Virus record (IMG/VR): IMGVR_UViG_3300032236_001613
Span: 1-64,000 of that record
Length of the DNA: 64,000 nucleotides
Direction: 5' to 3' (one strand)
Positions 1-64,000 of this stretch are shown here, piece after piece; positions within the stretch are counted from its first letter, which is position 1, and each line of letters starts with the position of its first letter. The notes under the pieces were generated by a model. The model did not search any database. It saw nothing but the letters and a program-made list of their open reading frames with translations, and was not told the DNA's origin. The position numbers were made by a program, and so were the translations under genes.

Positions 1-350
1 AATTGGTTATACCGGTAGTATCGGATATTATGGGTCAATTGGTTATACCGGTAGTATCGGATATTATGGTTCAATTGGTTATTACGGATCGATCGGTTAT
101 ACCGGATCGGCAAGTAGTGTAATTGGTTACACTGGTAGCATCGGTTATTATGGTAGCAGAGGGTACTCTGGTAGTATTGGTTACACCGGATCAATTGGGT
201 ACTATGGTTCAATTGGTTATACTGGTTCGGCAAGTAGTGTAATTGGTTATACCGGTAGTATTGGCTATTATGGTTCAACTGGTTACACTGGTAGTATTGG
301 TTATACCGGATCAATTGGTTACTATGGTTCAATTGGTTATACTGGTAGTC
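1..350 (+). repeat. 18-bp-unit tandem coding repeat (GGT TAY ACY/TAY GGN TCN ATT)
   Basis: Directly visible hexapeptide repeat; related tracts at about 2020-2220, 2570-2740 and 5640-5890. Confidence 0.9.
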
Positions 351-736
351 AAGGGCCTGCCGGTAGTTTAGGTACAGCAACTTTTGCTGTTATAACTGGA
401 ACTAGTGCTAATGCTAACTATTACTTGATTTTTGCTAGTACAAATTCTGGTACAGTAGCATTAATGAGCGATCTTAGTAGTAGCTTATTTTACAATCCTA
501 ATTCTAGCATACTTACAGTTCCTAATATAACTGGAACAACTAGTATAGTTGTTACTGGTGCAACGTCTTCAACATCAACTACAACCGGTTCTCTTCAGGT
601 TAAAGGCGGAGCTGGCATAGGAGACAGTGTTTACGTAGGCAACAGAGTAGGTTGGGTCAATCCCTCAACAAACGTTAGTGCATTCTACACTTATTATAAT
701 TCAGTAACTAATAGTTTAGATACTATATTTGGATAA
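2..736 (+). CDS. tail fibre protein with collagen-like (G-Y-x-G-S-x)n repeats, 5'-truncated by window edge
   Basis: Frame open from base 2 (IGYTGSIGYYGS...), continuous with track ORF 425..736; C-terminus (TTTGSLQVKGGAGIG...TNSLDTIFG) paralogous to 1704..3794. Confidence 0.8.
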   Translation: MGYTGSIGYYGSIGYTGSIGYYGSIGYYGSIGYTGSASSVIGYTGSIGYYGSRGYSGSIGYTGSIGYYGSIGYTGSASSVIGYTGSIGYYGSTGYTGSIGYTGSIGYYGSIGYTGSQGPAGSLGTATFAVITGTSANANYYLIFASTNSGTVALMSDLSSSLFYNPNSSILTVPNITGTTSIVVTGATSSTSTTTGSLQVKGGAGIGDSVYVGNRVGWVNPSTNVSAFYTYYNSVTNSLDTIFG

Positions 737-739
737 CAA

Positions 740-1684
740 ATGGGTACAGCTACTAGATTAACAAATACCGGAACATTATTCATAAGTGGTAAACTCGATG
801 AAGTGACCGGAATGACAGTTAGCTCAGGTCTATTATTAAACTTAGATGCTTCTCAAGTAGCCGGCATTCCTAAAAATACCTTAACTTGGACCGACATTGG
901 TCCTAAAAGATATGATCTATCTTTTACCACTAGTACTCAATATTCAACTACAAATTCAGGATACTATACATTTAATGGATCAAGTTATGCAAATGCTAGT
1001 GTAGACTTTGCCGATAATCCTAGTGAAATAACAGTAGCAGGGTGGATCTACACTGCAAATATTGGAGTCGCTGAAGTTATTGCAGCAAAATGTCCGAATT
1101 TAGATAACGGAACTGGGTGGGCATTATTTTTCTTTAACCCGACTGCAGGTACAACAAACAATCCTAATGCAAATCAACCTAGTTTTTTTACTCAACAAGG
1201 TACCACTGCTTATAACCAATATTTTGGTATATCCCCTACAGTAACCGCTAACGTATGGCATTATGTTGCTGCAACGTTAACTGGTGGATTAAATGGAACA
1301 ATAACATTATACCTCGATGGCGTGTCTATGACTCTATCTAATGGTAGTCTAGGAACTGTAACGTCTGCTTCTACTAGTACTAAAGTTACTGTAGGTGGTA
1401 TACTTACACAACCACAATATACATTCCTCGGTAATATTGCTGATGTACAAATCTACAATCGCGCACTTTCCGCTGCAGAAATTCTAAACAATTACAATGC
1501 TAAAGCCTCTCTCTTTGGGCTAACTCCTACGAAGACTACGCCTATAATGCGTGCCAGTACTAATACCTTATATATAAACAGATTAGATGAAAGAAGCTTA
1601 ATTGGTAACAGTACCGGTACAGTGCAGAGATTATTATCCACCGGAACACTTCAAGTAAGAAGGTTAGTAGAAACTACCTTATAA
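740..1684 (+). CDS. LamG/concanavalin A-like lectin domain tail-associated protein
   Basis: LLLNLDAS, ITVAGWIY, WHYVAATL..LYLDG, GNIADVQIYNRALSAAEILNNYNA are LamG_3 signatures. Confidence 0.85.
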   Translation: MGTATRLTNTGTLFISGKLDEVTGMTVSSGLLLNLDASQVAGIPKNTLTWTDIGPKRYDLSFTTSTQYSTTNSGYYTFNGSSYANASVDFADNPSEITVAGWIYTANIGVAEVIAAKCPNLDNGTGWALFFFNPTAGTTNNPNANQPSFFTQQGTTAYNQYFGISPTVTANVWHYVAATLTGGLNGTITLYLDGVSMTLSNGSLGTVTSASTSTKVTVGGILTQPQYTFLGNIADVQIYNRALSAAEILNNYNAKASLFGLTPTKTTPIMRASTNTLYINRLDERSLIGNSTGTVQRLLSTGTLQVRRLVETTL

Positions 1685-1703
1685 CATGGTATAAATATAG
1701 AAT

Positions 1704-3794
1704 ATGGCATATTTAAGCGACAACACAATAGTTTACGGTTCGGCAACAATATTAGGAAGCCTTGTAGTAAACGGCTCAGGAATTTTACCAGTTGATTCTG
1801 CTGGTAGTGTTCAAATTAGCAGCTCTGCAAGCACTACCTCTACCAACTCCGGTGCGTTAACTATTGTAGGCGGAGTAGGTATTGGCGGAGGATTATATGT
1901 TGGTGGAGTTATTACTGCTAGCAATATTGTTGTAACTCTTAATCCTGATAATGTTAATACTACTTGGGCAGTATACTACAATCCTACAACAAAAGCATTA
2001 ACTACCGCTAGTACATTTGTCGGATATTATGGTTCGGTTGGTTATATCGGCAGCAGAGGTTATACCGGCTCAATTGGATATACAGGTAGTATTGGTTATT
2101 ACGGTTCAATTGGATATACAGGTAGTATTGGTTATTACGGTTCAATTGGTTACACTGGTTCGGCAAGTACTGTAACTGGGTATACTGGATCAAGTGGCTA
2201 TATAGGTAGCCAAGGTGATAAAGGTGGTATGAGATATTCGTTTGATACCACGCTCGGCGGCACTCCTACTAACGGTTATATTAGATTTAGTGCAAATTCA
2301 AATCCAGGAATGCAACCGGGAATTATCTATATTAGTGCAGTTGATGTTAATGGACTTAGTTACACCGGAGTTATTCCCACCTGGGGATTAAGAACACAAT
2401 TATTACTTAAAAGTAATTCGAACTTATCGACTACAACAGTAGTACTTTCTATACAGAGCGGTATAACAACAGTAGGATCTACTCATTATACTGCAACTGT
2501 ATCTCTTTTATCAGGCGCTGTTCCGTCAACTAATGAACAACTTGTAGTTGATTATTACTTAGGTGGATTAATTGGCTATACTGGAAGTATTGGATACACT
2601 GGATCGATTGGTTATACTGGCAGTATTGGCTATTATGGATCAATTGGTTATACCGGTAGTATCGGATATTATGGGTCAATTGGTTATACCGGCAGTGTCG
2701 GATATTATGGTTCGATTGGTTATGTTGGTAGTCAAGGTCCTGCTGGAAGTTTAGGAACCTCTACATTTGCTATTATAACCGGAACTAGTGCTAATGCTAG
2801 TTATTCCATAATTTTTGCTAGTACAAGTTCTGGTACAGTAGCGTTAATGGGTGACAATGGTAATAATATAACTTACAATCCTTCCACCGATACACTTACT
2901 GTTCCTAATATAACCAGCACAAGTAGTATAGTTATTACAGGCATTGGTACATCAAATAGTACCAATACTGGCGCATTACAAGTTACCGGCGGTACAGGTA
3001 TCGGTGGTAACTTATATGTAGGCGGAAATATTGTTCAACCACTAAGCAATTCATATATTGCTTTTGGTACTACAATTAATGCACAGGCTGGTGCCAACTC
3101 ACAAGGATCTACCACAGTACCTAACTCAGTTGTACAATATACAACAGTCAGTGCTAGTTCTGCTACAACTCTTCCGATTGCAAATACCGGAACTTTAATA
3201 TTCATTGCAAACGATAATACTACTAATGCAATATCAGTATATCCTCCTTCCGGAGGAATTATTGATCAAGGTGCTGCAAATGCCGCAATATCTGTTCCGG
3301 CATTAGGAATGTGGGCAGGTGTAGCGTTAAGCACCATAAATTGGACTTCGTTTGTACCTTCACTGCAAGGAACTACAAATCAGCTTATTGTAACACAAGG
3401 AAACGGTGTAACAACGTTTAGTTTATCCCCGACTATTAGCACAACTGGTACAATTAGTATAACAAGCACTGCGAGTTCAATATCGAGTACAACAGGTGCT
3501 CTAGTTGTCACAGGAGGAGTAGGTATTGGCGGTAGTGTAAATATCGCAGGCACGTTAACTGTAGGGTCTAGTAACATTTTACTACAAGACCAAACTGGTA
3601 ATGTTAAAGTTACTGGTACAACTAATTCTACAAACACCACAACCGGTGCATTACAGGTAGTTGGCGGTGCCGGAATTGGTGGCAACATTTATACCGGCGG
3701 TCGTGTAGGATTTGTTAATCCTACTACTAATGCCAGCGCGGTATATATGAATTATAATACTGCTACTAATAGTTTAGACTTTTTATTCGGATAA
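1704..3794 (+). CDS. tail fibre protein with collagen-like repeats and TGAL(Q/V)VxGGxGIGG modules
   Basis: Two GYTGSI tracts, four STxTGALxVxGGVGIGG repeats, late promoter TATAAATA at 1690. Confidence 0.8.
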   Translation: MAYLSDNTIVYGSATILGSLVVNGSGILPVDSAGSVQISSSASTTSTNSGALTIVGGVGIGGGLYVGGVITASNIVVTLNPDNVNTTWAVYYNPTTKALTTASTFVGYYGSVGYIGSRGYTGSIGYTGSIGYYGSIGYTGSIGYYGSIGYTGSASTVTGYTGSSGYIGSQGDKGGMRYSFDTTLGGTPTNGYIRFSANSNPGMQPGIIYISAVDVNGLSYTGVIPTWGLRTQLLLKSNSNLSTTTVVLSIQSGITTVGSTHYTATVSLLSGAVPSTNEQLVVDYYLGGLIGYTGSIGYTGSIGYTGSIGYYGSIGYTGSIGYYGSIGYTGSVGYYGSIGYVGSQGPAGSLGTSTFAIITGTSANASYSIIFASTSSGTVALMGDNGNNITYNPSTDTLTVPNITSTSSIVITGIGTSNSTNTGALQVTGGTGIGGNLYVGGNIVQPLSNSYIAFGTTINAQAGANSQGSTTVPNSVVQYTTVSASSATTLPIANTGTLIFIANDNTTNAISVYPPSGGIIDQGAANAAISVPALGMWAGVALSTINWTSFVPSLQGTTNQLIVTQGNGVTTFSLSPTISTTGTISITSTASSISSTTGALVVTGGVGIGGSVNIAGTLTVGSSNILLQDQTGNVKVTGTTNSTNTTTGALQVVGGAGIGGNIYTGGRVGFVNPTTNASAVYMNYNTATNSLDFLFG

Positions 3795-3809
3795 TAGGAT
3801 TAATATATA

Positions 3810-5447
3810 ATGCCAGCAGTTGTTTTTACTAGCGTTTCGACTACATCGTGGACAGTACCTAATAATGTTTCTTCAATTACTATCGAAGCAATAGGCGGTG
3901 GCGGCGGTGGCGGAAATTGTACTTGCAACGGTCAAGGTGGTATTGGCGGAAATTACGCTAAAACTACTCTATCAGTTACCCCGGGATCGACCGTTTACAT
4001 CAAAGCCGGAAATAGTGCAAACCCTCAATCATCAGCTGGGGGTACTGCTGCTACTTCTGGAAACGATTCTTGGGCAAATACTGCAACTAGTACGCCGCCT
4101 ACTACTAGCACTACCGGTGTTTTAGCAAGAGGTGGCGGTAGCGTCAGCTCTTCTATTTACAAATGTATTACTTATTCAGGCGGAATTGGAGGATCTGCGA
4201 GCAGCTGCACCGGAGGTGGCGGTGGTGGAGCTGCAGGCCCTTTAGGTCCAGGAGGAAACGCTTGTAACACTAATCATGCCGGCGGAGGCGGCGGTAATGG
4301 TATTACAGGAGGTGGTGGCGCTAGCGGAATATCAGGAAGTACTGTTCCTTATTCTCCCTGGGGAGCATCTTACGGTCCGGGTAGTGGTGGTGGTGGAAAT
4401 GGTGGAAATGGAGGATTATACGGCGGCGGTGGCGCTAATCAAGCAACTGGTGCTCAAGGTATTGTTGTTATTTCCTATACTGGTATTTTAGGTAGATTAA
4501 CCAATACCGGAACATTATTGGTCAACGGTAGTTTTGATGAAATTACTAAAACTTCTACCAGCATGGATAGCACTACAATTTACGCCCCGAATACCGGAGG
4601 GTTTGACGAAGTTAGCGGAATGATCCTCAACGATAATAATTTATTATTAGATTTGAATGCTAATATTAATAGATACTACGTATCTAAAGATGCTACAACT
4701 ATATGGAATGATATTAGCAATAATCATTATAATTATACACCGTCGGCAGGTAATCCGCAATTTACTACTACTGGATCCATTGGTTATTATACATATAACG
4801 GAACTACCCAATATCATACAGTTAATAAGAATTTTGCTGACAATTTATCTAATATGACTGTAAGTGCGTGGGTTAGAAACAATCTTGGTGCAGCACAATT
4901 TAAAGTAATTGTAGGTAAAGGGTGGAACGGCACTCCTGGTACTGCGGGTTGGTTTTTAGGTGGAAATACCGGAAATATTGGTGGAACAACTGGAAATCCA
5001 AATTTCTATTTTCTTGTGCAAGATGCCGGAGGAGTACATTATAATCTAATAGCATCGCCTATTTTACCTAATTTTTCTGCATCAACATGGAGTCATGTAG
5101 TAGCTACACTCAGTGGCAGCGCAACCGGCACAATAGCATTATATTATAACGGGTTGCCGGTCGCTTCTGCTTTTGATGGATCCTCTAACAAAAATCTAAT
5201 AACTAGCTATAGCACAGGTAGTTTTGTTAGTGTCGCAAACGATAATTTATCAGAATTTTGGACAGGTGATATATCACAAGTTCAAATTTATAATCGTACA
5301 CTTAGTGCTACAGAAATTTTAACTAATTATAATTTTGATGCTGCAAAATATGGATTATCCCCTGTATCTACAGCAACTAGCTTAAGACTAACAACTTCAA
5401 CTACTTACATTGGTAATATATTTGATGAGGTTACAGGAGCTGTTTAA
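3810..5447 (+). CDS. Gly-rich adhesin N-domain fused to LamG domain
   Basis: WTVP..V.SITIEAIGGGGGGG...GAQGIVVISY glycine-rich domain, followed by LamG motifs (WSHVVATL, GDISQVQIYNRTLSATEI). Confidence 0.8.
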   Translation: MPAVVFTSVSTTSWTVPNNVSSITIEAIGGGGGGGNCTCNGQGGIGGNYAKTTLSVTPGSTVYIKAGNSANPQSSAGGTAATSGNDSWANTATSTPPTTSTTGVLARGGGSVSSSIYKCITYSGGIGGSASSCTGGGGGGAAGPLGPGGNACNTNHAGGGGGNGITGGGGASGISGSTVPYSPWGASYGPGSGGGGNGGNGGLYGGGGANQATGAQGIVVISYTGILGRLTNTGTLLVNGSFDEITKTSTSMDSTTIYAPNTGGFDEVSGMILNDNNLLLDLNANINRYYVSKDATTIWNDISNNHYNYTPSAGNPQFTTTGSIGYYTYNGTTQYHTVNKNFADNLSNMTVSAWVRNNLGAAQFKVIVGKGWNGTPGTAGWFLGGNTGNIGGTTGNPNFYFLVQDAGGVHYNLIASPILPNFSASTWSHVVATLSGSATGTIALYYNGLPVASAFDGSSNKNLITSYSTGSFVSVANDNLSEFWTGDISQVQIYNRTLSATEILTNYNFDAAKYGLSPVSTATSLRLTTSTTYIGNIFDEVTGAV

Positions 5448-5467
5448 ACTAGGATAAATATTAAACT

Positions 5468-8245
5468 ATGGCAAAACTACTCGGCGGAACAACAATTTAC
5501 GGTACAGCAACAGTTCAATCAACACTGTATGCCTCTGGAACTACATCGGCTACTAGCACATTAACCGGTGCACTAGTAGTCACAGGCGGCGTTGGTATTG
5601 GCGGAAATTTATATGTTGGCGGCAATATTGTAGGTAACGTTGTTGGGTATGCCGGTAGTATTGGGTATGTTGGTTCTAGAGGTTATACTGGTTCAGTAGG
5701 TTATACTGGTTCAGTAGGTTATACTGGATCAATTGGTTACACTGGTAGTGCAAGTACTGTTATAGGATATACTGGATCAGTAGGTTATACTGGTTCAGTA
5801 GGTTATACTGGTTCAGTAGGTTATACTGGATCAATTGGTTACACTGGTAGTGCAAGTACTGTTATAGGATATACTGGTAGTGCAGGTAGCAACGTAGCAA
5901 CAACAACCGCAACATATGTTATCATTACTGGTACTAATGTTAATGCTAATTTAAATTTATTACTTGCTAGTACTTCATCAGGAACTGTACTTGTAGTAGC
6001 AGACTCTAATAGTGGTATTACATATAACCCTAGTACTCGTCAATTATTAGTTACAAATATTGCAGCACCGTCTGCGACATCAGGGAACGGCAGTACTATT
6101 TCTATTGTTGCAGGCGCAGGCGCTACCGGTGCTAATCGAGGCGGTACCGCTACAATTGCCGGTGGTACTGCAGGATCAACTGGTATTGGTGGTGATCTTA
6201 TTCTACGTGGAGGTGGCGGTTCGAATGCCAATTCCGGAGGGTTGATAAGATTACAATTGGCTACAGCAACAAATACATTCTTTTCTTTCATGGAAGCCAC
6301 CGGCGGCACTTCGTTTACTGCCGTGCAAATGCTTAATAATAGCTTTTTTTCACTTACTCCGGCAGTTATCAGTGCAGCAGGAACTACAATAGGCACAGCA
6401 GCATTAATGCCTGGACAGTATGTTATCGTAAATTCTTCAACAGTTGGAACAAGTGTTGGAGTTCTATTGCCAAATCTTGGTTACAACGGTGCAATGTTTA
6501 CGATTTTTAATAAAAGTTCTAATGCTATTTCTATATTTCCTCCTGGGGCCGGGATACAAATCGATTCGTTAGGTGCAGGAAACCCACTTTCTCTCGCAGC
6601 TGGGGCTCAATTACTAATTGGAACCTCAGATAATGCAAACCAATATTATTCTATCTATAATAGCGGGGTTGGCAGTCCTGCATCATTAACTATAAACAGT
6701 AGTGCCATCAGCGGCGGAACATCTGGAAGATTACTATACGACAACGCCGGCACAGCAGGCGAAACAATCGGATTAGTTTGGTCTACATCAACTGGAGTTC
6801 AAAACTTAACATTAGGTTCTTCTAGTACAGATAGATCTAATATAATAGGAATTAGTACTCTTACTGTTAGCGTTACCAATACCGGCGCCTTAATATTAGG
6901 TAACTCTGTCTCGACTAATTTGGTCGGATCATCGGTGTATATTTACGGACAGCCTACAGGCGGTGGTGGTGCTGCCGGCAGCGTTACTATACAAGCCGGA
7001 ACGTCAGTTGTCGGTGCTGGTGGCATTTTAAACTTTGCTGCTGCTGGACCGACTTCAAGTGGCGGTGGTGGGTTTTATCTTAGTATGCCTTACGGAGCTA
7101 CTAGTAGTACCGTACAAATACTTGGTGGTATTGCAGGAAACACTGGAAATATTTACTTAACTGGGTTTAATTCTACCGTCGGCGCCCAACCGCCGGGATC
7201 GATATTCCTTACCGGTGGTAATCAACTAGCTGGTGGTGCTAACGGCGGATCTATTACTCTTACCGGTGGTAATCAACTAGCTGGTGGTGCTAACGGCGGA
7301 TCTATTACTCTTGTAGGTGGTGTTAGTACTGCATCTAATGCTGGCGGATCTATTAATTTTAACGTTGCATCAACAGCAAACTCCGCAGTAGTTCAAACTA
7401 AGATGACGGTGTCGCCTGCTATTAATGGAGTACAACTACAAAATAACGCATTATTATACTTTACTAATAATACAAACATTACTGCTACTGGTACTACACT
7501 AGCCACAGCATTTACATTAACTAATCAATATAATATTGTTACTTTCACATATCCGGGTGGTTCTGGTGTGTCGTTACCAACACCGGGAGCAGCTGGAACA
7601 GATATTACTATTATTAATAAAGGTACTAACAGCCTTAGTGTTTATCCAAACTCCGCTAGCGCATCAATAGATAGCGGTGCAGCAGGTGCTGCAATTACAT
7701 TAACAGCAGGAAGCCAATTAATAGTTGTATCATCATCTACTTCGCAATGGAGTACAGTTCTCAACACTGGTAACTTAGGCGGTGGTACACCTACACAGGT
7801 AAATGCTACTTCTGCAACTACAACAGGTACTTACTATATTCTTGGTGCTAGTACTTGGGGCACTGCAGCAACTATTACTATCACTACTACTTCTAAAGCA
7901 GTATCTTTCAACCCTGCAAACGGAATAGTTCAAGCAATTGACTTTATTGCAACATCGGATGCAAGATACAAGGATGTTACTGGCAAGTTAGAAAATGCTG
8001 TTAATTCTATTAAAAAACTTAACGGTGTTAAGTATCTTTGGAACGATCTAGCTAGACAGCGCAAAGGGGTATCCACTAGCGAAAGCCAAGTAGGTCTCAT
8101 TGCACAAGATGTGCAAATAGTATTACCAGAAGCAGTCGGTGGCGAACCTGATGACCTAGGAGTTAAATACGATAAAATAGTTCCGTTATTAGTTGAGGCT
8201 ATCAAGGAACTAGCAGAACGTATAGACAGGTTAGAAAAGAGATGA
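5468..8245 (+). CDS. long tail fibre with C-terminal peptidase S74 intramolecular chaperone
   Basis: C-terminal TSDARYKD...LNGVKYLWN...GLIAQDVQ.VLPEAV...VKYDKIVPLLVEAIKEL is the S74 autocleaving chaperone pattern. Confidence 0.88.
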   Translation: MAKLLGGTTIYGTATVQSTLYASGTTSATSTLTGALVVTGGVGIGGNLYVGGNIVGNVVGYAGSIGYVGSRGYTGSVGYTGSVGYTGSIGYTGSASTVIGYTGSVGYTGSVGYTGSVGYTGSIGYTGSASTVIGYTGSAGSNVATTTATYVIITGTNVNANLNLLLASTSSGTVLVVADSNSGITYNPSTRQLLVTNIAAPSATSGNGSTISIVAGAGATGANRGGTATIAGGTAGSTGIGGDLILRGGGGSNANSGGLIRLQLATATNTFFSFMEATGGTSFTAVQMLNNSFFSLTPAVISAAGTTIGTAALMPGQYVIVNSSTVGTSVGVLLPNLGYNGAMFTIFNKSSNAISIFPPGAGIQIDSLGAGNPLSLAAGAQLLIGTSDNANQYYSIYNSGVGSPASLTINSSAISGGTSGRLLYDNAGTAGETIGLVWSTSTGVQNLTLGSSSTDRSNIIGISTLTVSVTNTGALILGNSVSTNLVGSSVYIYGQPTGGGGAAGSVTIQAGTSVVGAGGILNFAAAGPTSSGGGGFYLSMPYGATSSTVQILGGIAGNTGNIYLTGFNSTVGAQPPGSIFLTGGNQLAGGANGGSITLTGGNQLAGGANGGSITLVGGVSTASNAGGSINFNVASTANSAVVQTKMTVSPAINGVQLQNNALLYFTNNTNITATGTTLATAFTLTNQYNIVTFTYPGGSGVSLPTPGAAGTDITIINKGTNSLSVYPNSASASIDSGAAGAAITLTAGSQLIVVSSSTSQWSTVLNTGNLGGGTPTQVNATSATTTGTYYILGASTWGTAATITITTTSKAVSFNPANGIVQAIDFIATSDARYKDVTGKLENAVNSIKKLNGVKYLWNDLARQRKGVSTSESQVGLIAQDVQIVLPEAVGGEPDDLGVKYDKIVPLLVEAIKELAERIDRLEKR
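7208..7312 (+). repeat. exact 51-bp in-frame tandem duplication (LTGGNQLAGGANGGSIT x2)
   Basis: Identical sequence at 7208-7258 and 7259-7309. Confidence 0.95.
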
Positions 8246-9051
8246 CAATTTCAACAACCTCTGTATCTTTACTTGCAATACAAGCGGAGTTTGGAGTATT
8301 TGGTGCAACTTCCGCTAGCAACCTATTAGCATATCAGAGATCCGCAACTACAGCATCTGGATTTTATGTAGGACCCACTCCTTATACTACTCCAATATCA
8401 ACAACTGGTCCTTTATCATTGTTTAGTTTTGGTGGAACCAGTAATAATGCTAGTACTCCTTGGGCTACAACAGCTACATCTACTGGTACCGGTACAGTTA
8501 TTATTCCTCCAGAAACTCGGTCTATTGTTATAGAAGTATGGGGAGGCGGTGGTGCGGGAGGACGAGCAAGGCTTGTTGCACCGGCTGGTTCAGGCGGTGG
8601 TGGTGGCGGTGCGGGAGCATACGCAGTGTATACTGCCACAATACCAACTCCATACTATAATTATTGGGGACAGACATTTAGCTACACAGTAGGTACAGGA
8701 GGATCAAATAGTACTACTCCTACCTCAGGCACAACATCTTCTGTTAGCTCAGGAACATACATTTCTTTCATTAAATTAAACGCCGGCGGAGGCGGGGTCG
8801 GATGTGGTGGCACTACATGTTGCACCCCAGGCGGAGCAGGTGGAACATTCAGTGGTGGCCCTGCAGGTAGTACAGGAACTGTCGGTGGACCCGGTGGGTG
8901 TGGTCGACCAGGAGTTGCCGGTGCAGCAGGTGCAAGTAGTCCGGCATTATCACCAACAGTAGCGTTTGGTGGAGCAGGTGCTCCAGCGTCTCCAATTGGA
9001 GGGTTTGGTGGCCTAGGACAAAACGGAGCAGTAAGATTTACCTGGAAATAA
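8242..9051 (+). CDS. glycine-rich receptor-binding adhesin (gp38-like role)
   Basis: IQAEFG N-motif, IEVWGGGGAGG, G-rich loops, C-terminal GAVRFTWK; overlaps fibre stop. Confidence 0.7.
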   Translation: MTISTTSVSLLAIQAEFGVFGATSASNLLAYQRSATTASGFYVGPTPYTTPISTTGPLSLFSFGGTSNNASTPWATTATSTGTGTVIIPPETRSIVIEVWGGGGAGGRARLVAPAGSGGGGGGAGAYAVYTATIPTPYYNYWGQTFSYTVGTGGSNSTTPTSGTTSSVSSGTYISFIKLNAGGGGVGCGGTTCCTPGGAGGTFSGGPAGSTGTVGGPGGCGRPGVAGAAGASSPALSPTVAFGGAGAPASPIGGFGGLGQNGAVRFTWK

Positions 9052-9070
9052 TCAAAATATTTTCCACCTC

Positions 9071-9100
9071 TTGACTTAATCTTAAATACCTCTGTATAAT
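9071..9100 (+). promoter_or_regulatory. sigma70-type promoter with embedded late TAAATA
   Basis: TTGACT-18-TATAAT upstream of oxygenase genes. Confidence 0.65.
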
Positions 9101-9113
9101 AGATGTAAGGGGA

Positions 9114-9815
9114 ATGTTAATGAAACAAGAAACTGCCACAATCATTGGTGATGATCAAACGCAAGAAGAATTGCCAGCATTAGCTGAAATGGCTTACTTT
9201 CCATCGATGATTTATACCATGATGGCTGAAAACTTTTTAGATTCGGTATCTACAGTATCTGAAGAATATATTACCAAGGTTAAAGAAACTCGAGATTTAA
9301 ATGAAGTATATCCGGTATATATGACCGATAATTTTGCCGGCGACGAAAGAATAATTAATTTTGTACAATTTATTTCCCAAGTTGCTTGGGATATTTTAAA
9401 TCGACAAGGTTATGCAATGTCACAATATAATACTGTAACACACGAACTATGGTGTCAAGATCATCATAAATTTTCTGGAATGGATCAACATATTCACGGC
9501 AGTGGATGTCAAATATCAGGATTTTATTTTTTAAAATGTTACGAAGATGGTCCGAGAGTTGTAATTCATGATCCACGTGCAGCTAAAATGTATGCTGACT
9601 TGCCTGAACAAAATCCTTCCCTAGCTACAGTAGCTAGCCAAGCTATTAATTTTATGCCAGTTCCTGGGCAATTAATGTTTACAAATTCTTGGCTTCCTCA
9701 CTCATTTTCAAAAAATTCCTTAGAAGAATCTTTTAGATTTATACATTTTAATATTTCTCTTGTCTACAACCCTAATTATCAACCCTGCTCTTTTGAAGAA
9801 CCTACTATTATATGA
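9114..9815 (+). CDS. 2OG-Fe(II) oxygenase (TIGR02466-like)
   Basis: HxH (DQHIHG), ISGFYFL, DPR, LMFTNSWLPH, FIHFNI. Confidence 0.8.
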   Translation: MLMKQETATIIGDDQTQEELPALAEMAYFPSMIYTMMAENFLDSVSTVSEEYITKVKETRDLNEVYPVYMTDNFAGDERIINFVQFISQVAWDILNRQGYAMSQYNTVTHELWCQDHHKFSGMDQHIHGSGCQISGFYFLKCYEDGPRVVIHDPRAAKMYADLPEQNPSLATVASQAINFMPVPGQLMFTNSWLPHSFSKNSLEESFRFIHFNISLVYNPNYQPCSFEEPTII

Positions 9816-10060
9816 ACAAATATCTAATAAGATTTAATAAAACTAGAGGAAAGCCTGGTAGAGGATCTCCGGACCATGTCTGGAGAGTGTTTGAAAATGG
9901 AAAGGAATTTTTGTTTAAACACTTAAAAATTTCTGTACCCTGTTATGATGAAGTTAGTAAAGACGGCAATGGAAACGACGATTGGAATATCGGGTGTGAG
10001 GGATATATGACGATAGATCGCGAGACCTCTACGGCTATAATTACCGACTATAAGGAATAA
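9812..10060 (+). CDS. hypothetical protein
   Basis: Coupled ORF between the two oxygenases. Confidence 0.6.
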   Translation: MNKYLIRFNKTRGKPGRGSPDHVWRVFENGKEFLFKHLKISVPCYDEVSKDGNGNDDWNIGCEGYMTIDRETSTAIITDYKE

Positions 10061-10062
10061 AA

Positions 10063-10656
10063 ATGTCTATGTATCCATTCCCTCCAGCACCAGATTTAGC
10101 CTGTAACGAAGCTAGTTATGCGTATCAGCATAAAGCATTCAACGATGGAGAAATTGCTAGAATAATTGAGTTAGGTGAAAAATTTTATGAGCTAGGTGAA
10201 GCTGCCGTTGGTGGTAATGTTAAAAATAACGAAATTAGGCAATCACAAGTTTCGTGGATTCCTTTAAATGGGGACACGCAGTGGATTTATGATAGAATAA
10301 GAGATATAGTTGTACCTATTAACGGACAATATTTTCAATTTGATCTTTTTGGATTTGTAGAACATCTGCAATACACTGTTTATAGCGATAAGGATTCTCA
10401 TTATACGTGGCATATCGATAAAGGTCGAATGCAGACATCACCTAGAAAACTCTCTGTTGTAATACAATTAAGCGATCCTAGCGAGTATGATGGCGGCAAT
10501 TTGCAATTTATGACCGGTAATGAACCGGAAAATGCCAAAAAAGAAAAAGGCATGTTGTACGCATTTCCTAGCTGGGTCTTGCATCGTGTTACTCCAGTAA
10601 GTACAGGTACTAGACGAAGTCTAGTAGTTTGGTTATCAGGTCCTAAATTTAAATGA
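10063..10656 (+). CDS. PKHD-type 2OG-Fe(II) hydroxylase
   Basis: YTWHID, RKLSVVIQLSDPSEYDGG, FPSWVLHRVTPV..GTRRSLVVW. Confidence 0.9.
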   Translation: MSMYPFPPAPDLACNEASYAYQHKAFNDGEIARIIELGEKFYELGEAAVGGNVKNNEIRQSQVSWIPLNGDTQWIYDRIRDIVVPINGQYFQFDLFGFVEHLQYTVYSDKDSHYTWHIDKGRMQTSPRKLSVVIQLSDPSEYDGGNLQFMTGNEPENAKKEKGMLYAFPSWVLHRVTPVSTGTRRSLVVWLSGPKFK

Positions 10657-10686
10657 GGTAAATATTAGGATAATCCGGAGTAGTTA

Positions 10687-11481
10687 ATGACGGTTCCTAG
10701 TTCTCCTTATGTTAAATTAACTGATGTAATCACAGAGTTTGGTCCAACTGGTCCTGCTCCAGCAGCAAGATTTTTAGGATCATACAAAAAATCTCCCACT
10801 GGGCCTTATGTAGGAGTAACACCCGGTACTACAACTATTCCTAGTACTAACCCGGTGTACTTACACAGTTTCGGTGGCGAAGCTAAAGGAAATCCAGGCA
10901 CGTTTAGCTCGTCTACTGCCGGCTCCGGTACAGTTCCTATTCCTTCCGGAACTGTTAGTTTTATTGTTGAAGTTTGGGGTGGCGGTGGTGGTGGTGGATC
11001 GGGAAGTCAAATAAGATGTTTAAATAATGGATGTTTTATACAACAAGGTGGCGGAGGTGGAGGTGCTGGTGGTTACGCTAGAACGCCGGTCTCGATAAAA
11101 TCGAGTAACTGGGGTCAAACATTTAATTACACAGTCGGTGATGCAGGAGTCGGCGCTAATCATCCCGGAACGGTTGACGGGGGTACTAGCACAGTTAGCA
11201 TTGGTACATTTAATAGTCCATTTACTAATATAACAGCCTACGGCGGAAAACATGGCACAATTGCCAATTTCGGAGCAGGTGGAACCGCTGTAGGAGGAGT
11301 ATTTACCGCTACTGGACCTGTAGGGTGTGTAGGTGGGTGTAACACTGCAGGGTGTGGCGGTTGCGCATATGTTGGAGGAATATCGTCGCCAATAGGCGGG
11401 TACGGCGGGCCTAGTGGCATAGGTGTAGGGTCTTTCGGAGCACCGGGTACAGCAGGTTTAGTTAGATTTACTTGGACTTAA
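10687..11481 (+). CDS. glycine-rich receptor-binding adhesin, paralog of 8242..9051
   Basis: VITEFG, IVEVWGGGGGGG, WGQTFNYTVG, C-terminal GLVRFTWT. Confidence 0.7.
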   Translation: MTVPSSPYVKLTDVITEFGPTGPAPAARFLGSYKKSPTGPYVGVTPGTTTIPSTNPVYLHSFGGEAKGNPGTFSSSTAGSGTVPIPSGTVSFIVEVWGGGGGGGSGSQIRCLNNGCFIQQGGGGGGAGGYARTPVSIKSSNWGQTFNYTVGDAGVGANHPGTVDGGTSTVSIGTFNSPFTNITAYGGKHGTIANFGAGGTAVGGVFTATGPVGCVGGCNTAGCGGCAYVGGISSPIGGYGGPSGIGVGSFGAPGTAGLVRFTWT

Positions 11482-11505
11482 GTAAATAGTAAAAAGGTAT
11501 AAAAA

Positions 11506-12633
11506 ATGTTTGTAACCCCAACTGGAACTGTTTATTTAGGTACTGCAACTACTATAGCGCAAGTTACCCAACCGTTAAATTATTCAGCTACACTAACTGT
11601 AGCCGGCCAAGCATATTCAAGTGGATTTATAGACTATGGATTTGGATATTTTTTAGGCAGCGGAAATAGTTATCAATTATCCACACACGGTAACATAAGT
11701 CCTAATTTAATATATCCCGGCTTGGTTATAATGTACTTTGTTGACGAATGGACATCAGGCGGAGTGGCATCGGGTAGCACCATTTACCTCAAAGGATTTA
11801 CTAGCGACCCTGGACAGTCTTTTTTTACTTCTGTTACAGCTAATGGTGTTACTTTAACTTCAGCAAGTGCCACATATACATATTTTCCCACAACCGGCAC
11901 AGCTACTAGAGGAATAGCTTCATGGAGTTGGTTAGGACAATTTGGGTTAAAAAATATTTCTTCTACTACAATAACAATAAACGGATTAACACAAAACTTT
12001 AACCAATCTATAGAAGCAGAGCTTTCTGGCTATTACCCTACACAAGGAGTAATACATCTAAACACGAGTTCGGTTAGAAGACTTGGGCAGCATTCTACTG
12101 GAACAATTAGATTAAGTGATTTACGTAATCGTGCTATAACTAATATGACTGATCGGTATATCTATGCTTATACTTACAGTCTTGCTAACTATCCTACTAC
12201 AGCAAGTTATACTGTTAATCTTGCAACAGGAGCAGTAACCGGGCAGGCACAAGTTAATGGATATTCTGCAGAAGGATATCCTATAACGTATCCACAGCAA
12301 TTATGGCAAGGGACTTTAACCGATATTAGTTTATATTCCGTGCAAGCAGTATATAATACATCGACCTCAGGAACACTAACTCCTACATCCGGTGCGTTAA
12401 ACACATGGCATCAGTTTACCTCTACTGGCGCAACTACTGCATGGGCATTAACTTCAGGTGCGGTTGCTACTAATAGTAATATTACTCTTAAAATACAAAT
12501 TAAAGAAAATTCATCGTCGTTAATTGTGGATAGCTGTTTAGTTACATTAGCAAATTATAGTGCGGTAGCACCTAGCGGTGGAGGCGGCGGCGGTGGAGGC
12601 GGCGGTGGAGGCGGAAACCTTAAGCCGTTCTAA
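11506..12633 (+). CDS. putative adhesin/tail tip protein with poly-Gly C-terminus
   Basis: Thr/Ser/Gly-rich beta-type sequence; QSIEAEL...LNTSSVRRL...GTIRLSDL segment; G13 tract at C-terminus. Confidence 0.55.
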   Translation: MFVTPTGTVYLGTATTIAQVTQPLNYSATLTVAGQAYSSGFIDYGFGYFLGSGNSYQLSTHGNISPNLIYPGLVIMYFVDEWTSGGVASGSTIYLKGFTSDPGQSFFTSVTANGVTLTSASATYTYFPTTGTATRGIASWSWLGQFGLKNISSTTITINGLTQNFNQSIEAELSGYYPTQGVIHLNTSSVRRLGQHSTGTIRLSDLRNRAITNMTDRYIYAYTYSLANYPTTASYTVNLATGAVTGQAQVNGYSAEGYPITYPQQLWQGTLTDISLYSVQAVYNTSTSGTLTPTSGALNTWHQFTSTGATTAWALTSGAVATNSNITLKIQIKENSSSLIVDSCLVTLANYSAVAPSGGGGGGGGGGGGGNLKPF

Positions 12634-13055
12634 ATAAGTTCAACTAAAATTTCTAATTTAGTTCTTATAATTTTATTTGAAAGGCTTTTCCTAACACCTC
12701 TATGTAAAGGCTTCGGCCATGCTCCTAAGTCAACCCATGAATACCCGTTATGTTCTGAATTAAGAGTAGGAATAAATTCTTTTTCAACCAACAATACATA
12801 TGTATTGTATTGAAATTTTTGATCTGCACTAACAAAAAGTTCTAAAGGAACTACTTTTTTAACTGTTGGAGTTTTCCCAACCTCTTCTGATACTTCTCTC
12901 ATAAGAGTATTGTAGGGAGTAAGATCTCCGGGCTCTTCTTTTCCACCAACTAATCCCCAGGTGCCTAATGTCTTGGGTTGTGTTCTTAATAAAAATAAAA
13001 ATCTTTTTGTATCTTTAGCTAAAAATAATCCACCAGAACAGATTACTTCACTCAC
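12630..13055 (-). CDS. NUDIX hydrolase
   Basis: WGLVGGKEEPGD...MREVSEEVG Nudix box; likely GTG start at 13055 overlapping gp15 stop, with GGAG SD. Confidence 0.85.
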   Translation of the reverse strand: MSEVICSGGLFLAKDTKRFLFLLRTQPKTLGTWGLVGGKEEPGDLTPYNTLMREVSEEVGKTPTVKKVVPLELFVSADQKFQYNTYVLLVEKEFIPTLNSEHNGYSWVDLGAWPKPLHRGVRKSLSNKIIRTKLEILVELI

Positions 13056-14497
13056 AGAATCATTCTCCAATTGGTGTTTTCATATATACCTTCAAAAGAT
13101 TTGGACCATTGTATGCCATCCCATTTGTACTGTATACCTGTATATGCATTAGTTATGTAAGTGGTCGATTTAGTTGTTGTTGAATTGAATAAAATAGACC
13201 ATTGATATCCATCCCATTGAATAATATCATTAGCATGCGCTATAGACGGACCAACGTAACCACTACTTCCGGTATACCCTGCCCATGCTACTGGCGCATA
13301 TGATCCTTCATTAATTGCAATATCTTCTAAAATTAAATATCTTCGATCAATATTTTGCCCAGCAACAGAGTTAGGATTAAAAGTATGAGGATTAATAATC
13401 GCATCAACAGTTCCTCTACTGTACGCATTAGTTCGATCGGTTAATATAGTATTTGCTGGGACAGTATCTATATCAACACTTAAATTCATAATTGCGTCAT
13501 TAAGAGGATTCAATGTCATGTAAGCAACAATTTCATTTCCACCGGGTTTTCCTAATCTTAATTGACTCAATCCTGGTCGAAATCCACCTGGATATAAGTC
13601 TAAGACATTTAGCCAAATAGGTCTATTAGCTGGTACTTGTTCTACATTTACCCAACTATCGCTAACTTCAGAATGGTCTTTAGGAACAAGAGCTGCCATA
13701 TTATTAAGAACTAACAAGCTAAAATCACCTGGTGTTACTACTATTCTGCCGCTTGGTGTTTTATCTCTAAATATGTCAGCTCCGAAAAATGCATCTTCAT
13801 ACGCACCGGATTTCCCTGATCCAGTTGGCTCGGCAAAAACATTTGAAATAATTTTTGTTATGATTCCCAACTTTTTAACTTTTGCCGGAGGTGTGATCCA
13901 AATAGGAGCAGTAAACTGTAACGTTGCTACACTAATATCATTATTAGTTCCTTGAGGAATCGCTCTTGATTCAAATACCGAATTCTCTGTTAATTCTAAA
14001 ACACTTAAACTAGTCCAGTCGATGTAATTATCGGTAGTTTGCAATTCCATACTAGGATTAAACAGTACAGTAATCTGTTCCCATAATTGAAATTTTTGGT
14101 CTGTATTAGTAGTCCAGATATCTGCATTAAATGTAATAGCGTAAGGAGTAGGCATTAATCTTTCGATAGTATAATTAGCACCTTGAATATTTAAATATTC
14201 ATTACCTACTGCATCAAACTCTCTTTCTCTAATATTAAGTTTGTTTACGTAAGTTGGGTCTTGAACTCGAGATCTATCATATTTTAGATCTTTTATATAA
14301 CAACTAATAAAAGGCGCAGTCTGCATAATGTTTTCACTATTCTTACTGATTATAGCAGCAGCCTGTCTGCTCATATCCCCATAACGAACAGGTACTTGTT
14401 TAACATTTCCTGATCCATCTTGTACATAAAAACTGCTCATTAATCTCATAAACTGAGTGAGATAACGTTTTATCTGAGCATCGTAAAAAAATTGCAT
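13052..14497 (-). CDS. tail sheath stabiliser/completion protein (T4 gp15-like)
   Basis: FFYDxQIKRY..QF, VPVRYG, MPTPY...ADIWT...EQI.VLFNPS; next to neck genes. Confidence 0.75.
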   Translation of the reverse strand: MQFFYDAQIKRYLTQFMRLMSSFYVQDGSGNVKQVPVRYGDMSRQAAAIISKNSENIMQTAPFISCYIKDLKYDRSRVQDPTYVNKLNIREREFDAVGNEYLNIQGANYTIERLMPTPYAITFNADIWTTNTDQKFQLWEQITVLFNPSMELQTTDNYIDWTSLSVLELTENSVFESRAIPQGTNNDISVATLQFTAPIWITPPAKVKKLGIITKIISNVFAEPTGSGKSGAYEDAFFGADIFRDKTPSGRIVVTPGDFSLLVLNNMAALVPKDHSEVSDSWVNVEQVPANRPIWLNVLDLYPGGFRPGLSQLRLGKPGGNEIVAYMTLNPLNDAIMNLSVDIDTVPANTILTDRTNAYSRGTVDAIINPHTFNPNSVAGQNIDRRYLILEDIAINEGSYAPVAWAGYTGSSGYVGPSIAHANDIIQWDGYQWSILFNSTTTKSTTYITNAYTGIQYKWDGIQWSKSFEGIYENTNWRMIL

Positions 14498-14498
14498 A

Positions 14499-15674
14499 TT
14501 AATTATCTGCCTTAGGAATTAAAATTTTGCTTAGTGCCTGACGCTCAGGAACCACTGCACCGTGTATTGTAGCTGTAGTAGTATTATTAATAAAGCTAGT
14601 TTTTTGTGTTTGTCTAGTAGAATTATTAGTTAATGTCATTCTTACATTTTCTTCATACACAGTCCAATGTTTTCCATTCCAGCGAAATAGTCTATTAGGA
14701 AAATAATCTGTTCTTAAATGGAACTGTCCGATTGCACCAGGAGTAGGAAATTCTAACCCTTGTGTGAAAGGTGCACCATTTGGTGGGACACCGTCGCCAG
14801 TAAGATATCCTACATAAAAATTTCTTTTTGGAGAATTTAATATAATGCTAGCATCTAGTGCTGCAGTTTCGCTATCAACAGTATTGATTACATCACTAGC
14901 ATCTTCAACATCTACAAGTCCTGAATCTCTCGTAGGTATTACGTAATAACTCTTTGTGTTATATCCACTTAACGGAGCATCGGCTTCGGCTTGTGCTATA
15001 ACAGCATTATTAATAGCAATACTTTGATTATATGTACTTAAAATATCTTTTAATGTAGATCCATCACCATTGCCGCTGTCTAATGCAAGTATCTCTGCAA
15101 ATTCTTGGCTATCTACCATTGGAACACATTTAGCTCTAAGTAAATGAGGATACCATGTTTGACTAAATCCTGTACTAGGACGAGTAACTTCTGTAATTAC
15201 ATAATAGCGTTTTAATGCTACCATTACGTTAGGCTCGTCGAGTGCATATTCGTCTTTAAGGTGAGGTAACTCTATGACATCTCCAGTCATAACTTTTCTA
15301 CCTAACGATTCAACTGTTCCTCTTAGATGGAAATGTATTAGTATTTCTTCGTTGTTTAAAAATAAACCGAACTGGCTAAGATTAAACACAGTGTCAATCA
15401 TAGTATAAACACCACGCAATCTATATACGTTTGGTTCATAATGACGATCCCTGTTTTCCATTAATAATAAATCCTGTATTCCTAATTCAGGAACAGGATT
15501 AGTATTAATTGGCATCGACGGAGTAGCTGTACTAGTTGATGCTGGATTAACAGGACCTAGGTACTTATGGATCATGCAATCCGTACCTCCAACCTGAAAT
15601 TGTTCGTTTATTAAACGATCAATCATCTTAAAATCATTACCTTTTTCTGGTCTATATAAACTTAGGCGGGGCAT
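14499..15674 (-). CDS. neck/head-closure protein (T4 gp14-like)
   Basis: EQFQVGG, LSQFGL, GDVIELPH; synteny with gp13 and gp15. Confidence 0.65.
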   Translation of the reverse strand: MPRLSLYRPEKGNDFKMIDRLINEQFQVGGTDCMIHKYLGPVNPASTSTATPSMPINTNPVPELGIQDLLLMENRDRHYEPNVYRLRGVYTMIDTVFNLSQFGLFLNNEEILIHFHLRGTVESLGRKVMTGDVIELPHLKDEYALDEPNVMVALKRYYVITEVTRPSTGFSQTWYPHLLRAKCVPMVDSQEFAEILALDSGNGDGSTLKDILSTYNQSIAINNAVIAQAEADAPLSGYNTKSYYVIPTRDSGLVDVEDASDVINTVDSETAALDASIILNSPKRNFYVGYLTGDGVPPNGAPFTQGLEFPTPGAIGQFHLRTDYFPNRLFRWNGKHWTVYEENVRMTLTNNSTRQTQKTSFINNTTTATIHGAVVPERQALSKILIPKADN

Positions 15675-15703
15675 AGTACTGTTATTTATTGATAAATATC
15701 AGC

Positions 15704-16462
15704 ATGAACGAACTAGAAAATCTACGACAAGAAGTTATCGACTATGTTAAAACCTTTTTGGGCGCCGGCATGGTGGACGTGGAATTAGATCCAATCCATT
15801 ATAATACTGCGATTGATAAAGCGTTAATGCGTTACAGACAACGAAGCCAAAATTCCACCGAAGAAAGTTTTGGATTTATTACACTTCAAGTAGATAAAAA
15901 CGAATATTTCATGCCTAAAGAAGTTATGCATGTTAGACAACTTTTTCGTCGAAGCATTGGATCACGTTCTGGTGGCGGCGATGGCGGTAGCTTATTTGAG
16001 CCGTTTAACCTAGCATATACTAATACTTACTTGTTAAGTAGTAGTAATATGGGCGGACTTGGAACATATTTTGCGTTTGCTAGTTACCAAAATCTAGTTG
16101 GTAAAATGTTTGGTAGTTTTATTAATTTTGATTTTAATCCTACAACTAAAAAATTACGTGTTGCACAACGCCCGCAAACTGAAGAAAATGTTCTAGTTTG
16201 GATGTATAATTATCGTCCGGATTTTAATTTATTCCAAGATCCATATGCAGGTGTTTGGATTAAAGATTATTCCCTAGCAATGTCTAAAATTATGCTAGGT
16301 GAAGCACGCGAAAAGTTTGCGCAAATTGCAGGCCCACAAGGCGGAACTAGCCTTAATGGTGCTGCACTTAAAAGCGAAGGCGTAGCAATGGCCGAAAAAC
16401 TCGATGAAGAACTTAAGAACTATCAAGATGGCGGACAGCCTCTTACATTTGTAATAGGTTAA
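15704..16462 (+). CDS. neck protein (T4 gp13-like)
   Basis: LG..MVDVELD, WIKDYSLA..K.MLG..REKF..IAGPQGG..LNG; ATG at 15704 after TAAATA. Confidence 0.8.
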   Translation: MNELENLRQEVIDYVKTFLGAGMVDVELDPIHYNTAIDKALMRYRQRSQNSTEESFGFITLQVDKNEYFMPKEVMHVRQLFRRSIGSRSGGGDGGSLFEPFNLAYTNTYLLSSSNMGGLGTYFAFASYQNLVGKMFGSFINFDFNPTTKKLRVAQRPQTEENVLVWMYNYRPDFNLFQDPYAGVWIKDYSLAMSKIMLGEAREKFAQIAGPQGGTSLNGAALKSEGVAMAEKLDEELKNYQDGGQPLTFVIG

Positions 16463-16492
16463 CCTTCATAGTAGGGTAAGATAAATAAAAGT

Positions 16493-17368
16493 ATGAAAAA
16501 CATACTTTTAGAAATTATTAATAACGATACTTCCTGTAATAAATCATCCACACGTTACCTAAGTAAATCTCACCCAGAATTATGGAAAGACATTTTAGAC
16601 AAAACTGATTTTTTACCTGATACAGCTAAACCTAAACAAAGAATCTGGCATATTTTAAACGATATTTGGGAAATTCCAAAGTGCCCTGTTACAGGATTAG
16701 AAGTTAAATGGTGGGAAAATAGATATCTTGAAACTGCTAACAGATCTGCTAAAACTACTTTAATGAATAAGAATGGAAAATTAAATAATCGAACTTCTGA
16801 AATAAACGAAAAACGTAGATTAGGAAATTTAAAAGCGGTTGCTAATGGAAGAAAATATCGTTCTAAGGAAACATATACAGAAGAGCAAAAAAACAAAACA
16901 AAGAAAACATGCCTTAAAAGATACGGTGTTGATAATCCTTTTTATAGTTCTGTAATTATAGAAAAAATTAAAGAGAAAAATTTGGAAAAATGGGGAGTAG
17001 AATGGGCTATACAACATCCGTTAGTACGTAAAAAGTTAAGTGACACATTAATTAACAAAGGTGCCACTCCGTTAAATCTGCGTAGCGAATTTAGGAAATA
17101 TAGAGATGAAGTTAAGAGGTTAACGGAAATATCTTATAATCAAAATAAAATTATAATTAATCCAGGTAATCTTTCTAGGAAAGAATTTAATATAGATCAT
17201 ATATATTCAATTTCAGATGGATTTAAAAATTCAATACCATTAGAGATTATAAGTCATTGGACAAATTTAAGAATGTTACTTGCTAAAGATAATCAAATTA
17301 AAAATAAAAGATCTGACAAAACTAAAGAACAATTATTTGAAGACTATAAAAACTCTAAAAAAAATTGA
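16493..17368 (+). CDS. putative free-standing HNH homing endonuclease
   Basis: Lys-rich, AT-rich; KTCLKRYGVDNPF/KNLEKWGVE repeats; C-terminal IDHIYS...NLRML...DNQIKN HNH-like motif. Confidence 0.65.
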   Translation: MKNILLEIINNDTSCNKSSTRYLSKSHPELWKDILDKTDFLPDTAKPKQRIWHILNDIWEIPKCPVTGLEVKWWENRYLETANRSAKTTLMNKNGKLNNRTSEINEKRRLGNLKAVANGRKYRSKETYTEEQKNKTKKTCLKRYGVDNPFYSSVIIEKIKEKNLEKWGVEWAIQHPLVRKKLSDTLINKGATPLNLRSEFRKYRDEVKRLTEISYNQNKIIINPGNLSRKEFNIDHIYSISDGFKNSIPLEIISHWTNLRMLLAKDNQIKNKRSDKTKEQLFEDYKNSKKN

Positions 17369-17416
17369 CATTTGTAATTGGTTAAAATATAATAATTACT
17401 TATTAGGAGTTGTTTT

Positions 17417-18094
17417 ATGATCGTGGGAATTATCGGGTTTATTGGTTCTGGTAAAGATACTGCAGCAGATTACCTAGTAAATCATCACGATTTTGTAAGA
17501 GAAAGCTTTGCTAGCAATCTTAAAGACTCCGTTGCTGCTATTTTTGGATGGGATCGCACCCTCCTTGAAGGATTAACTGAAGAAGCTAGAATTTGGAGAG
17601 AACAGGTAGATACCTGGTGGGCTTCTAGATTAAACATGCCTACACTTACTCCTCGTTGGGTACTACAGCATTGGGGTACAGAAGTTTGTCGGCAAGGATT
17701 TCATGATGATATTTGGATTGCTAGTTTAGAAAACCGTCTTAAAAATACCAATCAGAATATTGTTATTTCGGATTGCCGTTTTCCAAATGAATTAACTTCT
17801 ATTAAAAATAGCGGCGGTATTTTAATTAGAGTCTGTAGAGGTGACGATCCTGAATGGTATGATCTTGCATTAAACAGCAAAGAATTAATGCCAATAGTTT
17901 ATCCTGATGTTCATACTAGTGAATGGGCTTGGATTGGAACTGACTTTGATTATGTTGTTGAAAATAACGGAAGTAAACAAGACTTGTTTAGTCAACTTAA
18001 TTCAATAATTAAAAATCCGGAGTTAGATCCCCTTGACGCCAAGGTAAATGTTGCGTATGAAGTAGCCGTTGGCAATTGGCACAGATTGACTTAA
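17417..18094 (+). CDS. deoxynucleoside monophosphate kinase (T4 gp1-like)
   Basis: GFIGSGKDT P-loop, TPRWVLQHWGTE, ISDCRFPNE, HTSE; sigma70 promoter TTGACA-17-TATAAT upstream. Confidence 0.9.
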   Translation: MIVGIIGFIGSGKDTAADYLVNHHDFVRESFASNLKDSVAAIFGWDRTLLEGLTEEARIWREQVDTWWASRLNMPTLTPRWVLQHWGTEVCRQGFHDDIWIASLENRLKNTNQNIVISDCRFPNELTSIKNSGGILIRVCRGDDPEWYDLALNSKELMPIVYPDVHTSEWAWIGTDFDYVVENNGSKQDLFSQLNSIIKNPELDPLDAKVNVAYEVAVGNWHRLT

Positions 18095-18344
18095 GATTAT
18101 CATAACGACAATTGTTTAAGTTTCCGTCAATATGGAATACGTTAAACTGCTCAGGCCACTTGCTAGAATACCCACATTTGTCACATTTCAATTTCTTTTT
18201 GTAACCTGCTTTAGCCCATTTTGGTATTCCGTCATGGCTAACTCTTGAGCAGTGATCACACTTAGATCTATAATGAATTTTATTATTCTTACGATAATTT
18301 ATTCCTACAGGTCGTTGACCGCAGGATTTGCATAGTTTTCTCAT
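18009..18344 (-). CDS. small Zn-binding HNH endonuclease-like protein
   Basis: CxxC pairs; FHIDGNLNNC..DNL.SICANC; probable start MRKLCKSC. Confidence 0.65.
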   Translation of the reverse strand: MRKLCKSCGQRPVGINYRKNNKIHYRSKCDHCSRVSHDGIPKWAKAGYKKKLKCDKCGYSSKWPEQFNVFHIDGNLNNCRYDNLKSICANCQRLLHTQHLPWRQGDLTPDF

Positions 18345-18445
18345 AAAAACAATCCCTTTAATGCGCCCTTTGTAAAGGTATTTAACCTTGAAAAAACCAA
18401 GATAGTTGCTAAATAAAACTAGCAATCCTTTGAGGAGATCGATAA

Positions 18446-21400
18446 ATGGCAACACTTAATTCCCCTGGCGTATCAGTAGAAGTAATTAACGAAAGTTTTT
18501 ATACTCCTGCCGCCCCAGGAACAATCCCACTAATTTTTGTAGCTTCTGCTAGCAATAAATCAAATAGCAGCGGAACAGGCACTGCAGCCGGTACATTAGA
18601 ATCTAATGCAGGTAAAGTTTGGACAATCACTAGTCAACGAGACTTAGCCGATACCTTCGGAACCCCGTACTTTGAAACTGATTCCAGTAATAACCCAGTT
18701 AATGGTGGGGAGTTAAACGAATACGGATTACAAGCAGCTTATAGTTTACTTGGCGTAAGTAGTCAAGCATATATTACTAGAGCCGATGTTGATCTAAGTC
18801 AGTTAATTCCTGAAATTGATCCTCCAGGCGGATTACCAGTTTCCGGTACTTATTGGGTTGATACTAGTAATACACTATATGGCGTTAGCGAATGGGATGC
18901 TACTAACAAAGTTTTTGTTAATGTAACGCCATTAATTATCGACGATTCAAACGCTAGTACAGCCGCTAATTTAGTTGATATGGAATATGAGCCAAAATCA
19001 AGTTTTGGAACTGTTGGCAGTTATGTTATGGTTGTTACAAGTCAAGATACTAATACATTATGGTATAAGAATTCCGATAATGTATGGGTTAGAGTTGGAT
19101 CGAACTATGAGACAAACTTCCAGACTACAAATTCATTTACAAGTACAGCTTGGCAAACTAGTTATCCTGTAGTAACAGGAGGAACATTTGCGTCACCTGC
19201 TAACGGCGACTCTTTTACTATTAATAATGTACCAGTTACCTTAGGAGCAACAGTAACACCTGCTGGTGTTGCTGCAACAATTAATAGTGCAATGAGTTCT
19301 CATGGTGTTAATGCTAGAGTTCTTAGCACAGGAGTACTTGCTCTTGTTGCTGATGCTAGCGCGAAATCAAATGGAACAACATCCGACGGCGGAATTACAT
19401 TAACAGATACAACAGTAGGCAAATTAGCTAAGGTTGGATTAACTGCTGGAACTTATGGTGCTGTTGCACTAGCCGTACAACCGCATACGCAAGTTCCGAG
19501 ATTTTCTGCTAACAAAAATGCTAGCGGCAGTGTTTACATTAAAACTACTGCTCCTAACGTTGGTGCTAATTGGTCTGTTAAATATTACAACGGGTCGACA
19601 CAAAACTGGGGTAACGTTTCAGCTCCAATTTATGCATCCTCGGACGCTGCAATATACGCACTAGATAAAGCTGGAGGAAATAAGATCCCAGTCGGTACTT
19701 TGTATATCGAAAGTAACTTTGAACACGGCACTGGTGCAACCACTAGCACTCAGAAATTAGCACAATTTGCAGTACTACGTCGTGCTGCAGTATCTCCAAC
19801 TACTGTCTCTTATAGCTTGCCGACAGTATGGACAAACTTTGCAAGTGGTGGTACATTCCAAGTTTCGGAAACTTTACCGAATACTACCGGATTTTATAAT
19901 ACTGCAACTGTTACATTACTCAGTAATGCTACACTAGATAATTTTGTATCTTTAGTTAGTGCTGCTGGTCTTTCTTATGTTTCAGCTAACTATGATAATA
20001 ATTCTAGAGTAGTATCACTAAGTCACTCATTAGGTGGCGACTTTAAGTTACTCGATGGAACTAGCAGTCCTTTAACAGGTGGTGGATCCACTAAATTAGG
20101 ATTTAGTGCTTACAACATGAGTACAAAAACCGGTACAGCTAATTTATATGCAACCGGTATGTACGAAGCTGACGGGTTTACACTAAGAGCTTCTAACTGG
20201 AAACCGTTGGTATACGAAGCCAAAACAAGTGCTCCGATGACCACTCCTGCGGACGGGCAATTATGGTTTAGTCCTACAGTTGATGAAGTAGATATTCTAT
20301 ATCATAACGGCACAACTTGGGTCGGCTACCATGACGGTACTGCTTTCCCGAATACCAACCCAAATGGTCCAATTATTGCTGCAACTGCTCCTCCACAAAC
20401 CGGTGGTCAGAGTGATGGTACAGATTTAGTCAATGGTGACATCTGGATTAGCACAGCCGATATTGATAATTATGGAAAAAATGTTTATGTTTGGAATGGC
20501 GATAGTCTAAAATGGATCTTACAAGATACCACAGACCATGTAACCACTAACGGATGGCTATTTGCCGATGCACGTTGGGCTACATCAGGTAGTTCTGCAG
20601 ATGCAGCTTCTATCAAGTCGTTATTGTCAAGCAACTATTTAGATCCGGATGCTCCGGATCCTGCGTTGTATCCAGAAGGAACACGTTTATGGAATACACG
20701 TCGTAGTGGTTATAATGTTAAAAAATATGTACAAAATTATATTAACATTTATTCTAATAACGGAGTAAATCCTCGTTATAACAGTGATTCAATGGCTTCC
20801 TATAAAGTTAATCGTTGGGTAACTGCAAGTCCTAACGACGATTTTGGTGTAGGTTCTTTTGGACGACATGCACAACGAGCAATAGTTGTTGCTAGATTAA
20901 AAGAAGTTGTAGATACAAACACTGCAATCAGAGATACTGATAGATTAGTATTCAACTTAATTGCATGTCCTGGATATCCTGAGCTTACTCAGAATATGAT
21001 TGCATTTAACAACGATCGACGTCAAACTGCGTTTGTAGTTGCTGATACTCCATTCCGCTTACCGGCAAATGGTACATCATTATCCGAGTGGGGAACTAAT
21101 GTTAATGGCGCACTAGATAACAACGAAGTTGGCGCAGTAAGCTACGACAACTATATGGCAATGTATTATCCAAGCGGATATACAAATGACAATTTAGGAA
21201 ACTATATTGTTGTTCCACCAAGTCATATGGCACTACGTACTATTGCTAGAAGCGACAGTGTTAGCTATCCGTGGTTTGCACCAGCTGGACTAAGACGTGG
21301 TACAGTCGACAATGCTACAGCAGTAGGATATGTTGATTCTGTAACTGGTGAATTTGTACAAGCATCATTATACGAAAGTCTAAGAGATGTAATGGCAAAG

Positions 21401-21814
21401 AATGGACACATTAATCCAATCGCAACATTACCAGGTTCAGGGCTAACAGTTATGGGTGAATACACTCGTGCTAATGCTGCAAGCGCATTAGACAGAATTG
21501 GTGTAGCAAGATTAGTTTGCTACTTACGCAGACAGTTAGAAATTTTAAGCCGTCCATTCTTGTTTGAACCAAACGACAAGATCACTCGTGACGAAATCAA
21601 AGCTGCTGCAGAAAGTTTATTACTAGAACTAGTAGGTCAGCGTGCATTATATGACTTTATCGTAGTTTGCGATGAATCAAATAATACCTCTGCTAGAATC
21701 GATCGTAATGAACTATGGATGGATATTGCCATTGAACCAGTTAAGGCTGTAGAATTTATCTACATTCCATTAAGATTGGTTAATACTGGTGCTATCAAAG
21801 CAGGTAAGATTTAA
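18446..21814 (+). CDS. tail sheath protein (T4 gp18-like), enlarged to 1122 aa
   Basis: SPGVSVEVI, FGTP, YPWFAPAGLRRG, INPI, FEPND..TR, F.VVCDESNN...IDRNEL. Confidence 0.95.
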   Translation: MATLNSPGVSVEVINESFYTPAAPGTIPLIFVASASNKSNSSGTGTAAGTLESNAGKVWTITSQRDLADTFGTPYFETDSSNNPVNGGELNEYGLQAAYSLLGVSSQAYITRADVDLSQLIPEIDPPGGLPVSGTYWVDTSNTLYGVSEWDATNKVFVNVTPLIIDDSNASTAANLVDMEYEPKSSFGTVGSYVMVVTSQDTNTLWYKNSDNVWVRVGSNYETNFQTTNSFTSTAWQTSYPVVTGGTFASPANGDSFTINNVPVTLGATVTPAGVAATINSAMSSHGVNARVLSTGVLALVADASAKSNGTTSDGGITLTDTTVGKLAKVGLTAGTYGAVALAVQPHTQVPRFSANKNASGSVYIKTTAPNVGANWSVKYYNGSTQNWGNVSAPIYASSDAAIYALDKAGGNKIPVGTLYIESNFEHGTGATTSTQKLAQFAVLRRAAVSPTTVSYSLPTVWTNFASGGTFQVSETLPNTTGFYNTATVTLLSNATLDNFVSLVSAAGLSYVSANYDNNSRVVSLSHSLGGDFKLLDGTSSPLTGGGSTKLGFSAYNMSTKTGTANLYATGMYEADGFTLRASNWKPLVYEAKTSAPMTTPADGQLWFSPTVDEVDILYHNGTTWVGYHDGTAFPNTNPNGPIIAATAPPQTGGQSDGTDLVNGDIWISTADIDNYGKNVYVWNGDSLKWILQDTTDHVTTNGWLFADARWATSGSSADAASIKSLLSSNYLDPDAPDPALYPEGTRLWNTRRSGYNVKKYVQNYINIYSNNGVNPRYNSDSMASYKVNRWVTASPNDDFGVGSFGRHAQRAIVVARLKEVVDTNTAIRDTDRLVFNLIACPGYPELTQNMIAFNNDRRQTAFVVADTPFRLPANGTSLSEWGTNVNGALDNNEVGAVSYDNYMAMYYPSGYTNDNLGNYIVVPPSHMALRTIARSDSVSYPWFAPAGLRRGTVDNATAVGYVDSVTGEFVQASLYESLRDVMAKNGHINPIATLPGSGLTVMGEYTRANAASALDRIGVARLVCYLRRQLEILSRPFLFEPNDKITRDEIKAAAESLLLELVGQRALYDFIVVCDESNNTSARIDRNELWMDIAIEPVKAVEFIYIPLRLVNTGAIKAGKI

Positions 21815-21844
21815 AGGTAAATAAAAAGGATAAGGAGCACTTAG

Positions 21845-22471
21845 ATGGCAATTTCCAGTTTAAGTAAATTAGGAGTTCCGTTAAACGGAAACCAAAGCGC
21901 AAGCAACCAAGGCTTATTAATGCCTAAACTTGCTTATCGTTTTAGAGTATTATTTCAAAATTTTGGTGTAAGCAAGCCGACTACCGAACTAACTAAACAG
22001 GTTATTTCAGCTACTCGCCCACAACCAGAATTTGAACAGATTGTGCTAGATGTTTACAATAGTAGAATCAAACTAGCAGGCAAACCAAAATGGAACGCTA
22101 TTACAGTCGTAGTGCGTGACGATGTAAATGGATCAGTAAGTAAATTAGTTGGCGAGCAGTTACAGAAGCAATTCGATTTCTTTGAACAAGCTAGTGCCGC
22201 TAGTGGTATTGACTATAAGTTCACAACTCAAATCGAATTGCTCGACGGCGGTAATGGAGCATTCAGTCCTACTGTATTAGAAACATTTGAACTCGACGGA
22301 TGTTATATTACAAAAGCTGAATACAAAGGAACAGAGTATTCTAAGAGCGAAGCTTTAGACATTAATCTTAGTATCGATTACGACAATGCAATTCAAGTTA
22401 ACACTTCTGGTGTACCAAACGGTATTGGCGTTAATGTTGGTAGAACAATTCGTTCATTAGCTACAGGCTAA
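21845..22471 (+). CDS. tail tube protein (T4 gp19-like)
   Basis: YRFRV, RP..F, KLAGK..W..ITV..RDD, YDNA; follows sheath. Confidence 0.85.
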   Translation: MAISSLSKLGVPLNGNQSASNQGLLMPKLAYRFRVLFQNFGVSKPTTELTKQVISATRPQPEFEQIVLDVYNSRIKLAGKPKWNAITVVVRDDVNGSVSKLVGEQLQKQFDFFEQASAASGIDYKFTTQIELLDGGNGAFSPTVLETFELDGCYITKAEYKGTEYSKSEALDINLSIDYDNAIQVNTSGVPNGIGVNVGRTIRSLATG

Positions 22472-22489
22472 TAGGTAAAATAATACCGT

Positions 22490-22518
22490 AAAAAACCCGG
22501 AACCTTCCGGGTTTTTTT
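22490..22518 (+). terminator. intrinsic (bidirectional) terminator
   Basis: AAAAAACCCGGAA-CC-TTCCGGGTTTTTTT. Confidence 0.9.
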
Positions 22519-22534
22519 ATGACTAAATAATATT

Positions 22535-23704
22535 ATGTCTAACGCATTTGTAAACTTTTTAACTGGAGCAGCTGATGGGTCTGGTAATTTAAGATCTTAT
22601 CAACATGCAACAAGATTATACGTTGATAATAACTATCAACTTACTCCTAAAGCGGGGTGGATTTATTACATAAAAGTAAACATCAATCCCGATATTAAGA
22701 ATCTAATAACGGATACTAAATTAAAAAAAGAGTTTACTGAATGGCTTAATAGATATAAAGGTACTGTTGGATTACTAGCAAAAACTGTTGACCTTCCTAA
22801 ATTCTCAATTGAAACAGAAACTTTAAATCAATATAATCGTAAAACTGTTATACAGAAAAAAATTAATTACAATCCAATTACAATTGTATTTCACGACGAT
22901 ATGGCTAACGTTAGTTTAAATCTATGGAAAAGTTATTATCAATATTATTATGGTGATAGTTTAAATCCAACAGGTACTAGTCCTCAAGTGCTCTTTAAAT
23001 ATCAAGACAACAAATATGATAATCGTGTATTAGATGCTAATTATGGTTTAAATAACGGCGAGAGCGAACGTTTTATTAATTCTATAGACATATATCAACT
23101 ACACCAGAAAAAATTTACAAATATCAAACTTATTAATCCTATTATTAAAGAATGGTCATCAGACAATTTAGATCAAAGTCAAGGTAATAGGATGTTAACT
23201 AGTCGAATGACTGTTGAGTATGAAACTGTAATATATGATACTGCTGCAACTAATAGCATTACAAAAGATAATCCTGGCTTTAACAAAGATCATTACGATA
23301 ATACTCCAAGTCCATTAAGTATTGGTGGACAAGGTACAAATAGTGTATTCGGGCCTGGTGGGCTTGTTGCCGGTGCCTCGAGTATTTTTGGAACATTAAA
23401 TAATCCCGATGCCAGTCCTCTGGATATTTTAAACGCAGCGGTTCAAGGCAGAAATTTAATTAGGAATGCAGGTAACATTACTAAAGCAGGTCTTCTGCAG
23501 GAAGGGCAGGGTATTTTTAATAGTGTATTATCAGGAGTTTCATCATCTAACGGTGATATCACTAGCGGCGCTCTTAACGGATTAAATCAAGCAATCGCAC
23601 CTGCAGGAATTAGAGTACCGACAGGAACTCAAGCACCGGACCAAACTGTGGCAGTGCAGCGTGTGTTAGGAGCTACTCCTCCTCCACAAAATCTACAACT
23701 TTAA
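22535..23704 (+). CDS. tube-fold baseplate/tail tube initiator (gp48/gp54-like)
   Basis: K.VDLPKF.IETETLNQYNRK...Y.PI.I.FHDD, MTVEYE. Confidence 0.65.
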   Translation: MSNAFVNFLTGAADGSGNLRSYQHATRLYVDNNYQLTPKAGWIYYIKVNINPDIKNLITDTKLKKEFTEWLNRYKGTVGLLAKTVDLPKFSIETETLNQYNRKTVIQKKINYNPITIVFHDDMANVSLNLWKSYYQYYYGDSLNPTGTSPQVLFKYQDNKYDNRVLDANYGLNNGESERFINSIDIYQLHQKKFTNIKLINPIIKEWSSDNLDQSQGNRMLTSRMTVEYETVIYDTAATNSITKDNPGFNKDHYDNTPSPLSIGGQGTNSVFGPGGLVAGASSIFGTLNNPDASPLDILNAAVQGRNLIRNAGNITKAGLLQEGQGIFNSVLSGVSSSNGDITSGALNGLNQAIAPAGIRVPTGTQAPDQTVAVQRVLGATPPPQNLQL

Positions 23705-23721
23705 ACGCATAAAATTTTATT

Positions 23722-24099
23722 ATGACAACTACTTATACTAATATACCAATTCAAAAAACCCCCTCTAGCTCAGATCAAACTGTTGAAGTCTTTAATAATT
23801 ACTATAAACTTCCAGTAAGAATTAATAATAATGAATTAATTGCTATGACAGGATTTTTAGAAAGTAAAGGATTTGAACCTGTTAGTGCTGAATCAACTGC
23901 GATTACAATACTAACACAATCGTCTGCTGAAGGCTACAGTGCTATGCAAGTAATGGATACATTAAAGGGATTATCGTCGGTTGATATTAGCGGTGTAGTT
24001 GCCGAAATATTAAACTTTAATAGACTTAAAACTAGTTTATTAGGTATAAAACAAGACTTTAGTCCATCGGATACTATTGCCAGGAATGTTATTCCATGA
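23722..24099 (+). CDS. hypothetical structural protein
   Basis: ORF within morphogenesis operon. Confidence 0.55.
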   Translation: MTTTYTNIPIQKTPSSSDQTVEVFNNYYKLPVRINNNELIAMTGFLESKGFEPVSAESTAITILTQSSAEGYSAMQVMDTLKGLSSVDISGVVAEILNFNRLKTSLLGIKQDFSPSDTIARNVIP

Positions 24100-24536
24100 G
24101 TTTGAAATTTAGTCAAGGATCATACAAAGTAAAAAATCCTGACAAGTATATTGGCGTAGGCGCACCTAGATTTAGATCTAGCTGGGAATTAAGCGTAATG
24201 AAGATGTGCGACGAAAACCCAGCTATAGAACATTGGGCTAGCGAAAGTGTTAAGATACCATACAGAGATCCGTTAACAGGAAAAGCTACTATATATGTAC
24301 CAGATTTCCTTGTTGTGTTTGTTGATAAAAATGGAAAGAAAAAAGCTGAGTTATGGGAAATTAAACCTAGTAATCAAGCTATAAAAGAAAGTGTTGGTAA
24401 AAACAAATACAATCAAGCTCAATATATAAAGAATGTTGTTAAGTGGGAAGCTGCTAAAAATTGGTGCAAGCAAAACAATGTACAATTTAGAATAATAACA
24501 GAAAAGGATTTATACCATACAGGTAAAAAAATATGA
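24096..24536 (+). CDS. head completion nuclease (T4 gp4-like, PD-(D/E)xK)
   Basis: NPDKYIG...RSSWE, WASE...IPY, YVPDF, EIKP, KWEAA..WC, F.IITE. Confidence 0.9.
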   Translation: MSLKFSQGSYKVKNPDKYIGVGAPRFRSSWELSVMKMCDENPAIEHWASESVKIPYRDPLTGKATIYVPDFLVVFVDKNGKKKAELWEIKPSNQAIKESVGKNKYNQAQYIKNVVKWEAAKNWCKQNNVQFRIITEKDLYHTGKKI

Positions 24537-25006
24537 CACGTAAATTAGAAGAAGTATTAAATATCAAACCAAAAGATGAAACCATTGACCCGTCAGTAAG
24601 GAATGCTGAACCAGTGCCTGTAATTAATCTACAGGAAAAATTAGAGGAATTTGATAAAATTTCTGCAGCATTGCCTCGAGTAAAAGGACTTGGTGATATC
24701 AGCGATGCAGAGCTTGACGCACTAGCAACTAAAGCAGAGCAAGCATATGACGACTTAATGGACTTAGGTATGAATGTCGAAGCACGATATGGTGCACGCA
24801 TGTTTGAGGTCGCTGCTAATATGATGAATGCTGCTATACAAGCTAAAAGTGCTAAAATCGATAAAAAGTTAAAGATGGTTGATTTACAACTTAAAAAACT
24901 AGCTATAGATAAAAAGCACGGCGGTGAAAATAATGAAGTTGATGGTGAAGCATATATTATGACTGATCGCAACTCCATATTAGAAAAACTTAAGAATTTA
25001 AAATAA
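24533..25006 (+). CDS. coiled-coil protein, possible small terminase subunit
   Basis: Helical ~157 aa, R.FEVA...A, C-terminal DRNSILE; upstream of large terminase. Confidence 0.4.
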   Translation: MTRKLEEVLNIKPKDETIDPSVRNAEPVPVINLQEKLEEFDKISAALPRVKGLGDISDAELDALATKAEQAYDDLMDLGMNVEARYGARMFEVAANMMNAAIQAKSAKIDKKLKMVDLQLKKLAIDKKHGGENNEVDGEAYIMTDRNSILEKLKNLK

Positions 25007-25030
25007 ATAAAACATAGGACAAATACAACT

Positions 25031-25642
25031 ATGAAAAATTTTAAAAGATATTTTAACGAAGTTACTGGTGCTAAAAAGTGGGATTTCCGCATTAAAATTG
25101 CCGGAGATGTTACTACAGAACAAGCTAATTTAATAAAAGCACTACTTGATAAGTATCAAGTTTCAGAATTTAAAAAAGTAGGAACTACACCAATACAATC
25201 TCTTCCTTTGGATTTTCCAAAGATTAAGAATAGCGAAGTATCTATTTTTGAAACAGTACTAGATTACCCAACTACACAATTTGAATTGAGAGATTACCTA
25301 GCTAATAGCTTAGGTGTTCCAAAAGATAATATGGTTGTACGTCGCCCTGGCGAAGATTTGGAAGTTTACCAAGAACCACACGAATCAAGAGAAGGTGCTT
25401 TGTTAAACGATAACGAATACAAAGAATCAACTAATGCAAACTTTGATGACTATTATGGTGACAAATATAATACATCGTTTTTAAAAGAATTAAACGATCT
25501 ATTAAAATTGCAAAGAAAAGCACGTGGGGAAGAAGTTCCTACAGAAGGTGCTGCTCACTATAATGTCGACGAAGCACAGAACAATACAAGTCCCATTAAA
25601 CAGTCCGGGGACCCAAGAAAAAATACCTCTAAAGGAAAATAA
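25031..25642 (+). CDS. putative head-associated protein
   Basis: N-terminal MKNFKRYFNE resembles T4 capsid-targeting peptide; TAAATA upstream. Confidence 0.45.
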   Translation: MKNFKRYFNEVTGAKKWDFRIKIAGDVTTEQANLIKALLDKYQVSEFKKVGTTPIQSLPLDFPKIKNSEVSIFETVLDYPTTQFELRDYLANSLGVPKDNMVVRRPGEDLEVYQEPHESREGALLNDNEYKESTNANFDDYYGDKYNTSFLKELNDLLKLQRKARGEEVPTEGAAHYNVDEAQNNTSPIKQSGDPRKNTSKGK

Positions 25643-25643
25643 A

Positions 25644-26624
25644 ATGGAAGACTTAGATAAAAATACTTTACGCTACTTAGCAGGTGTAAAACAAAAAGTT
25701 GATGAATGTATGGGGGCTATGACTACACAAATTCCTCCTACTCCTGCCAGTATCAGTGTTACAGCAGGCAGCGGCGAAGAATTATCTGGCATGCTAAAAA
25801 GTCTAATGACTTTGGCAGGAGTATCTCCTGTAACACCATCTCATATGCCTGTTGACGACCCGTCAAAAGGTCCTAGTAAAGTTATTTCTGCTCCTCCGAT
25901 GTCGCAAAGTCCAGATATGAAAACATTATTAGCAGCAATGGACGAAAAAGATGTCGAAGAAGATAGCATGAATCCTGATGATCAACACGATTGGGACAAT
26001 AGCCCAAGCGAAGAAGGGAAAGCCGTAGGCGACTGGCCAATGGATGGCGACCAGGATAATAATCTATCAGCTAACAAAGACAAGGTAGTTGATAGACACA
26101 ATGTAACTGCGGAAGGTTTATTTGCTGCTTATGAAGATTTTGTAGCAGAATCAAAAAAATCAAAATGTTGTTGCAAAGAAAAGGGTAAAAAGAAATGCCC
26201 CGTACACAGTAAAGTAGATGAAGCGTTCCACCCGTTATTGCCAAAACAGAAGGCAGCACAGAAATCAGCTGATAAACAATCTGTAGCACAAAGCGGAAAA
26301 GTTGGTGCCGGTGCTGGGCCCGAAATGAAAGGTACAGGCCGTGTTCCTATGCAATCAAAAGAAAAAACGAAATATGTAAGAGACCGAGCAGCTAAATTTA
26401 GCGAAGAACTAGAGCAAACTGAAGAAACACTTAATGTAGAAGAAGCTAAGAAGTGGGTTAAGAAGGCTGTAAAAGGAATTAAAAAAGGCGCATTACGTAA
26501 GCAAGAAGGCAAGAAAAAAGGCGAAAAGTTTAGTAAAGGCGAATTAAAAGGTCTGGCTAAATCTGGCACACCAAAAGAAAAGAAACGTGCACAATTTGCA
26601 CTTAACATTTCTAAGAAAAAGTAA
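25644..26624 (+). CDS. putative prohead core/scaffold polyprotein with basic C-terminal peptides
   Basis: Start MEDLDK after AAGGA SD; acidic body, many VxE/xxEE sites, Lys-rich tail. Confidence 0.5.
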   Translation: MEDLDKNTLRYLAGVKQKVDECMGAMTTQIPPTPASISVTAGSGEELSGMLKSLMTLAGVSPVTPSHMPVDDPSKGPSKVISAPPMSQSPDMKTLLAAMDEKDVEEDSMNPDDQHDWDNSPSEEGKAVGDWPMDGDQDNNLSANKDKVVDRHNVTAEGLFAAYEDFVAESKKSKCCCKEKGKKKCPVHSKVDEAFHPLLPKQKAAQKSADKQSVAQSGKVGAGAGPEMKGTGRVPMQSKEKTKYVRDRAAKFSEELEQTEETLNVEEAKKWVKKAVKGIKKGALRKQEGKKKGEKFSKGELKGLAKSGTPKEKKRAQFALNISKKK

Positions 26625-26640
26625 TTTAATACTTTTACCA

Positions 26641-26667
26641 AATAGGCCTTTCGGGGCCTATTTTTTT
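26641..26667 (+). terminator. intrinsic terminator
   Basis: AATAGGCC-TTTCGG-GGCCTATT followed by T run. Confidence 0.85.
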
Positions 26668-26681
26668 GAGTAAATAATATT

Positions 26682-29258
26682 ATGGGCAGTAAAAATTTAG
26701 ACGGCACTCTTGTTAAAAAAGCGCATTCGAAACAAAAGTGGACTGAAAAAGACATCGGCGAGTTAATTGAATGTCAGCACGAAACTACCGGTCCTAGTTA
26801 CTTTTTAAATCATTTTTTTCACATACAACATCCTACACAAGGGAAACTACAGTACCAAGCATACGAGTACCAAACTCATCTGTTAGACAGTTATCACGAA
26901 CATCGATTCAGCATTAACATGCTAGGACGACAAATGGGTAAGGCATTAAGTTTAGAAACTCCTATATTAACACCAAATGGATTTGTCATTTTAAAAGATC
27001 TAAAGGTAGGTGATGTTATATATGGAAGAGATGGGAAACCCACTAATATTACCTTTATTACCGAAACAATGGAGAACCGACCATGTTATGAAATTATTTT
27101 CATGCACGGCGAAAAAATTATTGCCGATGCTGAACATCTTTGGAACATTGTATTACCTAAAACTAAGGAAGAAATAACTGTTAATACGTTAGAACTACTC
27201 TCTTATTTTAATAAATTTAAAAATACTTCACAAAGTTTACATATAAAAGCATCAAACTGCATTGATTTTGAATATAAAGAAGTTCCCATTGACCCTTATT
27301 ATCTAGGGTTATGGCTCGGCGACGGAGGTACCAAAGATCTCAGAATTACTTGTACTATGGAAGATTACATTGAATATAGTAGAATTTTTACAAATAAAGG
27401 GCTCGAGATTTCGCAATTTAAATTAGATAAAAGGAGTGATAAGACAGGTACTTTTTATATTAAAGGAGGAACTAAAAAGTTTAAGGAACTAGGTGTTTGG
27501 GGTAATAAACATATACCCGATTTATACATTTTTAATAGTAAAGAAATAAGATTAGAATTATTAAAAGGATTAATGGATTCTGACGGAACTTGTGAAAAAA
27601 CTGGGGTTTCAAGATTTTATCAGAGCAATGAAAAATTTATTGATAAAGTTAGAATATTGTTATCAACTTTAGGGATCAAATCAACTAAAGGCGAAATTCC
27701 AACTACACATAAAACTGCATACACACTTTGTTTTGCTGAAAAAAAATTAGAAATTTTTAATTTGTCGAGAAAGTTAGAACGTCAAAGAAATCTTTTAGAT
27801 CACCCAAAAAATAAAAGAGTATATATAAAAGAGATCTCTTTAATAAATTCGGTTCCTGTGAGATGTTTACAAGTTGATAACCATGATCATATGTTTTTAT
27901 GTGGCGAAACTCTAATCCCTACGCACAATACAACAACAGCAGTAGGATATTTGCTCTGGTACGCTATGTTTGTTCCTAACAGTACCATTCTAATTGCTGC
28001 ACACAAGTATACCGGCGCACAAGAAATCATGCAACGTATTCGTTATGCATATGAGCTTTGCCCTGATCATATACGCTGCGGGGCCACCAGTTATAATAAG
28101 CAAAGCTTAGAATTCGATAACGGTAGTAGAATTATTGCACAAACAACAACAGAAACTACCGGTCGTGGTATGTCGGTATCTTTATTATACTGCGATGAGT
28201 TTGCTTATGTTGCACCTACTATGGCAACAGAATTCTGGACCTCTATCAGTCCTACACTAGCAACTGGTGGTAAAGCTATTATTACTAGCACTCCAAACAG
28301 CGACGAAGATCAATTTGCACAGATTTGGAACGAAGCTTGTAAACGTTTTGATGAATATGGAAACGAAACTAAGTTAGGTAGAAATGGATTTTATTCATAT
28401 AAAGCAGTGTGGAGCGAGCATCCAGACCGTGGCGAGGAATGGGCTATCACCGAAAGATCTCGCGTAGGTGAAGAAAGATTTAGACGCGAACACGAATGTG
28501 AGTTCCTAGTATTTGATGAAACATTAATTAATAGCATTAGCTTATCTAATCTAGAAGGAAGCGATCCTATAACAAAAATGGGTCAAGCACGCTGGTATAA
28601 AAAAATTAACCCTCATTCAACATATATTTTCAGTTTAGATCCCAGTTTAGGAACCGGCGGCGATTATGCTGCTATTGAAGTTTTAGAGTTACCTAACATG
28701 GTACAAGTGGCTGAATGGCACCATAATCAAACTCCTATACAAATACAAGTGCGTATTTTAAGAGATATGATTAAGTACGTTGAGGATGAATGTACAAGGG
28801 GCGGTGCTAGTAGCAGTATCTATTATTCTGTTGAAAATAATACAGTAGGCGAAAGCGCATTAATGGCTATTACCGAAATCGGAGAAGATACTTTTCCTGG
28901 ATTATTTTTAAGTGAGCCTATTAAAAAAGGGCATCTTAGAAGATTTAGAAAAGGATTTAATACGACGCATGCTTCTAAAATATCAGCATGCTCTAAGCTA
29001 AAGCAATTAATTGAAAGTAAACAAATAAAAATACATAGTAAAACATTAATTAGCGAACTAAAGACGTTTGTAGCCACCGGAATAACGTTTAAAGCTAAAG
29101 TTGGTCAGCACGACGATTTAGTATCGAGTTTACTATTAGCAATACGAATGACACTAGTTTTACAAGAATGGGATCCAACAGTATACGAAAAGATGAGGGA
29201 TCAAACCGGATTAGAAGATTACGATCTTCCAATGCCCATATTTATAAACACATATTAA
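26682..29258 (+). CDS. terL: terminase large subunit (T4 gp17-like), intein-containing
   Basis: RQMGK|TT Walker A, LYCDEFA Walker B, ITSTPN, RFRREHECEF, DP..GTGGDY, HDDLV. Confidence 0.95.
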   Translation: MGSKNLDGTLVKKAHSKQKWTEKDIGELIECQHETTGPSYFLNHFFHIQHPTQGKLQYQAYEYQTHLLDSYHEHRFSINMLGRQMGKALSLETPILTPNGFVILKDLKVGDVIYGRDGKPTNITFITETMENRPCYEIIFMHGEKIIADAEHLWNIVLPKTKEEITVNTLELLSYFNKFKNTSQSLHIKASNCIDFEYKEVPIDPYYLGLWLGDGGTKDLRITCTMEDYIEYSRIFTNKGLEISQFKLDKRSDKTGTFYIKGGTKKFKELGVWGNKHIPDLYIFNSKEIRLELLKGLMDSDGTCEKTGVSRFYQSNEKFIDKVRILLSTLGIKSTKGEIPTTHKTAYTLCFAEKKLEIFNLSRKLERQRNLLDHPKNKRVYIKEISLINSVPVRCLQVDNHDHMFLCGETLIPTHNTTTAVGYLLWYAMFVPNSTILIAAHKYTGAQEIMQRIRYAYELCPDHIRCGATSYNKQSLEFDNGSRIIAQTTTETTGRGMSVSLLYCDEFAYVAPTMATEFWTSISPTLATGGKAIITSTPNSDEDQFAQIWNEACKRFDEYGNETKLGRNGFYSYKAVWSEHPDRGEEWAITERSRVGEERFRREHECEFLVFDETLINSISLSNLEGSDPITKMGQARWYKKINPHSTYIFSLDPSLGTGGDYAAIEVLELPNMVQVAEWHHNQTPIQIQVRILRDMIKYVEDECTRGGASSSIYYSVENNTVGESALMAITEIGEDTFPGLFLSEPIKKGHLRRFRKGFNTTHASKISACSKLKQLIESKQIKIHSKTLISELKTFVATGITFKAKVGQHDDLVSSLLLAIRMTLVLQEWDPTVYEKMRDQTGLEDYDLPMPIFINTY
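26943..27929 (+). mobile_element. class 3 intein (329 aa) with LAGLIDADG homing endonuclease
   Basis: Begins ALSLETPILTPNG, block B ADAEHLW, block F VRCLQV, ends PTHN|T; internal PYYLGLWLGDG and LLKGLMDSDG. Confidence 0.92.
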
Positions 29259-29273
29259 CATAAATATATTACT

Positions 29274-30944
29274 ATGGAAGCAATTGAATTAATATCCCAA
29301 GATGTTTTTGATAAAGTACGCAGTAGATTTGCAAATCTAGAACTAGGCGACGAAAACGGAAACGTTACTGTTGATCCTAGAAAAGCTCGATTCTTTGACT
29401 TTGATTTTACTGCAGAATCTCAAACATTAGGTAGAGTAAGTATAAGCCTTAATGAAAGAGGCAGCTTAAAAATATTTTATAGTCAAGGTATTTTAGAAAA
29501 CAGAGACCCAATGGACCAAGATACTTGGTTTAATTTTCTTAGAGAAATGAGAATGTTTGCTAAAAGAAGATTATTAAGATTTGATACTAGAGATATTACA
29601 AAGTCAAATCTTAATAAAGACGATTTTCAATACCTCGCTTCGACCGGATCCAAGGAACAAAATATGTCAGAAAACAAAATGTTTGGTAGCTCAAGAACTA
29701 GCTATCGCCCACTAGAAAGAACACGTTTAATTATTAGACACAACAAACCAGTCGACGAAACACAACGCGGATCGCGTAGCCGAAATATTCAAGCTTTATT
29801 TGTCGAAAATGCCGACGGCGAAAGATTTAAGTATCCTTTTATTCATCTGGCCGGCGCTAAGGCTATGCAACGTCACGTTGCTAACGGCGGAAGACCACAC
29901 GACGAATGTGGGCAAGCTATTATTAAAATGAGCGAGGAAATCGCCCAACTTAATGCATTTCAACGTCATGTCGGACGTCACGATAGTATGCAGACCGAAG
30001 CTAATCATATTATGGAAAAAACTTCTGCTAAACTCGAATCATTAAGACATCAAATTAATTCTTTAAGTAAACAAAGCCATTATGAATGTTGGAAGTCAGA
30101 TATTAAACCCCACGGCGACGATGAATTTATAATGGACCAAGCTACTATGGAAGATTATAAAAATAAATTCACTGTTTCAACATTTGCAGAAGATTTAACA
30201 CAATACTTTCCATTAATACATCGTATTATGCAAGAACACGGTGAAGTTGATCTTACTCAATTTACCGAATCGGCTAGCGAAGAAACTTGCGACGAATGCG
30301 GCATGCTCGAAAGTAGTTGCGAATGCGATCATGAAAAAGAAGTTAAAGAATTTGCCGAATTTGAAGATTGGGCAGATGATTTAACATCAGGTAACGCTTT
30401 ATCAGACGATGTTATTAATAAATTGAAAGATCTTTTATCAAACGATACCAAAGTTGGGCTCGACGGTACAAACGGAATACAATCTTTACGTGGGATAGGG
30501 CTAAGGGATCCTGATCTTGAAAAAATGGTAAGTTTAGCCGGAGCAGATGGTGATTTAAAGACAATCGTTACTATGTGGTTAAAGGAAAAAGGCGACGATG
30601 CTGTTATTAAACAATTAGAGTTAGATACAACACCAGCTCAAAACTCAGAAACTCCTGCAGATAGCGAGGATTATGAGAGAGGTAAAAACACACATAAAGA
30701 TATTAGTTTAGATGAAATAGCCGAAATGGTTCATAGCTTCTATGATTCAAAAACTGGTAAATTCCCTATCGGCGAACACGGTGTACTAACTAAAGTTAGA
30801 AAAGAACTTGGCGAAGAAGCAGGATCGTTAGCTGAAAAATTAATATCAAGATTAAGTCAGCGATATCAACAACATGCACCAGAACCTACTATGGATCAAA
30901 ATGCATTTGAAGATATATTAAGATTATCCGGCTTAAAAAAATAA
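29274..30944 (+). CDS. conserved late hypothetical protein, probably head-associated
   Basis: Late promoter; acidic C-half; ends FEDILRLSGLKK. Confidence 0.5.
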   Translation: MEAIELISQDVFDKVRSRFANLELGDENGNVTVDPRKARFFDFDFTAESQTLGRVSISLNERGSLKIFYSQGILENRDPMDQDTWFNFLREMRMFAKRRLLRFDTRDITKSNLNKDDFQYLASTGSKEQNMSENKMFGSSRTSYRPLERTRLIIRHNKPVDETQRGSRSRNIQALFVENADGERFKYPFIHLAGAKAMQRHVANGGRPHDECGQAIIKMSEEIAQLNAFQRHVGRHDSMQTEANHIMEKTSAKLESLRHQINSLSKQSHYECWKSDIKPHGDDEFIMDQATMEDYKNKFTVSTFAEDLTQYFPLIHRIMQEHGEVDLTQFTESASEETCDECGMLESSCECDHEKEVKEFAEFEDWADDLTSGNALSDDVINKLKDLLSNDTKVGLDGTNGIQSLRGIGLRDPDLEKMVSLAGADGDLKTIVTMWLKEKGDDAVIKQLELDTTPAQNSETPADSEDYERGKNTHKDISLDEIAEMVHSFYDSKTGKFPIGEHGVLTKVRKELGEEAGSLAEKLISRLSQRYQQHAPEPTMDQNAFEDILRLSGLKK

Positions 30945-30953
30945 TATAAAGTC

Positions 30954-31010
30954 TTGCGATTATAAATAGAAGTGTGTATATTAACTTATACACACTTTTT
31001 CTTTTTAAGT
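30954..31010 (+). promoter_or_regulatory. overlapping sigma70 and late promoters with 11-bp inverted repeat upstream of gp32
   Basis: TTGCGA-17-TATATT, TATAAATA at 30961, AAGTGTGTATA-6-TATACACACTT followed by T run. Confidence 0.65.
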
Positions 31011-31063
31011 AGTGGCTTAAGAAGAAGTGGCACATAATACATACATAAACAAGGAGAAACATT

Positions 31064-32104
31064 ATGGCAACATTGGCAGAAATTAGGGCAAAACTACAGG
31101 CAGAGAGTCAGAAGAAGACCGACGGAAAGCCGCGCACCGGCGGTGATAACGCAATTTTTGCGCATTGGAATGCACCAGACAACAGTACTACAACAGTACG
31201 TTTCCTTCCAGATGCAGATCCAACTAACACATATTTCTGGAGAGAGCGAGGCGTTATCAAAATGCCATTCTCTGGAATCGCCGGCGAAACTAACAGTAAG
31301 AAAGTTACAGTAGAAGTTCCGTGCATGGAAATGTACGGAGAAAAGGAAGTTTGCCCATTGCTTCAAGAAGCACGTGGCTTTTATAAGCTTGAAAAGATTG
31401 AAGCAGCTAAAGGTAATCTTGACAAGGCAAAGGAATATAACGCACTCGGAAGTCGCTATTGGAAAAAGAAGAGCTATCTTTTTCAAGGATTTGTTGTAGA
31501 AACGGCACTCAACGAAGATCGTGTTCCGGAGAATCCTATTCGTCGATTTGTTATCAGTCCTCAGATTTTTCCTTTGATTCCAAAGGCATTGATGGATAAA
31601 GACATTCCAAATCTAGTTACTGACTACGTAAATGGGCTTGATTTCAGAATTACAAAGACTACTAAGCCTGGCGGAGTATTTGCTGATTATAATACTAGCT
31701 CTTGGGCGCGACGTGAACGCACACTTAACGAGGCGGAAATGGCTGCGATCCAACAGTATGGATTGTACGATCTCAAGAACTTTCTCCCAAAGCGTCCTGG
31801 TGAAGTTGAGCTTAAGGTCGCAATGGAAATGCTCGAAGCATCGATCGCTGGCGAACCATTTGATATGGCACGCTGGGGTGATTATTACAAGCCAAAGGGA
31901 GCATTCGGCAATGGCGGTGGAGCAGCAACATCTGAATATGATGTTGACGAAGAACCCGTTGCTGTTGCGCCAAAGGCAGCACCAGCTCCTTCAATTAGCA
32001 ATGACGTAGCTGCTGCAATTGTTGCAACTGCTCCGGCTAGCGGTGATGCTGCTACTCGTGCACAAGACATTCTTGCAAAGATTCGCAGTCGTAATGCACA
32101 ATAA
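31064..32104 (+). CDS. single-stranded DNA-binding protein (T4 gp32-like)
   Basis: VRFLPD, PC.EM...CP, YWKKKSY, GLDFRITKT...ADY.TS.W. Confidence 0.9.
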   Translation: MATLAEIRAKLQAESQKKTDGKPRTGGDNAIFAHWNAPDNSTTTVRFLPDADPTNTYFWRERGVIKMPFSGIAGETNSKKVTVEVPCMEMYGEKEVCPLLQEARGFYKLEKIEAAKGNLDKAKEYNALGSRYWKKKSYLFQGFVVETALNEDRVPENPIRRFVISPQIFPLIPKALMDKDIPNLVTDYVNGLDFRITKTTKPGGVFADYNTSSWARRERTLNEAEMAAIQQYGLYDLKNFLPKRPGEVELKVAMEMLEASIAGEPFDMARWGDYYKPKGAFGNGGGAATSEYDVDEEPVAVAPKAAPAPSISNDVAAAIVATAPASGDAATRAQDILAKIRSRNAQ

Positions 32105-32118
32105 TTTAGGAGATCAAA

Positions 32119-33183
32119 ATGGCTAAGAATTTTGATATTTCTAAATTTAGAAAGAGTATTACTAAGTCTATTCCAGGTATGGGTGTCGGTTTCCGAGACC
32201 CTACTGATTGGATCTCAACTGGTAACTATGCATTAAATTATCTTATCTCAGGGGACTTCTTTCGAGGAGTCCCTCTGGGCAAGGTAACTTGTTTTGCTGG
32301 CGAATCTGGCTCAGGAAAGAGTTATATTTGTTCTGGTAACATTATTAAACATGCACAGGAACAAGGCATTTATGTTATTTTAATCGATAGCGAAAATGCT
32401 TTGGACGAATCGTGGCTACATAAGCTAGGTGTCGAAACTACCGAAGATAAGATGCTTAAACTTAATATGGCTATGCTTGATGATGTTGCTAAAACTATTA
32501 GCGAATTTATGGCAGAATACAAAACAATGCCTGAGGCAGACCGAGCAAAGGTATTATTTGTCATTGATAGCCTTGGATTCTTAATGACTCCAACTGAGGT
32601 AAATCAGTTTGAAGCCGGAGATATGAAAGGCGATATGGGTCGTAAAGCAAAAGCTCTAAAGGCTCTAGTTGCTAACTGTGTTAATATGTTCGGAGCGTAT
32701 AATGTAGGATTAGTAGCAACTAATCATACCTATGCTAGCCAAGACATGTTTAATCCAGATGATAAAATTTCCGGCGGTCAAGGTTTTATCTTCGCTAGTT
32801 CAATTGTAGTTTCGATGAAGAAACTTAAGTTGAAAGAGGACGAAGATGGCAACAAGGTATCTGATGTATTAGGTATACGTGCAGCATGCCAGGTTGTAAA
32901 AACACGTTACGCTAAACCTTTCGAAAGTGTACAAGTTAAAATTCCATATTCAACAGGTATGACTCCAACTTCGGGTCTACTAGACATGTTTGAGAAGATG
33001 GGTGTATTATTTAAAGTAGGTAATAAATTAGCTTATACAGACAGAGAAACTGGTGAGATCATTGCTGAGTTTCGCAAAAACTGGACTGAGGATAAGCTAA
33101 AGCTTATTATGGATCAGTGGGACGAATCGGTGATTAGAGCAGAAGAACCAGCGGAAAACGAAACGGAGGAAGACAATGGATGA
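32119..33183 (+). CDS. uvsX: RecA-like recombinase (UvsX)
   Basis: STGNYALN, GESGSGKS, IDSENA, VIDSLG, TNHTY, SGG. Confidence 0.95.
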   Translation: MAKNFDISKFRKSITKSIPGMGVGFRDPTDWISTGNYALNYLISGDFFRGVPLGKVTCFAGESGSGKSYICSGNIIKHAQEQGIYVILIDSENALDESWLHKLGVETTEDKMLKLNMAMLDDVAKTISEFMAEYKTMPEADRAKVLFVIDSLGFLMTPTEVNQFEAGDMKGDMGRKAKALKALVANCVNMFGAYNVGLVATNHTYASQDMFNPDDKISGGQGFIFASSIVVSMKKLKLKEDEDGNKVSDVLGIRAACQVVKTRYAKPFESVQVKIPYSTGMTPTSGLLDMFEKMGVLFKVGNKLAYTDRETGEIIAEFRKNWTEDKLKLIMDQWDESVIRAEEPAENETEEDNG

Positions 33184-33427
33184 TAGTTTGATTATGGAAA
33201 TTTGGGATACATTTAAAGAATATATTCCAGAAAAAAATAAAGACACTGCTGCAAAGCAATATGTTGATTACTTACTCGGAAAAGAGTTCAGAGCAAAGGA
33301 TCTTGAGGCATATATCGGATATGACCCTCACCTTGACGATGCTATAACTGAAGTAGTTGAGCATAGCGATGACGAGGATGAAGATCATTTTGAAGAGGAT
33401 TCCTTCGAAGACGACGAGGATTATTAA
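33176..33427 (+). CDS. small acidic hypothetical protein
   Basis: D/E-rich C-terminus; between uvsX and uvsY. Confidence 0.6.
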   Translation: MDDSLIMEIWDTFKEYIPEKNKDTAAKQYVDYLLGKEFRAKDLEAYIGYDPHLDDAITEVVEHSDDEDEDHFEEDSFEDDEDY

Positions 33428-33885
33428 TGCCTCTTTGGTACGCAAAGGTGAGTAAGGATATTACTCACCTTCCTGCTTGCATTGATCATTTTTATACAGA
33501 ACTGGAAACTGCGAAGAAAGAAGTTAAACTCCACGGAAACGTAGAGAGAGCTGCTTCGCAGCTTCCGGGTATCGTAGAACAAAGATTTAATCAATTGCAA
33601 GAAATTGAAGCTATACTAGAATATCTTAATATTGAACTTCGACGTACCCGAAGTAAAACTTTTAAAAAGTATCTCGAAAACTATCAAAGAGCATTGAGTT
33701 CAAGAGACGTTGAAAAATATGTTGACGGGGAAGCAGATGTAGTTGATATGGAAAAAATTATTAACGAATTTGCTTTACTACGTAACCAATGGCTAGGTAT
33801 AATAAAAGCCGTTGATCAGAAACAATGGCAAATAACTAACATTGTAAAACTAAGGGCAGCTGGATTAGAGGATGCATCTGTATGA
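33427..33885 (+). CDS. uvsY: recombination mediator (UvsY-like)
   Basis: Helical; DVEKYVDGE...K.WQI.NIVKLR; synteny with uvsX and uvsW. Confidence 0.8.
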   Translation: MPLWYAKVSKDITHLPACIDHFYTELETAKKEVKLHGNVERAASQLPGIVEQRFNQLQEIEAILEYLNIELRRTRSKTFKKYLENYQRALSSRDVEKYVDGEADVVDMEKIINEFALLRNQWLGIIKAVDQKQWQITNIVKLRAAGLEDASV

Positions 33886-35102
33886 CCGTTTATATCGAGG
33901 ACTTAATCGAAAGAATGGCCGGGTCTGGCAAGTATCTTTTTGATGCACCTATTGCATCATCGGCAACAGACCGAACACTGTTTTATAGTTTTTCAAATCA
34001 AATTATAAACTGTGGATTAACTGAAAAACAGAAAAAGTTATGTGTATCGATATTAAAAAAATACAGTAGCGCACTTTCAAAAGATCTTAACTTAGATGTC
34101 GAATACTCTATAAAAAATAATATCTGGAGAACTCCTAGTAGGAACTTATCTTCGATAAAAAAAATAGAAATCGTTAAAAAAAATGGAAAGAACTCCTATA
34201 TTAATTTCGTCTCACCGTACGATCCTAAGTTAATAGAGGTCATAAAGGCTTATAAAAAGTCTAACGAAAGTACGATAACAGGCGTATCGACTTGGAACTC
34301 TACAGATAAGACATGGACATTTCCTCTATCAGAAAACTCTATTAAGTTTTTTGCGACTACTGATATATTTGATTCTTTTGAAAAAGAACGAGAGTTACTC
34401 GAACTTTATCAAGATATTGAACATATTGAAAAAAATATAGAACAATATATACCTATGGTAAGCGAAACTCCTGATGGAGGTTTTGTTTATCTTAATGTTT
34501 CTAAAAATATTCCTCAACCAACATCGAGGAATATAATTAATGTTCTATTGCATGCAAGAAAATACGGTATCACTATATGGACCGATCGAGTAAACGAATT
34601 ATTAAAAAATTGCGATACTAATAAAATAGTTAAAAAATTTCTTGAAATTGATTACTCCGAAAAGTTGTGTCCTTCATCAGGAGAGTTTCTGCTCGACGAT
34701 TTCTCTTCAGTTATTGACGAATACGACAATATTTTATTTGTTATTCCAGTTAATCACGAGATTAAATTTATTAAAAAAACTAAAGAATATTTAATAAGGC
34801 AGGGATATAAAACAGAGCAGATGTCAGTGCTTTTTAGATTAGAAAGTATGGTTGACCTACACGGATTTAACCAATATGTTAGAGATTCTCAGTTAAACAA
34901 CGAATTATCAGATGAAATAAAATTTGTATTCGTTAGTAGTAAATTACCTAAACCACTAATGGAATCACGAAAAAAGTTTGATTTAGTAATTAATTTTGGG
35001 TTAAACTCGTCACACTATTCTTTACAAAACTTTTTAAAAGAACACCACAACGTTATTACAATGTATCCTACATCAGGAAAAGATAAACATGTCCAGCTGT
35101 AA
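33882..35102 (+). CDS. hypothetical protein (406 aa)
   Basis: Long coupled ORF in replication operon; no catalytic motif recognised. Confidence 0.6.
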   Translation: MTVYIEDLIERMAGSGKYLFDAPIASSATDRTLFYSFSNQIINCGLTEKQKKLCVSILKKYSSALSKDLNLDVEYSIKNNIWRTPSRNLSSIKKIEIVKKNGKNSYINFVSPYDPKLIEVIKAYKKSNESTITGVSTWNSTDKTWTFPLSENSIKFFATTDIFDSFEKERELLELYQDIEHIEKNIEQYIPMVSETPDGGFVYLNVSKNIPQPTSRNIINVLLHARKYGITIWTDRVNELLKNCDTNKIVKKFLEIDYSEKLCPSSGEFLLDDFSSVIDEYDNILFVIPVNHEIKFIKKTKEYLIRQGYKTEQMSVLFRLESMVDLHGFNQYVRDSQLNNELSDEIKFVFVSSKLPKPLMESRKKFDLVINFGLNSSHYSLQNFLKEHHNVITMYPTSGKDKHVQL

Positions 35103-36567
35103 AATTATTATCAAAGACGAAGTTAATGTTAAGATTGACGGGTTAGATCTAGATACACGCAAAGACTTAGTAAAGAAATTTAAAATGGTGGATCCTACCG
35201 CTAGATTTAGACCATCATACCGTCTTGGGCGTTGGGACGGAACTGTTAGTTTCTTTGGTATTGGCGGAACTACTTATCTAAACATGTTAGATAAAGTCTT
35301 AGTCGAACTAGAAAATAGAAATTATCACATCGAAGTAGAAGATCTAAGAGAAAGCCCTCAACTAGAATTTGATAAAATTAACGAAGAGTTTTGGGGCGAT
35401 AAGTGTTGGCCGGAAGGACATCGTTTTGCAGGCGAACCCATTAGATTGCGAGACGATCAAGTAGAAGTAGTGAATACATTCCTAGCCAATCCTCAGGCAT
35501 TGCAAGAAGTCGCTACCGGTGCTGGTAAAACTATTATGACAGCAACTCTATCAAAGATTTGCGAAAAATACGGGCGTACAATTACTATTGTTCCTAACAA
35601 AAGCCTTGTAGAACAAACCGAAGAAGACTTTGTTAACGTAGGATTAGACGTAGGAGTTTATTACGGAGACAGAAAAGATCTTGGTAAAACTCATACAATC
35701 TGTACTTGGCAAAGCCTAAACATCTTAGATAAAAAATCTAAAAACTTTGAAGAAAGCAATGAACTGTTAACTTTATCAGAATTTTTAGAAGGTGTAAGTA
35801 CTGTTATTGTTGACGAAGTACATATGGCCAAAGCTGATGTACTTAAAAAACTATTAACACATAATCTAAAAAATACACCTATACGTTGGGGGTTGACAGG
35901 AACTGTTCCTAAGGAAGAGATTAATTTTCAAAATATTAAAGTTAGTCTTGGCGAAGTTGTAGGTAGAGTTAGCGCACACGATCTTCAACAAAAAGGAATC
36001 CTTAGTGAATGTCATGTAAACATTGTCCAAACCGGAGAGTGGAAAGAGTTTGCTAATTATGCCGAAGAGCTAAGATATCTTGTTACAGATCCTAAACGAT
36101 TAGAATATATTTCAGAACTAATTTCTAAAATATCTACAACAGGAAATACTTTAATTCTGGTTGACAGAATCGACTGCGGTAATGTATTATCAACTAACTT
36201 AGCAAATTTAACTAATCAACCTGTGTCTTTTATTTCAGGTGCAGTTAAGACTAAAGATCGTAAAGAGGAATACAATGAAGTTGCTACTAGCAATGATAAG
36301 ATTATTGTGGCTACTTATGGTGTGGCTGCTGTTGGTATTAATATTCCCCGTATTTTTAATCTTGTACTGCTCGAACCCGGTAAGTCGTTTGTTCGAGTTA
36401 TTCAAAGCATTGGACGCGGTATTCGAAAAGCTGAAGACAAGGATTTTGTCCAAATTTGGGATATAACTGCTGCTAGCAAATATGCTAAACGGCATCTTAC
36501 AGAACGTAAGAAGTTTTATAAAGAAGCTAAGTATGATTTTTCTATAGAAAAGGTACAATATCAATGA
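35089..36567 (+). CDS. uvsW: SF2 DNA helicase (UvsW-like)
   Basis: WDG, LRDDQ, ATGAGKT, DEVH, GLTGT, QSIGRGIR. Confidence 0.92.
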   Translation: MSSCKIIIKDEVNVKIDGLDLDTRKDLVKKFKMVDPTARFRPSYRLGRWDGTVSFFGIGGTTYLNMLDKVLVELENRNYHIEVEDLRESPQLEFDKINEEFWGDKCWPEGHRFAGEPIRLRDDQVEVVNTFLANPQALQEVATGAGKTIMTATLSKICEKYGRTITIVPNKSLVEQTEEDFVNVGLDVGVYYGDRKDLGKTHTICTWQSLNILDKKSKNFEESNELLTLSEFLEGVSTVIVDEVHMAKADVLKKLLTHNLKNTPIRWGLTGTVPKEEINFQNIKVSLGEVVGRVSAHDLQQKGILSECHVNIVQTGEWKEFANYAEELRYLVTDPKRLEYISELISKISTTGNTLILVDRIDCGNVLSTNLANLTNQPVSFISGAVKTKDRKEEYNEVATSNDKIIVATYGVAAVGINIPRIFNLVLLEPGKSFVRVIQSIGRGIRKAEDKDFVQIWDITAASKYAKRHLTERKKFYKEAKYDFSIEKVQYQ

Positions 36568-37067
36568 GAATTTTGACACTTGAGAATAAAACGTTTTTTC
36601 TAAACGATTTACCCGATGAAGTAGACGATGGAATGCGTTTTAGCGTGCTAGATAATAGCGATCCAACTAATAGCGATTATTTTTTTATTCCTTTAATATT
36701 CCTTGAAAGTTTTACATCACCTGCTGCTGTATTACAAATTGGTCCTTACAATATTACTATGCCACTCGATTGGTGTACAGTAGTAGGTGACCCGGAAGGC
36801 CCCGAAATGGAAGTATTACCCTTAACAAGTCTTAATGATAGAGGATTTAAAACCTTTTGTTTCAACCCACTAAGCTCTTATAGACCAACTTTTTTTGATA
36901 TAGACATTGTCGATGTTTATCAAGATGTTAAATGGTATTTTCCAAAAATGAAACCTGGTCAGCTTTTAACTACTCCGTTACACGGAGGTGAGAAGCCTAT
37001 GTGTTCTTACTTTGTTAAGGAAGTTAGTCGTCAAAGCGAAATATTAGATTATACAAAGTGCTGGTAA
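36564..37067 (+). CDS. conserved hypothetical protein
   Basis: Coupled to uvsW (ATGA overlap). Confidence 0.6.
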   Translation: MRILTLENKTFFLNDLPDEVDDGMRFSVLDNSDPTNSDYFFIPLIFLESFTSPAAVLQIGPYNITMPLDWCTVVGDPEGPEMEVLPLTSLNDRGFKTFCFNPLSSYRPTFFDIDIVDVYQDVKWYFPKMKPGQLLTTPLHGGEKPMCSYFVKEVSRQSEILDYTKCW

Positions 37068-37071
37068 TAGT

Positions 37072-37311
37072 ATGGGCAATCTTACTCCAGGAGCAAAATA
37101 CATTTATGAAAACGATGGAGAGAAGATCTATGCTAGAGAAGAAGGCAGTAGTGAACGCACTATTATCGGGGAAACAAATACAGGTACACGATTAAGAGAA
37201 ACGCAATTGTGGAAAGATATTCTCGAAGCAGCAAAAACTAATACTGCTTTACAATTAGCACTCGATCGTGCTAAAGTAATATATTATTTGAGTAAAGATC
37301 ATGGCACTTGA
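37072..37311 (+). CDS. hypothetical protein
   Basis: Operon-embedded ORF. Confidence 0.55.
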   Translation: MGNLTPGAKYIYENDGEKIYAREEGSSERTIIGETNTGTRLRETQLWKDILEAAKTNTALQLALDRAKVIYYLSKDHGT

Positions 37312-37759
37312 TATTAAAAGAGAAATGGCAGCAGTTGATAATAGAGATTATAATTTCTACGATAAACTCACTGACGAAGAAAAGAAGTCTTTAACCCCAT
37401 ATGTATTGATGCGGTACACTAGTAATGTTGATTCAAACAATCAAGAATTACAAGAATGGTTTTTAGAAATGACCAATGAGATGGTAAACAAAGATCATTG
37501 GACTCTAAGTAAAAATCATAAACCACTATTATGGAAACTAATGGCAGGTGTCGGCATAGGAAGTAAATATTATCATCCCTACCTAGCTGCAGGTAAAAAG
37601 GAAAAAACTCTTAAAATTGCAAAACTAATTGCAGAATTAAATCCTGCAATGAAATTAGATGAAGTTAAAATGCTAGCTAGCATGATGACCAAAGAAGATA
37701 TTAAAAAATTATTTGATGACTTAGGTTTTGATAAAAAACAAAGAAAAGAGTATGAGTAA
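37301..37759 (+). CDS. putative clamp-loader small subunit (gp62-like)
   Basis: PYVLMRY.S...EMVN...K.LLW pattern; size and context. Confidence 0.5.
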   Translation: MALDIKREMAAVDNRDYNFYDKLTDEEKKSLTPYVLMRYTSNVDSNNQELQEWFLEMTNEMVNKDHWTLSKNHKPLLWKLMAGVGIGSKYYHPYLAAGKKEKTLKIAKLIAELNPAMKLDEVKMLASMMTKEDIKKLFDDLGFDKKQRKEYE

Positions 37760-37955
37760 AGTTGAAGATGTCTGCGAATGCTGGCAATGCATTGTTGATA
37801 ATGATATTAGAGAACCTTATAGTCAGTTTCCTTTATATCTTACTCGAGTGATAGTTTGTACGGAATGCGGAAATAAAAGATGTCCTCACGCTACTAATCA
37901 TAGACTTAAATGCACTGATAGTAACGAACCAGGCCAACCAGGAAGTAGATATTAG
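37752..37955 (+). CDS. small Cys-rich Zn-binding protein
   Basis: CECWQC...CTECGNKRCPHA.NH...C. Confidence 0.55.
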   Translation: MSKVEDVCECWQCIVDNDIREPYSQFPLYLTRVIVCTECGNKRCPHATNHRLKCTDSNEPGQPGSRY

Positions 37956-38381
37956 ATGTCAACTGATTCTTTATTTTATAAAATTTTTAACTTTGAAGGA
38001 AAAGAAGAAACTAAATTCTGTACTGATTGCAAAGAATGGTTACCTGTTTCAATGTTTGATAGAGATGGCGGAGCTAATTATCTTAGATATAATTGTAGAC
38101 CCTGCGCAAAAAAACATGCAAGAATTCTCAAAGAAATTAAGCGTACAGCTCCTAAGTTACCTGAAAATCACATTTGTCCAATATGTAAAAGAAGTGAAGA
38201 AGAAATTAAAAAAAATAATCCTACTAAAAAAGGTATTTGGTGTTGCGACCACGATCACGAAACTAGTAAATTTCGAGGGTGGATTTGCCAAAAATGTAAT
38301 TTAGCATTAGGCAATTTTAACGACGATCCGAACATTTTAGAAAATGGAAAACAATATCTTTTGCAATTTAAAAATAACTAG
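37956..38381 (+). CDS. endonuclease VII-family HNH protein
   Basis: CPIC...DHDH.T.KFRGWICQKCN.ALG.F.DD. Confidence 0.85.
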   Translation: MSTDSLFYKIFNFEGKEETKFCTDCKEWLPVSMFDRDGGANYLRYNCRPCAKKHARILKEIKRTAPKLPENHICPICKRSEEEIKKNNPTKKGIWCCDHDHETSKFRGWICQKCNLALGNFNDDPNILENGKQYLLQFKNN

Positions 38382-38390
38382 AGAGTATTA

Positions 38391-39086
38391 ATGGTAGACT
38401 TAGTAGAACAACCTTTTAATTGTGTACATTGTAATAAGAGTTTTATGAAAGAAAATACTCTTGTTGCGCATATGTGTGAAAATAAAAGACGTGCATTACA
38501 AAAAGACGAAAAACGTGTGCAAGTCGGTCTTATGGCCTACAATCGATTTTATCAAATAACTCAAAATTCAAGAAAAAATAAAACTTACGATGAATTTTGT
38601 AAAAGCTCATACTATAACGCATTTGTTAAATTTGGCAGTTTTATTAATAATGTTAATCCCCTTTATCCAGAAAAATTTATTGAGTATGTAATTAAAAGCG
38701 GAGTTAAATTAGATCACTGGAGCAGAGACGAGCTCTACGAAAAGTATCTTTATGAAACATTAAAAACAGAACCGGTTGAATCTGCAGTACAGAGATCTCT
38801 ACAAACTATGATGGAATGGGGTGATCGAAGCCAAGCACAGTATAACCACTATTTTAAATATGTTAATCATAATCGTGCGGTGCATGATATAAGGAATGGT
38901 AAAATATCACCATGGATCATATTAAATTGTAAGAGTGGAAAAACTATGATTGAGAACTTTAATGATGAACAGCTAAACTTAATTTCACCGGCATTTGATG
39001 TACCATACTGGATTAACCATTTTAAAAAACATCCAGCTGATATTGAGTTGGTTAAAGAAATTTGTCGTGAGGCAGATATTGAATGA
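38391..39086 (+). CDS. zinc-finger conserved hypothetical protein
   Basis: N-terminal CVHC.K.F..E.TL..H.C; GKISPW. Confidence 0.6.
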   Translation: MVDLVEQPFNCVHCNKSFMKENTLVAHMCENKRRALQKDEKRVQVGLMAYNRFYQITQNSRKNKTYDEFCKSSYYNAFVKFGSFINNVNPLYPEKFIEYVIKSGVKLDHWSRDELYEKYLYETLKTEPVESAVQRSLQTMMEWGDRSQAQYNHYFKYVNHNRAVHDIRNGKISPWIILNCKSGKTMIENFNDEQLNLISPAFDVPYWINHFKKHPADIELVKEICREADIE

Positions 39087-39661
39087 GTAATAGAGGTGAT
39101 ATAGATATCGATTTTGGAAATCGAGATGATTTGTTATCTCTAATTCCGCATGTTGCTGCTGCACGTTACGAGAGAGGAGAATTAAAAAAACATAACACTG
39201 GTGTGTATCTACAAAAGATCCCAGTAAATCCGATAAGTAATGTCGCAAGCATCGATTACGAAACCGCAGAAAAACGCGGCTATTTTAAACTAGATTTTTT
39301 GAATGTTAGTGTATACAAAGATGTTAAAAGTGAAGAGCATTTAATTAAATTAATGAACAAGGAGCCACTATGGAATCTTTTACTTCAAGACGAGTTTGTA
39401 AATCTGTTATTTCATTTAAAGGGGCACGGGGAGGTATTGAGAGCAACTTGCCCGAATTCAGTGGAACAATTAGCTGCAGTCCTTGCGATGATACGCCCCG
39501 CGAAACGCTATCTGATTGGGAAAGATTGGACTACGGTGATGAAAGAGATTTGGGTGAAACCGGATAACGACGAATATTATTTCAAAAAAGCACACAGTAT
39601 TTCTTACGCAATGCTAATTGTCGTTCAAATGAACTTAATATGTGAGCAATTGGAAGTTTAA
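39083..39661 (+). CDS. miniature DNA polymerase III alpha (C-family palm)-like protein
   Basis: DIDIDF, KHNTGV, KLDFL, LAAVLAMIRP, FKKAHSISYA correspond in order to DnaE motifs. Confidence 0.75.
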   Translation: MSNRGDIDIDFGNRDDLLSLIPHVAAARYERGELKKHNTGVYLQKIPVNPISNVASIDYETAEKRGYFKLDFLNVSVYKDVKSEEHLIKLMNKEPLWNLLLQDEFVNLLFHLKGHGEVLRATCPNSVEQLAAVLAMIRPAKRYLIGKDWTTVMKEIWVKPDNDEYYFKKAHSISYAMLIVVQMNLICEQLEV

Positions 39662-39662
39662 A

Positions 39663-40052
39663 TTATTTTACTTTTTTAATGTTTCGAACTAGCTGGATTG
39701 ATTTTCTTTTGACTCTCTTTTCAGCTATTTCGCTTAAATTAACTATAGGCCCAAACAATATTTCTATATCTTTAGCATTAAATGTTTTAATATAGTCCCT
39801 AAAATAAATCATATCTCTTTTAAGAAAAATGCTAATAGGAATTTTTCTATTACTTTCCCACCACCAAATATCGCCTAATTCGAGTATTCTTTGTCGTTCT
39901 AAATCGTTGCGTAAACTAGAATAGTCGTACATGCTTAACACAGAATCGTCAGAATTGATAATAATACCTAAATATTCAATATCTCTGGATCTTACGCATG
40001 TAATAAATGGAAAATTTGTTTGGAATTGCTCTTTCAATATAGTCATGTACAA
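39663..40052 (-). CDS. conserved hypothetical protein
   Basis: FPFIT...EY.GII, WWWESNR.IPI. Confidence 0.6.
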   Translation of the reverse strand: MYMTILKEQFQTNFPFITCVRSRDIEYLGIIINSDDSVLSMYDYSSLRNDLERQRILELGDIWWWESNRKIPISIFLKRDMIYFRDYIKTFNAKDIEILFGPIVNLSEIAEKRVKRKSIQLVRNIKKVK

Positions 40053-40064
40053 TAAATATGTAAT

Positions 40065-40934
40065 ATGAAATTACCAGTCTATTTATATCCAAATCGTTTC
40101 GAAGTAATATTAGATTTGGATAATAACAACAGGATCATCCAAGTTATGTATCAACGCGAACTCAAATTACAAAAAGGTATTAAGAATACCATTCAATTAC
40201 AATTTAAAAATAGCGATCAAAAGCTCTTAAACGTTAGTACCTCTAACTTTGTAGTAACTCTATTTGATACCGTTAATAATCGTAACTTAATAGAAAAAGA
40301 TGTAACAATACTCGACGATGGTGTAACTCTTTCTTTGAGAGGATTAGCGTCGTTGGTATTCACTGAAAGCGATTTGGACGCTTGCGAAAGTACATACTAT
40401 AAACTAGGAATTAAAACTTTAGATAGCACCGGAAGTTATGTTCCTGCATACGCAGATACTTACTACGGCATGGCCGGAACAGTAGAAGTAAAGCACGACT
40501 TATATCCTACATTAATTCCAAGTATCGAAGTTAACGCCAATCAGTTTCAAATGTTTCCTAACTACGATATTAATGTACAACAGTACGAATATTACTCAGG
40601 AAACCTAGATGCTACTCCCCAGTTTAAATCAAATGTGGCGTTACATACTGCAGCTATCTATATGACAAACTATACCGGGCGAGTTTTACTCGAAGGAACT
40701 TTAGAAAACGACCCTAGTAGTTTCGGTAACTATGCATTAATTAGCAATACTACTTACACCGGTTTTACCGGAATTGATTACAAAAACTTTAACGGAATAT
40801 TTTCAAAAATAAGAATTAGATATATCCCAGCTAAAAACCCAGTCACAATGACTAATAGTTTATACAGCGGGCCAGATGCTGCCGCTAATCGTGCTTACGC
40901 CGGAACAGTTGACAAGGTACTATATAGAAGCTAA
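40065..40934 (+). CDS. late, probably structural beta-rich protein
   Basis: Late promoter TAAATA at 40053; KGIKN.IQ.QFKNSDQK. Confidence 0.5.
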   Translation: MKLPVYLYPNRFEVILDLDNNNRIIQVMYQRELKLQKGIKNTIQLQFKNSDQKLLNVSTSNFVVTLFDTVNNRNLIEKDVTILDDGVTLSLRGLASLVFTESDLDACESTYYKLGIKTLDSTGSYVPAYADTYYGMAGTVEVKHDLYPTLIPSIEVNANQFQMFPNYDINVQQYEYYSGNLDATPQFKSNVALHTAAIYMTNYTGRVLLEGTLENDPSSFGNYALISNTTYTGFTGIDYKNFNGIFSKIRIRYIPAKNPVTMTNSLYSGPDAAANRAYAGTVDKVLYRS

Positions 40935-40943
40935 AATAACTGT

Positions 40944-41933
40944 ATGAATCTCATACAGTCTACACTTCAGATGGTTTTGCCATCTAAACGAAAAAACACC
41001 AGTGGAGGGTGGGTTTCGTTTAATTCCCCATGCTGCGTTAACCGTGGAGAAACTCGAGATACAAAATTAAGAGGTGGAGTTCTTTTTGAGAGTGACGGGT
41101 TTATCTATCATTGTTTTAATTGTGGGTTTAAAGCAGGGTGGAAGCCCGGTAAAAAACTAAGTAAGAACGCTAAAAATTTATTTAAATGGTGCGGAGTATC
41201 TGATGATGATGTAAATGCTTTGAGCTTTGAAGCATTCCGCAATATTAACAACGACGGAGAACCAATTAAAGAATTGGATCTTACATTAAAAGAAAGATCT
41301 TTACCCAAAGATACTTACTCTTTTGATGTATGGAATAGTTACGGATGTCAAGATGAAAATTTCATAGCTTGTAAGCAATACGTACTTGATAGGGGACTAG
41401 GGCTAGCAGATTATAAATGGCATTGGACGCCCGAACCTGGGTATCAAGATCGTGTTATAATACCCTTCTACCATGATAAGAAAATTGTTGGATATACTGG
41501 TAGAAAGATTTATCCAGGGAAGCCTAAGTATCTATCAGATAGCCAATCGGGGTATGTGTTCAATTTGGATGCTCAAACTTATGACAGAGAATTTGTTATT
41601 GTTGTAGAAGGGCAGATCGACGCAATTGCAATTAGCGGTTGCGCCATTATGACTAACGAACCTAATGAAATACAATGTATGAGAATTAACTCATTAGGTA
41701 AAAAAGTTATTGTGGTGCCTGATAGAGATAAAGCTGGAGCAAAGTTATTAGCTGCTGCAATACAAAATAACTGGGGAATGAGTTTACCTCCGTGGGATGA
41801 AGATATTAAAGACGTTGCAGATGCTGTAAAAAGGTACGGTAAGATTTATACACTTGCCACGATTGTGCACTATCAAGAAGATAATAAGATAAAAATAGAG
41901 TTACAAAAAAAGAAACTGGAGAAACTAACATAA
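40944..41933 (+). CDS. DNA primase (T4 gp61-like)
   Basis: Zn finger (PCC...YHCFNCG), RVIIPF, GR...PKY, TOPRIM VEG.IDA, PDRD.AG; sigma70 promoter TTGACA-17-TAAAAT just upstream. Confidence 0.9.
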   Translation: MNLIQSTLQMVLPSKRKNTSGGWVSFNSPCCVNRGETRDTKLRGGVLFESDGFIYHCFNCGFKAGWKPGKKLSKNAKNLFKWCGVSDDDVNALSFEAFRNINNDGEPIKELDLTLKERSLPKDTYSFDVWNSYGCQDENFIACKQYVLDRGLGLADYKWHWTPEPGYQDRVIIPFYHDKKIVGYTGRKIYPGKPKYLSDSQSGYVFNLDAQTYDREFVIVVEGQIDAIAISGCAIMTNEPNEIQCMRINSLGKKVIVVPDRDKAGAKLLAAAIQNNWGMSLPPWDEDIKDVADAVKRYGKIYTLATIVHYQEDNKIKIELQKKKLEKLT

Positions 41934-43387
41934 TGGATAAAACTGACTACAGCTATACTGTACAACGTTTATACTTAGAACTATTTCTAAGCGATGCGGA
42001 AACTTTTATTCGATGCCAAAATATCTTTGATCCAAAAAACTTTGATCAACGATTGAGAGCAACTGCGACTTTTATAAACGAATATGTAGACAAGTATAAA
42101 GTCATGCCCGAATCACAGATTGTTAATGCTAACTGCAAATCAGATCTGCAACCTATGGAAGTTCCAAAAGAAAACTATGAATGGTTAATGAATGACTTTG
42201 AAAATTTTAGTAGACATAAGGCTCTCGAACGAGCTATTAATGAAAGCGGCGAACTACTTATGTCCGGCGATTATGGCCCAGTAGAAAAGCTAATTAGAGA
42301 TGCTATTCAGATTAGTTTGAGCCGCGATATGGGTACAGACTATTGGTATGATCCGCGTGCTCGCTTAATGAAGCTAAAAGAAAACAATGGACAAATTTCT
42401 ACTGGTTGGCCTACTATGGATAAGAAGCTTTATGGCGGATTTAAGCGTGGTGAATTAGATATCTTTTGTGCAGGATCTGGTGGCGGTAAGAGTTTATTCT
42501 TAGCAAACCTTGCAGTAAACTTTGCAATACAAGGTCTTAATTGTATCTACTTTACTTTCGAGCTAAGTGAAGAACTTGTAGGCATGCGTATCGATAGTAT
42601 GGTTACAGGAACTAGTACTAAGGACATTTTCCGTAACTTAGATGACATCGAAATGAAGGTTCGTATGCTAGGTAAGAAGTCAGGAGGAATTCGTATAAAA
42701 TACCTCCCTTCTGGTAAGAATTGTAACGATTTGAGATCCTTTTTGAAGGAATATCAAGTCAAAACAGGCCATAAACCAGACATTATTTTAGTGGACTACT
42801 TAGACCTTATGATGCCTCTGTCGATCAAGGTAAGTCCAAGCGATCTTTTCGTTAAAGACAAATATGTCAGCGAAGAACTGCGTAATTTAGCTATGGAAAC
42901 ACAAACTGTAGTAGTTACAGCAAGTCAGTTAAATCGAGCAGCAGTTGAAGAAATTGAGTTTGATCATAGTCATATTTCCGGTGGATTAAGTAAGATTATG
43001 ACAGCAGATAACGTTATTGGTATCTTTACAAGCCGGGCTATGAGAGAACGGGGAAGCTATCAAATTCAGTTTATGAAAACACGTAGTAGTAGCGGCGTAG
43101 GCCAAAAGGTTGATTTAGAGTTTAATATCGAAACATTGCGTATTACTGATCCAGGCGAGGACGTTGAATCAAGCTTTAACCAACAACGATCAAATTCTAG
43201 CACTAGTAACATTGTAGAAAAATTTAAAAAGACTAGTACACTTAAGGATAATAATTTTGATAAAGAAACCGGCGAGGTACGAAACCCTGACCCTACTGCT
43301 GGAGTTCCTGTTGGTAAAATAAAAGCTACAACCGATAGCTCTCGTATTAGAGCAATGCTAGCAAATATCAATTCAGAAAAAGATTAA
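41933..43387 (+). CDS. replicative DnaB-family helicase (T4 gp41-like)
   Basis: STGW..D, GSGGGKS, TFELSE, VDYLDL, TASQLNR, K.R. Confidence 0.93.
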   Translation: MDKTDYSYTVQRLYLELFLSDAETFIRCQNIFDPKNFDQRLRATATFINEYVDKYKVMPESQIVNANCKSDLQPMEVPKENYEWLMNDFENFSRHKALERAINESGELLMSGDYGPVEKLIRDAIQISLSRDMGTDYWYDPRARLMKLKENNGQISTGWPTMDKKLYGGFKRGELDIFCAGSGGGKSLFLANLAVNFAIQGLNCIYFTFELSEELVGMRIDSMVTGTSTKDIFRNLDDIEMKVRMLGKKSGGIRIKYLPSGKNCNDLRSFLKEYQVKTGHKPDIILVDYLDLMMPLSIKVSPSDLFVKDKYVSEELRNLAMETQTVVVTASQLNRAAVEEIEFDHSHISGGLSKIMTADNVIGIFTSRAMRERGSYQIQFMKTRSSSGVGQKVDLEFNIETLRITDPGEDVESSFNQQRSNSSTSNIVEKFKKTSTLKDNNFDKETGEVRNPDPTAGVPVGKIKATTDSSRIRAMLANINSEKD

Positions 43388-43396
43388 ATATGTAAT

Positions 43397-44080
43397 ATGT
43401 CAAAATTTGTAACTCCTATAGTAATACATAAAAATCTTAATCTTGCAATTTGGGATAACGATCAATTGCGCCCAGACGTTAGAAAAGCACTACTGCGTAT
43501 TGCTAAGGAGTTCTACAAATTTTTAAAAGTATCCGCACCTATACAGGATATTGTTATATACGGAAGTCAAGCTAATTATAATTTTACATCTAAATCAGAT
43601 CTTGACTTACATATTGTTTTCGATTATAATGCTATTAAATGTGATGAACCAATAGATGCTTTATTCGATACTAAAAGGAAACTTTGGAAAGAACAACACG
43701 ATATTACTATTTACGGAGTTCCAATTGAGTTATATGCAGAAGATATTCGCGTTAAACCCGTAAGTGCAAGCTATAGTGTTTTAAGAAATTCCTGGATAAA
43801 ACATCCTAATATCGATAACATTGAATGGAACAAAAACGAAGTTAAATCATCGGTAAATTTTTGGCAACAACTTATTAATTCAACAATTAAGATACAAGAC
43901 TATCACGTAGCAGAAAAACTGTTAGCTGTTTTAGTAAAGTTTAGAAAGGTTGGCCTTAAACGTAACGGTGAGTTTGGACCAGAGAACTTAACTTTTAAAA
44001 GTTTGAGAAACTCTGGCGACATTGAAAAATTAAATGTTTTTATTAACAAAGTAAAAGATCAAAATTTAAGTTTAGACTAA
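43397..44080 (+). CDS. Pol-beta-superfamily nucleotidyltransferase
   Basis: hGS..NY....SDLDLH motif, IELY; late promoter. Confidence 0.75.
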   Translation: MSKFVTPIVIHKNLNLAIWDNDQLRPDVRKALLRIAKEFYKFLKVSAPIQDIVIYGSQANYNFTSKSDLDLHIVFDYNAIKCDEPIDALFDTKRKLWKEQHDITIYGVPIELYAEDIRVKPVSASYSVLRNSWIKHPNIDNIEWNKNEVKSSVNFWQQLINSTIKIQDYHVAEKLLAVLVKFRKVGLKRNGEFGPENLTFKSLRNSGDIEKLNVFINKVKDQNLSLD

Positions 44081-44088
44081 GGTGTAAT

Positions 44089-44601
44089 GTGAACAAAAGA
44101 ATTTATTTGGATATGGACGGTGTACTAGCTGATTGGAACACCGGAGTTGAAGGTATTCTGGGCTATAGGCGTAAAGATGCAAATGCTCATTACGATCCTA
44201 AAGATTGGGCAAAGGTTAGACAACATCAACGAATGTATCGAGATTTACCTGTAATGCCAGACGCCGAAAGGTTAGCCGATACAGCAAGAAAGTTTAGGGA
44301 TCAGTTAGGATGGGAGTTACTGATACTAACTGCTGTTCCTAAGGATAATGATTTTAAATGGGCATTCTGGGACAAGTTTGTATGGGCAAACAAATACTTT
44401 CCGGATATTCCTGTACACTTTGGGCCATATTCAAAAGATAAACAAAAACATTGTAAGCCCGGTGATATTCTAATTGACGATCGTAAAAGCAACTGCGATG
44501 AGTGGGAAGCAAAAGGCGGTGTTGCAATTAGAGTTACTAACGAACGTGTTGATCTAGCTATCGATGAATTAGAAGCAATGTTTAAAGAGTTAAACCTTTA
44601 G
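44089..44601 (+). CDS. HAD-family 5'(3')-deoxyribonucleotidase
   Basis: LDMDGVLAD, ILTA, K..W, LIDD. Confidence 0.88.
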   Translation: MNKRIYLDMDGVLADWNTGVEGILGYRRKDANAHYDPKDWAKVRQHQRMYRDLPVMPDAERLADTARKFRDQLGWELLILTAVPKDNDFKWAFWDKFVWANKYFPDIPVHFGPYSKDKQKHCKPGDILIDDRKSNCDEWEAKGGVAIRVTNERVDLAIDELEAMFKELNL

Positions 44602-44800
44602 ACAGATCGTTAATCGTTTGAATAGCATCAACGCAGCTGACATGATCAGGATAAATTCCTGTTCCTGTAATACCAGATGGGGACTGCCATCTTAAAAACC
44701 AGGAGTCCCCTATCTCAGCTACTGCAATTAGCCAACCATATTTGTTTAAAATTGGTCCTATACGAAGATGTGGTACTTTTTGAAAATCGTGATCAAACAT
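44582..44800 (-). CDS. hypothetical protein
   Basis: Last ORF of minus-strand operon. Confidence 0.5.
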   Translation of the reverse strand: MFDHDFQKVPHLRIGPILNKYGWLIAVAEIGDSWFLRWQSPSGITGTGIYPDHVSCVDAIQTINDLSKGLTL

Positions 44801-44806
44801 TAATCT

Positions 44807-46168
44807 TTATGACTCGTCGTTAGGTGTTTCCGTTTCTTCTTCATTTGATTCGCCGTCGCTAGCAGGACGTTTCTTTTTAGTCATCCACCCTGCATCTATA
44901 AATTTCTGTAATTTTTTAATTTCTTCGTCAACATCATAAGTTTTTATTTTTGTATCTGAAGTTTGCAATGTAGGATCTTCGGAATTAGTTTTCATATACT
45001 CTTCAATTTCCGATTTTTGATTTTTTAATCCAGTGACTAAATCATAATAAAGGTAAGGATATTTTTCTTTGATCATTTCTTTATTAGGAGGCACATCGGC
45101 GATGTTCATAAAGTATGGTCCGCCTGCATCAAACTGATATCTTTCTTTTCCAACAATCTCTCTATCAACTCCAGCTTTTTTAATATTTTCTTCTGAAGGG
45201 TCGTAAGGATTTAATTGGAAAATCATTGCTCTAGAAGAATAATTATCAAAGTGCCCAGCATAGCTACTATTTGCTGTGCACCATGTTGTACCTAATCCCA
45301 TAGCAACATTAGCAGCTCGATTAAGTGTAGTATATATTTTATAATCGTTATTATCAACAATAATAAAAGCACGTACTGAACGTCTCATCGCAAGCACACG
45401 CATTTTTTCGTTATAGTCTTTTAATATCTGTTCATAATGGTATACTAAGTAAAATCCTAAATCTCTTATACTATCAAATTTTCCTAAATCTGTATGATTA
45501 GCATCAAGCATATTTCTATTTTTTAAGAAGTACCATTTGCTAAGATTCATATTTAACGTACCGGTTATGTCTTCCCAGTTGTGAGCACCTTTGATATATT
45601 TTTCAACAATCCATTTGCTATTAACACCATCTCGAGAATAAGGATTACCTTCGTAGCCAGTCTGTTCAATACGATCGAGATTTGATAAAAACCAATGCGC
45701 AATTTCTTGATCAGTAGCTTTAGGAATCGCTACAGTTGTTGATGGTAATGTTCGAGGAATGTTAGCTTCCTCATGCTTAGTTTTCAAGTTTTCAAATTCA
45801 GGTAGTTTCTTTAGATCATTTTCAACTTGATTAGGTTTTAATCTAAATTGTAGTCCTATTTTATCAAACTTTACTCCACTAGCATATAAGTCAGCCATTT
45901 GCTTCAAACGTTCGGCCTGTGTGTTAGCGACCTTAATTGGACGATCGATCTTTTTTGATTGCGCAGGCGGAGGAGTGTATCCGTTTACTTTTTTTATAAA
46001 ATCTGAAGGAAATGATACGGGATTGTTTTTAATATCTAATCTTACAGCATCGGCTAACTTTTGAACGAGGTTTTTATTACTAAAAACATATTGGCTCCCC
46101 TTTGTAAGAGGAGCAAACTCTTCTGTTAAAAAACTTTCTACTAAATCAATAAGATACCGTATATTCAT
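44807..46168 (-). CDS. putative virion-packaged protein with GTxWCT domain
   Basis: MNIRYLIDLVESFLTEE N-tag; GLGTTWCTA...F..Y...RYQF motif. Confidence 0.55.
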   Translation of the reverse strand: MNIRYLIDLVESFLTEEFAPLTKGSQYVFSNKNLVQKLADAVRLDIKNNPVSFPSDFIKKVNGYTPPPAQSKKIDRPIKVANTQAERLKQMADLYASGVKFDKIGLQFRLKPNQVENDLKKLPEFENLKTKHEEANIPRTLPSTTVAIPKATDQEIAHWFLSNLDRIEQTGYEGNPYSRDGVNSKWIVEKYIKGAHNWEDITGTLNMNLSKWYFLKNRNMLDANHTDLGKFDSIRDLGFYLVYHYEQILKDYNEKMRVLAMRRSVRAFIIVDNNDYKIYTTLNRAANVAMGLGTTWCTANSSYAGHFDNYSSRAMIFQLNPYDPSEENIKKAGVDREIVGKERYQFDAGGPYFMNIADVPPNKEMIKEKYPYLYYDLVTGLKNQKSEIEEYMKTNSEDPTLQTSDTKIKTYDVDEEIKKLQKFIDAGWMTKKKRPASDGESNEEETETPNDES

Positions 46169-46173
46169 AGATA

Positions 46174-48240
46174 TTAATACTGGCTAGGATTTAATAAAGA
46201 ACTTCTAATAGCATCTAATATAGGTTTAAGTCCGGTTGCACTTCCTTTAGCAAGATCATACATGAATTCTGCTTTTTCTTGATCGTTCATACCTGACATA
46301 GCCGAATTAAACGCTCTATCCACAATTAATCTTAACGGACTATTATAGGAGGATACATCAAGATCACTAGTAGTGTTTAGTGCCGCTATAAATTTTTTAA
46401 TTTTTGCACCGAGTGAAGAAGCTGTCTGTGCATCATCGTAATTCTGTGCAGCATTAGCTCTATGAATTCTTGCGTTAACAACACTAATAGCATTATGACC
46501 TAATTTTGTAAGAACTGGGCGTATTCTATTAATTACAGCTGCTTTGTCTCGATCGAGATTGAGATTTTTACTAACATCAGGACGTCGTGAAGACATTTTT
46601 TCTCTGTCAACTGCACCTCTAGCAATCCACATCTGTTCTAAAGTACCTAATTGTTCTCTTAAAAGATCGAATGTATTTGGTGCACGAGGATCTGGTCTAT
46701 TTGGAATTCCCATTCTTGCTCTCATTACGCGAGGATCAACATCTCTATCAACTTCGTCGTCGTCACCGGAAAGTCTAAACAACTCAGGGTTAACTTCCTC
46801 ACCACCTTTATAAGCAAGAATCTGGAAAGGCATAGTATTGTCTCTAGCTGGATTGTATTCTTCTCTTCTTTGTGCAGCAGCCTTTGACATACGTTCGATA
46901 TGTTTCTTATCTGGTTTAACTGCAGCCATTCCGTCTCTATAGACTAAAATAACGAAATTGTCAGGATTTGATTTAAATTCCTGATTCATTAATCGTAAGC
47001 TAATGTTGTGCTTTTCGTATGGTGCTTCAGCACTAAGTTTATTACGACGGTGTAAGAAACGAATTAGATACTGACCACTTTTTCTTTGTGTTTGGCTAAG
47101 TCCAGTTTCGGGATCGCCTAGCATTTGAGTTAAAGTACTGGATTCATTAATCATAATCGATTCGATTAATTCTTCGTTCCATACTTTAAATGCTTCTTGT
47201 TCAATGCTTTCGAAAACTTGTTCTTTAGCATATTTGACTTTAAAATTCTTAAACTGCTCTGTTAAGTAGCTGGAGTTTTTCATTTTCATTTCGGTTGACT
47301 CTCTTCTTGGTAATCTTGGGCGGTCTTGGCCAATAGATCTATTGTCGTTGCCACCTCTGTTATTATTTCTACTATCCGCTTCGGGCCATGCGTAAATGTA
47401 ATAGCCCATTAAGTTATTATCCATAAAATCACGTACAACGTGGAATCGTATTCCCATTGCAGAGTATTCTCTTATTTCTGCTCTATATCCAGGGATGTTA
47501 GGATGTTCTACACCCGGATCACCTAGACGCTGTGCATTGTTTTCTAACCATCGACCAACTTGTTGCATTTCAGCCATTGATGTAAAGTTATCAGCACCTG
47601 CTCCTGGTCCTTGTGGATTAAACCCACCAGGTCCACCACGATGCCCAATCATCTGCTGCATACCGGGCTGATTGAGATGCGCAATCACTGTAATATCTTC
47701 AATTGGTGTTCTTGTTAACTGTCCAAAATGCTGGCGTCCAATAACACGCACTGCATTTTTCATATATCCAGGTAGATTTCTAACCTGATGCCATTCGATT
47801 TCACCGCCAGGTACAGTAACTTCTCTGTGTAGTATGTCTGGTAAAGTATTTGGCTCTACAGGTACTTCAGGCTCACCATACCCAGGATCATTAGCTCTAG
47901 GAGCTAACTCTGCATCGGGAATCTCGTCCTGCCCTACATCTAGCTGATCAATACGGCCAAGGTAATCACGCATTTGATCGTTAGGGTTTAGTCTTACATT
48001 GCGTGTACGTTCAGCACTGGCACGATTTAACTCAGCACGACCTCCTGCAGGAGCATCCTTTTTAGCAGGTTCCGAAGCTGCGGGCTCTGATTTCGCCGGG
48101 GCATTTTTAACGCCACCTACAACATCATTAAAATCATCAAACTCGGGAAACGGATTTATTTTTACCCGAGGTTTTTCAGCAGTAGGTTTAGCAGATGTGC
48201 TATCCGGTGCTTTCTTCTTTTTGTCATCATTATCAGGCAT
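46174..48240 (-). CDS. large multi-segment late protein, probably virion internal
   Basis: Late promoter upstream; Pro/Asp-rich N-part; central YLTE/ESIE/LIES/MINE cluster. Confidence 0.5.
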   Translation of the reverse strand: MPDNDDKKKKAPDSTSAKPTAEKPRVKINPFPEFDDFNDVVGGVKNAPAKSEPAASEPAKKDAPAGGRAELNRASAERTRNVRLNPNDQMRDYLGRIDQLDVGQDEIPDAELAPRANDPGYGEPEVPVEPNTLPDILHREVTVPGGEIEWHQVRNLPGYMKNAVRVIGRQHFGQLTRTPIEDITVIAHLNQPGMQQMIGHRGGPGGFNPQGPGAGADNFTSMAEMQQVGRWLENNAQRLGDPGVEHPNIPGYRAEIREYSAMGIRFHVVRDFMDNNLMGYYIYAWPEADSRNNNRGGNDNRSIGQDRPRLPRRESTEMKMKNSSYLTEQFKNFKVKYAKEQVFESIEQEAFKVWNEELIESIMINESSTLTQMLGDPETGLSQTQRKSGQYLIRFLHRRNKLSAEAPYEKHNISLRLMNQEFKSNPDNFVILVYRDGMAAVKPDKKHIERMSKAAAQRREEYNPARDNTMPFQILAYKGGEEVNPELFRLSGDDDEVDRDVDPRVMRARMGIPNRPDPRAPNTFDLLREQLGTLEQMWIARGAVDREKMSSRRPDVSKNLNLDRDKAAVINRIRPVLTKLGHNAISVVNARIHRANAAQNYDDAQTASSLGAKIKKFIAALNTTSDLDVSSYNSPLRLIVDRAFNSAMSGMNDQEKAEFMYDLAKGSATGLKPILDAIRSSLLNPSQY

Positions 48241-48299
48241 TAAAAACCCCTAAAATGTTTTATTAATTATTTATCAAGGTCGTTCTAATAAATATTACT

Positions 48300-48755
48300 A
48301 TGCAAATACAAGAACTGCTATTAGAACTTGCTGATCAACCCTACGACTATCGATTAATCTTCCAAGATCAAACCTTGCACAAATATCGATTTTATAACGA
48401 AAAAAAGTTAATGTATTATGTATTTGTTGATAGATTACAAGAAAATCAAGTACCATACCTAGCAGTAATGTTTCAACAAGTAGATCCTAACGATTTGTGG
48501 TACTCGGGGGATAAAGTTACCGGAACAGGCGATGCTTATCGAGTATTTGCTACTGTAGCTAAAATTATTAACGATGATATAGCCAAGTACGGAGCCGAAG
48601 GACAAATGATATTTGCAGGAGAGGGCGAAAGTAGAAATAAACTCTACGATCGCATAGCTAAAAACCTAAGCCGTTATGTACCTATGTATCAACTAGATCA
48701 TGTTGAAACCGAAGGACCTACTCATGTCTACCACTTTAACAAAATCAATAAATGA
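48300..48755 (+). CDS. putative virion-packaged protein
   Basis: MQIQELLLE N-tag; TGTGDA.RVFATV...SR.KLY.R motif. Confidence 0.55.
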   Translation: MQIQELLLELADQPYDYRLIFQDQTLHKYRFYNEKKLMYYVFVDRLQENQVPYLAVMFQQVDPNDLWYSGDKVTGTGDAYRVFATVAKIINDDIAKYGAEGQMIFAGEGESRNKLYDRIAKNLSRYVPMYQLDHVETEGPTHVYHFNKINK

Positions 48756-48969
48756 TCTCAAAATCGGCCAATTAGCAATAATCAAATATTCCTCTAACGT
48801 ATCATTAAACGAATTAGGATTCTTATCAGGTGAACATGTAAAAGTTATAGCTAGAGCTGCCTTTAATGGTCCTACCGCTGTTAGAGTCGGTACTAGCGTA
48901 TTTGCTTTACGTAAAGAAGAAGCTGAGACAATTAGAGTCTATAACGTCCTACACGATAAACGTTCTTAG
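48724..48969 (+). CDS. feoA: FeoA-family SH3-like protein
   Basis: LKIGQ.A.I...L.ELGFLSGE.VKVI.RA.F.GP..VRV....FALRKEEA..I.V. Confidence 0.8.
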   Translation: MSTTLTKSINDLKIGQLAIIKYSSNVSLNELGFLSGEHVKVIARAAFNGPTAVRVGTSVFALRKEEAETIRVYNVLHDKRS

Positions 48970-49165
48970 CACCCTTTATCGGACTACCTGTAGAAATAGC
49001 ACGACCTACGTCGTTAAAGTCTACTCCTTTCTTTGTACACCAGTCTTGTAAATCGTTAATAATATACTGCTTAACAGTTTTCGTAGGATTTTTAGAATTA
49101 CAGACTTTGATCAAATACGGTAATGTGCGATCAGCATCTTCAATAAGCTTAATATATTCTCTCAT
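48932..49165 (-). CDS. small protein, stand-alone copy of C-terminal module of 49175..49972
   Basis: Shared KQY...DL..W...KGVD......TG....GAKNVYRVGRYRL. Confidence 0.7.
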   Translation of the reverse strand: MREYIKLIEDADRTLPYLIKVCNSKNPTKTVKQYIINDLQDWCTKKGVDFNDVGRAISTGSPIKGAKNVYRVGRYRL

Positions 49166-49174
49166 AACAATTCC

Positions 49175-49972
49175 TTATAATCTATAACGTCCTACACGAT
49201 AAACATTCTTAGCACCACGAACAGTTTCTCCTGTTCCTAATGCTCTTATTGCAGCTTGTAAGTCTACACCCTTGCTGTTAGCCCAGGCTTCTAAATCCTG
49301 CACTACATACTGTTTACCGCTTAATCGAGAAGTATTACGAGGATTGCAGATCTGTATAAGATACCCATTATGTCCTCGATCAACGACCTTATACTCTTTA
49401 ATACTTGAACCTTTCAATTTTCGATAATCATCAGCACCCCAACTTACTTCACTATCATCGTGAGGAGTTTGATCAACTTTTACTGGGATGTTTAATTTTC
49501 GGCATTGAGACTGAAATCTTTTTAAATGTCCTCGTAATCCTCGAGTATTCCAATCCTCTTGTTTTATCCAAACTTCTTTAACGCAGCTTAATGGTATATC
49601 TCCCATGGCTCTTTCTTCTTCTTCGGAGCTATGACCGCCGGGGGCTATCTGTAGATTGTCAGGATCGTAATCACTTAATACTTCCCAGTTGAACGGTAGT
49701 ATTTTAACACGATGCCTTAATTTATTTTGATCTATAACAAAGGTAACATGTGCTGTACTTTTATCGGCCCAAAGATTAACTGCGTTCCAGTTTATATTAC
49801 TAAACCATAATCGAGGATTTCTAGTTAAACTGACACTGGTATGCGCTATAACACCGTCGTTTGAAAATGCTTTTATAAAACCAGATTTTAGTATTTCAAA
49901 AGCATTGTTTAAAGTAGTGCCATGATATAAATCTTGACGATTGTTTTCTAATAATAATTCATTTAGACGCAT
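49175..49972 (-). CDS. putative ADP-ribosyltransferase-fold protein
   Basis: LYHGT...I..SG, VSLTR, EEEE: H-S-E ART-like motif order; MRLNELLLE N-tag. Confidence 0.6.
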   Translation of the reverse strand: MRLNELLLENNRQDLYHGTTLNNAFEILKSGFIKAFSNDGVIAHTSVSLTRNPRLWFSNINWNAVNLWADKSTAHVTFVIDQNKLRHRVKILPFNWEVLSDYDPDNLQIAPGGHSSEEEERAMGDIPLSCVKEVWIKQEDWNTRGLRGHLKRFQSQCRKLNIPVKVDQTPHDDSEVSWGADDYRKLKGSSIKEYKVVDRGHNGYLIQICNPRNTSRLSGKQYVVQDLEAWANSKGVDLQAAIRALGTGETVRGAKNVYRVGRYRL

Positions 49973-49984
49973 AATAGATATTTA

Positions 49985-51025
49985 TTAATTGCGTCTGCCT
50001 ACACGCTCTACAGCGTTTTCAATATACTCTTCAATATCCTGATCACTATAACCTAATAACTGCCCGGCTCGTCGATGCGCCTGCTGCCAAAGACGACTAG
50101 TAGGATTATAAGTTCTATAGACATTACTAGATGTTATCTCTAAAAACTCTTTAACATCAGCTTCATGCCCGGGTAATGCTACAATAAAACGCATAAACCC
50201 ATTGAGAAGATACTGATGTATGATCCAACCGGAGTTCTGTACTAGTTCAGCAATACGCCGTCTATGCGGGGCAAACTCCTGAACGTCAAACCAAGCTAAG
50301 GGCTTTTCTCCTGCTAGCATTAACCGAAACTCTTTACCCACATGAGGCCCTATGGTTTCGTTGACACTAGATCTAAATCCTGTATAAGCATACGGATCGT
50401 TGATCACAGGCACATTACCTCTCCATAAGAGATTACCACCTATATAGTCAAAATCATCACAACTGTGCTGGCTACAAACTAACTGCTCAGTTTCAAAGAA
50501 CTTATCCCACATAGATCCAAATGGCTCAGATAGTGCAATCACTTGCTCAAGCTTCTTTCTTAAAGGCGCTTCCTTACCTAAACTCTTTAAGTGTATTTTC
50601 ATCTTGTCAATAATGGATATCTTATCACCTGAATTAACATATCTGTCCGATGGAGACTCCTGTTCAGCATAATCAGCCATAAAGTTTAGAGCACGCTTTA
50701 ATCCACGCTGCTCGGGCAGCTCATCTAACTGTTCGGTAGGTAGCCCTATATACTCTTGCCCATCTACTGTAAACTTACGCGGTGTACCAAATCTGGGTAC
50801 ATAAGGATTATTAATACGCTTGGCTACGCGATAAAATTCTAAAGGATCAAAGGTTAATCTACTGGAAAACTCTATACCAGGATATCTAGTACCATAAACT
50901 TTGAATAACCCACCATGCGGACTAAGAAAAACTGCAGCATAGCTACCCTCACCTACATAGGTATAACCGCGAGAAGTTAGAAATTCTTTAAGCTGATCTC
51001 TAGTGATTACTTCATATATACGCAT
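49985..51025 (-). CDS. protein-kinase-like domain fused to second domain
   Basis: VGEGSYAAVF, FKV, P.F, E.L, D...GNL, V.NDP; after SVNE a second domain ending GQLLGYSDQDIEEY. Confidence 0.6.
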   Translation of the reverse strand: MRIYEVITRDQLKEFLTSRGYTYVGEGSYAAVFLSPHGGLFKVYGTRYPGIEFSSRLTFDPLEFYRVAKRINNPYVPRFGTPRKFTVDGQEYIGLPTEQLDELPEQRGLKRALNFMADYAEQESPSDRYVNSGDKISIIDKMKIHLKSLGKEAPLRKKLEQVIALSEPFGSMWDKFFETEQLVCSQHSCDDFDYIGGNLLWRGNVPVINDPYAYTGFRSSVNETIGPHVGKEFRLMLAGEKPLAWFDVQEFAPHRRRIAELVQNSGWIIHQYLLNGFMRFIVALPGHEADVKEFLEITSSNVYRTYNPTSRLWQQAHRRAGQLLGYSDQDIEEYIENAVERVGRRN

Positions 51026-51028
51026 ATA

Positions 51029-51397
51029 TTATTCGGGCAGCATCTTTTCCGCTACACGTTTAATTAATTGACGCTGGCTAACAGTTAACTCTAATACTTG
51101 TTTAGCTACATGCGTTTTAGTTGACGAGTTAACTGTAATATACCCTTCTTGATCAACTTCGCCTACCGGCTGCTGTATACTAGGTACTGTTTGATCAGGC
51201 GAACCCGTTTCGAGACTAACTGTATAACGATACTCGGGATTACCTAGATAAGGATAAAGCGCAACATAGAATCTATACTTATTAGGATCTAGACGTCCAA
51301 CTAATAAATGCCCAATACCAGATTTAATAGCTAAGTCAGTAAAATCATGACGTACAATAGCAGAGACATTTTCTCGTAATAATTCTGTTACTCTCAT
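51029..51397 (-). CDS. putative virion-packaged protein
   Basis: MRVTELLRE N-tag. Confidence 0.55.
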   Translation of the reverse strand: MRVTELLRENVSAIVRHDFTDLAIKSGIGHLLVGRLDPNKYRFYVALYPYLGNPEYRYTVSLETGSPDQTVPSIQQPVGEVDQEGYITVNSSTKTHVAKQVLELTVSQRQLIKRVAEKMLPE

Positions 51398-52281
51398 TGT
51401 TTATGCTTCTTACTGTGCACAGCATCCTTCTCTGGCTCACTGTCTACGTCAAAATCAAATCCATGTTTGTCATCAGATCGATCAGGTAATGCTAAGGGTT
51501 CTTCTTCAGTGTCTAAATCAGCTAATCGATTACGCATAGCTTTTACTTGATCAGGACTCATTTGATCAGTCTCTGACTTATCCGATACTCCGGATAATGC
51601 TTTGACTCCTGCTAACTGTGCTAATCTATCTAACCCAAACTCTGCAGCACTGTGCGCTGCTGCCTTTGTAGCAATATCAGCAGCTTGAGGTTCTTGACTA
51701 TCTTTAGGTTCGTCATCTAGTGTACCTGCAACTCTTTGATCTACATAAGATCCTACATCGGTTTCGTCAACTATATTTCCTTCTTCATCTGCGGTAGAAT
51801 CTACGCCATATGTTTGCGGATCGTACTCAAGACTTACAGATTCGAATTTTTTGGTGTTAGGATCTTGATAAGTTAATAAAGCTTCATAGGGATTTTCATC
51901 ACCAAACGATGTGTGTAACCACGGTACTCCACCTTCGCTGACTCCCGTTTCAAAATGTGAACCCCAGGGCATAGTTCCATGCGGCCCGTTACCAATCTCG
52001 GTTACATCATTTACACCAGGTTGCCATTCTTCAAACTCGGGTGCTTCACTATAACTAGAATCCAAATAAAGCGTACCCATATTCTTTACAGTCCAACTAG
52101 TAGCTGCAGCTACTAGTCCATCGATCATTGAACCGGCTTCAACTGCTGAAGCAGCAGCCGCTGTAGCAGCCACAGGCTCCGCAGCAGTACCTACAGGCAA
52201 CTTAGCACCTGTGGCCGCAGCTATTCCTGCTGCTCCTAGACCTTTGAGAAAATCTCTACGGGAAATTTCATATATACGCAT
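51394..52281 (-). CDS. acidic protein with twin-arginine (Tat)-like signal
   Basis: MRIYE-ISRRDFLKGLGAAGIAAA; late promoter. Confidence 0.6.
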   Translation of the reverse strand: MRIYEISRRDFLKGLGAAGIAAATGAKLPVGTAAEPVAATAAAASAVEAGSMIDGLVAAATSWTVKNMGTLYLDSSYSEAPEFEEWQPGVNDVTEIGNGPHGTMPWGSHFETGVSEGGVPWLHTSFGDENPYEALLTYQDPNTKKFESVSLEYDPQTYGVDSTADEEGNIVDETDVGSYVDQRVAGTLDDEPKDSQEPQAADIATKAAAHSAAEFGLDRLAQLAGVKALSGVSDKSETDQMSPDQVKAMRNRLADLDTEEEPLALPDRSDDKHGFDFDVDSEPEKDAVHSKKHKQ

Positions 52282-52366
52282 AATGTTTTATTTACCGGCA
52301 ACACAGACCTTTTCGCGCGAAGCGCCGAGCGCAGATTTTTTTATAACCCCGATAAATACCCAGACA

Positions 52367-52714
52367 ATGCATATCAAAGAACTGGTTACCTTAGACGAAC
52401 ACTGGCTACAAACAGCAGCTCAACAACTACAACCCGAACAACTACGTCAACGTTTACAAAACCTTGAACAATGGTTCTCCGACGAAGGCTCAGCTGCTGC
52501 AGATATGATCGAAACTTATAACGAATGGATACAGGGCACGGCAGATCCAGAATCAGTCCAAATGGCTAATCAACAACTGGTACGCTTGCTAAAATACTTG
52601 GGACTGGCCGGAATCGCTGTACTACCAGGTAGCACTTTCTTACTACCAGTCTTGATTAAAATAGCTCAACATTACGGCATAAAACTAATACCCGACCCTA
52701 TTAAACCACACTAA
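52367..52714 (+). CDS. small protein with hydrophobic C-terminal segment
   Basis: Start MHIKELVTLDE after TAAATA; LGLAGIAVLPG..LLPVLIK. Confidence 0.55.
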   Translation: MHIKELVTLDEHWLQTAAQQLQPEQLRQRLQNLEQWFSDEGSAAADMIETYNEWIQGTADPESVQMANQQLVRLLKYLGLAGIAVLPGSTFLLPVLIKIAQHYGIKLIPDPIKPH

Positions 52715-52758
52715 AATTTGATTGACAATCTTGATTATATTATAGTATATTACAATAT

Positions 52759-52956
52759 ATGATAATACGATATCTGGAAAATCCACATACTGGACTACTT
52801 ACACTGGTACGACACAACGATTTAGATTTAAAATGGGCTAGAAGATTAACTACATTGATTATACACGAGTTTGAACAAAATAGCCCAGAACATACTATGT
52901 TCTTACTACGCAACTTTAATCGACTACATAACAACGACATCGAAGATTGGACTTGA
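52759..52956 (+). CDS. hypothetical protein
   Basis: TTGACA promoter directly upstream. Confidence 0.45.
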   Translation: MIIRYLENPHTGLLTLVRHNDLDLKWARRLTTLIIHEFEQNSPEHTMFLLRNFNRLHNNDIEDWT

Positions 52957-52958
52957 TA

Positions 52959-53237
52959 CTAAAAACTAATACCATTGTCAACAAAATACCCTTCAACAAT
53001 GTTTCGAACTAATTGCGGGTGACAATGCACATACTCACTGCGTACCGTAAACCTGTCCTTTATTATGCTTAATATCCTGCTTTCATGCAACCGATCAGGT
53101 ATACTATACGTTTTTAAAAAATAACAACTGGGGTTGGCTGTCTTATATGCTCTTAGCCTACTACTGGGATTGCCTGTGATTCCTAACTTACAACGGTGCG
53201 GCTTGTCTGGATCTACCATGATATAATAATAAAGCAT
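52959..53237 (-). CDS. GIY-YIG/T5orf172-like protein
   Basis: YYIM...KLGIT.NP..RL..Y.TANP...E..I...EY. Confidence 0.7.
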   Translation of the reverse strand: MLYYYIMVDPDKPHRCKLGITGNPSSRLRAYKTANPSCYFLKTYSIPDRLHESRILSIIKDRFTVRSEYVHCHPQLVRNIVEGYFVDNGISF

Positions 53238-53297
53238 ACGGCTTATTTAATACTAGAATCACTATAACTACCCAAAAAAATTACTGCGCAAAATTTT

Positions 53298-53594
53298 TTA
53301 TGGTGGGAAATTTTTGAATGAGGCAGTTTTGACCCATGCATCAGGCACCATACGATGCTTGCTGACAAATAAATCATGCAATTGATCACCTGTGACATTA
53401 TAACGACGACAGACTTTTTGCATGATTTGATCAATTATGTCATAGTTAAACTTGAGCCCTTGACTGTGTCTGACCCTTAATGCACGCTCTAAAGCAGCTA
53501 CAGCTTTACTGGGATGAGGGGTTCCTGAAACATGTGCAGGCTTCATGGACTGTTGAGAATCAAATAGGTCGATTAAAGATCTTAAGGAACGCAT
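53298..53594 (-). CDS. small late protein
   Basis: TATAAATA-5-ATG; LHDLFVSKH...PD.W. Confidence 0.55.
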   Translation of the reverse strand: MRSLRSLIDLFDSQQSMKPAHVSGTPHPSKAVAALERALRVRHSQGLKFNYDIIDQIMQKVCRRYNVTGDQLHDLFVSKHRMVPDAWVKTASFKNFPP

Positions 53595-53947
53595 ACGAAT
53601 ATTTATATACATTGTAGAGAGGCCTATAGTACACGCAAAAAATTGCGCTGCAAAAAATAAAGACCACGCAGATCTCGGGGCCTGGTGGTTTTACGACCCC
53701 GGGGTATGGTTAGCAAGCCCCAACAGCAGCACAGCACGCAGCTGAGCACTATATACCTCCCGTGGGGTCTATATGCCTCCCACCTGAGCCGGCCGGCACA
53801 GCTGCCCCGGAAAATTTTTTCTTTTAGTTTTCCGAGAAAAAGATAGCTTATTGTGCCGTTGGGAGAGCCTCGCAATAAAAAAGCACGGGCTAGGGTTTTT
53901 GTAATTAGATAATAGTACAGTTGTGCTATATTATATACGCTGTTAGT

Positions 53948-54033
53948 AACCTGTGCATAGTAATATAACTGTAACGCAAATGCTAAGTTATTGTTTTTGT
54001 TAGCATTTTTTTAATTGCGTTACTACACAGGTT
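53948..54033 (+). other. long nested inverted repeat (hairpin/cruciform or structured RNA)
   Basis: AACCTGTG/CACAGGTT, GTAACGCAA/TTGCGTTAC, AAATGCTAA/TTAGCATTT. Confidence 0.7.
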
Positions 54034-54426
54034 CCCGTTAATTAAAAAAGCGCAGTGCAGTTTGTGTGCACGGGGTAGTCCCCGTGTTAATAAAAATACA
54101 CAGTTGCAGTACCTGCAGCAACGCAGTGGGAGGTGCCCCTCGATTACATCAGCTGCTGTGCAGATTTTTTAGTGGGGTCTGGTTGACAGAGTTAACTTAA
54201 CTGTTAAACTTAACATATGCAAACAGCAGCACATACAACACGCAGTCAACAACAGCAGGAGCAGGGTGTGTGCGTGCGCTGCTGGGAGGTCTCTCGCAAA
54301 GCAGTCTTTAAACTGCGCTGTGCGTTACTGGGAGAATCCCGTGTTTGCAAAAGCAGCGCACACGTTTGTGCAATTGGGAGAATCCCTAGTTTGTTGCTGC
54401 TGCACGCAAAAGTGCACCAGTGGGAA

Positions 54427-54515
54427 GATTACAAAAACTTAATCTAATAGTGCTTGCAACTGCTGTTGCCGGCGCTATACTACATAACGTAGCAATAGTG
54501 CTACAGCACGCACAA
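54427..54515 (+). promoter_or_regulatory. early promoter cassette, copy 1
   Basis: GATTACAAAAACTTAAT-10-TTGCAA-16-TATACT-GTAGC/GCTAC hairpin-AGCACGCAC. Confidence 0.75.
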
Positions 54516-54528
54516 TAGGAATCTGTAT

Positions 54529-54816
54529 ATGCCCTCGTATCGTATTCGTTTGCTTGCCAATGGCGAAGTTGAGATTGCTGTCAACAGCCGCCGCGCACGT
54601 GGTCGTGTAGTAGCTGAAAAGACTGTTGAGGTTGAAGAGCCCGCAGCAGCAAAGCGTCAGACCAAAGCAGCGCAAGTGCGCGACAAGATCCGTCAAGTCA
54701 AGCCTGTAATGGGTGATGCTGGGCGCCGCGTTGTTAGCGCATGGGCACGCACAAAGTTGGGTATGAATCCTAGCATGGCTGCTACTTATGTGAAAAACAA
54801 CTGGACCTGCTGCTAG
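54529..54816 (+). CDS. basic early hypothetical protein
   Basis: AGGA SD after cassette; C-terminal LGM...A.TY..N. Confidence 0.7.
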   Translation: MPSYRIRLLANGEVEIAVNSRRARGRVVAEKTVEVEEPAAAKRQTKAAQVRDKIRQVKPVMGDAGRRVVSAWARTKLGMNPSMAATYVKNNWTCC

Positions 54817-55016
54817 TTTACAGCAGAAGAGAGCAGTAGCATTAGTGCTGCTGCTCTCACCAGTTGTATTCTAAGAGTTGGGTTTGGGCCGGCGGGGTTT
54901 GACCCCATAGCAGTTTCTGCAATGCTAAGGCCTTTAGCGGGGTATTCAAGAATAAAGGTTGATCTGTAGATAACTACTGTTATACTAACAGCGTTAAGCA
55001 CGCTAAGGAGTTTGTT

Positions 55017-55127
55017 ATGGCTCGTGTTAAGAAGAATGGGTGCCTAATGGCACGTAAGACCCGACAAGTTAAACATGCCGGATATAAGTGCGCTGCAACT
55101 GGGCGCTGGCGCCGAGGGTTCAAATAA
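55017..55127 (+). CDS. 36-aa Arg/Lys-rich peptide
   Basis: MARVKKNGCLMARKTRQVKHAGYKCAATGRWRRGFK; TAAGGAG SD and promoter upstream. Confidence 0.6.
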   Translation: MARVKKNGCLMARKTRQVKHAGYKCAATGRWRRGFK

Positions 55128-55225
55128 TGGCTAAGGTACGGCGTCCTCGTAATCAACAGCGTGTGTTGCAGCAGCGAATTGCCTGCAGCCGTGTGGGCGG
55201 ATGTCGTCCAAAACGGAGCCGCTAA
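55127..55225 (+). CDS. 32-aa Arg-rich peptide
   Basis: MAKVRRPRNQQRVLQQRIACSRVGGCRPKRSR; TAATG coupling. Confidence 0.55.
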   Translation: MAKVRRPRNQQRVLQQRIACSRVGGCRPKRSR

Positions 55226-55362
55226 TGTTAATCGACGATGAATCCGAAGACTATTACGAGCGTCGTGTGGCTCGTGCTGATGCTGCTTTCGATCTCTTTA
55301 TTGATTGGACTAGTGTTGCAGCCATGATTGGGATCGTGTTATATTTGTTGCTGCGTTGTTAA
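55225..55362 (+). CDS. 45-aa peptide with C-terminal TM helix
   Basis: MLIDDESEDYYERR...VAAMIGIVLYLLLRC; TAATG coupling, GGAG SD. Confidence 0.55.
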   Translation: MLIDDESEDYYERRVARADAAFDLFIDWTSVAAMIGIVLYLLLRC

Positions 55363-55389
55363 ACGTTTTCCTGTGTGTTGTGCATGGTT

Positions 55390-55418
55390 GGGCGGAGTTC
55401 GCATCCGCCCTTTTTTTT
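55390..55418 (+). terminator. intrinsic terminator
   Basis: GGGCGGA-7-TCCGCCC T8. Confidence 0.9.
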
Positions 55419-55540
55419 AGCTGGCTGCGGTCTCGGGGTTCCTCCCACTAACAGCGTTTTGGTATAATACTCCTGCTGCAGTATGTGTTGGGAGGCGCCC
55501 CAGTGTTTAAAATGTTTGTGCGCTATTTTCTTATTGGGAT

Positions 55541-55637
55541 GATTACAAAAGCTTAATGTTAAAGTGCTTGCTTTATTTTTGTGTGTGCTTATAATAGCAA
55601 TTGTAGCAATAAAGCTACGCATAAAATAAGCACGCAC
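55541..55637 (+). promoter_or_regulatory. early promoter cassette, copy 2
   Basis: GATTACAAAAGCTTAAT-10-TTGCTT-16-TATAAT-GTAGC/GCTAC-AGCACGCAC. Confidence 0.7.
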
Positions 55638-55638
55638 T

Positions 55639-55875
55639 ATGTACACATTGGAAGTTAGCTATCCGTTGACGCTGTATTGGAACAGCATTAACGTAGATCG
55701 GGAGATCTCTGAAGCTGTTAATGCTACGAGCACAGGCAGCGGAGCGGGATTTGGGCAACGTGATCTCACGTTCCGCTTTACAACTGCAGAGGCTGCTAAT
55801 GCTGCTGCAGAGCGAGCACGACGTATACACGCTAGCATCTCGTGCAACGTGTCTGCTGACGCTTACTACGCTTAA
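55639..55875 (+). CDS. early hypothetical protein
   Basis: Follows cassette 2; GSGAGFGQRDL.F.F. Confidence 0.65.
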   Translation: MYTLEVSYPLTLYWNSINVDREISEAVNATSTGSGAGFGQRDLTFRFTTAEAANAAAERARRIHASISCNVSADAYYA

Positions 55876-56020
55876 ACAACTGCCTCGTTACGCACAGCTG
55901 AAAATGCTGTGCGTGCAGGCGGGGTCAGAATCCCAGGAAGAAAAAATTGCAAAGCTCGATGCAGGGGTGGGGTCAGATCCCGTGCAAACTTTTACGCAAA
56001 CTTTTGCAAGACAGTGAGAT

Positions 56021-56110
56021 GATTACAAAAACTTAATGCAAAAACAGGTTGCAACTGCTACTAGACTTGCTATGCTACATAACGTAGCGATACTGCTACA
56101 GCACGCACAA
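56021..56110 (+). promoter_or_regulatory. early promoter cassette, copy 3
   Basis: GATTACAAAAACTTAAT-11-TTGCAA-16-TATGCT-ACATAACGTAGC..GCTACAGCACGCACAA. Confidence 0.75.
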
Positions 56111-56120
56111 AGGGTTAGAT

Positions 56121-56423
56121 ATGAACGAGATTGCTAAAGCCCTAATCACACTCGCTAGCGAGATTAAGGAGCAGGCGGGCCCTGTCTCACTGATCTTCCA
56201 TGCAGCAGGAAGTCAGGGCGACTTTGAGACCGCGTTGTACATCTTCAACGACAAGAGTCTCTTCAACGCTACTTACTTCACTGAAGAAGAGCTTGAGAAG
56301 TTTAACCTCATCATGCCCGCTATTGCAGATGGGCTCAACAAGTTGCAGAAGTTTGACGAGCAAATTGCTGCATTAGATGCCGCTAAGTACCACTCAGCAG
56401 ACTATCTCAAAGCAGTTAACTGA
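56121..56423 (+). CDS. early hypothetical protein
   Basis: Follows cassette 3; terminator at about 56435-56466. Confidence 0.7.
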   Translation: MNEIAKALITLASEIKEQAGPVSLIFHAAGSQGDFETALYIFNDKSLFNATYFTEEELEKFNLIMPAIADGLNKLQKFDEQIAALDAAKYHSADYLKAVN

Positions 56424-56631
56424 CACATAGCCGGCGCATAGTAGGGAACTGCTATGCGCTTTTTTGTTGCCGTTAAGAACCCCGCAGAAGGTTTTTACGC
56501 ACATGTATATAAAGTCTCGGGGTAGCCCCAAGGACTGCAGCCGCAAACGTGAACGAGGTCTAGCGGGGTATTTAAAAAGGTTGACGGGCTGTAGTTGTGT
56601 CTGTATGCTTGTGCTGCTAAAGGAGCACGCA

Positions 56632-56739
56632 ATGAACTTTAAGTACTTCGCACCATGGCTTTTTGCATTCATCTTATTACTGTTGGGACACTTTACTGCT
56701 GCTATCTGCATTGCCGTGTTGATCTTGCTCTGCAGCTGA
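56632..56739 (+). CDS. 35-aa hydrophobic membrane peptide
   Basis: MNFKYFAPWLFAFILLLLGHFTAAICIAVLILLCS; TTGACG-17-TATGCT promoter, AAGGAG SD. Confidence 0.6.
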   Translation: MNFKYFAPWLFAFILLLLGHFTAAICIAVLILLCS

Positions 56740-56820
56740 AAAATCTTTGTGAGGCAGAGTTGACAGCGTTGTTGCAACGTGTAAACTACTAATGTAGAAC
56801 TAATAACAAGGATCTCATTT

Positions 56821-57024
56821 ATGCACGCTAAGTTCAAAATTGTAGATCGTAAGACTGGAGTTGTACTCTACGACCAAGTGCACGGAGTCGGTCGCGCCAC
56901 GCACTTGCTGTATGGTGCTCGTGCAAGTAATACGCGAGTGTTCAAGACTGATGAGCGAGGCTCGCGTGAAATTACTCTCAACTTTAATATTTGGCAGCTG
57001 GAAAACGGCTTACGGGAGGCTTAA
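56821..57024 (+). CDS. early hypothetical protein
   Basis: TTGACA promoter at 56761, AAGGA SD. Confidence 0.65.
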   Translation: MHAKFKIVDRKTGVVLYDQVHGVGRATHLLYGARASNTRVFKTDERGSREITLNFNIWQLENGLREA

Positions 57025-57203
57025 TGGCTATGCTACAGCGTTACCGTTGCTCGGGCATTGACGGTATGGACAAGGACCATCAGGGAGATTGGGTTCGTTA
57101 CGAAGACTATCTCTCACTGTTACAGAAGTTGGATGAAATCCGCATAAATCTTCTCCAGCTTCGCGATCCACGTTATCGGGACATCCAAAAGGAATTCAAA
57201 TGA
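57024..57203 (+). CDS. early hypothetical protein
   Basis: TAATG coupling, GGAGG SD; G.WVRYED motif. Confidence 0.6.
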   Translation: MAMLQRYRCSGIDGMDKDHQGDWVRYEDYLSLLQKLDEIRINLLQLRDPRYRDIQKEFK

Positions 57204-57445
57204 AAACCAATGACATTAAGAAAGGTCAGCGTATCCAGCAACGTAATGGCTGGTACGGGACTATGTTTGATGACAAGAAGGGCAACATCCGTTGCGTTGA
57301 AGTTGAAGGTGACTTCAAAGAGATTGGGAGTGTTTACGCACACGAGATTATTCGTGCGCAGGATGCTAACGGTGTTTGGCACACAGTCGAACACACCGAA
57401 GCTCAGATGAAACTTAAGTCCAAGTTGGGTGCCATGGGGTGGTAA
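57200..57445 (+). CDS. early hypothetical protein (SH3-like beta)
   Basis: ATGA overlap, AAGGA SD; IKKG.R...GSVY.H.I. Confidence 0.65.
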   Translation: MKTNDIKKGQRIQQRNGWYGTMFDDKKGNIRCVEVEGDFKEIGSVYAHEIIRAQDANGVWHTVEHTEAQMKLKSKLGAMGW

Positions 57446-57539
57446 CACCTTTGTACAGGTACTGTTGATCTTCACAGTAGACAAAAGGTTGGCGAACTCT
57501 TTATAATAGAGGAGTTCGCTAATCCTATGGAGATCAGAG

Positions 57540-57638
57540 ATGTTTGGTCGTCGAAAGGCTACTGTGCGAAAGGTTCGTTCAACGCCTCGTTCGCGTGCTG
57601 CTTACGGTTCTACTACGACTCGCCGCCGTAAGCGTTAA
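57540..57638 (+). CDS. 32-aa protamine-like Arg-rich peptide
   Basis: MFGRRKATVRKVRSTPRSRAAYGSTTTRRRKR; own promoter, GGAG SD and terminator. Confidence 0.6.
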   Translation: MFGRRKATVRKVRSTPRSRAAYGSTTTRRRKR

Positions 57639-57673
57639 TGATTTTGCGTGCTGCCGCAATGATGCGGCACTTT

Positions 57674-57711
57674 GGGCAATCGTGTTTAGCACCTCGATTG
57701 CCCTTTTTTTT
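57674..57711 (+). terminator. intrinsic terminator
   Basis: GGGCAATCG-12-CGATTGCCC T8. Confidence 0.85.
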
Positions 57712-57856
57712 ATCTGTTGATTCTGCTGCGGGGTATTCCCACTGGCTAAACAATCTACCTATATATACCAGTGCACTATAAGTGAGAACAAGAGCTTAGA
57801 CTGATCTTAATCTACATAAGCCTTACACACCGACGATTTCGTAGTTTTTGGCTTTG

Positions 57857-57993
57857 TAAGTCATTGATTCTAAACACTGCCCCGACATCTAGTAGAGTAG
57901 TTCTGCATACAGCAAACACCGACTCGGGGCAGTTTCGCTACAAGCCGCTGTAGACTATACAGATGAAAACCACTAGGGGTTAAGTCATTGATT
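57857..57993 (-). promoter_or_regulatory. two IHF-consensus sites flanking a 10-bp inverted repeat
   Basis: TAAGTCATTGATT at 57857 and 57981 (reverse complement AATCAATGACTTA = WATCAAN4TTR); ACTGCCCCGA/TCGGGGCAGT between. Confidence 0.6.
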
Positions 57994-58202
57994 TCATTAG
58001 AGTGGAACTACCGATCAAATAGATTAAAAAGATTAGATGATGAAAGAGTTGGTCTTAGTTTTCCGGCCGGGGTTGCCCCGTGATCTAATAATAGCACGGT
58101 TTGGTCGAGATCTGTTTACATTCTTTAAAGACGGGGCCAGGTTGACAGATTTAACTTAACGCATTAATATTGGCGTTGTAAACAATAATTGGAGCAGCTG
58201 AG

Positions 58203-58349
58203 ATGCTGGTTTATGTAGAATTGGCTTTAGTTGTGGCTTATATTGCATGGGTCGCACGGTTGTCGCTGAATGCAATGAAAACGGATGCCAGGGACGAACT
58301 GCGTAAGAGCTTTAAGGAGTTCCGCCGAGCGTTTGAAGATCTGCACTAG
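58203..58349 (+). CDS. 48-aa single-pass membrane peptide
   Basis: MLVYVELALVVAYIAWVARL...; TTGACA promoter, GGAG SD. Confidence 0.55.
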   Translation: MLVYVELALVVAYIAWVARLSLNAMKTDARDELRKSFKEFRRAFEDLH

Positions 58350-58470
58350 TACAGCCGGTGGGGTGGTTCTCACAGACTGATGCGCTGCATCAAAAAGTCT
58401 GTGAGAACCGGTTGACAACTGCTCTGCAGCGTTTATAATAGAATACACACGCAACCACCATAGGTGATTT

Positions 58471-58761
58471 ATGGCTACTACGAATGTGATCCGCATTGCT
58501 TTAGACGAGCGTATTGTTGAACGCTTGAAGAAGCCAATCCTCAAGGTTTGGCAGCAGGTCAGTCACGATGTCATGCGAGATGCTGAAGATATGGGCGAAC
58601 GCATTGACAATGAGAGCGCCATAGAGTGCTGCATTGATGCAGATCGTTTGCGCTATGAGGCTAACGATCGCGCTGCAGACGACTTTTTTAATATGATTTG
58701 CACCGAGCACGGCTATCCAGCTGTTCTCACGTTCCTTTCCAAAAAGATACGATTGGTTTAA
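58471..58761 (+). CDS. early hypothetical protein
   Basis: TTGACA-17-TATAAT promoter, AGGTG SD. Confidence 0.7.
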   Translation: MATTNVIRIALDERIVERLKKPILKVWQQVSHDVMRDAEDMGERIDNESAIECCIDADRLRYEANDRAADDFFNMICTEHGYPAVLTFLSKKIRLV

Positions 58762-58956
58762 TGAGATGATCATAGAAGTTATTAAAGCTGTCTACAACAG
58801 CCGAACGGGACAGCTGAATGTTACACTCAGCGACGGTGCCCGCCAGGTTGTGGTAGAAGGTGTAGAAAACATCGAGCGGGATTACCTGCTACGCGAGTTT
58901 TACAGTCTCGCACGTTGGTCTGCTGCAAACGTGAACAAGGTCTAGCGGGGTATTAT

Positions 58957-59118
58957 ATGGATATAGAACGAGAACAACTGCACGCACGTATACAACAACT
59001 GAAAACTCGTGCAGCAGCCGCAGAAGCATTACTGCTGAAGATCGAAGTCACCCTATGGGATCGTTCGGAAGCTAAAGACATTCAAGATCTCATACACAAC
59101 TATTTCAAGAGGGACTAG
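58957..59118 (+). CDS. small coiled-coil hypothetical protein
   Basis: Probable start MDIEREQL. Confidence 0.5.
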   Translation: MDIEREQLHARIQQLKTRAAAAEALLLKIEVTLWDRSEAKDIQDLIHNYFKRD

Positions 59119-59119
59119 T

Positions 59120-59422
59120 ATGCGCTACCGTCCAAGTCAAGAAACTATTGATGCTATTCTAAAGAAACAAATGACTGATGAGGATATTGCTCGCTACCGA
59201 CGTGCCTCACGCTTATACAAGATCTCGGGTGTTGTTGCTATTACTATCTGGCTGGGATGGATCGTAACTGGCTTCTTACACTTCAACAAAGCCAACGATA
59301 TCTTGTTTGAAGGCTTGTGGGCATCGTTGTTCTTTTGGGGTTACAGCATTTGGTTCGGTAACTGCGATCTACATCGTATGGATTACGTAGATCGTTTAGA
59401 TCGCAAAAAGCGTTCTCAGTAA
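59120..59422 (+). CDS. two-TM membrane protein
   Basis: Two hydrophobic segments; GAGG SD. Confidence 0.65.
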   Translation: MRYRPSQETIDAILKKQMTDEDIARYRRASRLYKISGVVAITIWLGWIVTGFLHFNKANDILFEGLWASLFFWGYSIWFGNCDLHRMDYVDRLDRKKRSQ

Positions 59423-59661
59423 TGCAAACGAAAGCTGGACGTAACCGGCCGTGGGGCTAATCCCAAGACTACAAACGCGAAGCTGGAGACAGGTTCTTGG
59501 GAAAATAGCACGACCGTACTATAAAACGACCGTGCTAATAGCACGACCGTTTGATCCCATGACTACAAACTTGCGCAAGCTCTTTGACCTAGTGGGAGAG
59601 GTTGACAACCCGTTTGCAGCCTCTTATAATGTATTTGTAGAGTTAACATAAGGCGGTTGAT

Positions 59662-59931
59662 ATGATTAAATTCAACAAGCACTTTGTCTCGAATGGCACT
59701 TTGCGTGCTCGTTGCTGGTATACTGTGGACAATCGTATTGATGGACGTCGATGCGTCTCAATATACGCTAAAGACTACGGACACCAATTGGCTCAGGTTA
59801 TTACCACTGCAGAGTACAAGAACGATACAGACATCTCAACGGATTACTTTGAAAAAGGTAAGATTGTTTTGTTTGATGATCATCCTCTGTACTCAGAAGC
59901 GCGAAAGCGTGCCTTAGCCAACGAACGCTAA
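59662..59931 (+). CDS. early hypothetical protein (D-x5-DYF motif)
   Basis: TTGACA-17-TATAAT promoter; terminator at 59940-59970. Confidence 0.7.
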   Translation: MIKFNKHFVSNGTLRARCWYTVDNRIDGRRCVSIYAKDYGHQLAQVITTAEYKNDTDISTDYFEKGKIVLFDDHPLYSEARKRALANER

Positions 59932-60398
59932 GTCGTTCTAATACGCAGGCTCAAGTCCTGCGTATTTTTTAACAATTGGAAACCCCAGTGAACTACGTGC
60001 ACGCACGTGATTGCCCGTGGGGTAGCCCCAAGATCTGGTTCTTTGGCCATAGAAGAAGGTTTTTTTACTGTCTTGGGGTTGCCCCACTTTTAGCCGCTGC
60101 AGGCTGCCGTATTTGATAGCGGGGTATTTAAAATCCCACTATAAAAGAGCTACAGCTGGCAACAGGATCTTGTGGTCACAACACTTTTTTAATATTATCA
60201 AAAATATTTTTAAGATTATGTTGACTTCTCGATAGATTGTGTTAAATTAGTACACAGAGCCGAACAGGGCGGCTTAACTTAACTAGGGGAGTTCCATTGA
60301 TGTTACTGCAATCTAAAACTCTCACCACCAGAAACTGGGCAAAAGCTCAGCATCCGGTGGGAACTGCTCTCAGTCGTTGTCGAAACTAAAACCATAAA

Positions 60399-60944
60399 CT
60401 AGACTGGGATGTAAAGCAACTCCTCGCCGGGTGGGACTACTAAATCCCTGGCCCTCCTCACCAAATCAGGATCCGCTAGCGTGAGAACATCCAACAACGC
60501 AGTCTTCTCCTCAAGGTAAACACGAGCAAACTTCGGATCATACCTTGTGATTGTGGCAGAATTGGAAATCATGTCCGCAACTTTGATCGTCTGCGCCGCC
60601 GCAGGCGCTCGACTCAAATGCTCACGATCAATGGCTTTACGTGCACGTCGATTACCGTCCGTGGGCCTAGATACATCTGTAAGCCAATGCACAAGGTTAG
60701 CCACCGCCTCTCCAAACTCCTCATAAAGCACATCATAGGTGACACTAGTGTCTTCCAAAACATCATGCAACCAAGCTGCTGCCAACATTTCATCCGTGTG
60801 CTCAACTGATTGCACAATACCCACAACTTCTGCTGGATGCACAATATAAGGCTCGTTTGTGTACTTACGACGCTGCCCAACAGCAGCATGAGCAGCAGTA
60901 GCAAAGATACGAGCATGATTCACCAATGGGTTTGTTTTGTTCAT
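60399..60944 (-). CDS. HD-domain small alarmone hydrolase (SpoT-HD/Mesh1-like)
   Basis: AH..Q.RK...EPYIVHP..V, AAWLHDVLEDT, IKVAD..SN; TTGACG-17-TATAAT-6-ATG. Confidence 0.85.
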   Translation of the reverse strand: MNKTNPLVNHARIFATAAHAAVGQRRKYTNEPYIVHPAEVVGIVQSVEHTDEMLAAAWLHDVLEDTSVTYDVLYEEFGEAVANLVHWLTDVSRPTDGNRRARKAIDREHLSRAPAAAQTIKVADMISNSATITRYDPKFARVYLEEKTALLDVLTLADPDLVRRARDLVVPPGEELLYIPV

Positions 60945-61095
60945 GAGCACATTATAACAGCAAATCCACGACCCGTCAATCAATCGATAGCGGGGTATTT
61001 AAAGACCCCACTACTACTGGGGCATATATAGCTAGGCCGATAGCGGGGTATTTAAAAGGAATAGCTGTGCACCCAAAGAGTGCACAGCATATCTA

Positions 61096-61512
61096 TCAAA
61101 CAATTACTTGGTAGGGCTTCCGCCAACTGCCTACGTGAATGCTGCAGTAGTATGCAGTATCAAAGTAGTCGATCTCACTGCGAGTATTGTCGTACCATTC
61201 AGCTGACTTGAGAGCTGCTAACAACTCTTCCAACGCCGTACGAGCAACACCTTCATAGTGGTCATGAATCCAATAGACGTTAACATCCTCATAGCCACTA
61301 GTATTGGGCCGAAAACCATGCATCTGATAACGCTGGTTCTGCCCACAGAACTCATTGCTGTTGCCGATAAAGTCGATAGGTCCCGAAGTCAACTTCAACT
61401 GAATAGTGCTGTGATTGCCAACACTGAGAGAACCCTTGAGCCCATACTTCTTCAACACGGGCTTGACAGCTGCTGCGATAACAGCTTTCTTCTCTTGATT
61501 CATATAAGCCAT
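61096..61512 (-). CDS. early conserved phage protein (possibly LPD29-like)
   Basis: K.SLSV.NHSTI...WYDNTRSEIDYFDTAYY; AGGAG SD. Confidence 0.6.
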   Translation of the reverse strand: MAYMNQEKKAVIAAAVKPVLKKYGLKGSLSVGNHSTIQLKLTSGPIDFIGNSNEFCGQNQRYQMHGFRPNTSGYEDVNVYWIHDHYEGVARTALEELLAALKSAEWYDNTRSEIDYFDTAYYCSIHVGSWRKPYQVIV

Positions 61513-61566
61513 TGCATGCTCCTAAACAAAGGGCGACAGCACTATTGCTGCCGCCCATGCAATATA

Positions 61567-61794
61567 CTACTCTTCCCAACCGTAGTCGATCTCGCTAGTG
61601 GTATCAAAAGTCCACTGCAAACGATCACGGAAGTTAACAGAACGCACACGATCACGCTCACGATCCTGCAACTCAATGTCTGCAGCATCTTCCTCGTCAT
61701 CGGTGATATCAGCTTCGAGCTCAGCATCATCTGGCAACTCGATATCCATACGCTCATCAGCGTCCAAAACATCAGCAATGGTAAAACGGCTCAT
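61567..61794 (-). CDS. highly acidic 75-aa protein
   Basis: About one third D/E; AAGGAG SD and TTGACC promoter. Confidence 0.65.
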   Translation of the reverse strand: MSRFTIADVLDADERMDIELPDDAELEADITDDEEDAADIELQDRERDRVRSVNFRDRLQWTFDTTSEIDYGWEE

Positions 61795-61916
61795 CTCAAG
61801 TGCTCCTTTGCACTAACTCTACAGCTCTAAGTATACGCTCTGCGTACTATAGGTCAACCGTTTTTAAAAAGAAAAGTTGGGCAGTTTTGAGTGTTGCCCA
61901 GCACCGGAGCAGCCTG

Positions 61917-62132
61917 TTAAACTGGCAGCTTGATCTCAAGGATCTGAGCCTGCTCGCTCACAAAGTTATTGCGAACGATGCCCGTCCAAAACGCAGTCTC
62001 AGTGATGTGATAACGCAAACCGCCCGAGGCAGTGCCATTGCCCGAAAGCATACGAGCTACAGCACGCACACTCTTGAACGTGCGGCGCTCGCCCGAAGGA
62101 AAAGTAACGTCAATCTTGATTGCCTTGTTCAT
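61917..62132 (-). CDS. small putative DNA-binding protein (NUMOD1-like)
   Basis: RTFKSVRAVARML; AGGAG SD; TTGACA promoter. Confidence 0.55.
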   Translation of the reverse strand: MNKAIKIDVTFPSGERRTFKSVRAVARMLSGNGTASGGLRYHITETAFWTGIVRNNFVSEQAQILEIKLPV

Positions 62133-62239
62133 GTCATTTGCTCCTGTTTGTGATGACATTTACTAACTCAACGCATGTAGTCTACAGTCTTTTATCCAAC
62201 CTGTCAACTACTTTTTACCAACTTTCTTCAAACAATTTT

Positions 62240-62314
62240 TGGTAGGACCGGAGAGATTCGAACTCTCGACCAACGGATTAAAAGTCCGCTGCTCTACCGC
62301 TGAGCTACGATCCC
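62240..62314 (-). tRNA. tRNA-Lys (UUU), CCA encoded
   Basis: GGGATCGTAGCTCAGCGGTAGAGCAGCGGA-CTTTTAA-TCCGTTGGTCGAGAGTTCGAATCTCTCCGGTCCTACCA folds as a cloverleaf. Confidence 0.95.
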
Positions 62315-62336
62315 ATTCGAAACTAGTGTATACTAC

Positions 62337-62504
62337 TTAATAAGCGTCTGTAACCTCGCGGTCCGTACGCCAGTTGTAGCGCAATTCCCGCTCATGGTCC
62401 TTGGCACTCTTGTGTGTACGAGGACGGTTAAATGTGTTAAGATTGCGGGCTACAGGATTGCTCTTGCGGCGCCGGTTCTTGTCCAAATAGTTGTGATCGT
62501 TCAC
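62337..62504 (-). CDS. 55-aa basic peptide (missed by ORF track)
   Basis: GTG start, AGGAG SD, TTGACC-17-TATACT; MNDHNYLDKNRRRKSNPVARNLNTFNRPRTHKSAKDHER... Confidence 0.6.
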   Translation of the reverse strand: MNDHNYLDKNRRRKSNPVARNLNTFNRPRTHKSAKDHERELRYNWRTDREVTDAY

Positions 62505-62967
62505 TGTCTGCTCCTGGCAGCGTTTAGTGTCTATACAGTATACGCAGCCCGTGGGGTAAGGTCAACCACTCCCCAAGAAATATTTTTTTAAGCTTGAACT
62601 AGGTCGTGGGGCAGGATCCCAAGATTTGGATCTCATGATTCTTGACATCTTGTGGGGCAAAATCATATAATATAGGCTGAAATTTGTGGCAAAAGTGCCA
62701 CAAAATCGGAGGTTCTCTTGACCATTTCTTGAGATTTTGAGAGGAAAAGTTTAGAAAATTTTGGGCAAAATTGAGGTTGACCTCCTCGGGGATGAGAGGC
62801 TATGCTAGAATACTTCTCTCACCTTTCGCCATCATTCTGGCCATTTTTTCGTCATTATTTCAGATGTTTTGGCCATTTTTTCTCATTGTTCTCATCAGAA
62901 TTTCTACACACGGAGAGTGTGTATAGATTCAGAGTTTTATCGTTGTTAGTCGATGATGAGTCTACTG

Positions 62968-63201
62968 TTAATCAAAGTTACCAATGGATAGAGTCACGCT
63001 TGAACGGATTACGCGAGCCAAGAGTAGGATTGCAGCAGTATGTTGGATATCAAGCTGTTGAGTAGTCCAATGATAGTAGTTAACCACAGCCCAGTTCCAT
63101 AGTTGACTAACCAGTACAGCAGCGAATAGTACAGCTACGATTGTTAGAGCTGTGCGTAAGAACAGTTCGTTCCAGGAGGGTAGTTTGTTTGTGTCTAACA
63201 T
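62968..63201 (-). CDS. small membrane protein
   Basis: Two hydrophobic stretches; TTGACA-17-TACAAT promoter, AAGGA SD. Confidence 0.6.
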   Translation of the reverse strand: MLDTNKLPSWNELFLRTALTIVAVLFAAVLVSQLWNWAVVNYYHWTTQQLDIQHTAAILLLARVIRSSVTLSIGNFD

Positions 63202-63330
63202 AGTGATCGGATCCTTATGTGTTAGTGTGTAGAGAGTATTGTACGAGGGTTAGTTGGAGATGTCAAGTGTTAGTAAAAAATCTGCGCGATACGCTAGTGC
63301 GTAGTATTCTACAGCGGGGTATTATGGTCG

Positions 63331-63603
63331 TTAGGCAAAAGTATGTATCCAACGCCAGTCGCTGTACTTAAGTAGCAATAGAGTGTATTCTGGTGGAGTG
63401 TGTATAGTTAGCAGTTCGATATCGCCTCTTTCTATTAGAGGAGCTGCCACTTTGTATTCGCGTCGTCCAGGAGGGAGTTCTTTAACACAGTAGTGGGCAA
63501 ATGTCAGTTGATGATAGCCGCCCACTTCCTGTATGTAACATAACAAGTGATCGATTTTAAAGTATCTAGGCCAATTAGTTGCGATCATCGCGAGATAGTG
63601 CAA
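63331..63603 (-). CDS. hypothetical protein
   Basis: Overlaps upstream ORF; ends TLLLLKYS. Confidence 0.45.
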   Translation of the reverse strand: MHYLAMIATNWPRYFKIDHLLCYIQEVGGYHQLTFAHYCVKELPPGRREYKVAAPLIERGDIELLTIHTPPEYTLLLLKYSDWRWIHTFA

Positions 63604-63766
63604 ACAAGCGGTAGATATTGTAGACAGTAATCACTGCTGCTGCTGTAAAAATGATCTTCAGTAGGACTGCGCCCGCAGGTGGGTAGAGGTAAGCCACTAC
63701 GAAAACTGCAAAAATAGTAGCCAATAACAGGGCTGTCTTAGCAGCCGCAACCATATCGATATTCAT
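63575..63766 (-). CDS. small two-TM membrane protein
   Basis: AGGAG SD; TTGACA-17-TATAAT promoter at about 63797-63825. Confidence 0.6.
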   Translation of the reverse strand: MNIDMVAAAKTALLLATIFAVFVVAYLYPPAGAVLLKIIFTAAAVITVYNIYRLFALSRDDRN

Positions 63767-64000
63767 AATCTTCTGCTCCTTTTTAAAGTGTGTACATTAT
63801 ACTAGAGTTAGAGTCGGCTGTCAACGACGCTGCAGCAGCTCGGTCAAGCAGCGGGCCAAGTAGTAGTCTTCGTGCTCAATAGCACGTACAGCCAAACTTT
63901 TGACATTAGCCCAAAGATCGGGTTGACTGTCCTCTGCAGCGTAGTGTTCTTCGACCTGCACACCACGAGTCTTCAACTGCTCAATCAACTCTGGATAGGC

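Follow-up and report, generated by a model that had tools for sequence, protein, structure and literature searches.

The window, as we call the whole stretch of DNA analyzed here, is the first 64 kb of the 328-kb genome of an uncultured myovirus that has T4-type core genes. It encodes adjacent proteins of 265 and 77 amino acids in a run of genes that open with a similar short tag (Table 1). Both reading frames were found as described in the initial annotation of this DNA, as were the motifs YHGT (residues 16-19), SLTR (48-51) and EEEE (117-120) in the larger product, the 13 final residues common to both products, and the 9-residue tag of the smaller one. That annotation had also proposed that the C-terminal module of the larger protein is duplicated as the next gene. 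Indeed, a BLASTP comparison of the two products aligns residues 204-265 with residues 17-77, with 33 identities in the shared 62-residue module (53%, E 1e-22), which is far more than chance would give. When all six frames of the complete 328-kb genome are searched, exactly these two copies are recovered. Of the last 15 codons of the two genes, 11 have the same nucleotides, compared with 3-5 of 15 in each of the two preceding blocks. The shared tail therefore looks like the result of local gene conversion or of very strong constraint; in the related locus L008, the tail of the small gene differs.

Table 1. Features of the tagged-gene locus, in window coordinates
Feature	Position	Strand	Basis or remark
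Tagged DUF6934 gene, 151 aa	48300..48755	+	tag ends L-L-E; ATAAATA at -12
77-aa protein gene	48932..49165	-	9-residue tag ending L-I-E (nt 49139-49165), then module
AAGGAA, Shine-Dalgarno-like	49171..49176	-	overlaps stop of ART gene; serves 77-aa gene
265-aa protein (ART) gene	49175..49972	-	ORF call; tag, ART-fold domain, linker, basic module
C-terminal module, residues 194-265	49178..49393	-	72 aa, pI 10.1
Linker, residues 168-193	49394..49471	-	ends I-K-E (191-193, nt 49394-49402), putative internal protease site
ART-fold domain, residues 10-167	49472..49945	-	AF2, VIA, Foldseek, PDB profile, conservation
N-terminal tag, residues 1-9	49946..49972	-	ends L-L-E; putative capsid-targeting sequence and prohead-protease site
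ATAAATA, T4-late-promoter-like	49979..49985	-	starts 13 nt upstream of ART gene ATG
Upstream tagged gene, 346 aa	49985..51025	-	internal V-N-E at residue 223 (nt 50357-50365)
Tagged gene, 122 aa	51029..51397	-	tag ends L-R-E; ORF and tag search
Tagged gene, 295 aa	51394..52281	-	tag runs directly into twin-arginine signal (TAT_signal, E 4e-7)

The 77-aa ORF is a real gene, as orthologues of the same length are called in four related loci (L008, L009, L015 and L016). Compared with its L008 counterpart, 27 codons are identical, 23 differ synonymously only, and 28 differ non-synonymously. Its module comprises residues 10-77 (68 aa, pI 9.7). The 265-aa protein has an orthologue (P0001) with 84% identity, and synteny is kept in L008. 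Only 9 nt separate the ART gene from the 77-aa gene, which has no promoter motif of its own, and the two are probably transcribed together.

We analyzed the 265-aa protein's N-terminal domain by structure prediction, fold comparison and profile searches. The earlier claim of an ADP-ribosyltransferase (ART) fold is borne out, with ART-superfamily proteins making up all of the top matches and most of the Foldseek and VIA lists. The AF2 model of the domain (pLDDT 80.5) is matched best in VIA by the NAD+ lobe of yeast Tpt1 (Z 11.9, rmsd 2.2 A over 109 residues, 24% identity), followed by DarT (Z 9.7-10.7 over ~145-155 residues) and then by toxin ARTs at Z ~6. The Foldseek E-value is 1.5e-5, and the PDB profile search returns Tpt1 proteins sharing the L-Y-H-G-T motif as well as DarT1 (E 7.7e-4). 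The modeled split beta-sheet fold with its NAD+-binding core thus supports membership in the ART superfamily. The first 10 residues of the model have a mean pLDDT of 64, and the fold alignments start at model residue 7-10; the tag therefore lies outside the ART core. The modeled part of the linker (residues 171-180) has low confidence (pLDDT 55).

ART transferases place their catalytic glutamate at the start of strand 5. In our family alignment of the domain, Arg-51, Glu-119 and Glu-120 are invariant, and His-17, Ser-48 and Glu-117 nearly so. His-17 lies within modeled strand 1 (15-20), Ser-48-x-Thr-Arg-51 is placed in and just past strand 2, and Glu-119 and Glu-120 open modeled strand 5 (119-123). 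Judged by strand position and conservation, on which our active-site assignments rest, His-17 and Glu-117/119/120 may be catalytic. The strand-2 tyrosine of the H-Y-E (ARTD/PARP-like) class is absent, its place being taken by Ser-48, followed by Arg-51. All matches of the domain and its family to ART sequence families fall below the curated Pfam cut-offs: a PARP match covers only residues 9-36 of the 265-aa protein, and DarT (PF14487) is sub-threshold in 9 of the 50 family members (best E 9.6e-4) and not matched by the window protein. The initial annotation had compared a virion-delivered ART with Alt of phage T4. The ART fold stands, but the domain is of the His type, akin to DarT and to the NAD+ lobe of Tpt1 and unlike the R-S-E enzymes to which Alt belongs. 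We rejected an Alt-like enzyme on account of the histidine, rather than arginine, on strand 1 and of an ADPrib_exo_Tox search, which found no Alt/VIP2-type ART in the 328-kb genome and no match in the 265-aa protein.

DarT1 and DarT2 are the ssDNA base ADP-ribosyltransferases of DarTG systems. The window domain resembles DarT in being a single-domain ART with a strand-1 histidine. At the strand-2 position DarT1 has a serine and not a tyrosine (PMC11543638), as does our domain. In contrast to DarT, with which it shares ~12% identity, it has no DarG/NADAR partner and is found among phage cargo genes rather than in a bacterial toxin-antitoxin system. Tpt1/KptA is the best fold match and shares L-Y-H-G-T, but the N-terminal RNA lobe of this family (PF01885) is absent from the window protein, which has an invariant glutamate cluster instead; the matches cover the C-terminal lobe only (e.g., residues 88-177 of 177), and just 9 residues precede this lobe. 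We found no PHROGs family for either protein and one weak match among the 50 family members. There was likewise no match in tblastn searches with three family members against 50,697 GenBank phage records, in a blastn search with the locus, or in a RaK2 profile search for the family. The domain belongs to an uncharacterized, metagenome-only ART family with conserved His-17, Ser-48/Arg-51 and Glu-117/119/120.

We next consider the tags. In the genome, 15 of 377 ORFs start with M-[RKQ]-[ILVM]-x-E, where 0.9 would be expected (P ~7e-14), and tagged ORFs cluster at 48.3-52.3 kb and 80.5-86.9 kb. A typical tag reads M-R-[ILV]-x-E-[LIF]-[LI]-x-E, with its residues conserved while the codons vary. The T4 capsid-targeting sequence (CTS) is a 10-residue sequence ending in I-A-E (PMC8442874), and in our reading the tag may represent the version of it used by the group to which our source phage belongs. 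The tags of our two proteins, which end at LLE-9 and LIE-9, fall within the pattern of ~6-10 residues ending in [LI]-x-E, and those of the family members P0009, P0024 and P0059 are almost identical to the T4 CTS. L013, in which P0009 lies, has the usual make-up of a T4-like internal-protein locus and contains four more ORFs that bear near-T4 CTS tags, one of these tags being internal to the called ORF; this context, like that of P0035, was read from a short contig (9.4 and 5.1 kb, respectively). Of 66 instances of the ART core, 62 have an [ILVM]-x-E motif ahead of them, against a background of 1.6% per position. The glutamate of this motif usually lies 6 residues ahead of L-Y-H, also in the internal repeats of P0030 and P0047, and because of this fixed distance it may be a structural part of the domain and not a cleavage site. 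The neighboring genes vary in a modular fashion: the C-terminal half of the 346-aa protein is a stand-alone tagged gene in L015, and its homologue in L010 bears the basic module at the C terminus (P0004). The DUF6934 domain also occurs as a cassette inside the polyproteins P0033, P0035, P0036 and P0040. As one tagged neighbor has a Tat signal, the tag may in some cases stand for something other than capsid targeting. We read the locus at 48.3-52.3 kb as a hyperplastic internal head protein gene locus.

The source genome contains terminase, sheath, UvsX-like and DnaB-like genes, its terminase being 43% identical to those of RaK2-like jumbo phages; this gene content places the phage among T4-core myoviruses. 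A homologue of the prohead protease gp21 (Peptidase_S77, 88.9 bits) is found at 307528-307956 of the genome, its gene spanning 307459-308088. The protease lies between two ORFs: one, whose first 120 residues contain 11 [ILVM]-x-E sites, we take to be the scaffold, and the other, upstream, we take to be the portal. A Gp23-type capsid protein (265 bits) follows the protease region and has L-A-E at residue 41. A gp21-type protease and T4-type head genes are thus present in the same genome, as for the internal proteins of T4; the specificity of the protease is assumed to be that of T4. The ART gene has no Shine-Dalgarno sequence between the ATAAATA and its ATG and is thus near-leaderless. The ATAAATA motif occurs 78 times in the genome and lies within 45 nt upstream of 53 genes, which include ORFs matching tail-sheath-neighbor and virion-structural families. 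In about 25 genes it sits at -11 to -15, and about 10 of these are tagged. Near-leaderless starts are common among the tagged genes, so that the N-terminal bias might in part have a role in translation.

We aligned the module separately from the ART domain, using 9 sequences, and compared 6 further variants with it (15 in total). It is found in at least seven architectures, several of them without any ART: fused to unrelated proteins, alone behind other tags, or, in P0002 and P0003, at the N terminus and followed by L-D-E. P0005 and P0066 look like the 5' end of a Tat-protein gene spliced onto the module. In L015 and L016, a pair of modules is conserved where the ART is absent. An [ILV]-x-E motif directly precedes the module in all 15 variants, with the glutamate invariant in the 9-sequence alignment (IKE-193 in the window), and the same glutamate ends the N-terminal tag where the module is a gene by itself. 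The initial annotation had suggested that the module is a targeting or oligomerization domain of the ART, and that the stand-alone copy acts as a regulator, decoy or adaptor. Neither idea is supported: the module pair is kept in L015/L016, which belong to related phages without the ART, the module also occurs alone or on unrelated proteins, and a protease-type [ILV]-x-E always stands ahead of it. Co-folding of the 265-aa and 77-aa proteins gave a score of 0.09 (mark, 0.34), which is uninformative for or against an interaction.

All modules are basic (pI 9.5-10.3), and their mature form would comprise 68-72 residues with a pI of ~10. The model has the order strand-strand-helix-helix-strand-strand, and its best PDB match is the DNA-binding region of I-HmuI (residues 115-173; rmsd 2.7 A over 58 residues) with a Z of 6.7, a value within the range of models that lack a clear match. 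Atlas neighbors are NUMOD1, NUMOD3 and I-HmuI_NUMOD-like clusters (TM 0.53-0.63). A Foldseek search of the PDB gave nothing below E 0.6, an Atlas feature search gave nothing, and searches of Pfam and PDB profiles gave no NUMOD or other credible sequence match. The predicted fold thus weakly resembles NUMOD DNA-binding domains, and we infer that the module probably binds DNA. The likeness to the NUMOD modules of I-HmuI and I-TevI is one of fold, with middling scores; unlike these, the window module shows no sequence-level match and has no nuclease domain attached. Among the relatives of the ART domain, P0012 joins it to a Nudix domain; P0030 and P0047 contain at least five and at least eight ART copies per chain, respectively; and P0033, P0035, P0036 and P0040 combine an ART-like domain with DUF6934-like segments and, in differing combinations, with ParB-like, nucleotidyltransferase and NT5C-like segments.

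With somewhat more confidence than doubt, we interpret the tagged ART and module genes as shuffled cassettes for internal head proteins that are processed by the gp21-type protease and injected. Here, the tag would first attach the protein to the prohead's scaffolding core and then be removed by the protease, which would cut after [ILV]-x-E. The 265-aa protein would be made late from its near-leaderless transcript and packaged, and cuts predicted after LLE-9 and IKE-193 would yield two products. One would be a single-domain ADP-ribosyltransferase of ~180 residues that has a His/Ser-Arg/Glu active site and comes closest to DarT and the NAD+ lobe of Tpt1, and the other the 72-residue basic module, of which the 77-aa gene would supply a 68-residue paralogue upon loss of its own tag. 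In our view, both genes would yield the same sort of small basic internal protein, with the ART as an optional cassette. Analogous to IPI-III of T4, the modules would travel with the DNA and probably bind it. The ART would be injected together with them and, drawing on the NAD+ of the host, would modify an early target there. RNA polymerase alpha is the target of T4 Alt; the relatives of our ART point to a nucleic acid or a nucleic-acid-bound factor as the more likely target here. Virion delivery of the 265-aa protein is supported indirectly, by the tag and its enrichment in the genome, the gp21-type protease, the late-promoter motif and the L013 locus. Since protease cleavage would regenerate identical mature products in either case, there would be little cost to joining or separating cassettes, which would account for the occurrence of the module by itself, in tandem or with different partners.

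We compared this arrangement with known head-packaged proteins. T4 Alt, a head-packaged, ~70-kDa member of the R-S-E Alt/VIP2 clade (PMC5512222, PMC5694885), undergoes cleavage at ITE-6, and a further cut at LTE-619 takes off 63 C-terminal residues (PMC5694885). These cuts parallel those predicted at LLE-9 and IKE-193, and both proteins combine an ART fold with a very short N-terminal propeptide, putative in the 265-aa protein, that ends in I/L-x-E. Alt is a late protein, and the promoter motif suggests that the 265-aa protein would be one as well. Alt is injected with the DNA, as predicted for the 265-aa protein. Unlike Alt, the window domain has a strand-1 histidine, comprises ~160 residues and shows no detectable sequence similarity, and its target probably differs. 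The internal proteins of T4 are small, highly basic and otherwise diverse, with a conserved tag of ~10 residues that the prohead protease cuts off (PMC3012670, PMC8442874). IPI* has 76 residues, comparable to the predicted mature modules (68-72 aa, pI ~10). Our modules differ in having no sequence similarity to these proteins, in tags that are usually M-R-based and one residue shorter, in being predicted rather than known to be packaged, and in also being fused to enzymes. Polyvalent proteins carry tandem ARTs of the H-Y-D (Tox-ART-HYD2) clade and have been proposed to be packaged in heads (Iyer et al. 2017; PMC5512222), with their processing ascribed to a metallopeptidase domain (PMC5512222). 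The multi-domain chains P0033, P0035, P0036 and P0040 and the multi-ART chains P0030 and P0047 resemble them. In our system, by contrast, we find a His/Ser/Glu pattern, prohead-protease-type junctions and domains present as separate tagged genes. The 265-aa protein, with one enzyme domain, one small module and no peptidase domain found, is not itself a polyvalent protein.

Several observations would also fit other explanations. NUMOD domains normally tether nucleases to DNA, and the module could similarly stay attached to the ART, making it a DNA-directed, DarT-like enzyme whose free paralogue competes for sites or tunes activity. The proximity of the ART to DNA-modifying DarT, the NUMOD-like fold and the variety of partners, as expected for a targeting domain, agree with this; we nevertheless think it unlikely, as a protease-type [ILV]-x-E is found at every junction and the same glutamate closes the tag of stand-alone genes, the paired modules persist where no ART is present, and the order is inverted in P0002 and P0003, with L-D-E after the module. 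We would be very surprised to find a toxin-antitoxin or immunity pair, in which the 77-aa protein neutralizes a toxic ART until delivery. The DarT-like ART and the small gene immediately downstream, probably co-transcribed, are reminiscent of such systems, but the paralogue of the small protein is the tail of the ART protein itself, and not an antitoxin that removes ADP-ribose. We rejected this reading since no Macro or NADAR domain is matched in the 328-kb genome, the neighboring genes included, and since the small gene persists in phages without the ART.

The resemblance to the Tpt1 NAD+ lobe, which is the best match in both structure and sequence down to L-Y-H-G-T, raises the question of whether the N-terminal domain is a transferase at all. 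It could instead bind NAD+ or ADP-ribose, or be a remnant of a Tpt1-like RNA 2'-phosphotransferase acting in RNA repair or sensing, and the Nudix fusion in P0012 would suit such a role. However, most of the catalytic Arg-His-Arg-Arg tetrad of Tpt1 resides in the RNA lobe, for which the 9 residues ahead of the domain leave no room, and the invariant glutamates open strand 5; we consider a non-transferase quite improbable. We give similarly little credence to the N-terminal motif being a by-product of near-leaderless initiation, or of recombination between paralogous 5' ends, rather than a capsid or cleavage signal. The share of tagged genes among those with a closely spaced ATAAATA and the apparent splices in P0005 and P0066 speak for it, but other near-leaderless late genes are untagged, amino acids rather than codons are conserved, some family members carry near-T4 CTS tags, and [ILVM]-x-E also stands ahead of domain copies that lie inside a protein, well away from a start codon.

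How the first minutes of an infection go is decided by the proteins that a phage injects, and apart from those of T4 and a few giant phages, hardly any such proteins are known, to our knowledge. If the internal-head-protein reading is correct, head-packaged effectors would gain an ART family related to the nucleic-acid-modifying DarT and Tpt1, and the tag together with [ILV]-x-E would provide a simple rule for spotting capsid cargo in uncultured T4-type phages. It would also suggest a reason for the plasticity of the locus, as fusion and fission of cassettes would be cheap, and the tag would be a candidate packaging signal for T4-style protein-delivery work. A broader proposal, which we advance tentatively and regard as doubtful, is that this undescribed His/Ser-Arg/Glu ART family is widespread capsid cargo of uncultured T4-type phages and, once injected, ADP-ribosylates the nucleic acids of the host. 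The family would belong to a plug-and-play system of effector cassettes delimited by prohead-protease sites, whose genes could fuse into polyproteins, including chains with eight or more ART copies, or come apart into tagged genes while the mature injected products stay unchanged. Should our reading be wrong, the locus is still a clear case of domain shuffling in a jumbo phage. No run holding the region is on record as RNA; it is found in metagenomic DNA runs alone, one of them labeled freshwater.

The larger of the two genes encodes a 265-aa protein with YHGT (residues 16-19), SLTR (48-51) and EEEE (117-120) motifs; 9 nt separate it from the gene for a 77-aa protein. Residues 204-265 of the former and 17-77 of the latter are 53% identical (BLASTP, E 1e-22) and their final 13 residues are the same, which confirms the initial annotation of an ART-motif protein whose tail is repeated as a separately tagged ORF. 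These are the only two copies of this module found by a six-frame search of the whole genome. Because 11 of the last 15 codons are nucleotide-identical between the two genes (3-5 of 15 in the preceding two blocks) and the tail of the small gene differs in the related contig L008, the identical tail looks like the product of local gene conversion in the window lineage.

Features of the module locus and its surroundings (window coordinates unless another sequence is named)
Feature	Coordinates	Strand	Remark
453-aa protein gene	44807-46168	minus	
688-aa protein gene	46174-48240	minus	Lys-rich N-terminus
Further ATAAATA example	48282-48288		
FeoA-domain gene	48724-48969	plus	E 7e-14
Small gene	48932-49165	minus	ORF, 77 aa
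Large gene	49175-49972	minus	ORF, 265 aa
ATAAATA of ART gene	49979-49985	minus	at -13
346-aa protein gene	49985-51025	minus	
V-N-E-223 of 346-aa protein	50357-50365		
295-aa protein gene	51394-52281	minus	TAT_signal, E 4e-7
T5orf172-domain small gene	52959-53237	minus	E 1e-4
Short-ORF region	~54000-64000		GC 45-48%
tRNA-Lys	62240-62314		
Second tagged cluster	80522-89424 (genome)		outside window
67-aa tagged gene	310468-310671 (genome)		directly 3' of major capsid gene
133-aa tagged gene	6285-6686 (contig L015)		
Skewed-composition DNA	2300-5300 (contig L005)		beside module gene

The sole Pfam match of the 265-aa protein is a sub-threshold one to PARP (residues 9-36). An exhaustive phmmer search yielded 60 representatives at E <= 0.001; most match residues 1 to ~165 and are either 150-200-aa proteins or domains within larger chains. 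In an alignment of 50 of these, L15, I27, R51, E119 and E120 are invariant, and E9, Y16, H17, T19, S48, F78, P93 and E117 nearly so. The ART fold proposed in the initial annotation is borne out by both profile search and fold prediction. In the PDB, the alignment profile matches Tpt1/KptA (E 1.7e-4) and DarT1 (E 7.7e-4), and individual members have sub-threshold Pfam matches to DarT (n=9), PTS_2-RNA (n=8) and PARP (n=5). The AF2 model of the domain (pLDDT 80.5) has the canonical ART strand order, and yeast Tpt1 (E 1.5e-5) and DarT take the top Foldseek ranks. With VIA-align, the model superimposes on the Tpt1 NAD+ lobe with Z 11.9 and an rmsd of 2.2 A over 109 residues (24% identity), followed by DarT (Z 9.7-10.7) and classic toxin ARTs (Z ~6). 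ARTs carry a catalytic Glu at the start of strand 5, where the model places Glu119/120; His17 lies in strand 1 and Ser48 in strand 2. DarT1 likewise has a strand-2 Ser instead of Tyr (PMC11543638).

The domain falls outside two known groups, Tpt1 and Alt/VIP2, and its membership in a third, DarT, is not supported. The Tpt1 RNA lobe is missing, since only the 9-residue tag precedes the NAD+ lobe. DarT gives no match above the cut-off, and the 328-kb genome contains no Macro or NADAR partner domain. T4 Alt belongs to the Alt/VIP2 clade with a strand-1 Arg, whereas the 265-aa protein has a strand-1 His, and no ADPrib_exo_Tox match occurs anywhere in the genome. No PHROG corresponds to the family, three of its members found no match by tblastn in 50,697 GenBank phage records, and its profile found none in RaK2. 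We conclude that the family forms an uncharacterised branch of the ART superfamily, known so far only from metagenomes, whose closest neighbours are the members that act on nucleic acids.

Both proteins start with a tag. The pattern M-[RKQ]-[ILVM]-x-E opens 15 of the genome's 377 ORFs, against an expectation of 0.9 (P about 7e-14). These ORFs cluster at 48.3-52.3 kb, around our two genes, and at 80.5-86.9 kb; further genes, as far as 89.4 kb, fit a looser pattern. The second cluster holds at least eight tagged genes, among them those for an NT5C-like protein and for a 63-aa peptide, the latter recurring as a cassette of the polyproteins P0033 and P0035. The tag residues are encoded by differing codons across genes, which argues for selection at the protein level. 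In the fuller form, found in both the 265-aa and the 77-aa protein, [IL]-x-E stands at residue 9. The capsid-targeting sequence of T4 comprises 10 residues ending I-A-E and is removed in the head (PMC8442874), it is all that T4 internal proteins have in common (PMC3012670), and Alt is cleaved at ITE-6 as well as at LTE-619, where 63 C-terminal residues are lost (PMC5694885). Several ART-family members (P0009, P0024, P0059, P0054) have tags almost identical to that of T4; the contig of P0009, L013, encodes four further ORFs with such tags, one of them internal to a called ORF. In 62 of 66 instances across the family, the ART core has an [ILVM]-x-E in front of it (background 1.6% per position), and in most cases the Glu stands exactly six residues ahead of L-Y-H. 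These instances include internal repeats, with at least five ART copies in P0030 and at least eight in P0047, and the motif is thus not merely a feature of translation starts. The model of the 265-aa protein places the tag outside the ART core: confidence is low over the first ten residues, and the alignments to known folds begin at residue 7-10.

The IMG/VR virus record (328,068 bp, estimated completeness 92%), whose first 64 kb make up the window, encodes there a tail sheath, tail tube, large terminase, ssDNA-binding protein, UvsX-like recombinase and helicases; the terminase shares ~43% identity with its counterparts in RaK2/121Q-like jumbo phages. A T4-type block of head genes lies outside the window, and we read its ORFs as portal, small protein, acidic repeat protein, prohead protease, scaffold and capsid. 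It contains a Peptidase_S77 (gp21) match (88.9 bits), a Gp23-type capsid match (265 bits) with L-A-E at residue 41, and between the two genes an ORF with 11 [ILVM]-x-E sites within its first 120 residues. The tag of the 67-aa protein encoded beside the capsid gene has I-N-E and I-F-E.

Late promoters of T4 have the consensus TATAAATA. Our genome contains 78 copies of the motif ATAAATA, and 53 genes have one at most 45 nt upstream. In about 25 genes it lies at -11 to -15 from the ATG without a Shine-Dalgarno sequence (near-leaderless), and about 10 of these genes are tagged; in a second class it mostly falls between -24 and -35 (overall span -19 to -45), and a Shine-Dalgarno-like GGAG/AGGA often comes after it. 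ATAAATA also precedes ORFs matching virion-structural families and is found just upstream of P0009. We infer from this motif that the ART gene is expressed late, during head assembly. The 77-aa gene has no ATAAATA of its own and is probably co-transcribed with the ART gene, because its AAGGAA overlaps the upstream stop codon. Near-identical DNA was found only in metagenomic runs, one with a freshwater label; none of these runs is on record as RNA.

We found 15 distinct versions of the module in at least seven architectures. It stands alone behind a 9-residue tag (the 77-aa protein, P0008, P0067, P0068), a 5-residue tag (P0064, P0065), a tag like that of the ART protein (P0063) or an apparent 5' end of the adjacent Tat-signal gene (P0005, P0066). 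It is C-terminal to the ART domain (the 265-aa protein, P0001), to a homologue of the upstream 346-aa protein (P0004) or to a ~100-residue segment of unknown fold (P0057), and N-terminal to an unrelated ~220-aa domain, with L-D-E after the module (P0002, P0003). All 15 versions have [ILV]-x-E just before the module, with the Glu invariant in the module alignment. In the stand-alone genes this Glu is the last tag residue; in the 265-aa protein the site is IKE-193, after a linker whose modelled part (171-180) has low confidence. The locus differs among related phages. L008 and L009 share the window's order, ART plus module and then the 77-aa gene, with a different upstream tagged gene. L010 lacks both the ART and the 77-aa gene and carries the module on the 346-aa homologue, and L015 and L016 have two tandem stand-alone 77-aa module genes (4-nt overlap) and no ART. 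The conserved unit is therefore a pair of module paralogues beside the FeoA-like and 688-aa/453-aa genes; the ART is optional and extends one of the two paralogues at its N-terminus.

The neighbouring gene follows a similar pattern. The 346-aa protein appears to consist of two cassettes: its C-terminal half is the stand-alone 133-aa gene of L015, whose tag ends exactly at V-N-E-223. Domains joined in P0033, P0035, P0036 and P0040 are separate tagged genes in the window phage; they include DUF6934-like, ART-like and NT5C-like segments and a short G-K-G-P-G peptide cassette. The 295-aa protein, whose tagged gene is conserved in L008, runs from a 5-residue tag straight into a twin-arginine signal, and P0005 and P0066 look like its 5' end spliced onto the module. 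Were the tag removed in the head, the protein would be injected with its Tat signal exposed; otherwise, the tag may not serve as a capsid signal in every case.

The AF2 model of the module (pLDDT 77.6) shows a disordered tag followed by strand-strand-helix-helix-strand-strand. Foldseek found no match in the PDB. An exhaustive VIA search ranks first residues 115-173 of I-HmuI (Z 6.7, rmsd 2.7 A, 58 residues), which we take to be its DNA-binding region, with a DNA-binding chromatophore-targeted protein (Z 4.8) and the I-TevI DNA-binding domain (Z 3.6) at lower ranks. An Atlas shape search returned NUMOD1, NUMOD3 or I-HmuI_NUMOD-like clusters (TM 0.53-0.63), a likeness with no match at the sequence level. 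The predicted mature modules have 68-72 aa and pI 9.5-10.3, leaving out the N-terminal fusions P0002 and P0003, whose 80-residue cut enters the following linker; they fit the description of T4 internal proteins as small and highly basic (PMC8442874). DNA binding by the module is a reasonable but weakly supported suggestion.

Beyond the gene anatomy, we infer the following course, which we consider somewhat better than an even bet. The 265-aa protein would be made late and brought to the prohead core by its tag, where a gp21-type protease would cut after LLE-9 and IKE-193, releasing an ART enzyme of ~180 residues and, separate from it, a basic module of 72 residues. A paralogue of 68 residues would come from the next gene. 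All three would be ejected together with the DNA, and the ART would use host NAD+ on an early target, possibly a nucleic acid or nucleic-acid-bound factor, as its nearest relatives suggest.

A distinctly less likely course is that the module is not cut off and directs a DarT-like ART to DNA, the free paralogue acting as a competitor. It is improbable that the tag merely results from leaderless translation or 5' recombination, as the motif also occurs at internal positions and the same residues have varied codons. Equally doubtful is a non-transferase N-terminal domain, NAD+-binding or Tpt1-like, a reading opposed by the invariance of the Glu cluster and the absence of the RNA lobe. Least credible of all is a toxin-antitoxin pair, since the small gene is kept in phages without the ART and the genome has no domain that removes ADP-ribose.

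Earlier work has described head-packaged ARTs, capsid-targeting tags and polyvalent effector proteins (PMC5512222, PMC9503650, PMC3012670). What appears to be new is an ART family with a His/Ser-Arg/Glu pattern, close to DarT and Tpt1 and absent from the current phage family libraries searched, together with the pair of small basic modules. It also appears to be new that prohead-protease-type sites repeatedly mark the boundaries of cassettes, so that the same units occur fused, in tandem or split.

The FeoA-domain gene is convergent with the 77-aa gene; it covers the last 38 nt of the latter in the window, and the overlap is 14 nt in L008 and L015. The 688-aa and 453-aa proteins, whose genes are syntenic with module genes in L007, L008, L010 and L015, have no Pfam or PHROG match. 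The T5orf172 gene is again found next to the variable locus in L005, L010 and L015 and may be a mobile or endonuclease-like element contributing to cassette shuffling. The listed stretch of L005 has overlapping ORFs on both strands, rich in Gln/Ala/Thr/Cys/Val, and looks like low-complexity skewed-composition DNA rather than ordinary genes. The last ~10 kb of the window has no Rfam match besides the tRNA-Lys; apart from this tRNA it contains short ORFs only, mostly <105 aa, and its GC content exceeds the 33-41% found elsewhere.

What the first reader, a model, noticed from the sequence alone, without database searches (positions are those of the whole stretch)
51394..52281. Twin-arginine signal placed directly behind a putative protease-cleaved capsid tag
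Seen: MRIYE|ISRRDFLKGLGAAGIAAATG has a textbook S-R-R-x-F-L-K motif and hydrophobic h-region, followed by a very acidic body. Inference: capsid maturation could expose a Tat signal so the ejected, folded protein is exported by host Tat to the periplasm (for example for superinfection exclusion), or it could jam the Tat translocon.
Basis: partly seen in the sequence, partly recalled or inferred. Interest (0 to 1): 0.6.

Follow-up and report, generated by a model that had tools for sequence, protein, structure and literature searches.

The report
Phage Tat signal behind capsid-protease site
A giant T4-like phage gene carries a textbook bacterial export (Tat) signal right after a short tag that looks like a capsid-protease cleavage site. 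The same pairing recurs inside many uncultured phage polyproteins, which suggests virion-delivered proteins are re-exported to the new host's periplasm, though no step has been tested.

Summary
The ORF is real: window 51394-52281, minus strand, 295 aa. It starts MRIYE-ISRRDFLK followed by a Gly/Ala h-region. Pfam TAT_signal scores 30.1 bits against a cut-off of 22.7.

The window opens a 328-kb T4-superfamily jumbo phage (PA5oct/Rak2-like) that encodes a gp21-type prohead protease. The start M-[RKQ]-phi-x-[ED]-phi (phi = hydrophobic) sits on 16 of about 395 genes, where 0.26 are expected. It mirrors the gp21-cleaved N-termini of T4 gp24 and Alt. In PA5oct, genes with this start are mostly virion proteins confirmed by mass spectrometry.

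The RR pair, the rest of the signal and the Glu three residues upstream stay conserved in homologues whose bodies are only 26-34% identical.

Searches found the same cassette in dozens of uncultured phage proteins, mostly hundreds of residues inside tagged polyproteins. Phi-x-E sits at -5..-3 in 31 of 56 viral Tat-like modules but only 2 of 119 bacterial ones. Cargo includes TonB C-terminal domains.

Packaging, cleavage and export are all inferred. The acidic body has no confident fold match. I found no description in the literature.

The parts
51394..52281 (-). Whole gene: 295-aa protein (P0001) plus stop codon
   Evidence: Homologues at 39-88% identity start at the same Met.
52267..52281 (-). 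Codons 1-5, MRIYE: a short T4-type N-terminal tag ending in a predicted prohead-protease site, I-Y-E|
   Evidence: The tag class is enriched 60-fold at gene starts. T4 Alt is cut at ITE-6 (PMC5694885), and T4 gp24 and Alt have matching N-termini. E5 is invariant.
52243..52266 (-). Codons 6-13, ISRRDFLK: the twin-arginine consensus (S/T-R-R-x-F-L-K)
   Evidence: Pfam PF10518 at 30.1 bits, above its cut-off of 22.7. R8, R9, F11, L12 and K13 are invariant in homologues.
52204..52242 (-). Codons 14-26, GLGAAGIAAATGA: a Gly/Ala-rich h-region with a possible short c-region (T-G-A|K)
   Evidence: This segment is 82-100% identical in homologues whose body is only 26-34% identical. The signal-peptidase site is inferred, not tested.
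52135..52203 (-). Codons 27-49: Ala/Pro-rich linker of variable length, low model confidence
   Evidence: pLDDT below 50
51712..52134 (-). Codons 50-190: folded acidic body, a long helix packed on an antiparallel sheet, with a conserved MPWG motif
   Evidence: AlphaFold2 with 26 sequences gives pLDDT 81-95 across the core. No confident structural relative was found.
51592..51654 (-). Codons 210-230: conserved motif ...LDRLAQLAGVKAL, resembling the C-terminus of this phage's scaffolding protein
   Evidence: 71-95% identical across homologues. The scaffold ends ...EIRKLAGLK and the PA5oct scaffold ends ...ELRRLAGIK.
51397..51591 (-). Codons 231-295: disordered acidic tail with a conserved L-P-(A/D) motif
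52289..52295 (-). GTAAATA box 7 nt upstream of the ATG: an imperfect copy of the ATAAATA box found 4-8 nt upstream of 23 genes, including tail-fibre and virion genes
   Evidence: Its role as a late promoter is inferred from the T4 consensus TATAAATA (my own knowledge).
51029..51397 (-). Downstream gene in the same operon (4-nt overlap), tagged MRVTELLRE|N
   Evidence: The tag is almost identical to T4 gp24, MAKINELLRE|S.
49985..51025 (-). Tagged gene, MRIYEVITRD...; its N-terminus is paralogous to the target's but has no RR and no h-region
   Evidence: A homologue sits next to a Tat-module polyprotein in L019.
49175..49972 (-). Tagged gene, MRLNELLLE|N, with a weak ADP-ribosyltransferase-like match
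   Evidence: PARP, E 0.003; Arr-2, E 0.076. It parallels the packaged T4 ADP-ribosyltransferase Alt.
48300..48755 (+). Tagged gene, MQIQELLLE|L (DUF6934)

Best explanation
P0001 is most likely a T4-style internal (capsid-packaged, ejected) protein with a Tat export signal added. The proposed route follows; no step has been shown experimentally.
1. The protein is made late in infection.
2. It is recruited into the prohead core through its N-terminal tag, and perhaps also through the scaffold-like ...RLAQLAG... motif.
3. The phage's gp21-type prohead protease cuts after Glu5 (I-Y-E|I). This leaves a new N-terminus, ISRRDFLK..., which is a near-consensus Tat signal.
4. On the next infection the protein is ejected with the DNA into the cytoplasm.
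5. Host TatABC recognises it and moves its acidic body into the periplasm, where it is either released by signal peptidase (possible T-G-A|K site) or left anchored.
6. There it acts before any phage gene is expressed.
In relatives the same cassette is buried inside tagged polyproteins. In those the signal is cryptic in the producing cell and can only be unmasked by the capsid protease. The periplasmic job of this body is unknown. Its fast divergence next to conserved targeting modules suits an arms-race effector, for example envelope takeover or exclusion of competing phages.
For: Directly established from the sequences:
- The Tat signal scores above the Pfam cut-off.
- RR, the FLK motif, the h-region and E5 are invariant in homologues. 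The signal region is 82-100% identical where the body is only 26-34% identical.
- The genome encodes a Peptidase_S77 (gp21-type) protease, a scaffold and a gp23-type capsid protein.
- The tag class is on 16 of 395 genes against 0.26 expected. Arg is encoded by CGT, AGA and CGC and Leu by TTA, CTA and CTG, so selection acts on the peptide, not the DNA.
- The tags match the N-termini of T4 gp24 and Alt. The T4 record marks gp24 as cleaved by gp21. T4 Alt loses six N-terminal residues at ITE-6, and T4 internal proteins are loaded through a capsid targeting sequence (PMC5694885; PMC3012670).
- In PA5oct, the closest cultured relative by scaffold (40% identity), 4 of 6 strict-tag genes are ESI-MS/MS virion proteins against a background of 93/461, P 0.017.
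- P0004, an orthologue, has the signal at residue 164 after ...NLDE|VS, with no nearby start codon except M140.
- P0020 and P0022 carry the same body family after residues 640 and 530 of tagged polyproteins.
- An unbiased DNA-pattern scan for RR[DG]FLKGxGA found 56 unique viral modules. In 45 of them RR lies more than 40 aa into the ORF, and 31 have phi-x-E at -5..-3. Among 119 bacterial/archaeal modules only 2 have it (Fisher P 8e-17). The median in-frame open stretch upstream is 138 aa in viral modules and 38 aa in bacterial ones.
- The cargo directly behind the module is a TonB C-terminal domain in P0036 (E 1.8e-23) and in L077, where it follows an A-I-A|Q site.
- One polyprotein (L082) contains the same 'virion structural protein' PHROG as window gene 29274-30944.
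Against: - No proteomic, cleavage or export data exist for this phage or any family member. The family is absent from cultured phages.
- In P0001 the signal is already N-terminal, so it could work in the producing cell without any cleavage.
- The tag here is only the first half of the usual 9-10-residue form, so its loading function is uncertain.
- The upstream promoter-like box is imperfect.
- Viral modules are related to each other, so the 31/56 count is not 31 independent events.
- The profile search was biased towards the query's own N-terminus for the 'phi-x-E-I-S-RR' subtype, although the pattern scan was not.
- The host is unknown, so the presence of a Tat system is assumed.
Confidence: 0.45

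Rival explanations
1. Ordinary phage-encoded Tat substrate. The protein is made during infection and exported by host Tat in the producing cell, with MRIYEIS serving simply as the n-region. The resemblance to the tag reflects recombination among the conserved 5' ends of a gene family. Internal copies in polyproteins would act as internal signal-anchors (N-in, C-out) without cleavage.
For: An N-terminal signal of this quality needs nothing else to work. The N-terminus is clearly paralogous to that of neighbour 49985 (MRIYEVITRD), so the tag could be a historical remnant. Some relatives have a Met 2-30 residues upstream of RR that could serve as an internal start. Internal Tat-dependent helices are known in actinobacterial Rieske proteins (my own knowledge).
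Against: Glu at -3 and a hydrophobic residue at -5 are conserved across very different upstream contexts, and this pattern is nearly absent from bacterial Tat signals (2/119). The tag class is linked to virion proteins in PA5oct and T4. Full-length polyproteins start with their own tags. The scaffold-like motif has no role in this model.
Confidence: 0.25
2. The Tat-like segment is a membrane or translocon-targeting device rather than an export signal. After ejection, or during assembly, it tethers the protein to the inner membrane or to TatBC. The purpose could be to block host Tat, to anchor ejected proteins or DNA at the entry site, or to bring precursors to the membrane-bound prohead assembly site.
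For: The h-region is unusually conserved for a mere signal (82-100% identity, near-invariant GLGAAG), which suggests a specific contact. P0001 has no clear A-x-A site. T4 proheads nucleate on the inner membrane (PMC5694885).
Against: Many relatives have classical A-x-A sites about 20 residues after RR, and two carry TonB_C domains that work in the periplasm. Both features point to real translocation and signal-peptidase exposure.
Confidence: 0.15
3. The shared N-terminal 'tag' is a nucleic-acid signal (for example for translation of leaderless late mRNAs) and has nothing to do with capsids, so the juxtaposition with the Tat signal has no meaning.
For: An ATAAATA box sits only 4-8 nt upstream of the ATG of 23 genes, including many tagged ones, so their mRNAs may be leaderless.
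Against: Codons for the conserved residues vary freely. Tagged genes inside operons lack the box. The same phi-x-E precedes Tat modules hundreds of codons inside ORFs. T4 precedent shows such N-termini are protease substrates.
Confidence: 0.05

Closest known systems
T4 internal proteins IPI-III and Alt (capsid targeting sequence, gp21-processed, ejected with the DNA)
   Same: There is a short N-terminal tag with a basic residue 2 and phi-x-E sites, shared by unrelated and fast-evolving proteins of one phage. A gp21-type protease is present. A neighbouring tagged ART-like gene parallels Alt.
   Different: There is no sequence homology to T4 IPs or Alt. The tag here is only 5 residues long. The T4 proteins act in the cytoplasm and carry no export signal.
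Bacterial Tat substrates (signals such as those of TorA, SufI, NapA; Pfam PF10518)
   Same: It has the S-R-R-x-F-L-K consensus, a moderately hydrophobic Gly/Ala h-region and an N-terminal position in this protein. It scores above the Pfam cut-off.
   Different: It is encoded by a lytic jumbo phage and preceded by a conserved phi-x-E (2/119 in bacteria against 31/56 in phage contigs). In relatives it lies far inside long ORFs.
Ejection/inner-body proteins of phiKZ-like giant phages (SPN3US, phiKZ), processed by the prohead protease at A/S-x-E
   Same: They are capsid-internal proteins with propeptides removed after Glu, sometimes at several sites, and they are delivered into the cell (PMC5694885).
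   Different: They belong to a different phage lineage and use a different P3 preference. No export signal has been reported on them.
Polyvalent (multi-domain, virion-delivered, proteolytically processed) phage proteins described by comparative genomics (my own knowledge, not checked here)
   Same: The relatives P0020, P0022 and L045/L077/L084 are long multi-module proteins with predicted cleavage sites between modules.
   Different: The role of a Tat signal as one of the modules has not been described to my knowledge, and I did not find it in the literature searches.
Phage periplasmic or envelope proteins made after infection (T4 RI with a cleavable Sec signal; superinfection-exclusion proteins such as T4 Imm/Sp, T5 Llp)
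   Same: These are phage proteins that act in the envelope of the infected cell (PMC8385771, listed; the rest is my own knowledge).
   Different: They are synthesised in the infected cell, use Sec or lipoprotein routes, and are not capsid-tagged.

Membership tests
Tat signal peptide (Pfam PF10518) | Consensus S/T-R-R-x-F-L-K | tested here: met
   S7-R8-R9-D10-F11-L12-K13; invariant in homologues
Tat signal peptide (Pfam PF10518) | Score above the curated family cut-off | tested here: met
   30.1 bits against 22.7, E 4e-7
Tat signal peptide (Pfam PF10518) | Moderately hydrophobic h-region directly after the motif | tested here: met
   GLGAAGIAAATG; 90% small or hydrophobic residues over 20 aa
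Tat signal peptide (Pfam PF10518) | N-terminal position in the precursor | tested here: met
   RR is at residues 8-9 in P0001. In many relatives it is not met: RR lies more than 40 aa into the ORF in 45 of 56 viral modules.
Tat signal peptide (Pfam PF10518) | c-region with an A-x-A signal-peptidase site | tested here: inconclusive
   P0001 has only T-G-A|K, or a distant A-S-A. Clear A-x-A sites exist in relatives. No SignalP/TatP tool was available.
Tat signal peptide (Pfam PF10518) | tatC- and RR-dependent export | not testable with these tools
   This needs reporter fusions. The complex prediction with E. coli TatB/TatC gave no verdict.
T4-type capsid targeting sequence / gp21-cleaved propeptide | Same N-terminal peptide on several otherwise unrelated proteins of one phage | tested here: met
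   16 of 395 genes against 0.26 expected; their functions include NT5C, ClpS-like and ART-like proteins
T4-type capsid targeting sequence / gp21-cleaved propeptide | Ends in a (L/I/V)-x-E cleavage site | tested here: met
   I3-Y4-E5. E5 is invariant. The site pattern is as in T4 Alt, ITE-6.
T4-type capsid targeting sequence / gp21-cleaved propeptide | Full-length tag of about 9-10 residues (M-K/R-x-x-E-phi-phi-x-E) | tested here: not met
   P0001 keeps only MRIYE; the second half is replaced by the Tat motif. Family members of the 'MKINEILKE-AGEP-x-NPS-RR' type do have the full form.
T4-type capsid targeting sequence / gp21-cleaved propeptide | gp21-type (Peptidase_S77) prohead protease in the same genome | tested here: met
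   PF03420 at 88.9 bits, genome position 307459-308088, beside the scaffold and the gp23-type capsid gene
T4-type capsid targeting sequence / gp21-cleaved propeptide | Protein present in virions and N-terminally processed | not testable with these tools
   Only indirect evidence: 4 of 6 tagged PA5oct genes are ESI-MS/MS virion proteins
T4 internal proteins IPI/IPII/IPIII/Alt (homology) | Detectable sequence similarity of the mature part | tested here: not met
   No PHROG hit, no Pfam hit other than the signal, and no tblastn hit in 50,697 phage records

The most novel reading that the evidence does not exclude
A widespread, undescribed phage strategy. Cryptic Tat signal peptides are placed directly behind prohead-protease sites in capsid-packaged proteins and polyproteins. 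Capsid maturation unmasks them, so virion-delivered effectors (for example TonB C-terminal-domain proteins and this acidic protein) are re-exported by the new host's own Tat system into the periplasm within moments of DNA entry, before any phage gene is expressed.
Probability: 0.4. Interest if true: 0.9.

Novelty: new variant of a known kind. Interest (0 to 1): 0.8.

Why it matters
If correct, this adds a new destination to phage protein ejection. Until now ejected internal proteins have been seen as cytoplasmic effectors (anti-restriction, RNA polymerase modification) or as trans-envelope conduits. A protease-unmasked Tat signal would let a virion pre-load periplasmic effectors and deploy them through the victim's own export machine.

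It would also explain why some phage polyproteins hold perfect signal peptides hundreds of residues from their start. It gives a sequence rule (phi-x-E, then 2-8 residues, then RRxFLK) for finding such cargo in metagenomes.

The idea is directly testable with standard E. coli/T4 tools. It could also supply a natural 'caged signal peptide' design for phage-based protein delivery.

Tried and rejected
Searches and tests that led nowhere:
- PHROGs and Pfam gave nothing for the body.
- tblastn of P0001, P0010 and P0008 against 50,697 cultured phage records gave no match.
- The search for related loci in IMG/VR returned only one relative, the same contig as L010.
- Two AlphaFold2 models were searched against PDB by Foldseek, PDB by VIA-align wide (twice), BFVD and the ESM Atlas. 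The best results were Z 5.0-5.6 (Apa, Mog1; several cystatin/NTF2/PsbP-like sheets) and TM below 0.3, which is too weak to name a fold.
- The Atlas feature search gave no usable hit.
- Complex prediction of residues 6-60 with E. coli TatC and TatB(1-55) gave no verdict. It is not evidence either way.
- The sigma-70 promoter and terminator scan around the gene start found nothing relevant on the minus strand.
- The P-SSM2 homologue of an L077 segment (PSSM2_123) lacks the Tat module.
- Literature searches combining Tat or twin-arginine with phage, virion, ejection, jumbo phage or prohead protease found no description of this arrangement. The library searched does not cover all journals.

Ideas considered and rejected:
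- Lipoprotein: there is no Cys.
- Pilin-like protein: the only support is a Foldseek hit at E 0.03.
- A nucleotide-level explanation of the tag: the codons vary.
- P0004 as an artefact of a missed start codon: there is no ATG, GTG or TTG within 23 codons upstream of its RR.

Full report
THE OBSERVATION

The finding's coordinates bound a real ORF on the minus strand (ATG 52281-52279, stop 51394-51396) encoding 295 aa. Residues 5-25 match Pfam TAT_signal at 30.1 bits, E 4e-7, against a curated cut-off of 22.7. The motif is S7-R-R-D-F-L-K13, followed by GLGAAGIAAATG. The protein has pI 4.3, 55 acidic against 23 basic residues, and no Cys. It is the only such module in the genome. The sequence-level observation is confirmed.

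THE GENOME

The window is the first 64 kb of a 328,068-bp IMG/VR virus record estimated at 92% complete. It encodes a T4-type large terminase, tail sheath, gp32 and UvsX. It also encodes a Peptidase_S77 (gp21-type) prohead protease, a scaffold and a gp23-type major capsid protein, 35-40% identical to T4 gp23 over the core. The closest cultured relatives are jumbo myoviruses. The terminase is about 43% identical to those of Rak2-like phages. The scaffold is 40% identical to that of Pseudomonas phage PA5oct.

THE TAG

- A start of the form M-[RKQ]-[ILV]-x-[ED]-[LIV] is found on 16 of about 395 genes, where 0.26 are expected (P about 1e-23). It occurs at only 2 of 1652 internal Met. Looser variants occur on several more genes.
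- Arg and Leu codons differ between copies, so the selection acts on the peptide.
- Typical copies read MRVTELLRE|N, MRLNELLLE|N and MRIQELLLE|Y. T4 gp24 starts MAKINELLRE|S and T4 Alt starts MELITELFDE. The T4 record notes that gp21 cleaves gp24.
- PMC5694885 states three relevant points. Six residues are removed from Alt at ITE-6. All T4 internal head proteins join the core through a capsid targeting sequence. These proteases all cut after Glu.
- Tagged proteins in this genome include an NT5C deoxyribonucleotidase, a ClpS-like protein, a DUF6934 protein and a weak ART-like protein. This is a host-takeover flavour like that of T4 Alt.
- In PA5oct, whose annotation marks ESI-MS/MS virion proteins, 4 of 6 strict-tag genes at annotated starts are virion proteins (gp333, gp279, gp254, gp104). 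gp105 (VRLNEI...) is a virion protein too. The background is 93/461 (P 0.017).
- I conclude that the tag is very probably a T4-type capsid-loading or propeptide signal. This is inference from analogy plus one proteome in a relative.

CONSERVATION OF THE CASSETTE

- Six close homologues from metagenomes (39-88% identity) keep E5, R8, R9, F11, L12, K13 and the h-region invariant.
- In P0005 and P0006 the signal region is 86% identical while the body is 26-34% identical. A second island...LDRLAQLAGVKAL (residues 210-230), is 71-95% identical.
- That island resembles the C-terminus of the scaffold (...EIRKLAGLK; PA5oct ...ELRRLAGIK) and of two other genes near the head module. This is a possible second capsid-targeting element (inference).

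THE KEY COMPARATIVE RESULTS

1. The orthologue P0004 is one continuous 480-aa ORF that starts with its own tag (MKISEV...). The Tat motif is at residue 164, after ...NLDE|VS. There is no start codon within 23 codons of it. Its neighbours all start with the tag.

2. A profile search of 1.84 billion representatives found 39 proteins.
   - One large subfamily of about 300-aa proteins reads full T4-like tag, then AGEP-x-NPS, then RRGFLK (for example MKASEFIIE|AGEP...).
   - Others carry the module after phi-x-E-[IV]-[ST], either at the N-terminus or deep inside proteins of 244-1081 aa. One 1921-aa protein (P0041) carries four modules that lack the phi-x-E. P0020 and P0022 hold the same body family as P0001.
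   - Of 43 modules, 39 have phi-x-E within 14 residues upstream.
   - P0020 lies in a cluster of tagged genes that includes a homologue of window gene 49985-51025.

3. I also scanned with a DNA pattern encoding only RR[DG]FLKGxGA, with no constraint upstream, to avoid bias from the profile.
   - IMG/VR gave 56 unique modules. In 45 of them RR lies more than 40 aa into the ORF, in ORFs of up to about 1800 aa.
   - 31 have phi-x-E at -5..-3, typically ...GSLEE|ID-RRGFLKG. Most of the rest have [VI]-[DN]-E|AD[MI][NS]-RR.
   - The complete ORFs start with tags such as MRAIEFLTE.
   - The same pattern in bacterial and archaeal genomes gave 119 unique modules. Only 2 have phi-x-E at -5..-3. 106 have an ATG within 40 aa upstream. 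The median in-frame open stretch upstream is 38 aa, against 138 aa in the viral set. Fisher P is 8e-17.
   - Caveat: the viral modules are related to one another, so this P overstates independence. Even so, the residues around the conserved Glu vary widely.

4. Many viral modules have textbook A-x-A sites about 20 residues after RR. Two have TonB C-terminal domains directly behind the signal: P0036 (TonB_2, E 1.8e-23) and L077 (...TDE|AID-RR...SAIA|QSP, TonB_2 at 903-978). TonB_C works in the periplasm, so these signals are meant to translocate.

5. One polyprotein (L082) contains the 'virion structural protein' PHROG that also matches window gene 29274-30944. The PA5oct gene in the same position, directly after the large terminase (gp279), is a virion protein by mass spectrometry.

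MECHANISM

A Tat signal buried hundreds of residues inside a cytoplasmic protein would not be expected to act as an ordinary export signal. A Tat signal placed exactly after a site for a protease that is active only inside proheads becomes usable only after capsid maturation. The most economical reading is therefore: load into the prohead, cut after Glu, eject, then export by the new host's Tat system.

For P0001 itself the signal is not masked, because only five residues precede the I-S-RR. Export in the producing cell therefore remains possible, which is why I put the full chain at about 0.45. The rivals are ordinary Tat export (0.25), membrane/Tat tethering or blocking (0.15) and a nucleic-acid meaning of the tag (0.05).

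An ATAAATA box lies 4-8 nt upstream of 23 genes, including tail-fibre, virion and tagged genes. The target has GTAAATA at 7 nt. This fits late, possibly leaderless, expression (inference from the T4 late consensus).

THE BODY

With 26 family sequences, AlphaFold2 gives a confident core (residues 50-190, pLDDT 81-95): a long helix on a six- to seven-stranded antiparallel sheet plus a C-terminal helix. The linker and tail are disordered. No structural search gave a convincing relative: best Z 5.0-5.6, TM below 0.3. Its function in the periplasm is unknown. The pattern of conserved targeting modules around a fast-evolving body matches what is described for T4 internal proteins (PMC3012670).

COMPARISON AND NOVELTY

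The gene works like a T4 internal protein with a changed destination, and like a bacterial Tat substrate with a phage-specific unmasking step. It is not homologous to the T4 internal proteins and lacks the full-length tag. It meets the sequence criteria of a Tat signal.

I found no cultured-phage member and no paper describing Tat signals behind prohead-protease sites. I rate it a new variant of a known kind (capsid-tagged ejected proteins), with a general principle that would be new if confirmed.

LIMITS

Everything beyond the sequence patterns is inferred. The host is unknown. No SignalP/TatP tool was available. The complex prediction with E. coli TatBC gave no verdict.

Noticed in passing
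window 1697-1703, 5455-5461, 29261-29267, 48289-48295, 49979-49985 and about 18 more sites in the genome: An ATAAATA box lies only 4-8 nt upstream of the ATG of 23 genes (tail fibres, virion genes, many tagged genes). It resembles the T4 late promoter, but sits so close to the start codon that the mRNAs would be leaderless or nearly so. No Shine-Dalgarno sequence is visible at these genes.
   Followed up: partly
window 49175-49972 (-): This tagged protein (MRLNELLLEN...) has weak ADP-ribosyltransferase matches (Pfam PARP, E 0.003; PDB Arr-2, E 0.076). It is a possible packaged ART, analogous to T4 Alt.
   Followed up: partly
window 49985-51025 (-): This tagged protein starts MRIYEVITRD. Its N-terminus is paralogous to the target's but carries no Tat signal. 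It has a Gly-rich loop (YVGEGSYAAVF) that looks kinase-like, yet there is no Pfam, PHROG or PDB sequence hit. A homologue lies beside the Tat polyprotein in L019 5465-6055.
   Followed up: partly
genome 308103-309197, 300294-301007 and 299878-300039 (outside the window); PA5oct gp330 in L020 8977-10083: The scaffolding protein and two nearby gene products end in ...R-[KR/L]-L-A-G-[LI](K). The PA5oct scaffold ends the same way. The motif also follows the start tag in L005 4114-4206 and ends several Tat-family proteins (...RMKDLAG[IV]K...). It may be a conserved capsid-interior binding motif.
   Followed up: partly
genome 82950-84125, 86461-86871, 80522-88280 (outside the window; locus L011): A second cluster of tagged genes includes an NT5C-type 5'-3' deoxyribonucleotidase and a ClpS-like adaptor. 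These are enzymes one would not expect in a capsid unless they are ejected as host-takeover factors.
   Followed up: partly
window 53600-64000: GC content rises to 0.45-0.48, against 0.33-0.41 elsewhere. Long ORFs are scarce. The only RNA gene found is tRNA-Lys(UUU) at 62240-62314 (-). The nature of this region is unexplained.
   Followed up: partly
window 53298-53612 (-): A small ORF matches phrog_10346. That family overlaps the DUF6321 domain seen in Tat-module polyproteins L045 and L032.
   Followed up: no
window 52300-52345: A GC-rich triple GCGC element followed by a T-run on the + strand lies in the divergent intergenic region upstream of the target. The simple terminator scan did not call it.
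   Followed up: no
L077 3427-7482, L045 3812-8275, P0020, P0022, P0029, P0034: The polyproteins are mosaics of small, widely shared phage modules...CW-x-GY...VPNCV......DPNP-x-R-x-GKAINV..., DUF6321 and GP88. These modules also occur as separate small genes in T4-like cyanophages such as P-SSM2, between gp15 and gp16.
   Followed up: partly
PA5oct NC_071039 84079-84711 and 180349-181020: PA5oct is annotated with two 'head maturation protease' genes, and both products were detected in virions. I did not look for a second protease in the present genome beyond the single PF03420 hit.
   Followed up: no

What the first reader, a model, noticed from the sequence alone, without database searches (positions are those of the whole stretch)
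54936..63323. Strand-polarised 11-mer AGCGGGGTATT repeated 8 times, only in the early region
Seen: copies at 54936, 56562, 57727 (TGCGGGGTATT), 58944, 60118, 60989, 61042 and 63313. All are intergenic and on the + strand, even where neighbouring genes switch to the - strand. Three extend to an identical GATAGCGGGGTATTTAAA, and two share GCAAACGTGAAC(G/A)AGGTCTAGCGGGGTATT (56543, 58925). I saw no full copy in the first 53 kb. Orientation independent of transcription argues against a promoter or SD element. Inference: a polar DNA signal (Chi/KOPS-like, DNA-entry/translocation, priming or protein-loading site) marking the first-entering DNA, possibly bound by a co-ejected protein from the neighbouring cargo array.
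Basis: partly seen in the sequence, partly recalled or inferred. Interest (0 to 1): 0.75.

Follow-up and report, generated by a model that had tools for sequence, protein, structure and literature searches.

The report
Conserved oriented box between phage early genes
A 14-base DNA word sits, always on the same strand, in the gaps between small early genes of an uncultivated 328-kb freshwater jumbo phage. It is kept letter for letter in related phages, which marks it as a real recognition site of unknown partner rather than chance, a promoter or a ribosome-binding site.

Summary
The window holds 7 exact AGCGGGGTATT plus TGCGGGGTATT, all on the + strand and all between genes. The 328-kb genome adds one copy at 84439 and a near copy at 81208, with none on the minus strand.

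The window is the start of a Rak2/PA5oct-like jumbo myovirus. The copies lie in a GC-rich region of small genes dense in sigma-70 promoters.

The full consensus is T-M-Y-AGCGGGGT-W-T-T, with no conserved promoter hexamer, start codon or hairpin partner. In a close relative the box is identical at orthologous gaps while the flanks diverge, and gene cassettes between boxes are permuted. About 30 related metagenomic contigs carry same-orientation arrays of 2-4 boxes, most often 26 bp apart. These follow a conserved promoter-like block that faces away from a tRNA(CAU) gene.

My best reading (confidence 0.35) is a binding site for a sequence-specific DNA-binding protein. It would be the core of terminator-box-promoter boundary cassettes that regulate or insulate early transcription units. 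Cassette shuffling by direct-repeat recombination would keep the boxes co-oriented.

Origin iterons, a recombination core, an RNA-level signal and a terminus or entry signal remain open. Chi/KOPS and DNA-entry roles have no support, and three relatives carry an inverted copy that follows gene direction.

The parts
54936..54946 (+). Box copy 1 (AGCGGGGTATT). It lies 29 nt after stem-loop GGGGTTTGACCCC (54894-54906) and 12 nt before the -35 of promoter-like site 54959-54986 (TTGATC-16-TATACT), which precedes the SD and ATG at 55017.
56562..56572 (+). Box copy 2. It follows terminator 56433-56460 and stem-loop GGGGTAGCCCC (56519-56529). It lies 8 nt before the -35 of 56581-56609 (TTGACG-17-TATGCT), which precedes the gene at 56632. 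It shares a 33-nt identity with copy 4.
57727..57737 (+). Box copy 3, variant TGCGGGGTATT. It lies 15 nt after the T-run of an intrinsic-terminator-like hairpin (57674-57711) that ends gene 57544-57720.
   Evidence: D19, D20
58944..58954 (+). Box copy 4. The TAG just before and overlapping it is the stop of ORF 58766-58945, and an ATG follows at 58957. It is therefore intercistronic and co-oriented with the genes.
   Evidence: D8
60118..60128 (+). Box copy 5 (GATAGCGGGGTATTTAAA). It lies 32 nt after stem-loop GGGGTTGCCCC (60075-60085), at the end of the + strand gene block where minus-strand genes begin.
   Evidence: D3
60989..60999 (+). Box copy 6 (identical 18-mer). It lies between minus-strand genes, 9 nt from the -35 of minus-strand promoter-like site 60979-60951 (TTGACG-17-TATAAT), in reverse orientation to that promoter.
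61042..61052 (+). Box copy 7 (identical 18-mer), 53 bp from copy 6. It abuts the minus-strand terminator 61088-61064 of gene 61096-61512. It is orthologous to L126 4223, where the box is identical in otherwise diverged DNA.
63313..63323 (+). Box copy 8. It lies 47 nt from the -35 of minus-strand promoter-like site 63266-63238 and about 510 nt downstream of the conserved + strand block. It is orthologous to L126 8133.
62777..62806 (+). Conserved promoter-like block (TTGACC-18-TATGCT, containing GGGGATGAGAGGCTAT). In 13 related contigs the same block lies 67-195 nt upstream of the box array, always in the same orientation as the boxes.
62807..62920 (+). Pyrimidine-rich leader with TTCTC(A/T)C-type repeats downstream of the block. 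The same kind of leader separates block and array in relatives. A weak 41-nt match to PA5oct nt 96-133 was found.
62240..62314 (-). tRNA-Lys(UUU), facing away from the block. In relatives a tRNA(CAU) occupies this position. In this genome tRNA(CAU) is at 84131-84208 (-), 230 nt left of box copy 84439.
60129..60988 (.). Segment carrying a minus-strand gene (60614-60916) and its own promoter. It is bounded by two identical 18-mers containing the box, so it looks like a cassette.
   Evidence: D3

Best explanation
The 11-mer is the core of a 14-nt asymmetric recognition box, T-M-Y-A-G-C-G-G-G-G-T-W-T-T. I read it as the binding site of a sequence-specific DNA-binding protein, most likely phage-encoded, that works at the borders of early transcription units.

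In this genome single boxes sit in the spacer between the terminator or stem-loop of one unit and the sigma-70 promoter of the next. Together these form a composite terminator-box-promoter cassette of the PeSL kind. In relatives, 2-4 boxes in head-to-tail arrays with a preferred 26-bp register form a stronger site just downstream of a conserved promoter.

Inferred mechanism: the bound protein regulates or insulates early transcription, either by occluding or modulating the adjacent promoter or by blocking read-through on the box strand. The uniform orientation is largely a by-product of how the region evolves. Cassettes duplicate, insert and swap by recombination between directly repeated boxes, which preserves box orientation whatever the direction of the gene carried.

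Shown: existence, consensus, conservation, array architecture, position classes and cassette permutation.
For: 1. Strong excess and exclusive strand use.
2. Consensus from 105 non-identical instances extends 3 nt on each side and then stops. It has no fixed -10/-35, start codon or hairpin partner.
3. Phylogenetic footprint: at two orthologous gaps between this genome and L126 (75-87% related), the box is the only long identical run.
4. About 30 IMG/VR contigs have same-orientation clusters. Neighbour spacing has a sharp mode at 26 bp (12 of 50) across lineages whose spacers differ. Other spacings fall at 31-35 and 49-53 bp, and 53 bp occurs both here and in G003. A conserved register with free spacer sequence is typical of cooperative protein binding to DNA.
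5. Position: after stem-loops or terminators and 1-14 nt before a -35 in several copies. These are 54936, 56562, L126 2856 and G003 128939, plus 60989 in reverse. TTGAC occurs within 40 nt downstream in 12 of 96 instances against 4.2 +/- 2.0 at random positions.
6. The region holds other repeated regulatory modules, as hyperplastic regions of T4-type phages do; PMC4122927.
7. Cassettes between boxes are permuted between G000 and L126. One cassette is flanked by identical 18-mers and another stretch by 33-mers.
Against: No candidate binding protein was found. Neighbouring conserved genes are a GT9-like protein and a GIY-YIG-like protein that is absent from this genome, and the rest are ORFans.

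The distance to promoters is variable, and most copies (84 of 96) have no TTGAC nearby. The 14 near-identical minus-strand early promoters at 71-80 kb work without the box, so it is not a general early-promoter element.

A 26-bp register (2.5 helical turns) is unusual for known operators or iterons. There are no expression or binding data: no RNA run could be listed.

Some copies are intercistronic and follow gene direction (58944, L126 2408, and the inverted copies in L111/L250/L276). That would also fit an RNA-level signal.
Confidence: 0.35

Rival explanations
1. Origin iterons. The arrays are binding sites for a replication initiator at a phage origin, activated by the conserved promoter that fires into them. 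The dispersed single boxes in this genome are auxiliary or titrating sites.
For: Arrays are direct repeats of 2-4 copies in one orientation with a regular register. A TA-rich TATAGTGTATA-type stretch follows the arrays, and A-tract repeats precede the block. Perfect DnaA boxes lie 144-290 nt upstream of the arrays in G003, L165, L243 and L276. A promoter reading into the repeats recalls transcription-activated origins of lambda, T7 and T4 oriF/oriG (established knowledge).
Against: DnaA-box enrichment is weak (P of about 0.03-0.06) and absent in this genome. No Rep-like gene is adjacent. T4-type phages are not known to use iteron-binding initiators. In this genome nine copies are spread over 30 kb and only two are adjacent. 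GC skew follows gene direction only.
Confidence: 0.17
2. Recombination core. The box is itself the crossover site of a cassette-exchange system. Either a site-specific enzyme acts on it, or it serves as micro-homology in the way PeSLs are proposed to. The result is an integron-like string of cassettes bounded by co-oriented boxes.
For: Co-orientation regardless of the direction of the enclosed gene is what circle integration or excision between direct repeats produces. Segments between boxes are permuted between G000 and L126: S2-S3-S4 against S2-S4-S3. Segment 60129-60988 is flanked by identical 18-mers, and 56540/58922 share 33 nt. Synteny with L126 breaks within about 40 nt of boxes 61042 and 63313. 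Arrays evolve by tandem duplication in L190 and L145. A GIY-YIG-like gene sits about 760 nt from arrays in 11 relatives.
Against: No recombinase was found, and the GIY-YIG-like gene is absent from G000 and G003. Several breakpoints lie 170-560 nt from the nearest box rather than at it. Fourteen nucleotides is short for homologous recombination. A conserved 26-bp register in arrays is not explained. Breakpoints must be intergenic anyway, so the coincidence is only about P 0.03 by my rough count.
Confidence: 0.18
3. RNA-level signal. The box acts in transcripts as AGCGGGGUAUU. It could be a processing site (GU|AUU fits the RNase E preference RN|WUU), a factor-dependent terminator or pause signal, or a repeated protein-binding motif in a non-coding RNA made from the conserved block promoter.
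For: Arrays are always co-oriented with the block, which has a TAnnnT -10 signature, and lie 67-195 nt downstream of it. They are followed by convergent genes, so the transcript would be non-coding. Intercistronic copies follow gene direction, including the inverted copies in three relatives. Variants in G003, G004 and L304 read AGCGGGGTTTTT, like the 3' half and tail of a terminator. The relative PA5oct makes abundant ncRNAs of unknown role in its early region (PMC7318152).
Against: There is no conserved pairing partner, so it is not an intrinsic terminator: CCCC lies upstream in only 13% of instances. Copies 54936, 56562 and 57727 lie after terminators and before promoters, where little RNA is expected. 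Copies 60989 and 61042 lie antisense to their neighbours. Rfam finds nothing. PA5oct ncRNAs lack the motif. No RNA data are available.
Confidence: 0.15
4. One reading: a polar DNA signal tied to a genome end. It could serve packaging or terminal-repeat border recognition, an injection stop, end protection of the Chi kind, or strand-specific nick sites as in T5.
For: The strand polarity in this genome is real. PA5oct, a relative, has a 39-kb terminal repeat made of small early genes, and both borders of that repeat carry arrays of short direct repeats and pyrimidine-rich repeats. A 41-nt stretch of the leader at 62809-62848 matches PA5oct nt 96-133 at about 80% (z only 3.6). In 6 of 10 relatives' contigs the array lies within 3.3 kb of a contig end.
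Against: No terminus is mapped here. The source-run contig spans 50.5-56 kb without a break, and contig depth is flat by construction. G003's 'terminal repeat' is only a ~100-bp overlap at its ends, which I read as an assembly overlap of a circular or permuted map. Contig breaks can equally come from strain variation in a hyperplastic region. Chi and KOPS are host-wide words, whereas this one is clustered, and no related arrays exist in host genomes. Inverted copies exist in relatives.
Confidence: 0.1

Closest known systems
PeSL elements (promoter-early stem-loop cassettes) of T4-type phages (Arbiol et al. 2010, PMC2839356; Comeau et al. 2014, PMC4122927)
   Same: Both are repeated intergenic modules in a hyperplastic region of small ORFan genes. 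Both have a G(n)-loop-C(n) stem-loop followed by a near-consensus sigma-70 promoter. Both are found next to insertions, replacements and displaced ORFs between close relatives. Both are thought to recombine as direct repeats.
   Different: PeSLs are defined by the stem-loop and the promoter themselves. Here the conserved word is a separate GC-rich 14-mer between them. It also occurs without either partner, forms tandem arrays at a fixed locus in relatives, and is conserved across lineages whose TerL proteins are only about 75% identical.
Dispersed asymmetric operators of the phage P1 C1 repressor (17-bp sites at many promoters; from my own knowledge, not checked here)
   Same: Both are asymmetric and therefore oriented words. 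Both are scattered over many intergenic regions near promoters, sometimes in pairs, and read by one protein.
   Different: P1 operators overlap promoters in a defined way and occur in both orientations. P1 is temperate. No repressor gene is known here.
Iterons of plasmid and phage theta origins (P1 oriR, RK2, F, lambda ori; established knowledge)
   Same: Both are head-to-tail direct repeats in a regular register, next to AT-rich DNA and, in some lineages here, DnaA boxes.
   Different: Iterons are 17-22 bp long at about 22-bp spacing beside their rep gene. Here the site is 14 nt at 26, 31-35 or 53 bp, there is no rep gene, and many copies are dispersed.
Short direct-repeat arrays at the terminal-repeat borders of PA5oct (seen in MK797984) and of T7 (SRL/SRR; from memory)
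   Same: Both are arrays of short direct repeats in non-coding DNA at the edge of an early-gene region in a related jumbo phage, together with a pyrimidine-rich repeat leader.
   Different: The repeat sequences differ. No role is established for the PA5oct arrays, and no terminus is known in this genome.
Chi and KOPS polar words
   Same: Both are short, asymmetric and strand-biased.
   Different: Chi and KOPS are 5-8 nt long, spread genome-wide, skewed with replication, and defined by a host machine (RecBCD/AddAB or FtsK). This word is 14 nt long, clustered within 30 kb, and restricted to intergenic gaps.

Membership tests
PeSL (T4-type mobile regulatory cassette) | Composite of a stem-loop directly upstream of a sigma-70-like early promoter | tested here: inconclusive
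   Three of nine copies (54936, 56562, 60118) have a GGGGT(N)CCCC stem-loop 29-32 nt upstream. Two of these (54936, 56562) also have a promoter 8-12 nt downstream. The other copies lack one or both.
PeSL (T4-type mobile regulatory cassette) | Located in a hyperplastic region and next to indels or replacements between close relatives | tested here: met
   The copies lie in a small-ORFan, promoter-dense region. Cassette order is permuted and synteny breaks near boxes relative to L126/L136.
Sigma-70-type promoter element (-35, -10 or UP) | Fixed spacing to a -10 hexamer or TSS | tested here: not met
   There is no information content beyond +12 in 105 aligned instances. Gaps to a -35 range from 1 to 92 nt.
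Phage-RNAP or alternative-sigma promoter | A cognate polymerase or sigma factor is encoded | tested here: not met
   There is no PF00940 match and no PF04542 match in the 328-kb record. The sigma control rang in 10 of 14 control genomes, but the PF00940 control rang nowhere, so that negative is weak.
Shine-Dalgarno or translation signal | Fixed 5-10 nt distance to a start codon | tested here: not met
   Only 58944 and 63313 (and L126 2408) have an ATG within 0-2 nt of the box end. The other copies are 18 to more than 100 nt from any start.
Intrinsic terminator | GC-rich hairpin followed by a U-tract | tested here: not met
   The box has no conserved complementary partner: CCCC lies within 45 nt upstream in 13% of instances, and there is no preferred pairing side. 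The tail is UAUU in 68% of instances.
Origin iterons | Tandem direct repeats in a regular register next to AT-rich DNA and DnaA boxes | tested here: inconclusive
   Arrays with a 26-bp mode and a TA-rich flank occur in relatives. DnaA boxes occur only in some lineages (P 0.03-0.06). This genome has only one adjacent pair of boxes.
Origin iterons | Adjacent initiator (rep) gene | tested here: not met
   Conserved neighbours have no Pfam or PHROG hit. One looks GT9-like and one GIY-YIG-like by eye.
Chi / KOPS-type polar words | Genome-wide distribution with replication-linked skew, and abundance in the host genome | tested here: not met
   Nine of nine copies lie within 54.9-84.4 kb of a 328-kb genome. 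A tandem-box scan of 185,579 species genomes gave 77 hits, none carrying the extended consensus at both copies in a repeated related context and none related to the phage. Single-copy host frequency was not testable.
Known RNA families (Rfam) | Match to a curated covariance model | tested here: not met
   Only tRNAs and one group I intron were found in 50-90 kb and in 8 related loci.
Terminal-repeat border, pac site or injection-stop signal | Lies at a mapped genome terminus or coverage step | not testable with these tools
   Only assembler contigs were available. One contig spans 50.5-56 kb at flat depth. No raw-read or RNA runs were available.

The most novel reading that the evidence does not exclude
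The box is the core site of a previously unrecognised boundary or cassette system of jumbo phages. A dedicated protein would read an oriented 14-mer to wall off early transcription units, and the same co-oriented sites would serve as junctions at which ORFan cassettes, in either gene orientation, are inserted, swapped and duplicated. This would be an integron-like logic in a lytic phage, with a master array beside a conserved promoter and tRNA gene.
Probability: 0.15. Interest if true: 0.75.

Novelty: new variant of a known kind. Interest (0 to 1): 0.5.

Why it matters
Hyperplastic early regions are where jumbo and T4-type phages keep their host-takeover and anti-defence genes, and how these regions are regulated and reshuffled is poorly understood. 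This box is strictly conserved and oriented, is shared by a whole clade of uncultivated freshwater Rak2/PA5oct-like phages, and has a fixed-register array at a conserved locus. That makes it a concrete handle. It can be used to fish for the binding factor, to delimit cassettes in metagenomic contigs, and to test whether PeSL-type shuffling uses a specific site rather than general homology. If the array proves to mark an origin or a terminal-repeat border instead, it would give the first cis-acting replication or packaging landmark for this phage group.

Tried and rejected
- Promoter, SD and hairpin readings were rejected from the logo and pairing analysis.
- Rfam found nothing beyond tRNAs and a group I intron.
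- GenBank phages have no similarity to 54-61.9 kb, to 62.3-63.4 kb or to a relative's array.
- A literature search for the word returned only primers.
- The exact 18-mer GATAGCGGGGTATTTAAA is absent from IMG/VR. Shorter patterns were needed to find relatives.
- Host-genome scan for tandem boxes: 77 unrelated hits and no host clue.
- No T7-like RNAP or sigma factor is encoded.
- I considered that the box copies the 5' end of the neighbouring tRNA(CAU), since GCGGGGU is positions 2-8 of E. coli tRNA-fMet (sequence recalled from memory, not checked here). I rejected this because the neighbouring tRNAs start GGGCC/GGGAC and look like tRNA-Ile2.
- Conserved neighbours as binders: fam1 looks glycosyltransferase-like. 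The fam2 GIY-YIG-like gene is absent from G000 and G003. Other neighbours are ORFans.
- DnaA boxes as proof of an origin: present only in some lineages and weakly significant.
- GC skew follows gene direction and gives no origin signal.
- PA5oct ncRNA001 and ncRNA002 do not carry the motif or similar arrays.
- RNA evidence: no RNA run was listed.
- Depth step for a terminal repeat: read laying failed twice, then returned only flat contig depth.
- A crude longest-ORF classification of flanking gene directions in relatives was too noisy to use.

Full report
**What the window is**

The window is the first 64 kb of a 328,068-bp IMG/VR virus record, rated 92% complete. It encodes a tail sheath, tail fibres, helicases and a large terminase. 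The terminase's nearest cultured relatives are Rak2-like and PA5oct-like jumbo myoviruses at 42-52% identity. Runs that hold the DNA are freshwater metagenomes.

From about 52 to 82 kb, GC content rises from about 0.36 to 0.42-0.46 and the codon usage of the long genes no longer fits. ORFs there are short. Sigma-70-like sites are twice as frequent as expected (35 against 18.7), and four of them are perfect 12/12 matches. Genes run on the + strand from 54.2 to 60.3 kb and on the - strand from 60.4 to about 81 kb. The relative G003 has the same kind of GC island. PA5oct keeps a comparable block of small early genes in a 39-kb terminal repeat (PMC7318152). Calling this an early, hyperplastic region is therefore reasonable, but it is an inference.

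**The observation**

- Nine matches at up to one mismatch compare with 0.8 expected.
- Across the whole genome GCGGGGTATT occurs 9 times on + and never on -.
- The extra copy is at 84439, and a near copy AGCGGGGTTTT is at 81208.
- The longer shared strings are real.
- All copies are intergenic (P of about 9e-4).

**Anatomy in this genome**

- Copies 54936, 56562 and 60118 follow a GGGGT(N)CCCC stem-loop by 29-32 nt.
- Copies 54936 and 56562 precede a -35 hexamer by 12 and 8 nt.
- Copy 57727 comes 15 nt after a terminator T-run.
- Copy 58944 overlaps a stop codon and precedes an ATG.
- Copies 60989 and 61042 lie between a minus-strand terminator and a minus-strand promoter.
- Copy 63313 is 47 nt from a minus-strand -35.
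- Copy 84439 lies between a minus-strand tRNA(CAU) and a + gene.

The box therefore lives in the spacers between transcription units, with no fixed relation to any one signal. The 14 near-identical minus-strand early promoters at 71-80 kb have no box.

**Relatives**

A 1-mismatch scan of five large related records found clusters in two. G003 has copies at an exact 53-bp period, the same spacing as 60989/61042 here. G004 has four copies.

Pattern scans of IMG/VR then gave about 30 further contigs with 2-5 copies, nearly always in one orientation. From 105 distinct instances the consensus is T-M-Y-AGCGGGGT-W-T-T, and information content falls to zero outside it. Because the scans required AGCGGGGT, only the flanking positions are unbiased. 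Folding shows no preferred partner for the G-run. Neighbour spacing has a sharp mode at 26 bp (12 of 50), with further groups at 31-35 and 49-53 bp.

**The array locus**

The array locus has conserved synteny. In order, it contains:
- a small GIY-YIG-like gene, on the minus strand;
- a tRNA(CAU) that looks like tRNA-Ile2, on the minus strand;
- A-tract repeats, plus a pair of DnaA boxes in four lineages;
- a conserved block GGGGATGAGAGGCTATnGT whose variable positions follow TAnnnT, on the + strand;
- a pyrimidine-rich leader of 67-195 nt;
- the boxes, on the + strand;
- a TATAGTGTATA-rich stretch;
- a convergent GT9-like gene.

In this genome the locus is split. The block sits at 62788-62806 beside tRNA-Lys, with box 63313 about 510 nt downstream. 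The tRNA(CAU) sits at 84.1 kb beside box 84439, and the GT9-like gene is at 88.3 kb.

**Close relatives L126 and L136**

L126 and L136 are 75-87% identical to this genome at the nucleotide level. They keep the box at orthologous gaps while the surrounding DNA is barely alignable. Between boxes the gene segments are reordered: homologues of 57.0, 59.1 and 58.5 kb occur in that order in L126.

One segment here (60129-60988) carries a minus-strand gene with its own promoter and is bracketed by identical 18-mers. In L126 the orthologous pair of boxes sits right at the end of a + strand operon. The antisense-looking position of 60989/61042 here may therefore be the result of a cassette insertion.

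**Orientation**

Within this genome the polarity is absolute. However, relatives L111, L250 and L276 each have one inverted copy lying between a stop codon and the next ribosome-binding site of minus-strand genes. Every copy here can also be linked to a co-directional promoter or operon.

**Weighing the explanations**

Four features point to a protein-read DNA site:
- a sharply bounded asymmetric consensus;
- perfect conservation inside diverging spacers;
- a preferred register with free spacer sequence;
- positions at unit borders, partly next to -35 hexamers (12 of 96 against 4.2 expected).

The setting matches the PeSL concept of T4-type phages: stem-loop plus early promoter cassettes in hyperplastic regions that recombine as direct repeats (PMC2839356; PMC4122927). 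Direct-repeat recombination would also explain co-orientation without any genome-wide polar process. I therefore favour a boundary or operator box embedded in PeSL-like cassettes, at a confidence of 0.35.

The other readings each explain part of the data and are not excluded:
- Origin iterons: 0.17.
- A true recombination core: 0.18.
- An RNA-level signal: 0.15.
- A terminus-linked signal: 0.10.

The last gains a lead from PA5oct. Both borders of its terminal repeat carry short direct-repeat arrays and a pyrimidine-rich repeat leader, and there is a weak match to the leader at 62809-62848. In addition, 6 of 10 relatives' contigs have the array within 3.3 kb of a contig end. No terminus could be mapped.

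**What is known**

Nothing similar is in GenBank phages, Rfam or the searched literature. The kind of element (intergenic regulatory or recombination cassette, operator, or iteron) is known. This particular box, its clade-wide conservation and its array locus appear undescribed.

Noticed in passing
window 26682-29258 (+): The large terminase (858 aa) is interrupted by an intein: Hint and LAGLIDADG domains lie at about residues 90-360, ahead of the Terminase_6N match. Most relatives' TerL genes are about 529 aa, and PA5oct matches in two pieces.
   Followed up: partly
L010 11308-11493 (-) = genome 81308-81493; tRNA 3' end near genome 81230: A group I intron (Rfam, 64 bits) lies inside a minus-strand tRNA that ARAGORN misses. 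The near-copy box AGCGGGGTTTT (81208) lies 11 nt beyond its 3' end on the other strand.
   Followed up: partly
genome 71017-80029 (L010 1017-10029), minus strand: Fourteen near-identical early promoters TTGACCTTTTGGTAAAACCTGCTATAAT are each followed by AAGGAG and a small gene. This is a second repeated regulatory cassette family, and it lacks the box.
   Followed up: partly
window 52000-64000 and on to genome ~82000: A GC-rich island (0.42-0.46 against ~0.36) has codon usage unlike the rest of the phage. G003 has an equivalent island (0.51-0.56 against 0.47). The cause is unknown.
   Followed up: partly
window 62240-62314 (-): A tRNA-Lys(UUU) sits alone among the small early genes and is 92% identical to the tRNA-Lys segment of the Haemophilus phage HP1 attP. 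A second tRNA-Lys lies in the main bank of 25 tRNAs at 194-204 kb. An early-expressed spare tRNA-Lys could relate to anticodon-nuclease defences, which is speculation.
   Followed up: no
window 62777-62920 (+): A conserved promoter-like block and pyrimidine-rich repeat leader are shared with 13 related contigs. A 41-nt, ~80% match to nt 96-133 of the PA5oct left terminus was found (z 3.6 only).
   Followed up: partly
window 54421-54515 and 56015-56110; also 54174/58133 and 58410/59600: Other repeated promoter-and-leader modules occur in the + strand gene block (families D2, D4, D6 and D10). The source-run contig also shows the 54.4/56.0 kb repeat as a 'goes back' joint.
   Followed up: no
L329/L330 (PA5oct MK797984 nt 1-130 and 39080-39200): Both borders of the PA5oct 39-kb terminal repeat carry arrays of short direct repeats (GTTCGTCTATAG x3, CACTTATAAG(T/C)CACTTT, TTACATTCATTTTCTT). 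I did not find them discussed in PMC7318152.
   Followed up: no
genome 97700-98200: A collagen-like repeat (GY-x-GS periodicity, CTACGTAG recurring) lies inside a + strand gene. It surfaced only because a palindrome search hit it.
   Followed up: no
genome 86461-86871 (-) and 82950-84125 (+): A ClpS-like adaptor protein (PF02617, E 2.5e-10) and an NT5C-type 5' nucleotidase domain lie near the tRNA(CAU)/box locus.
   Followed up: no
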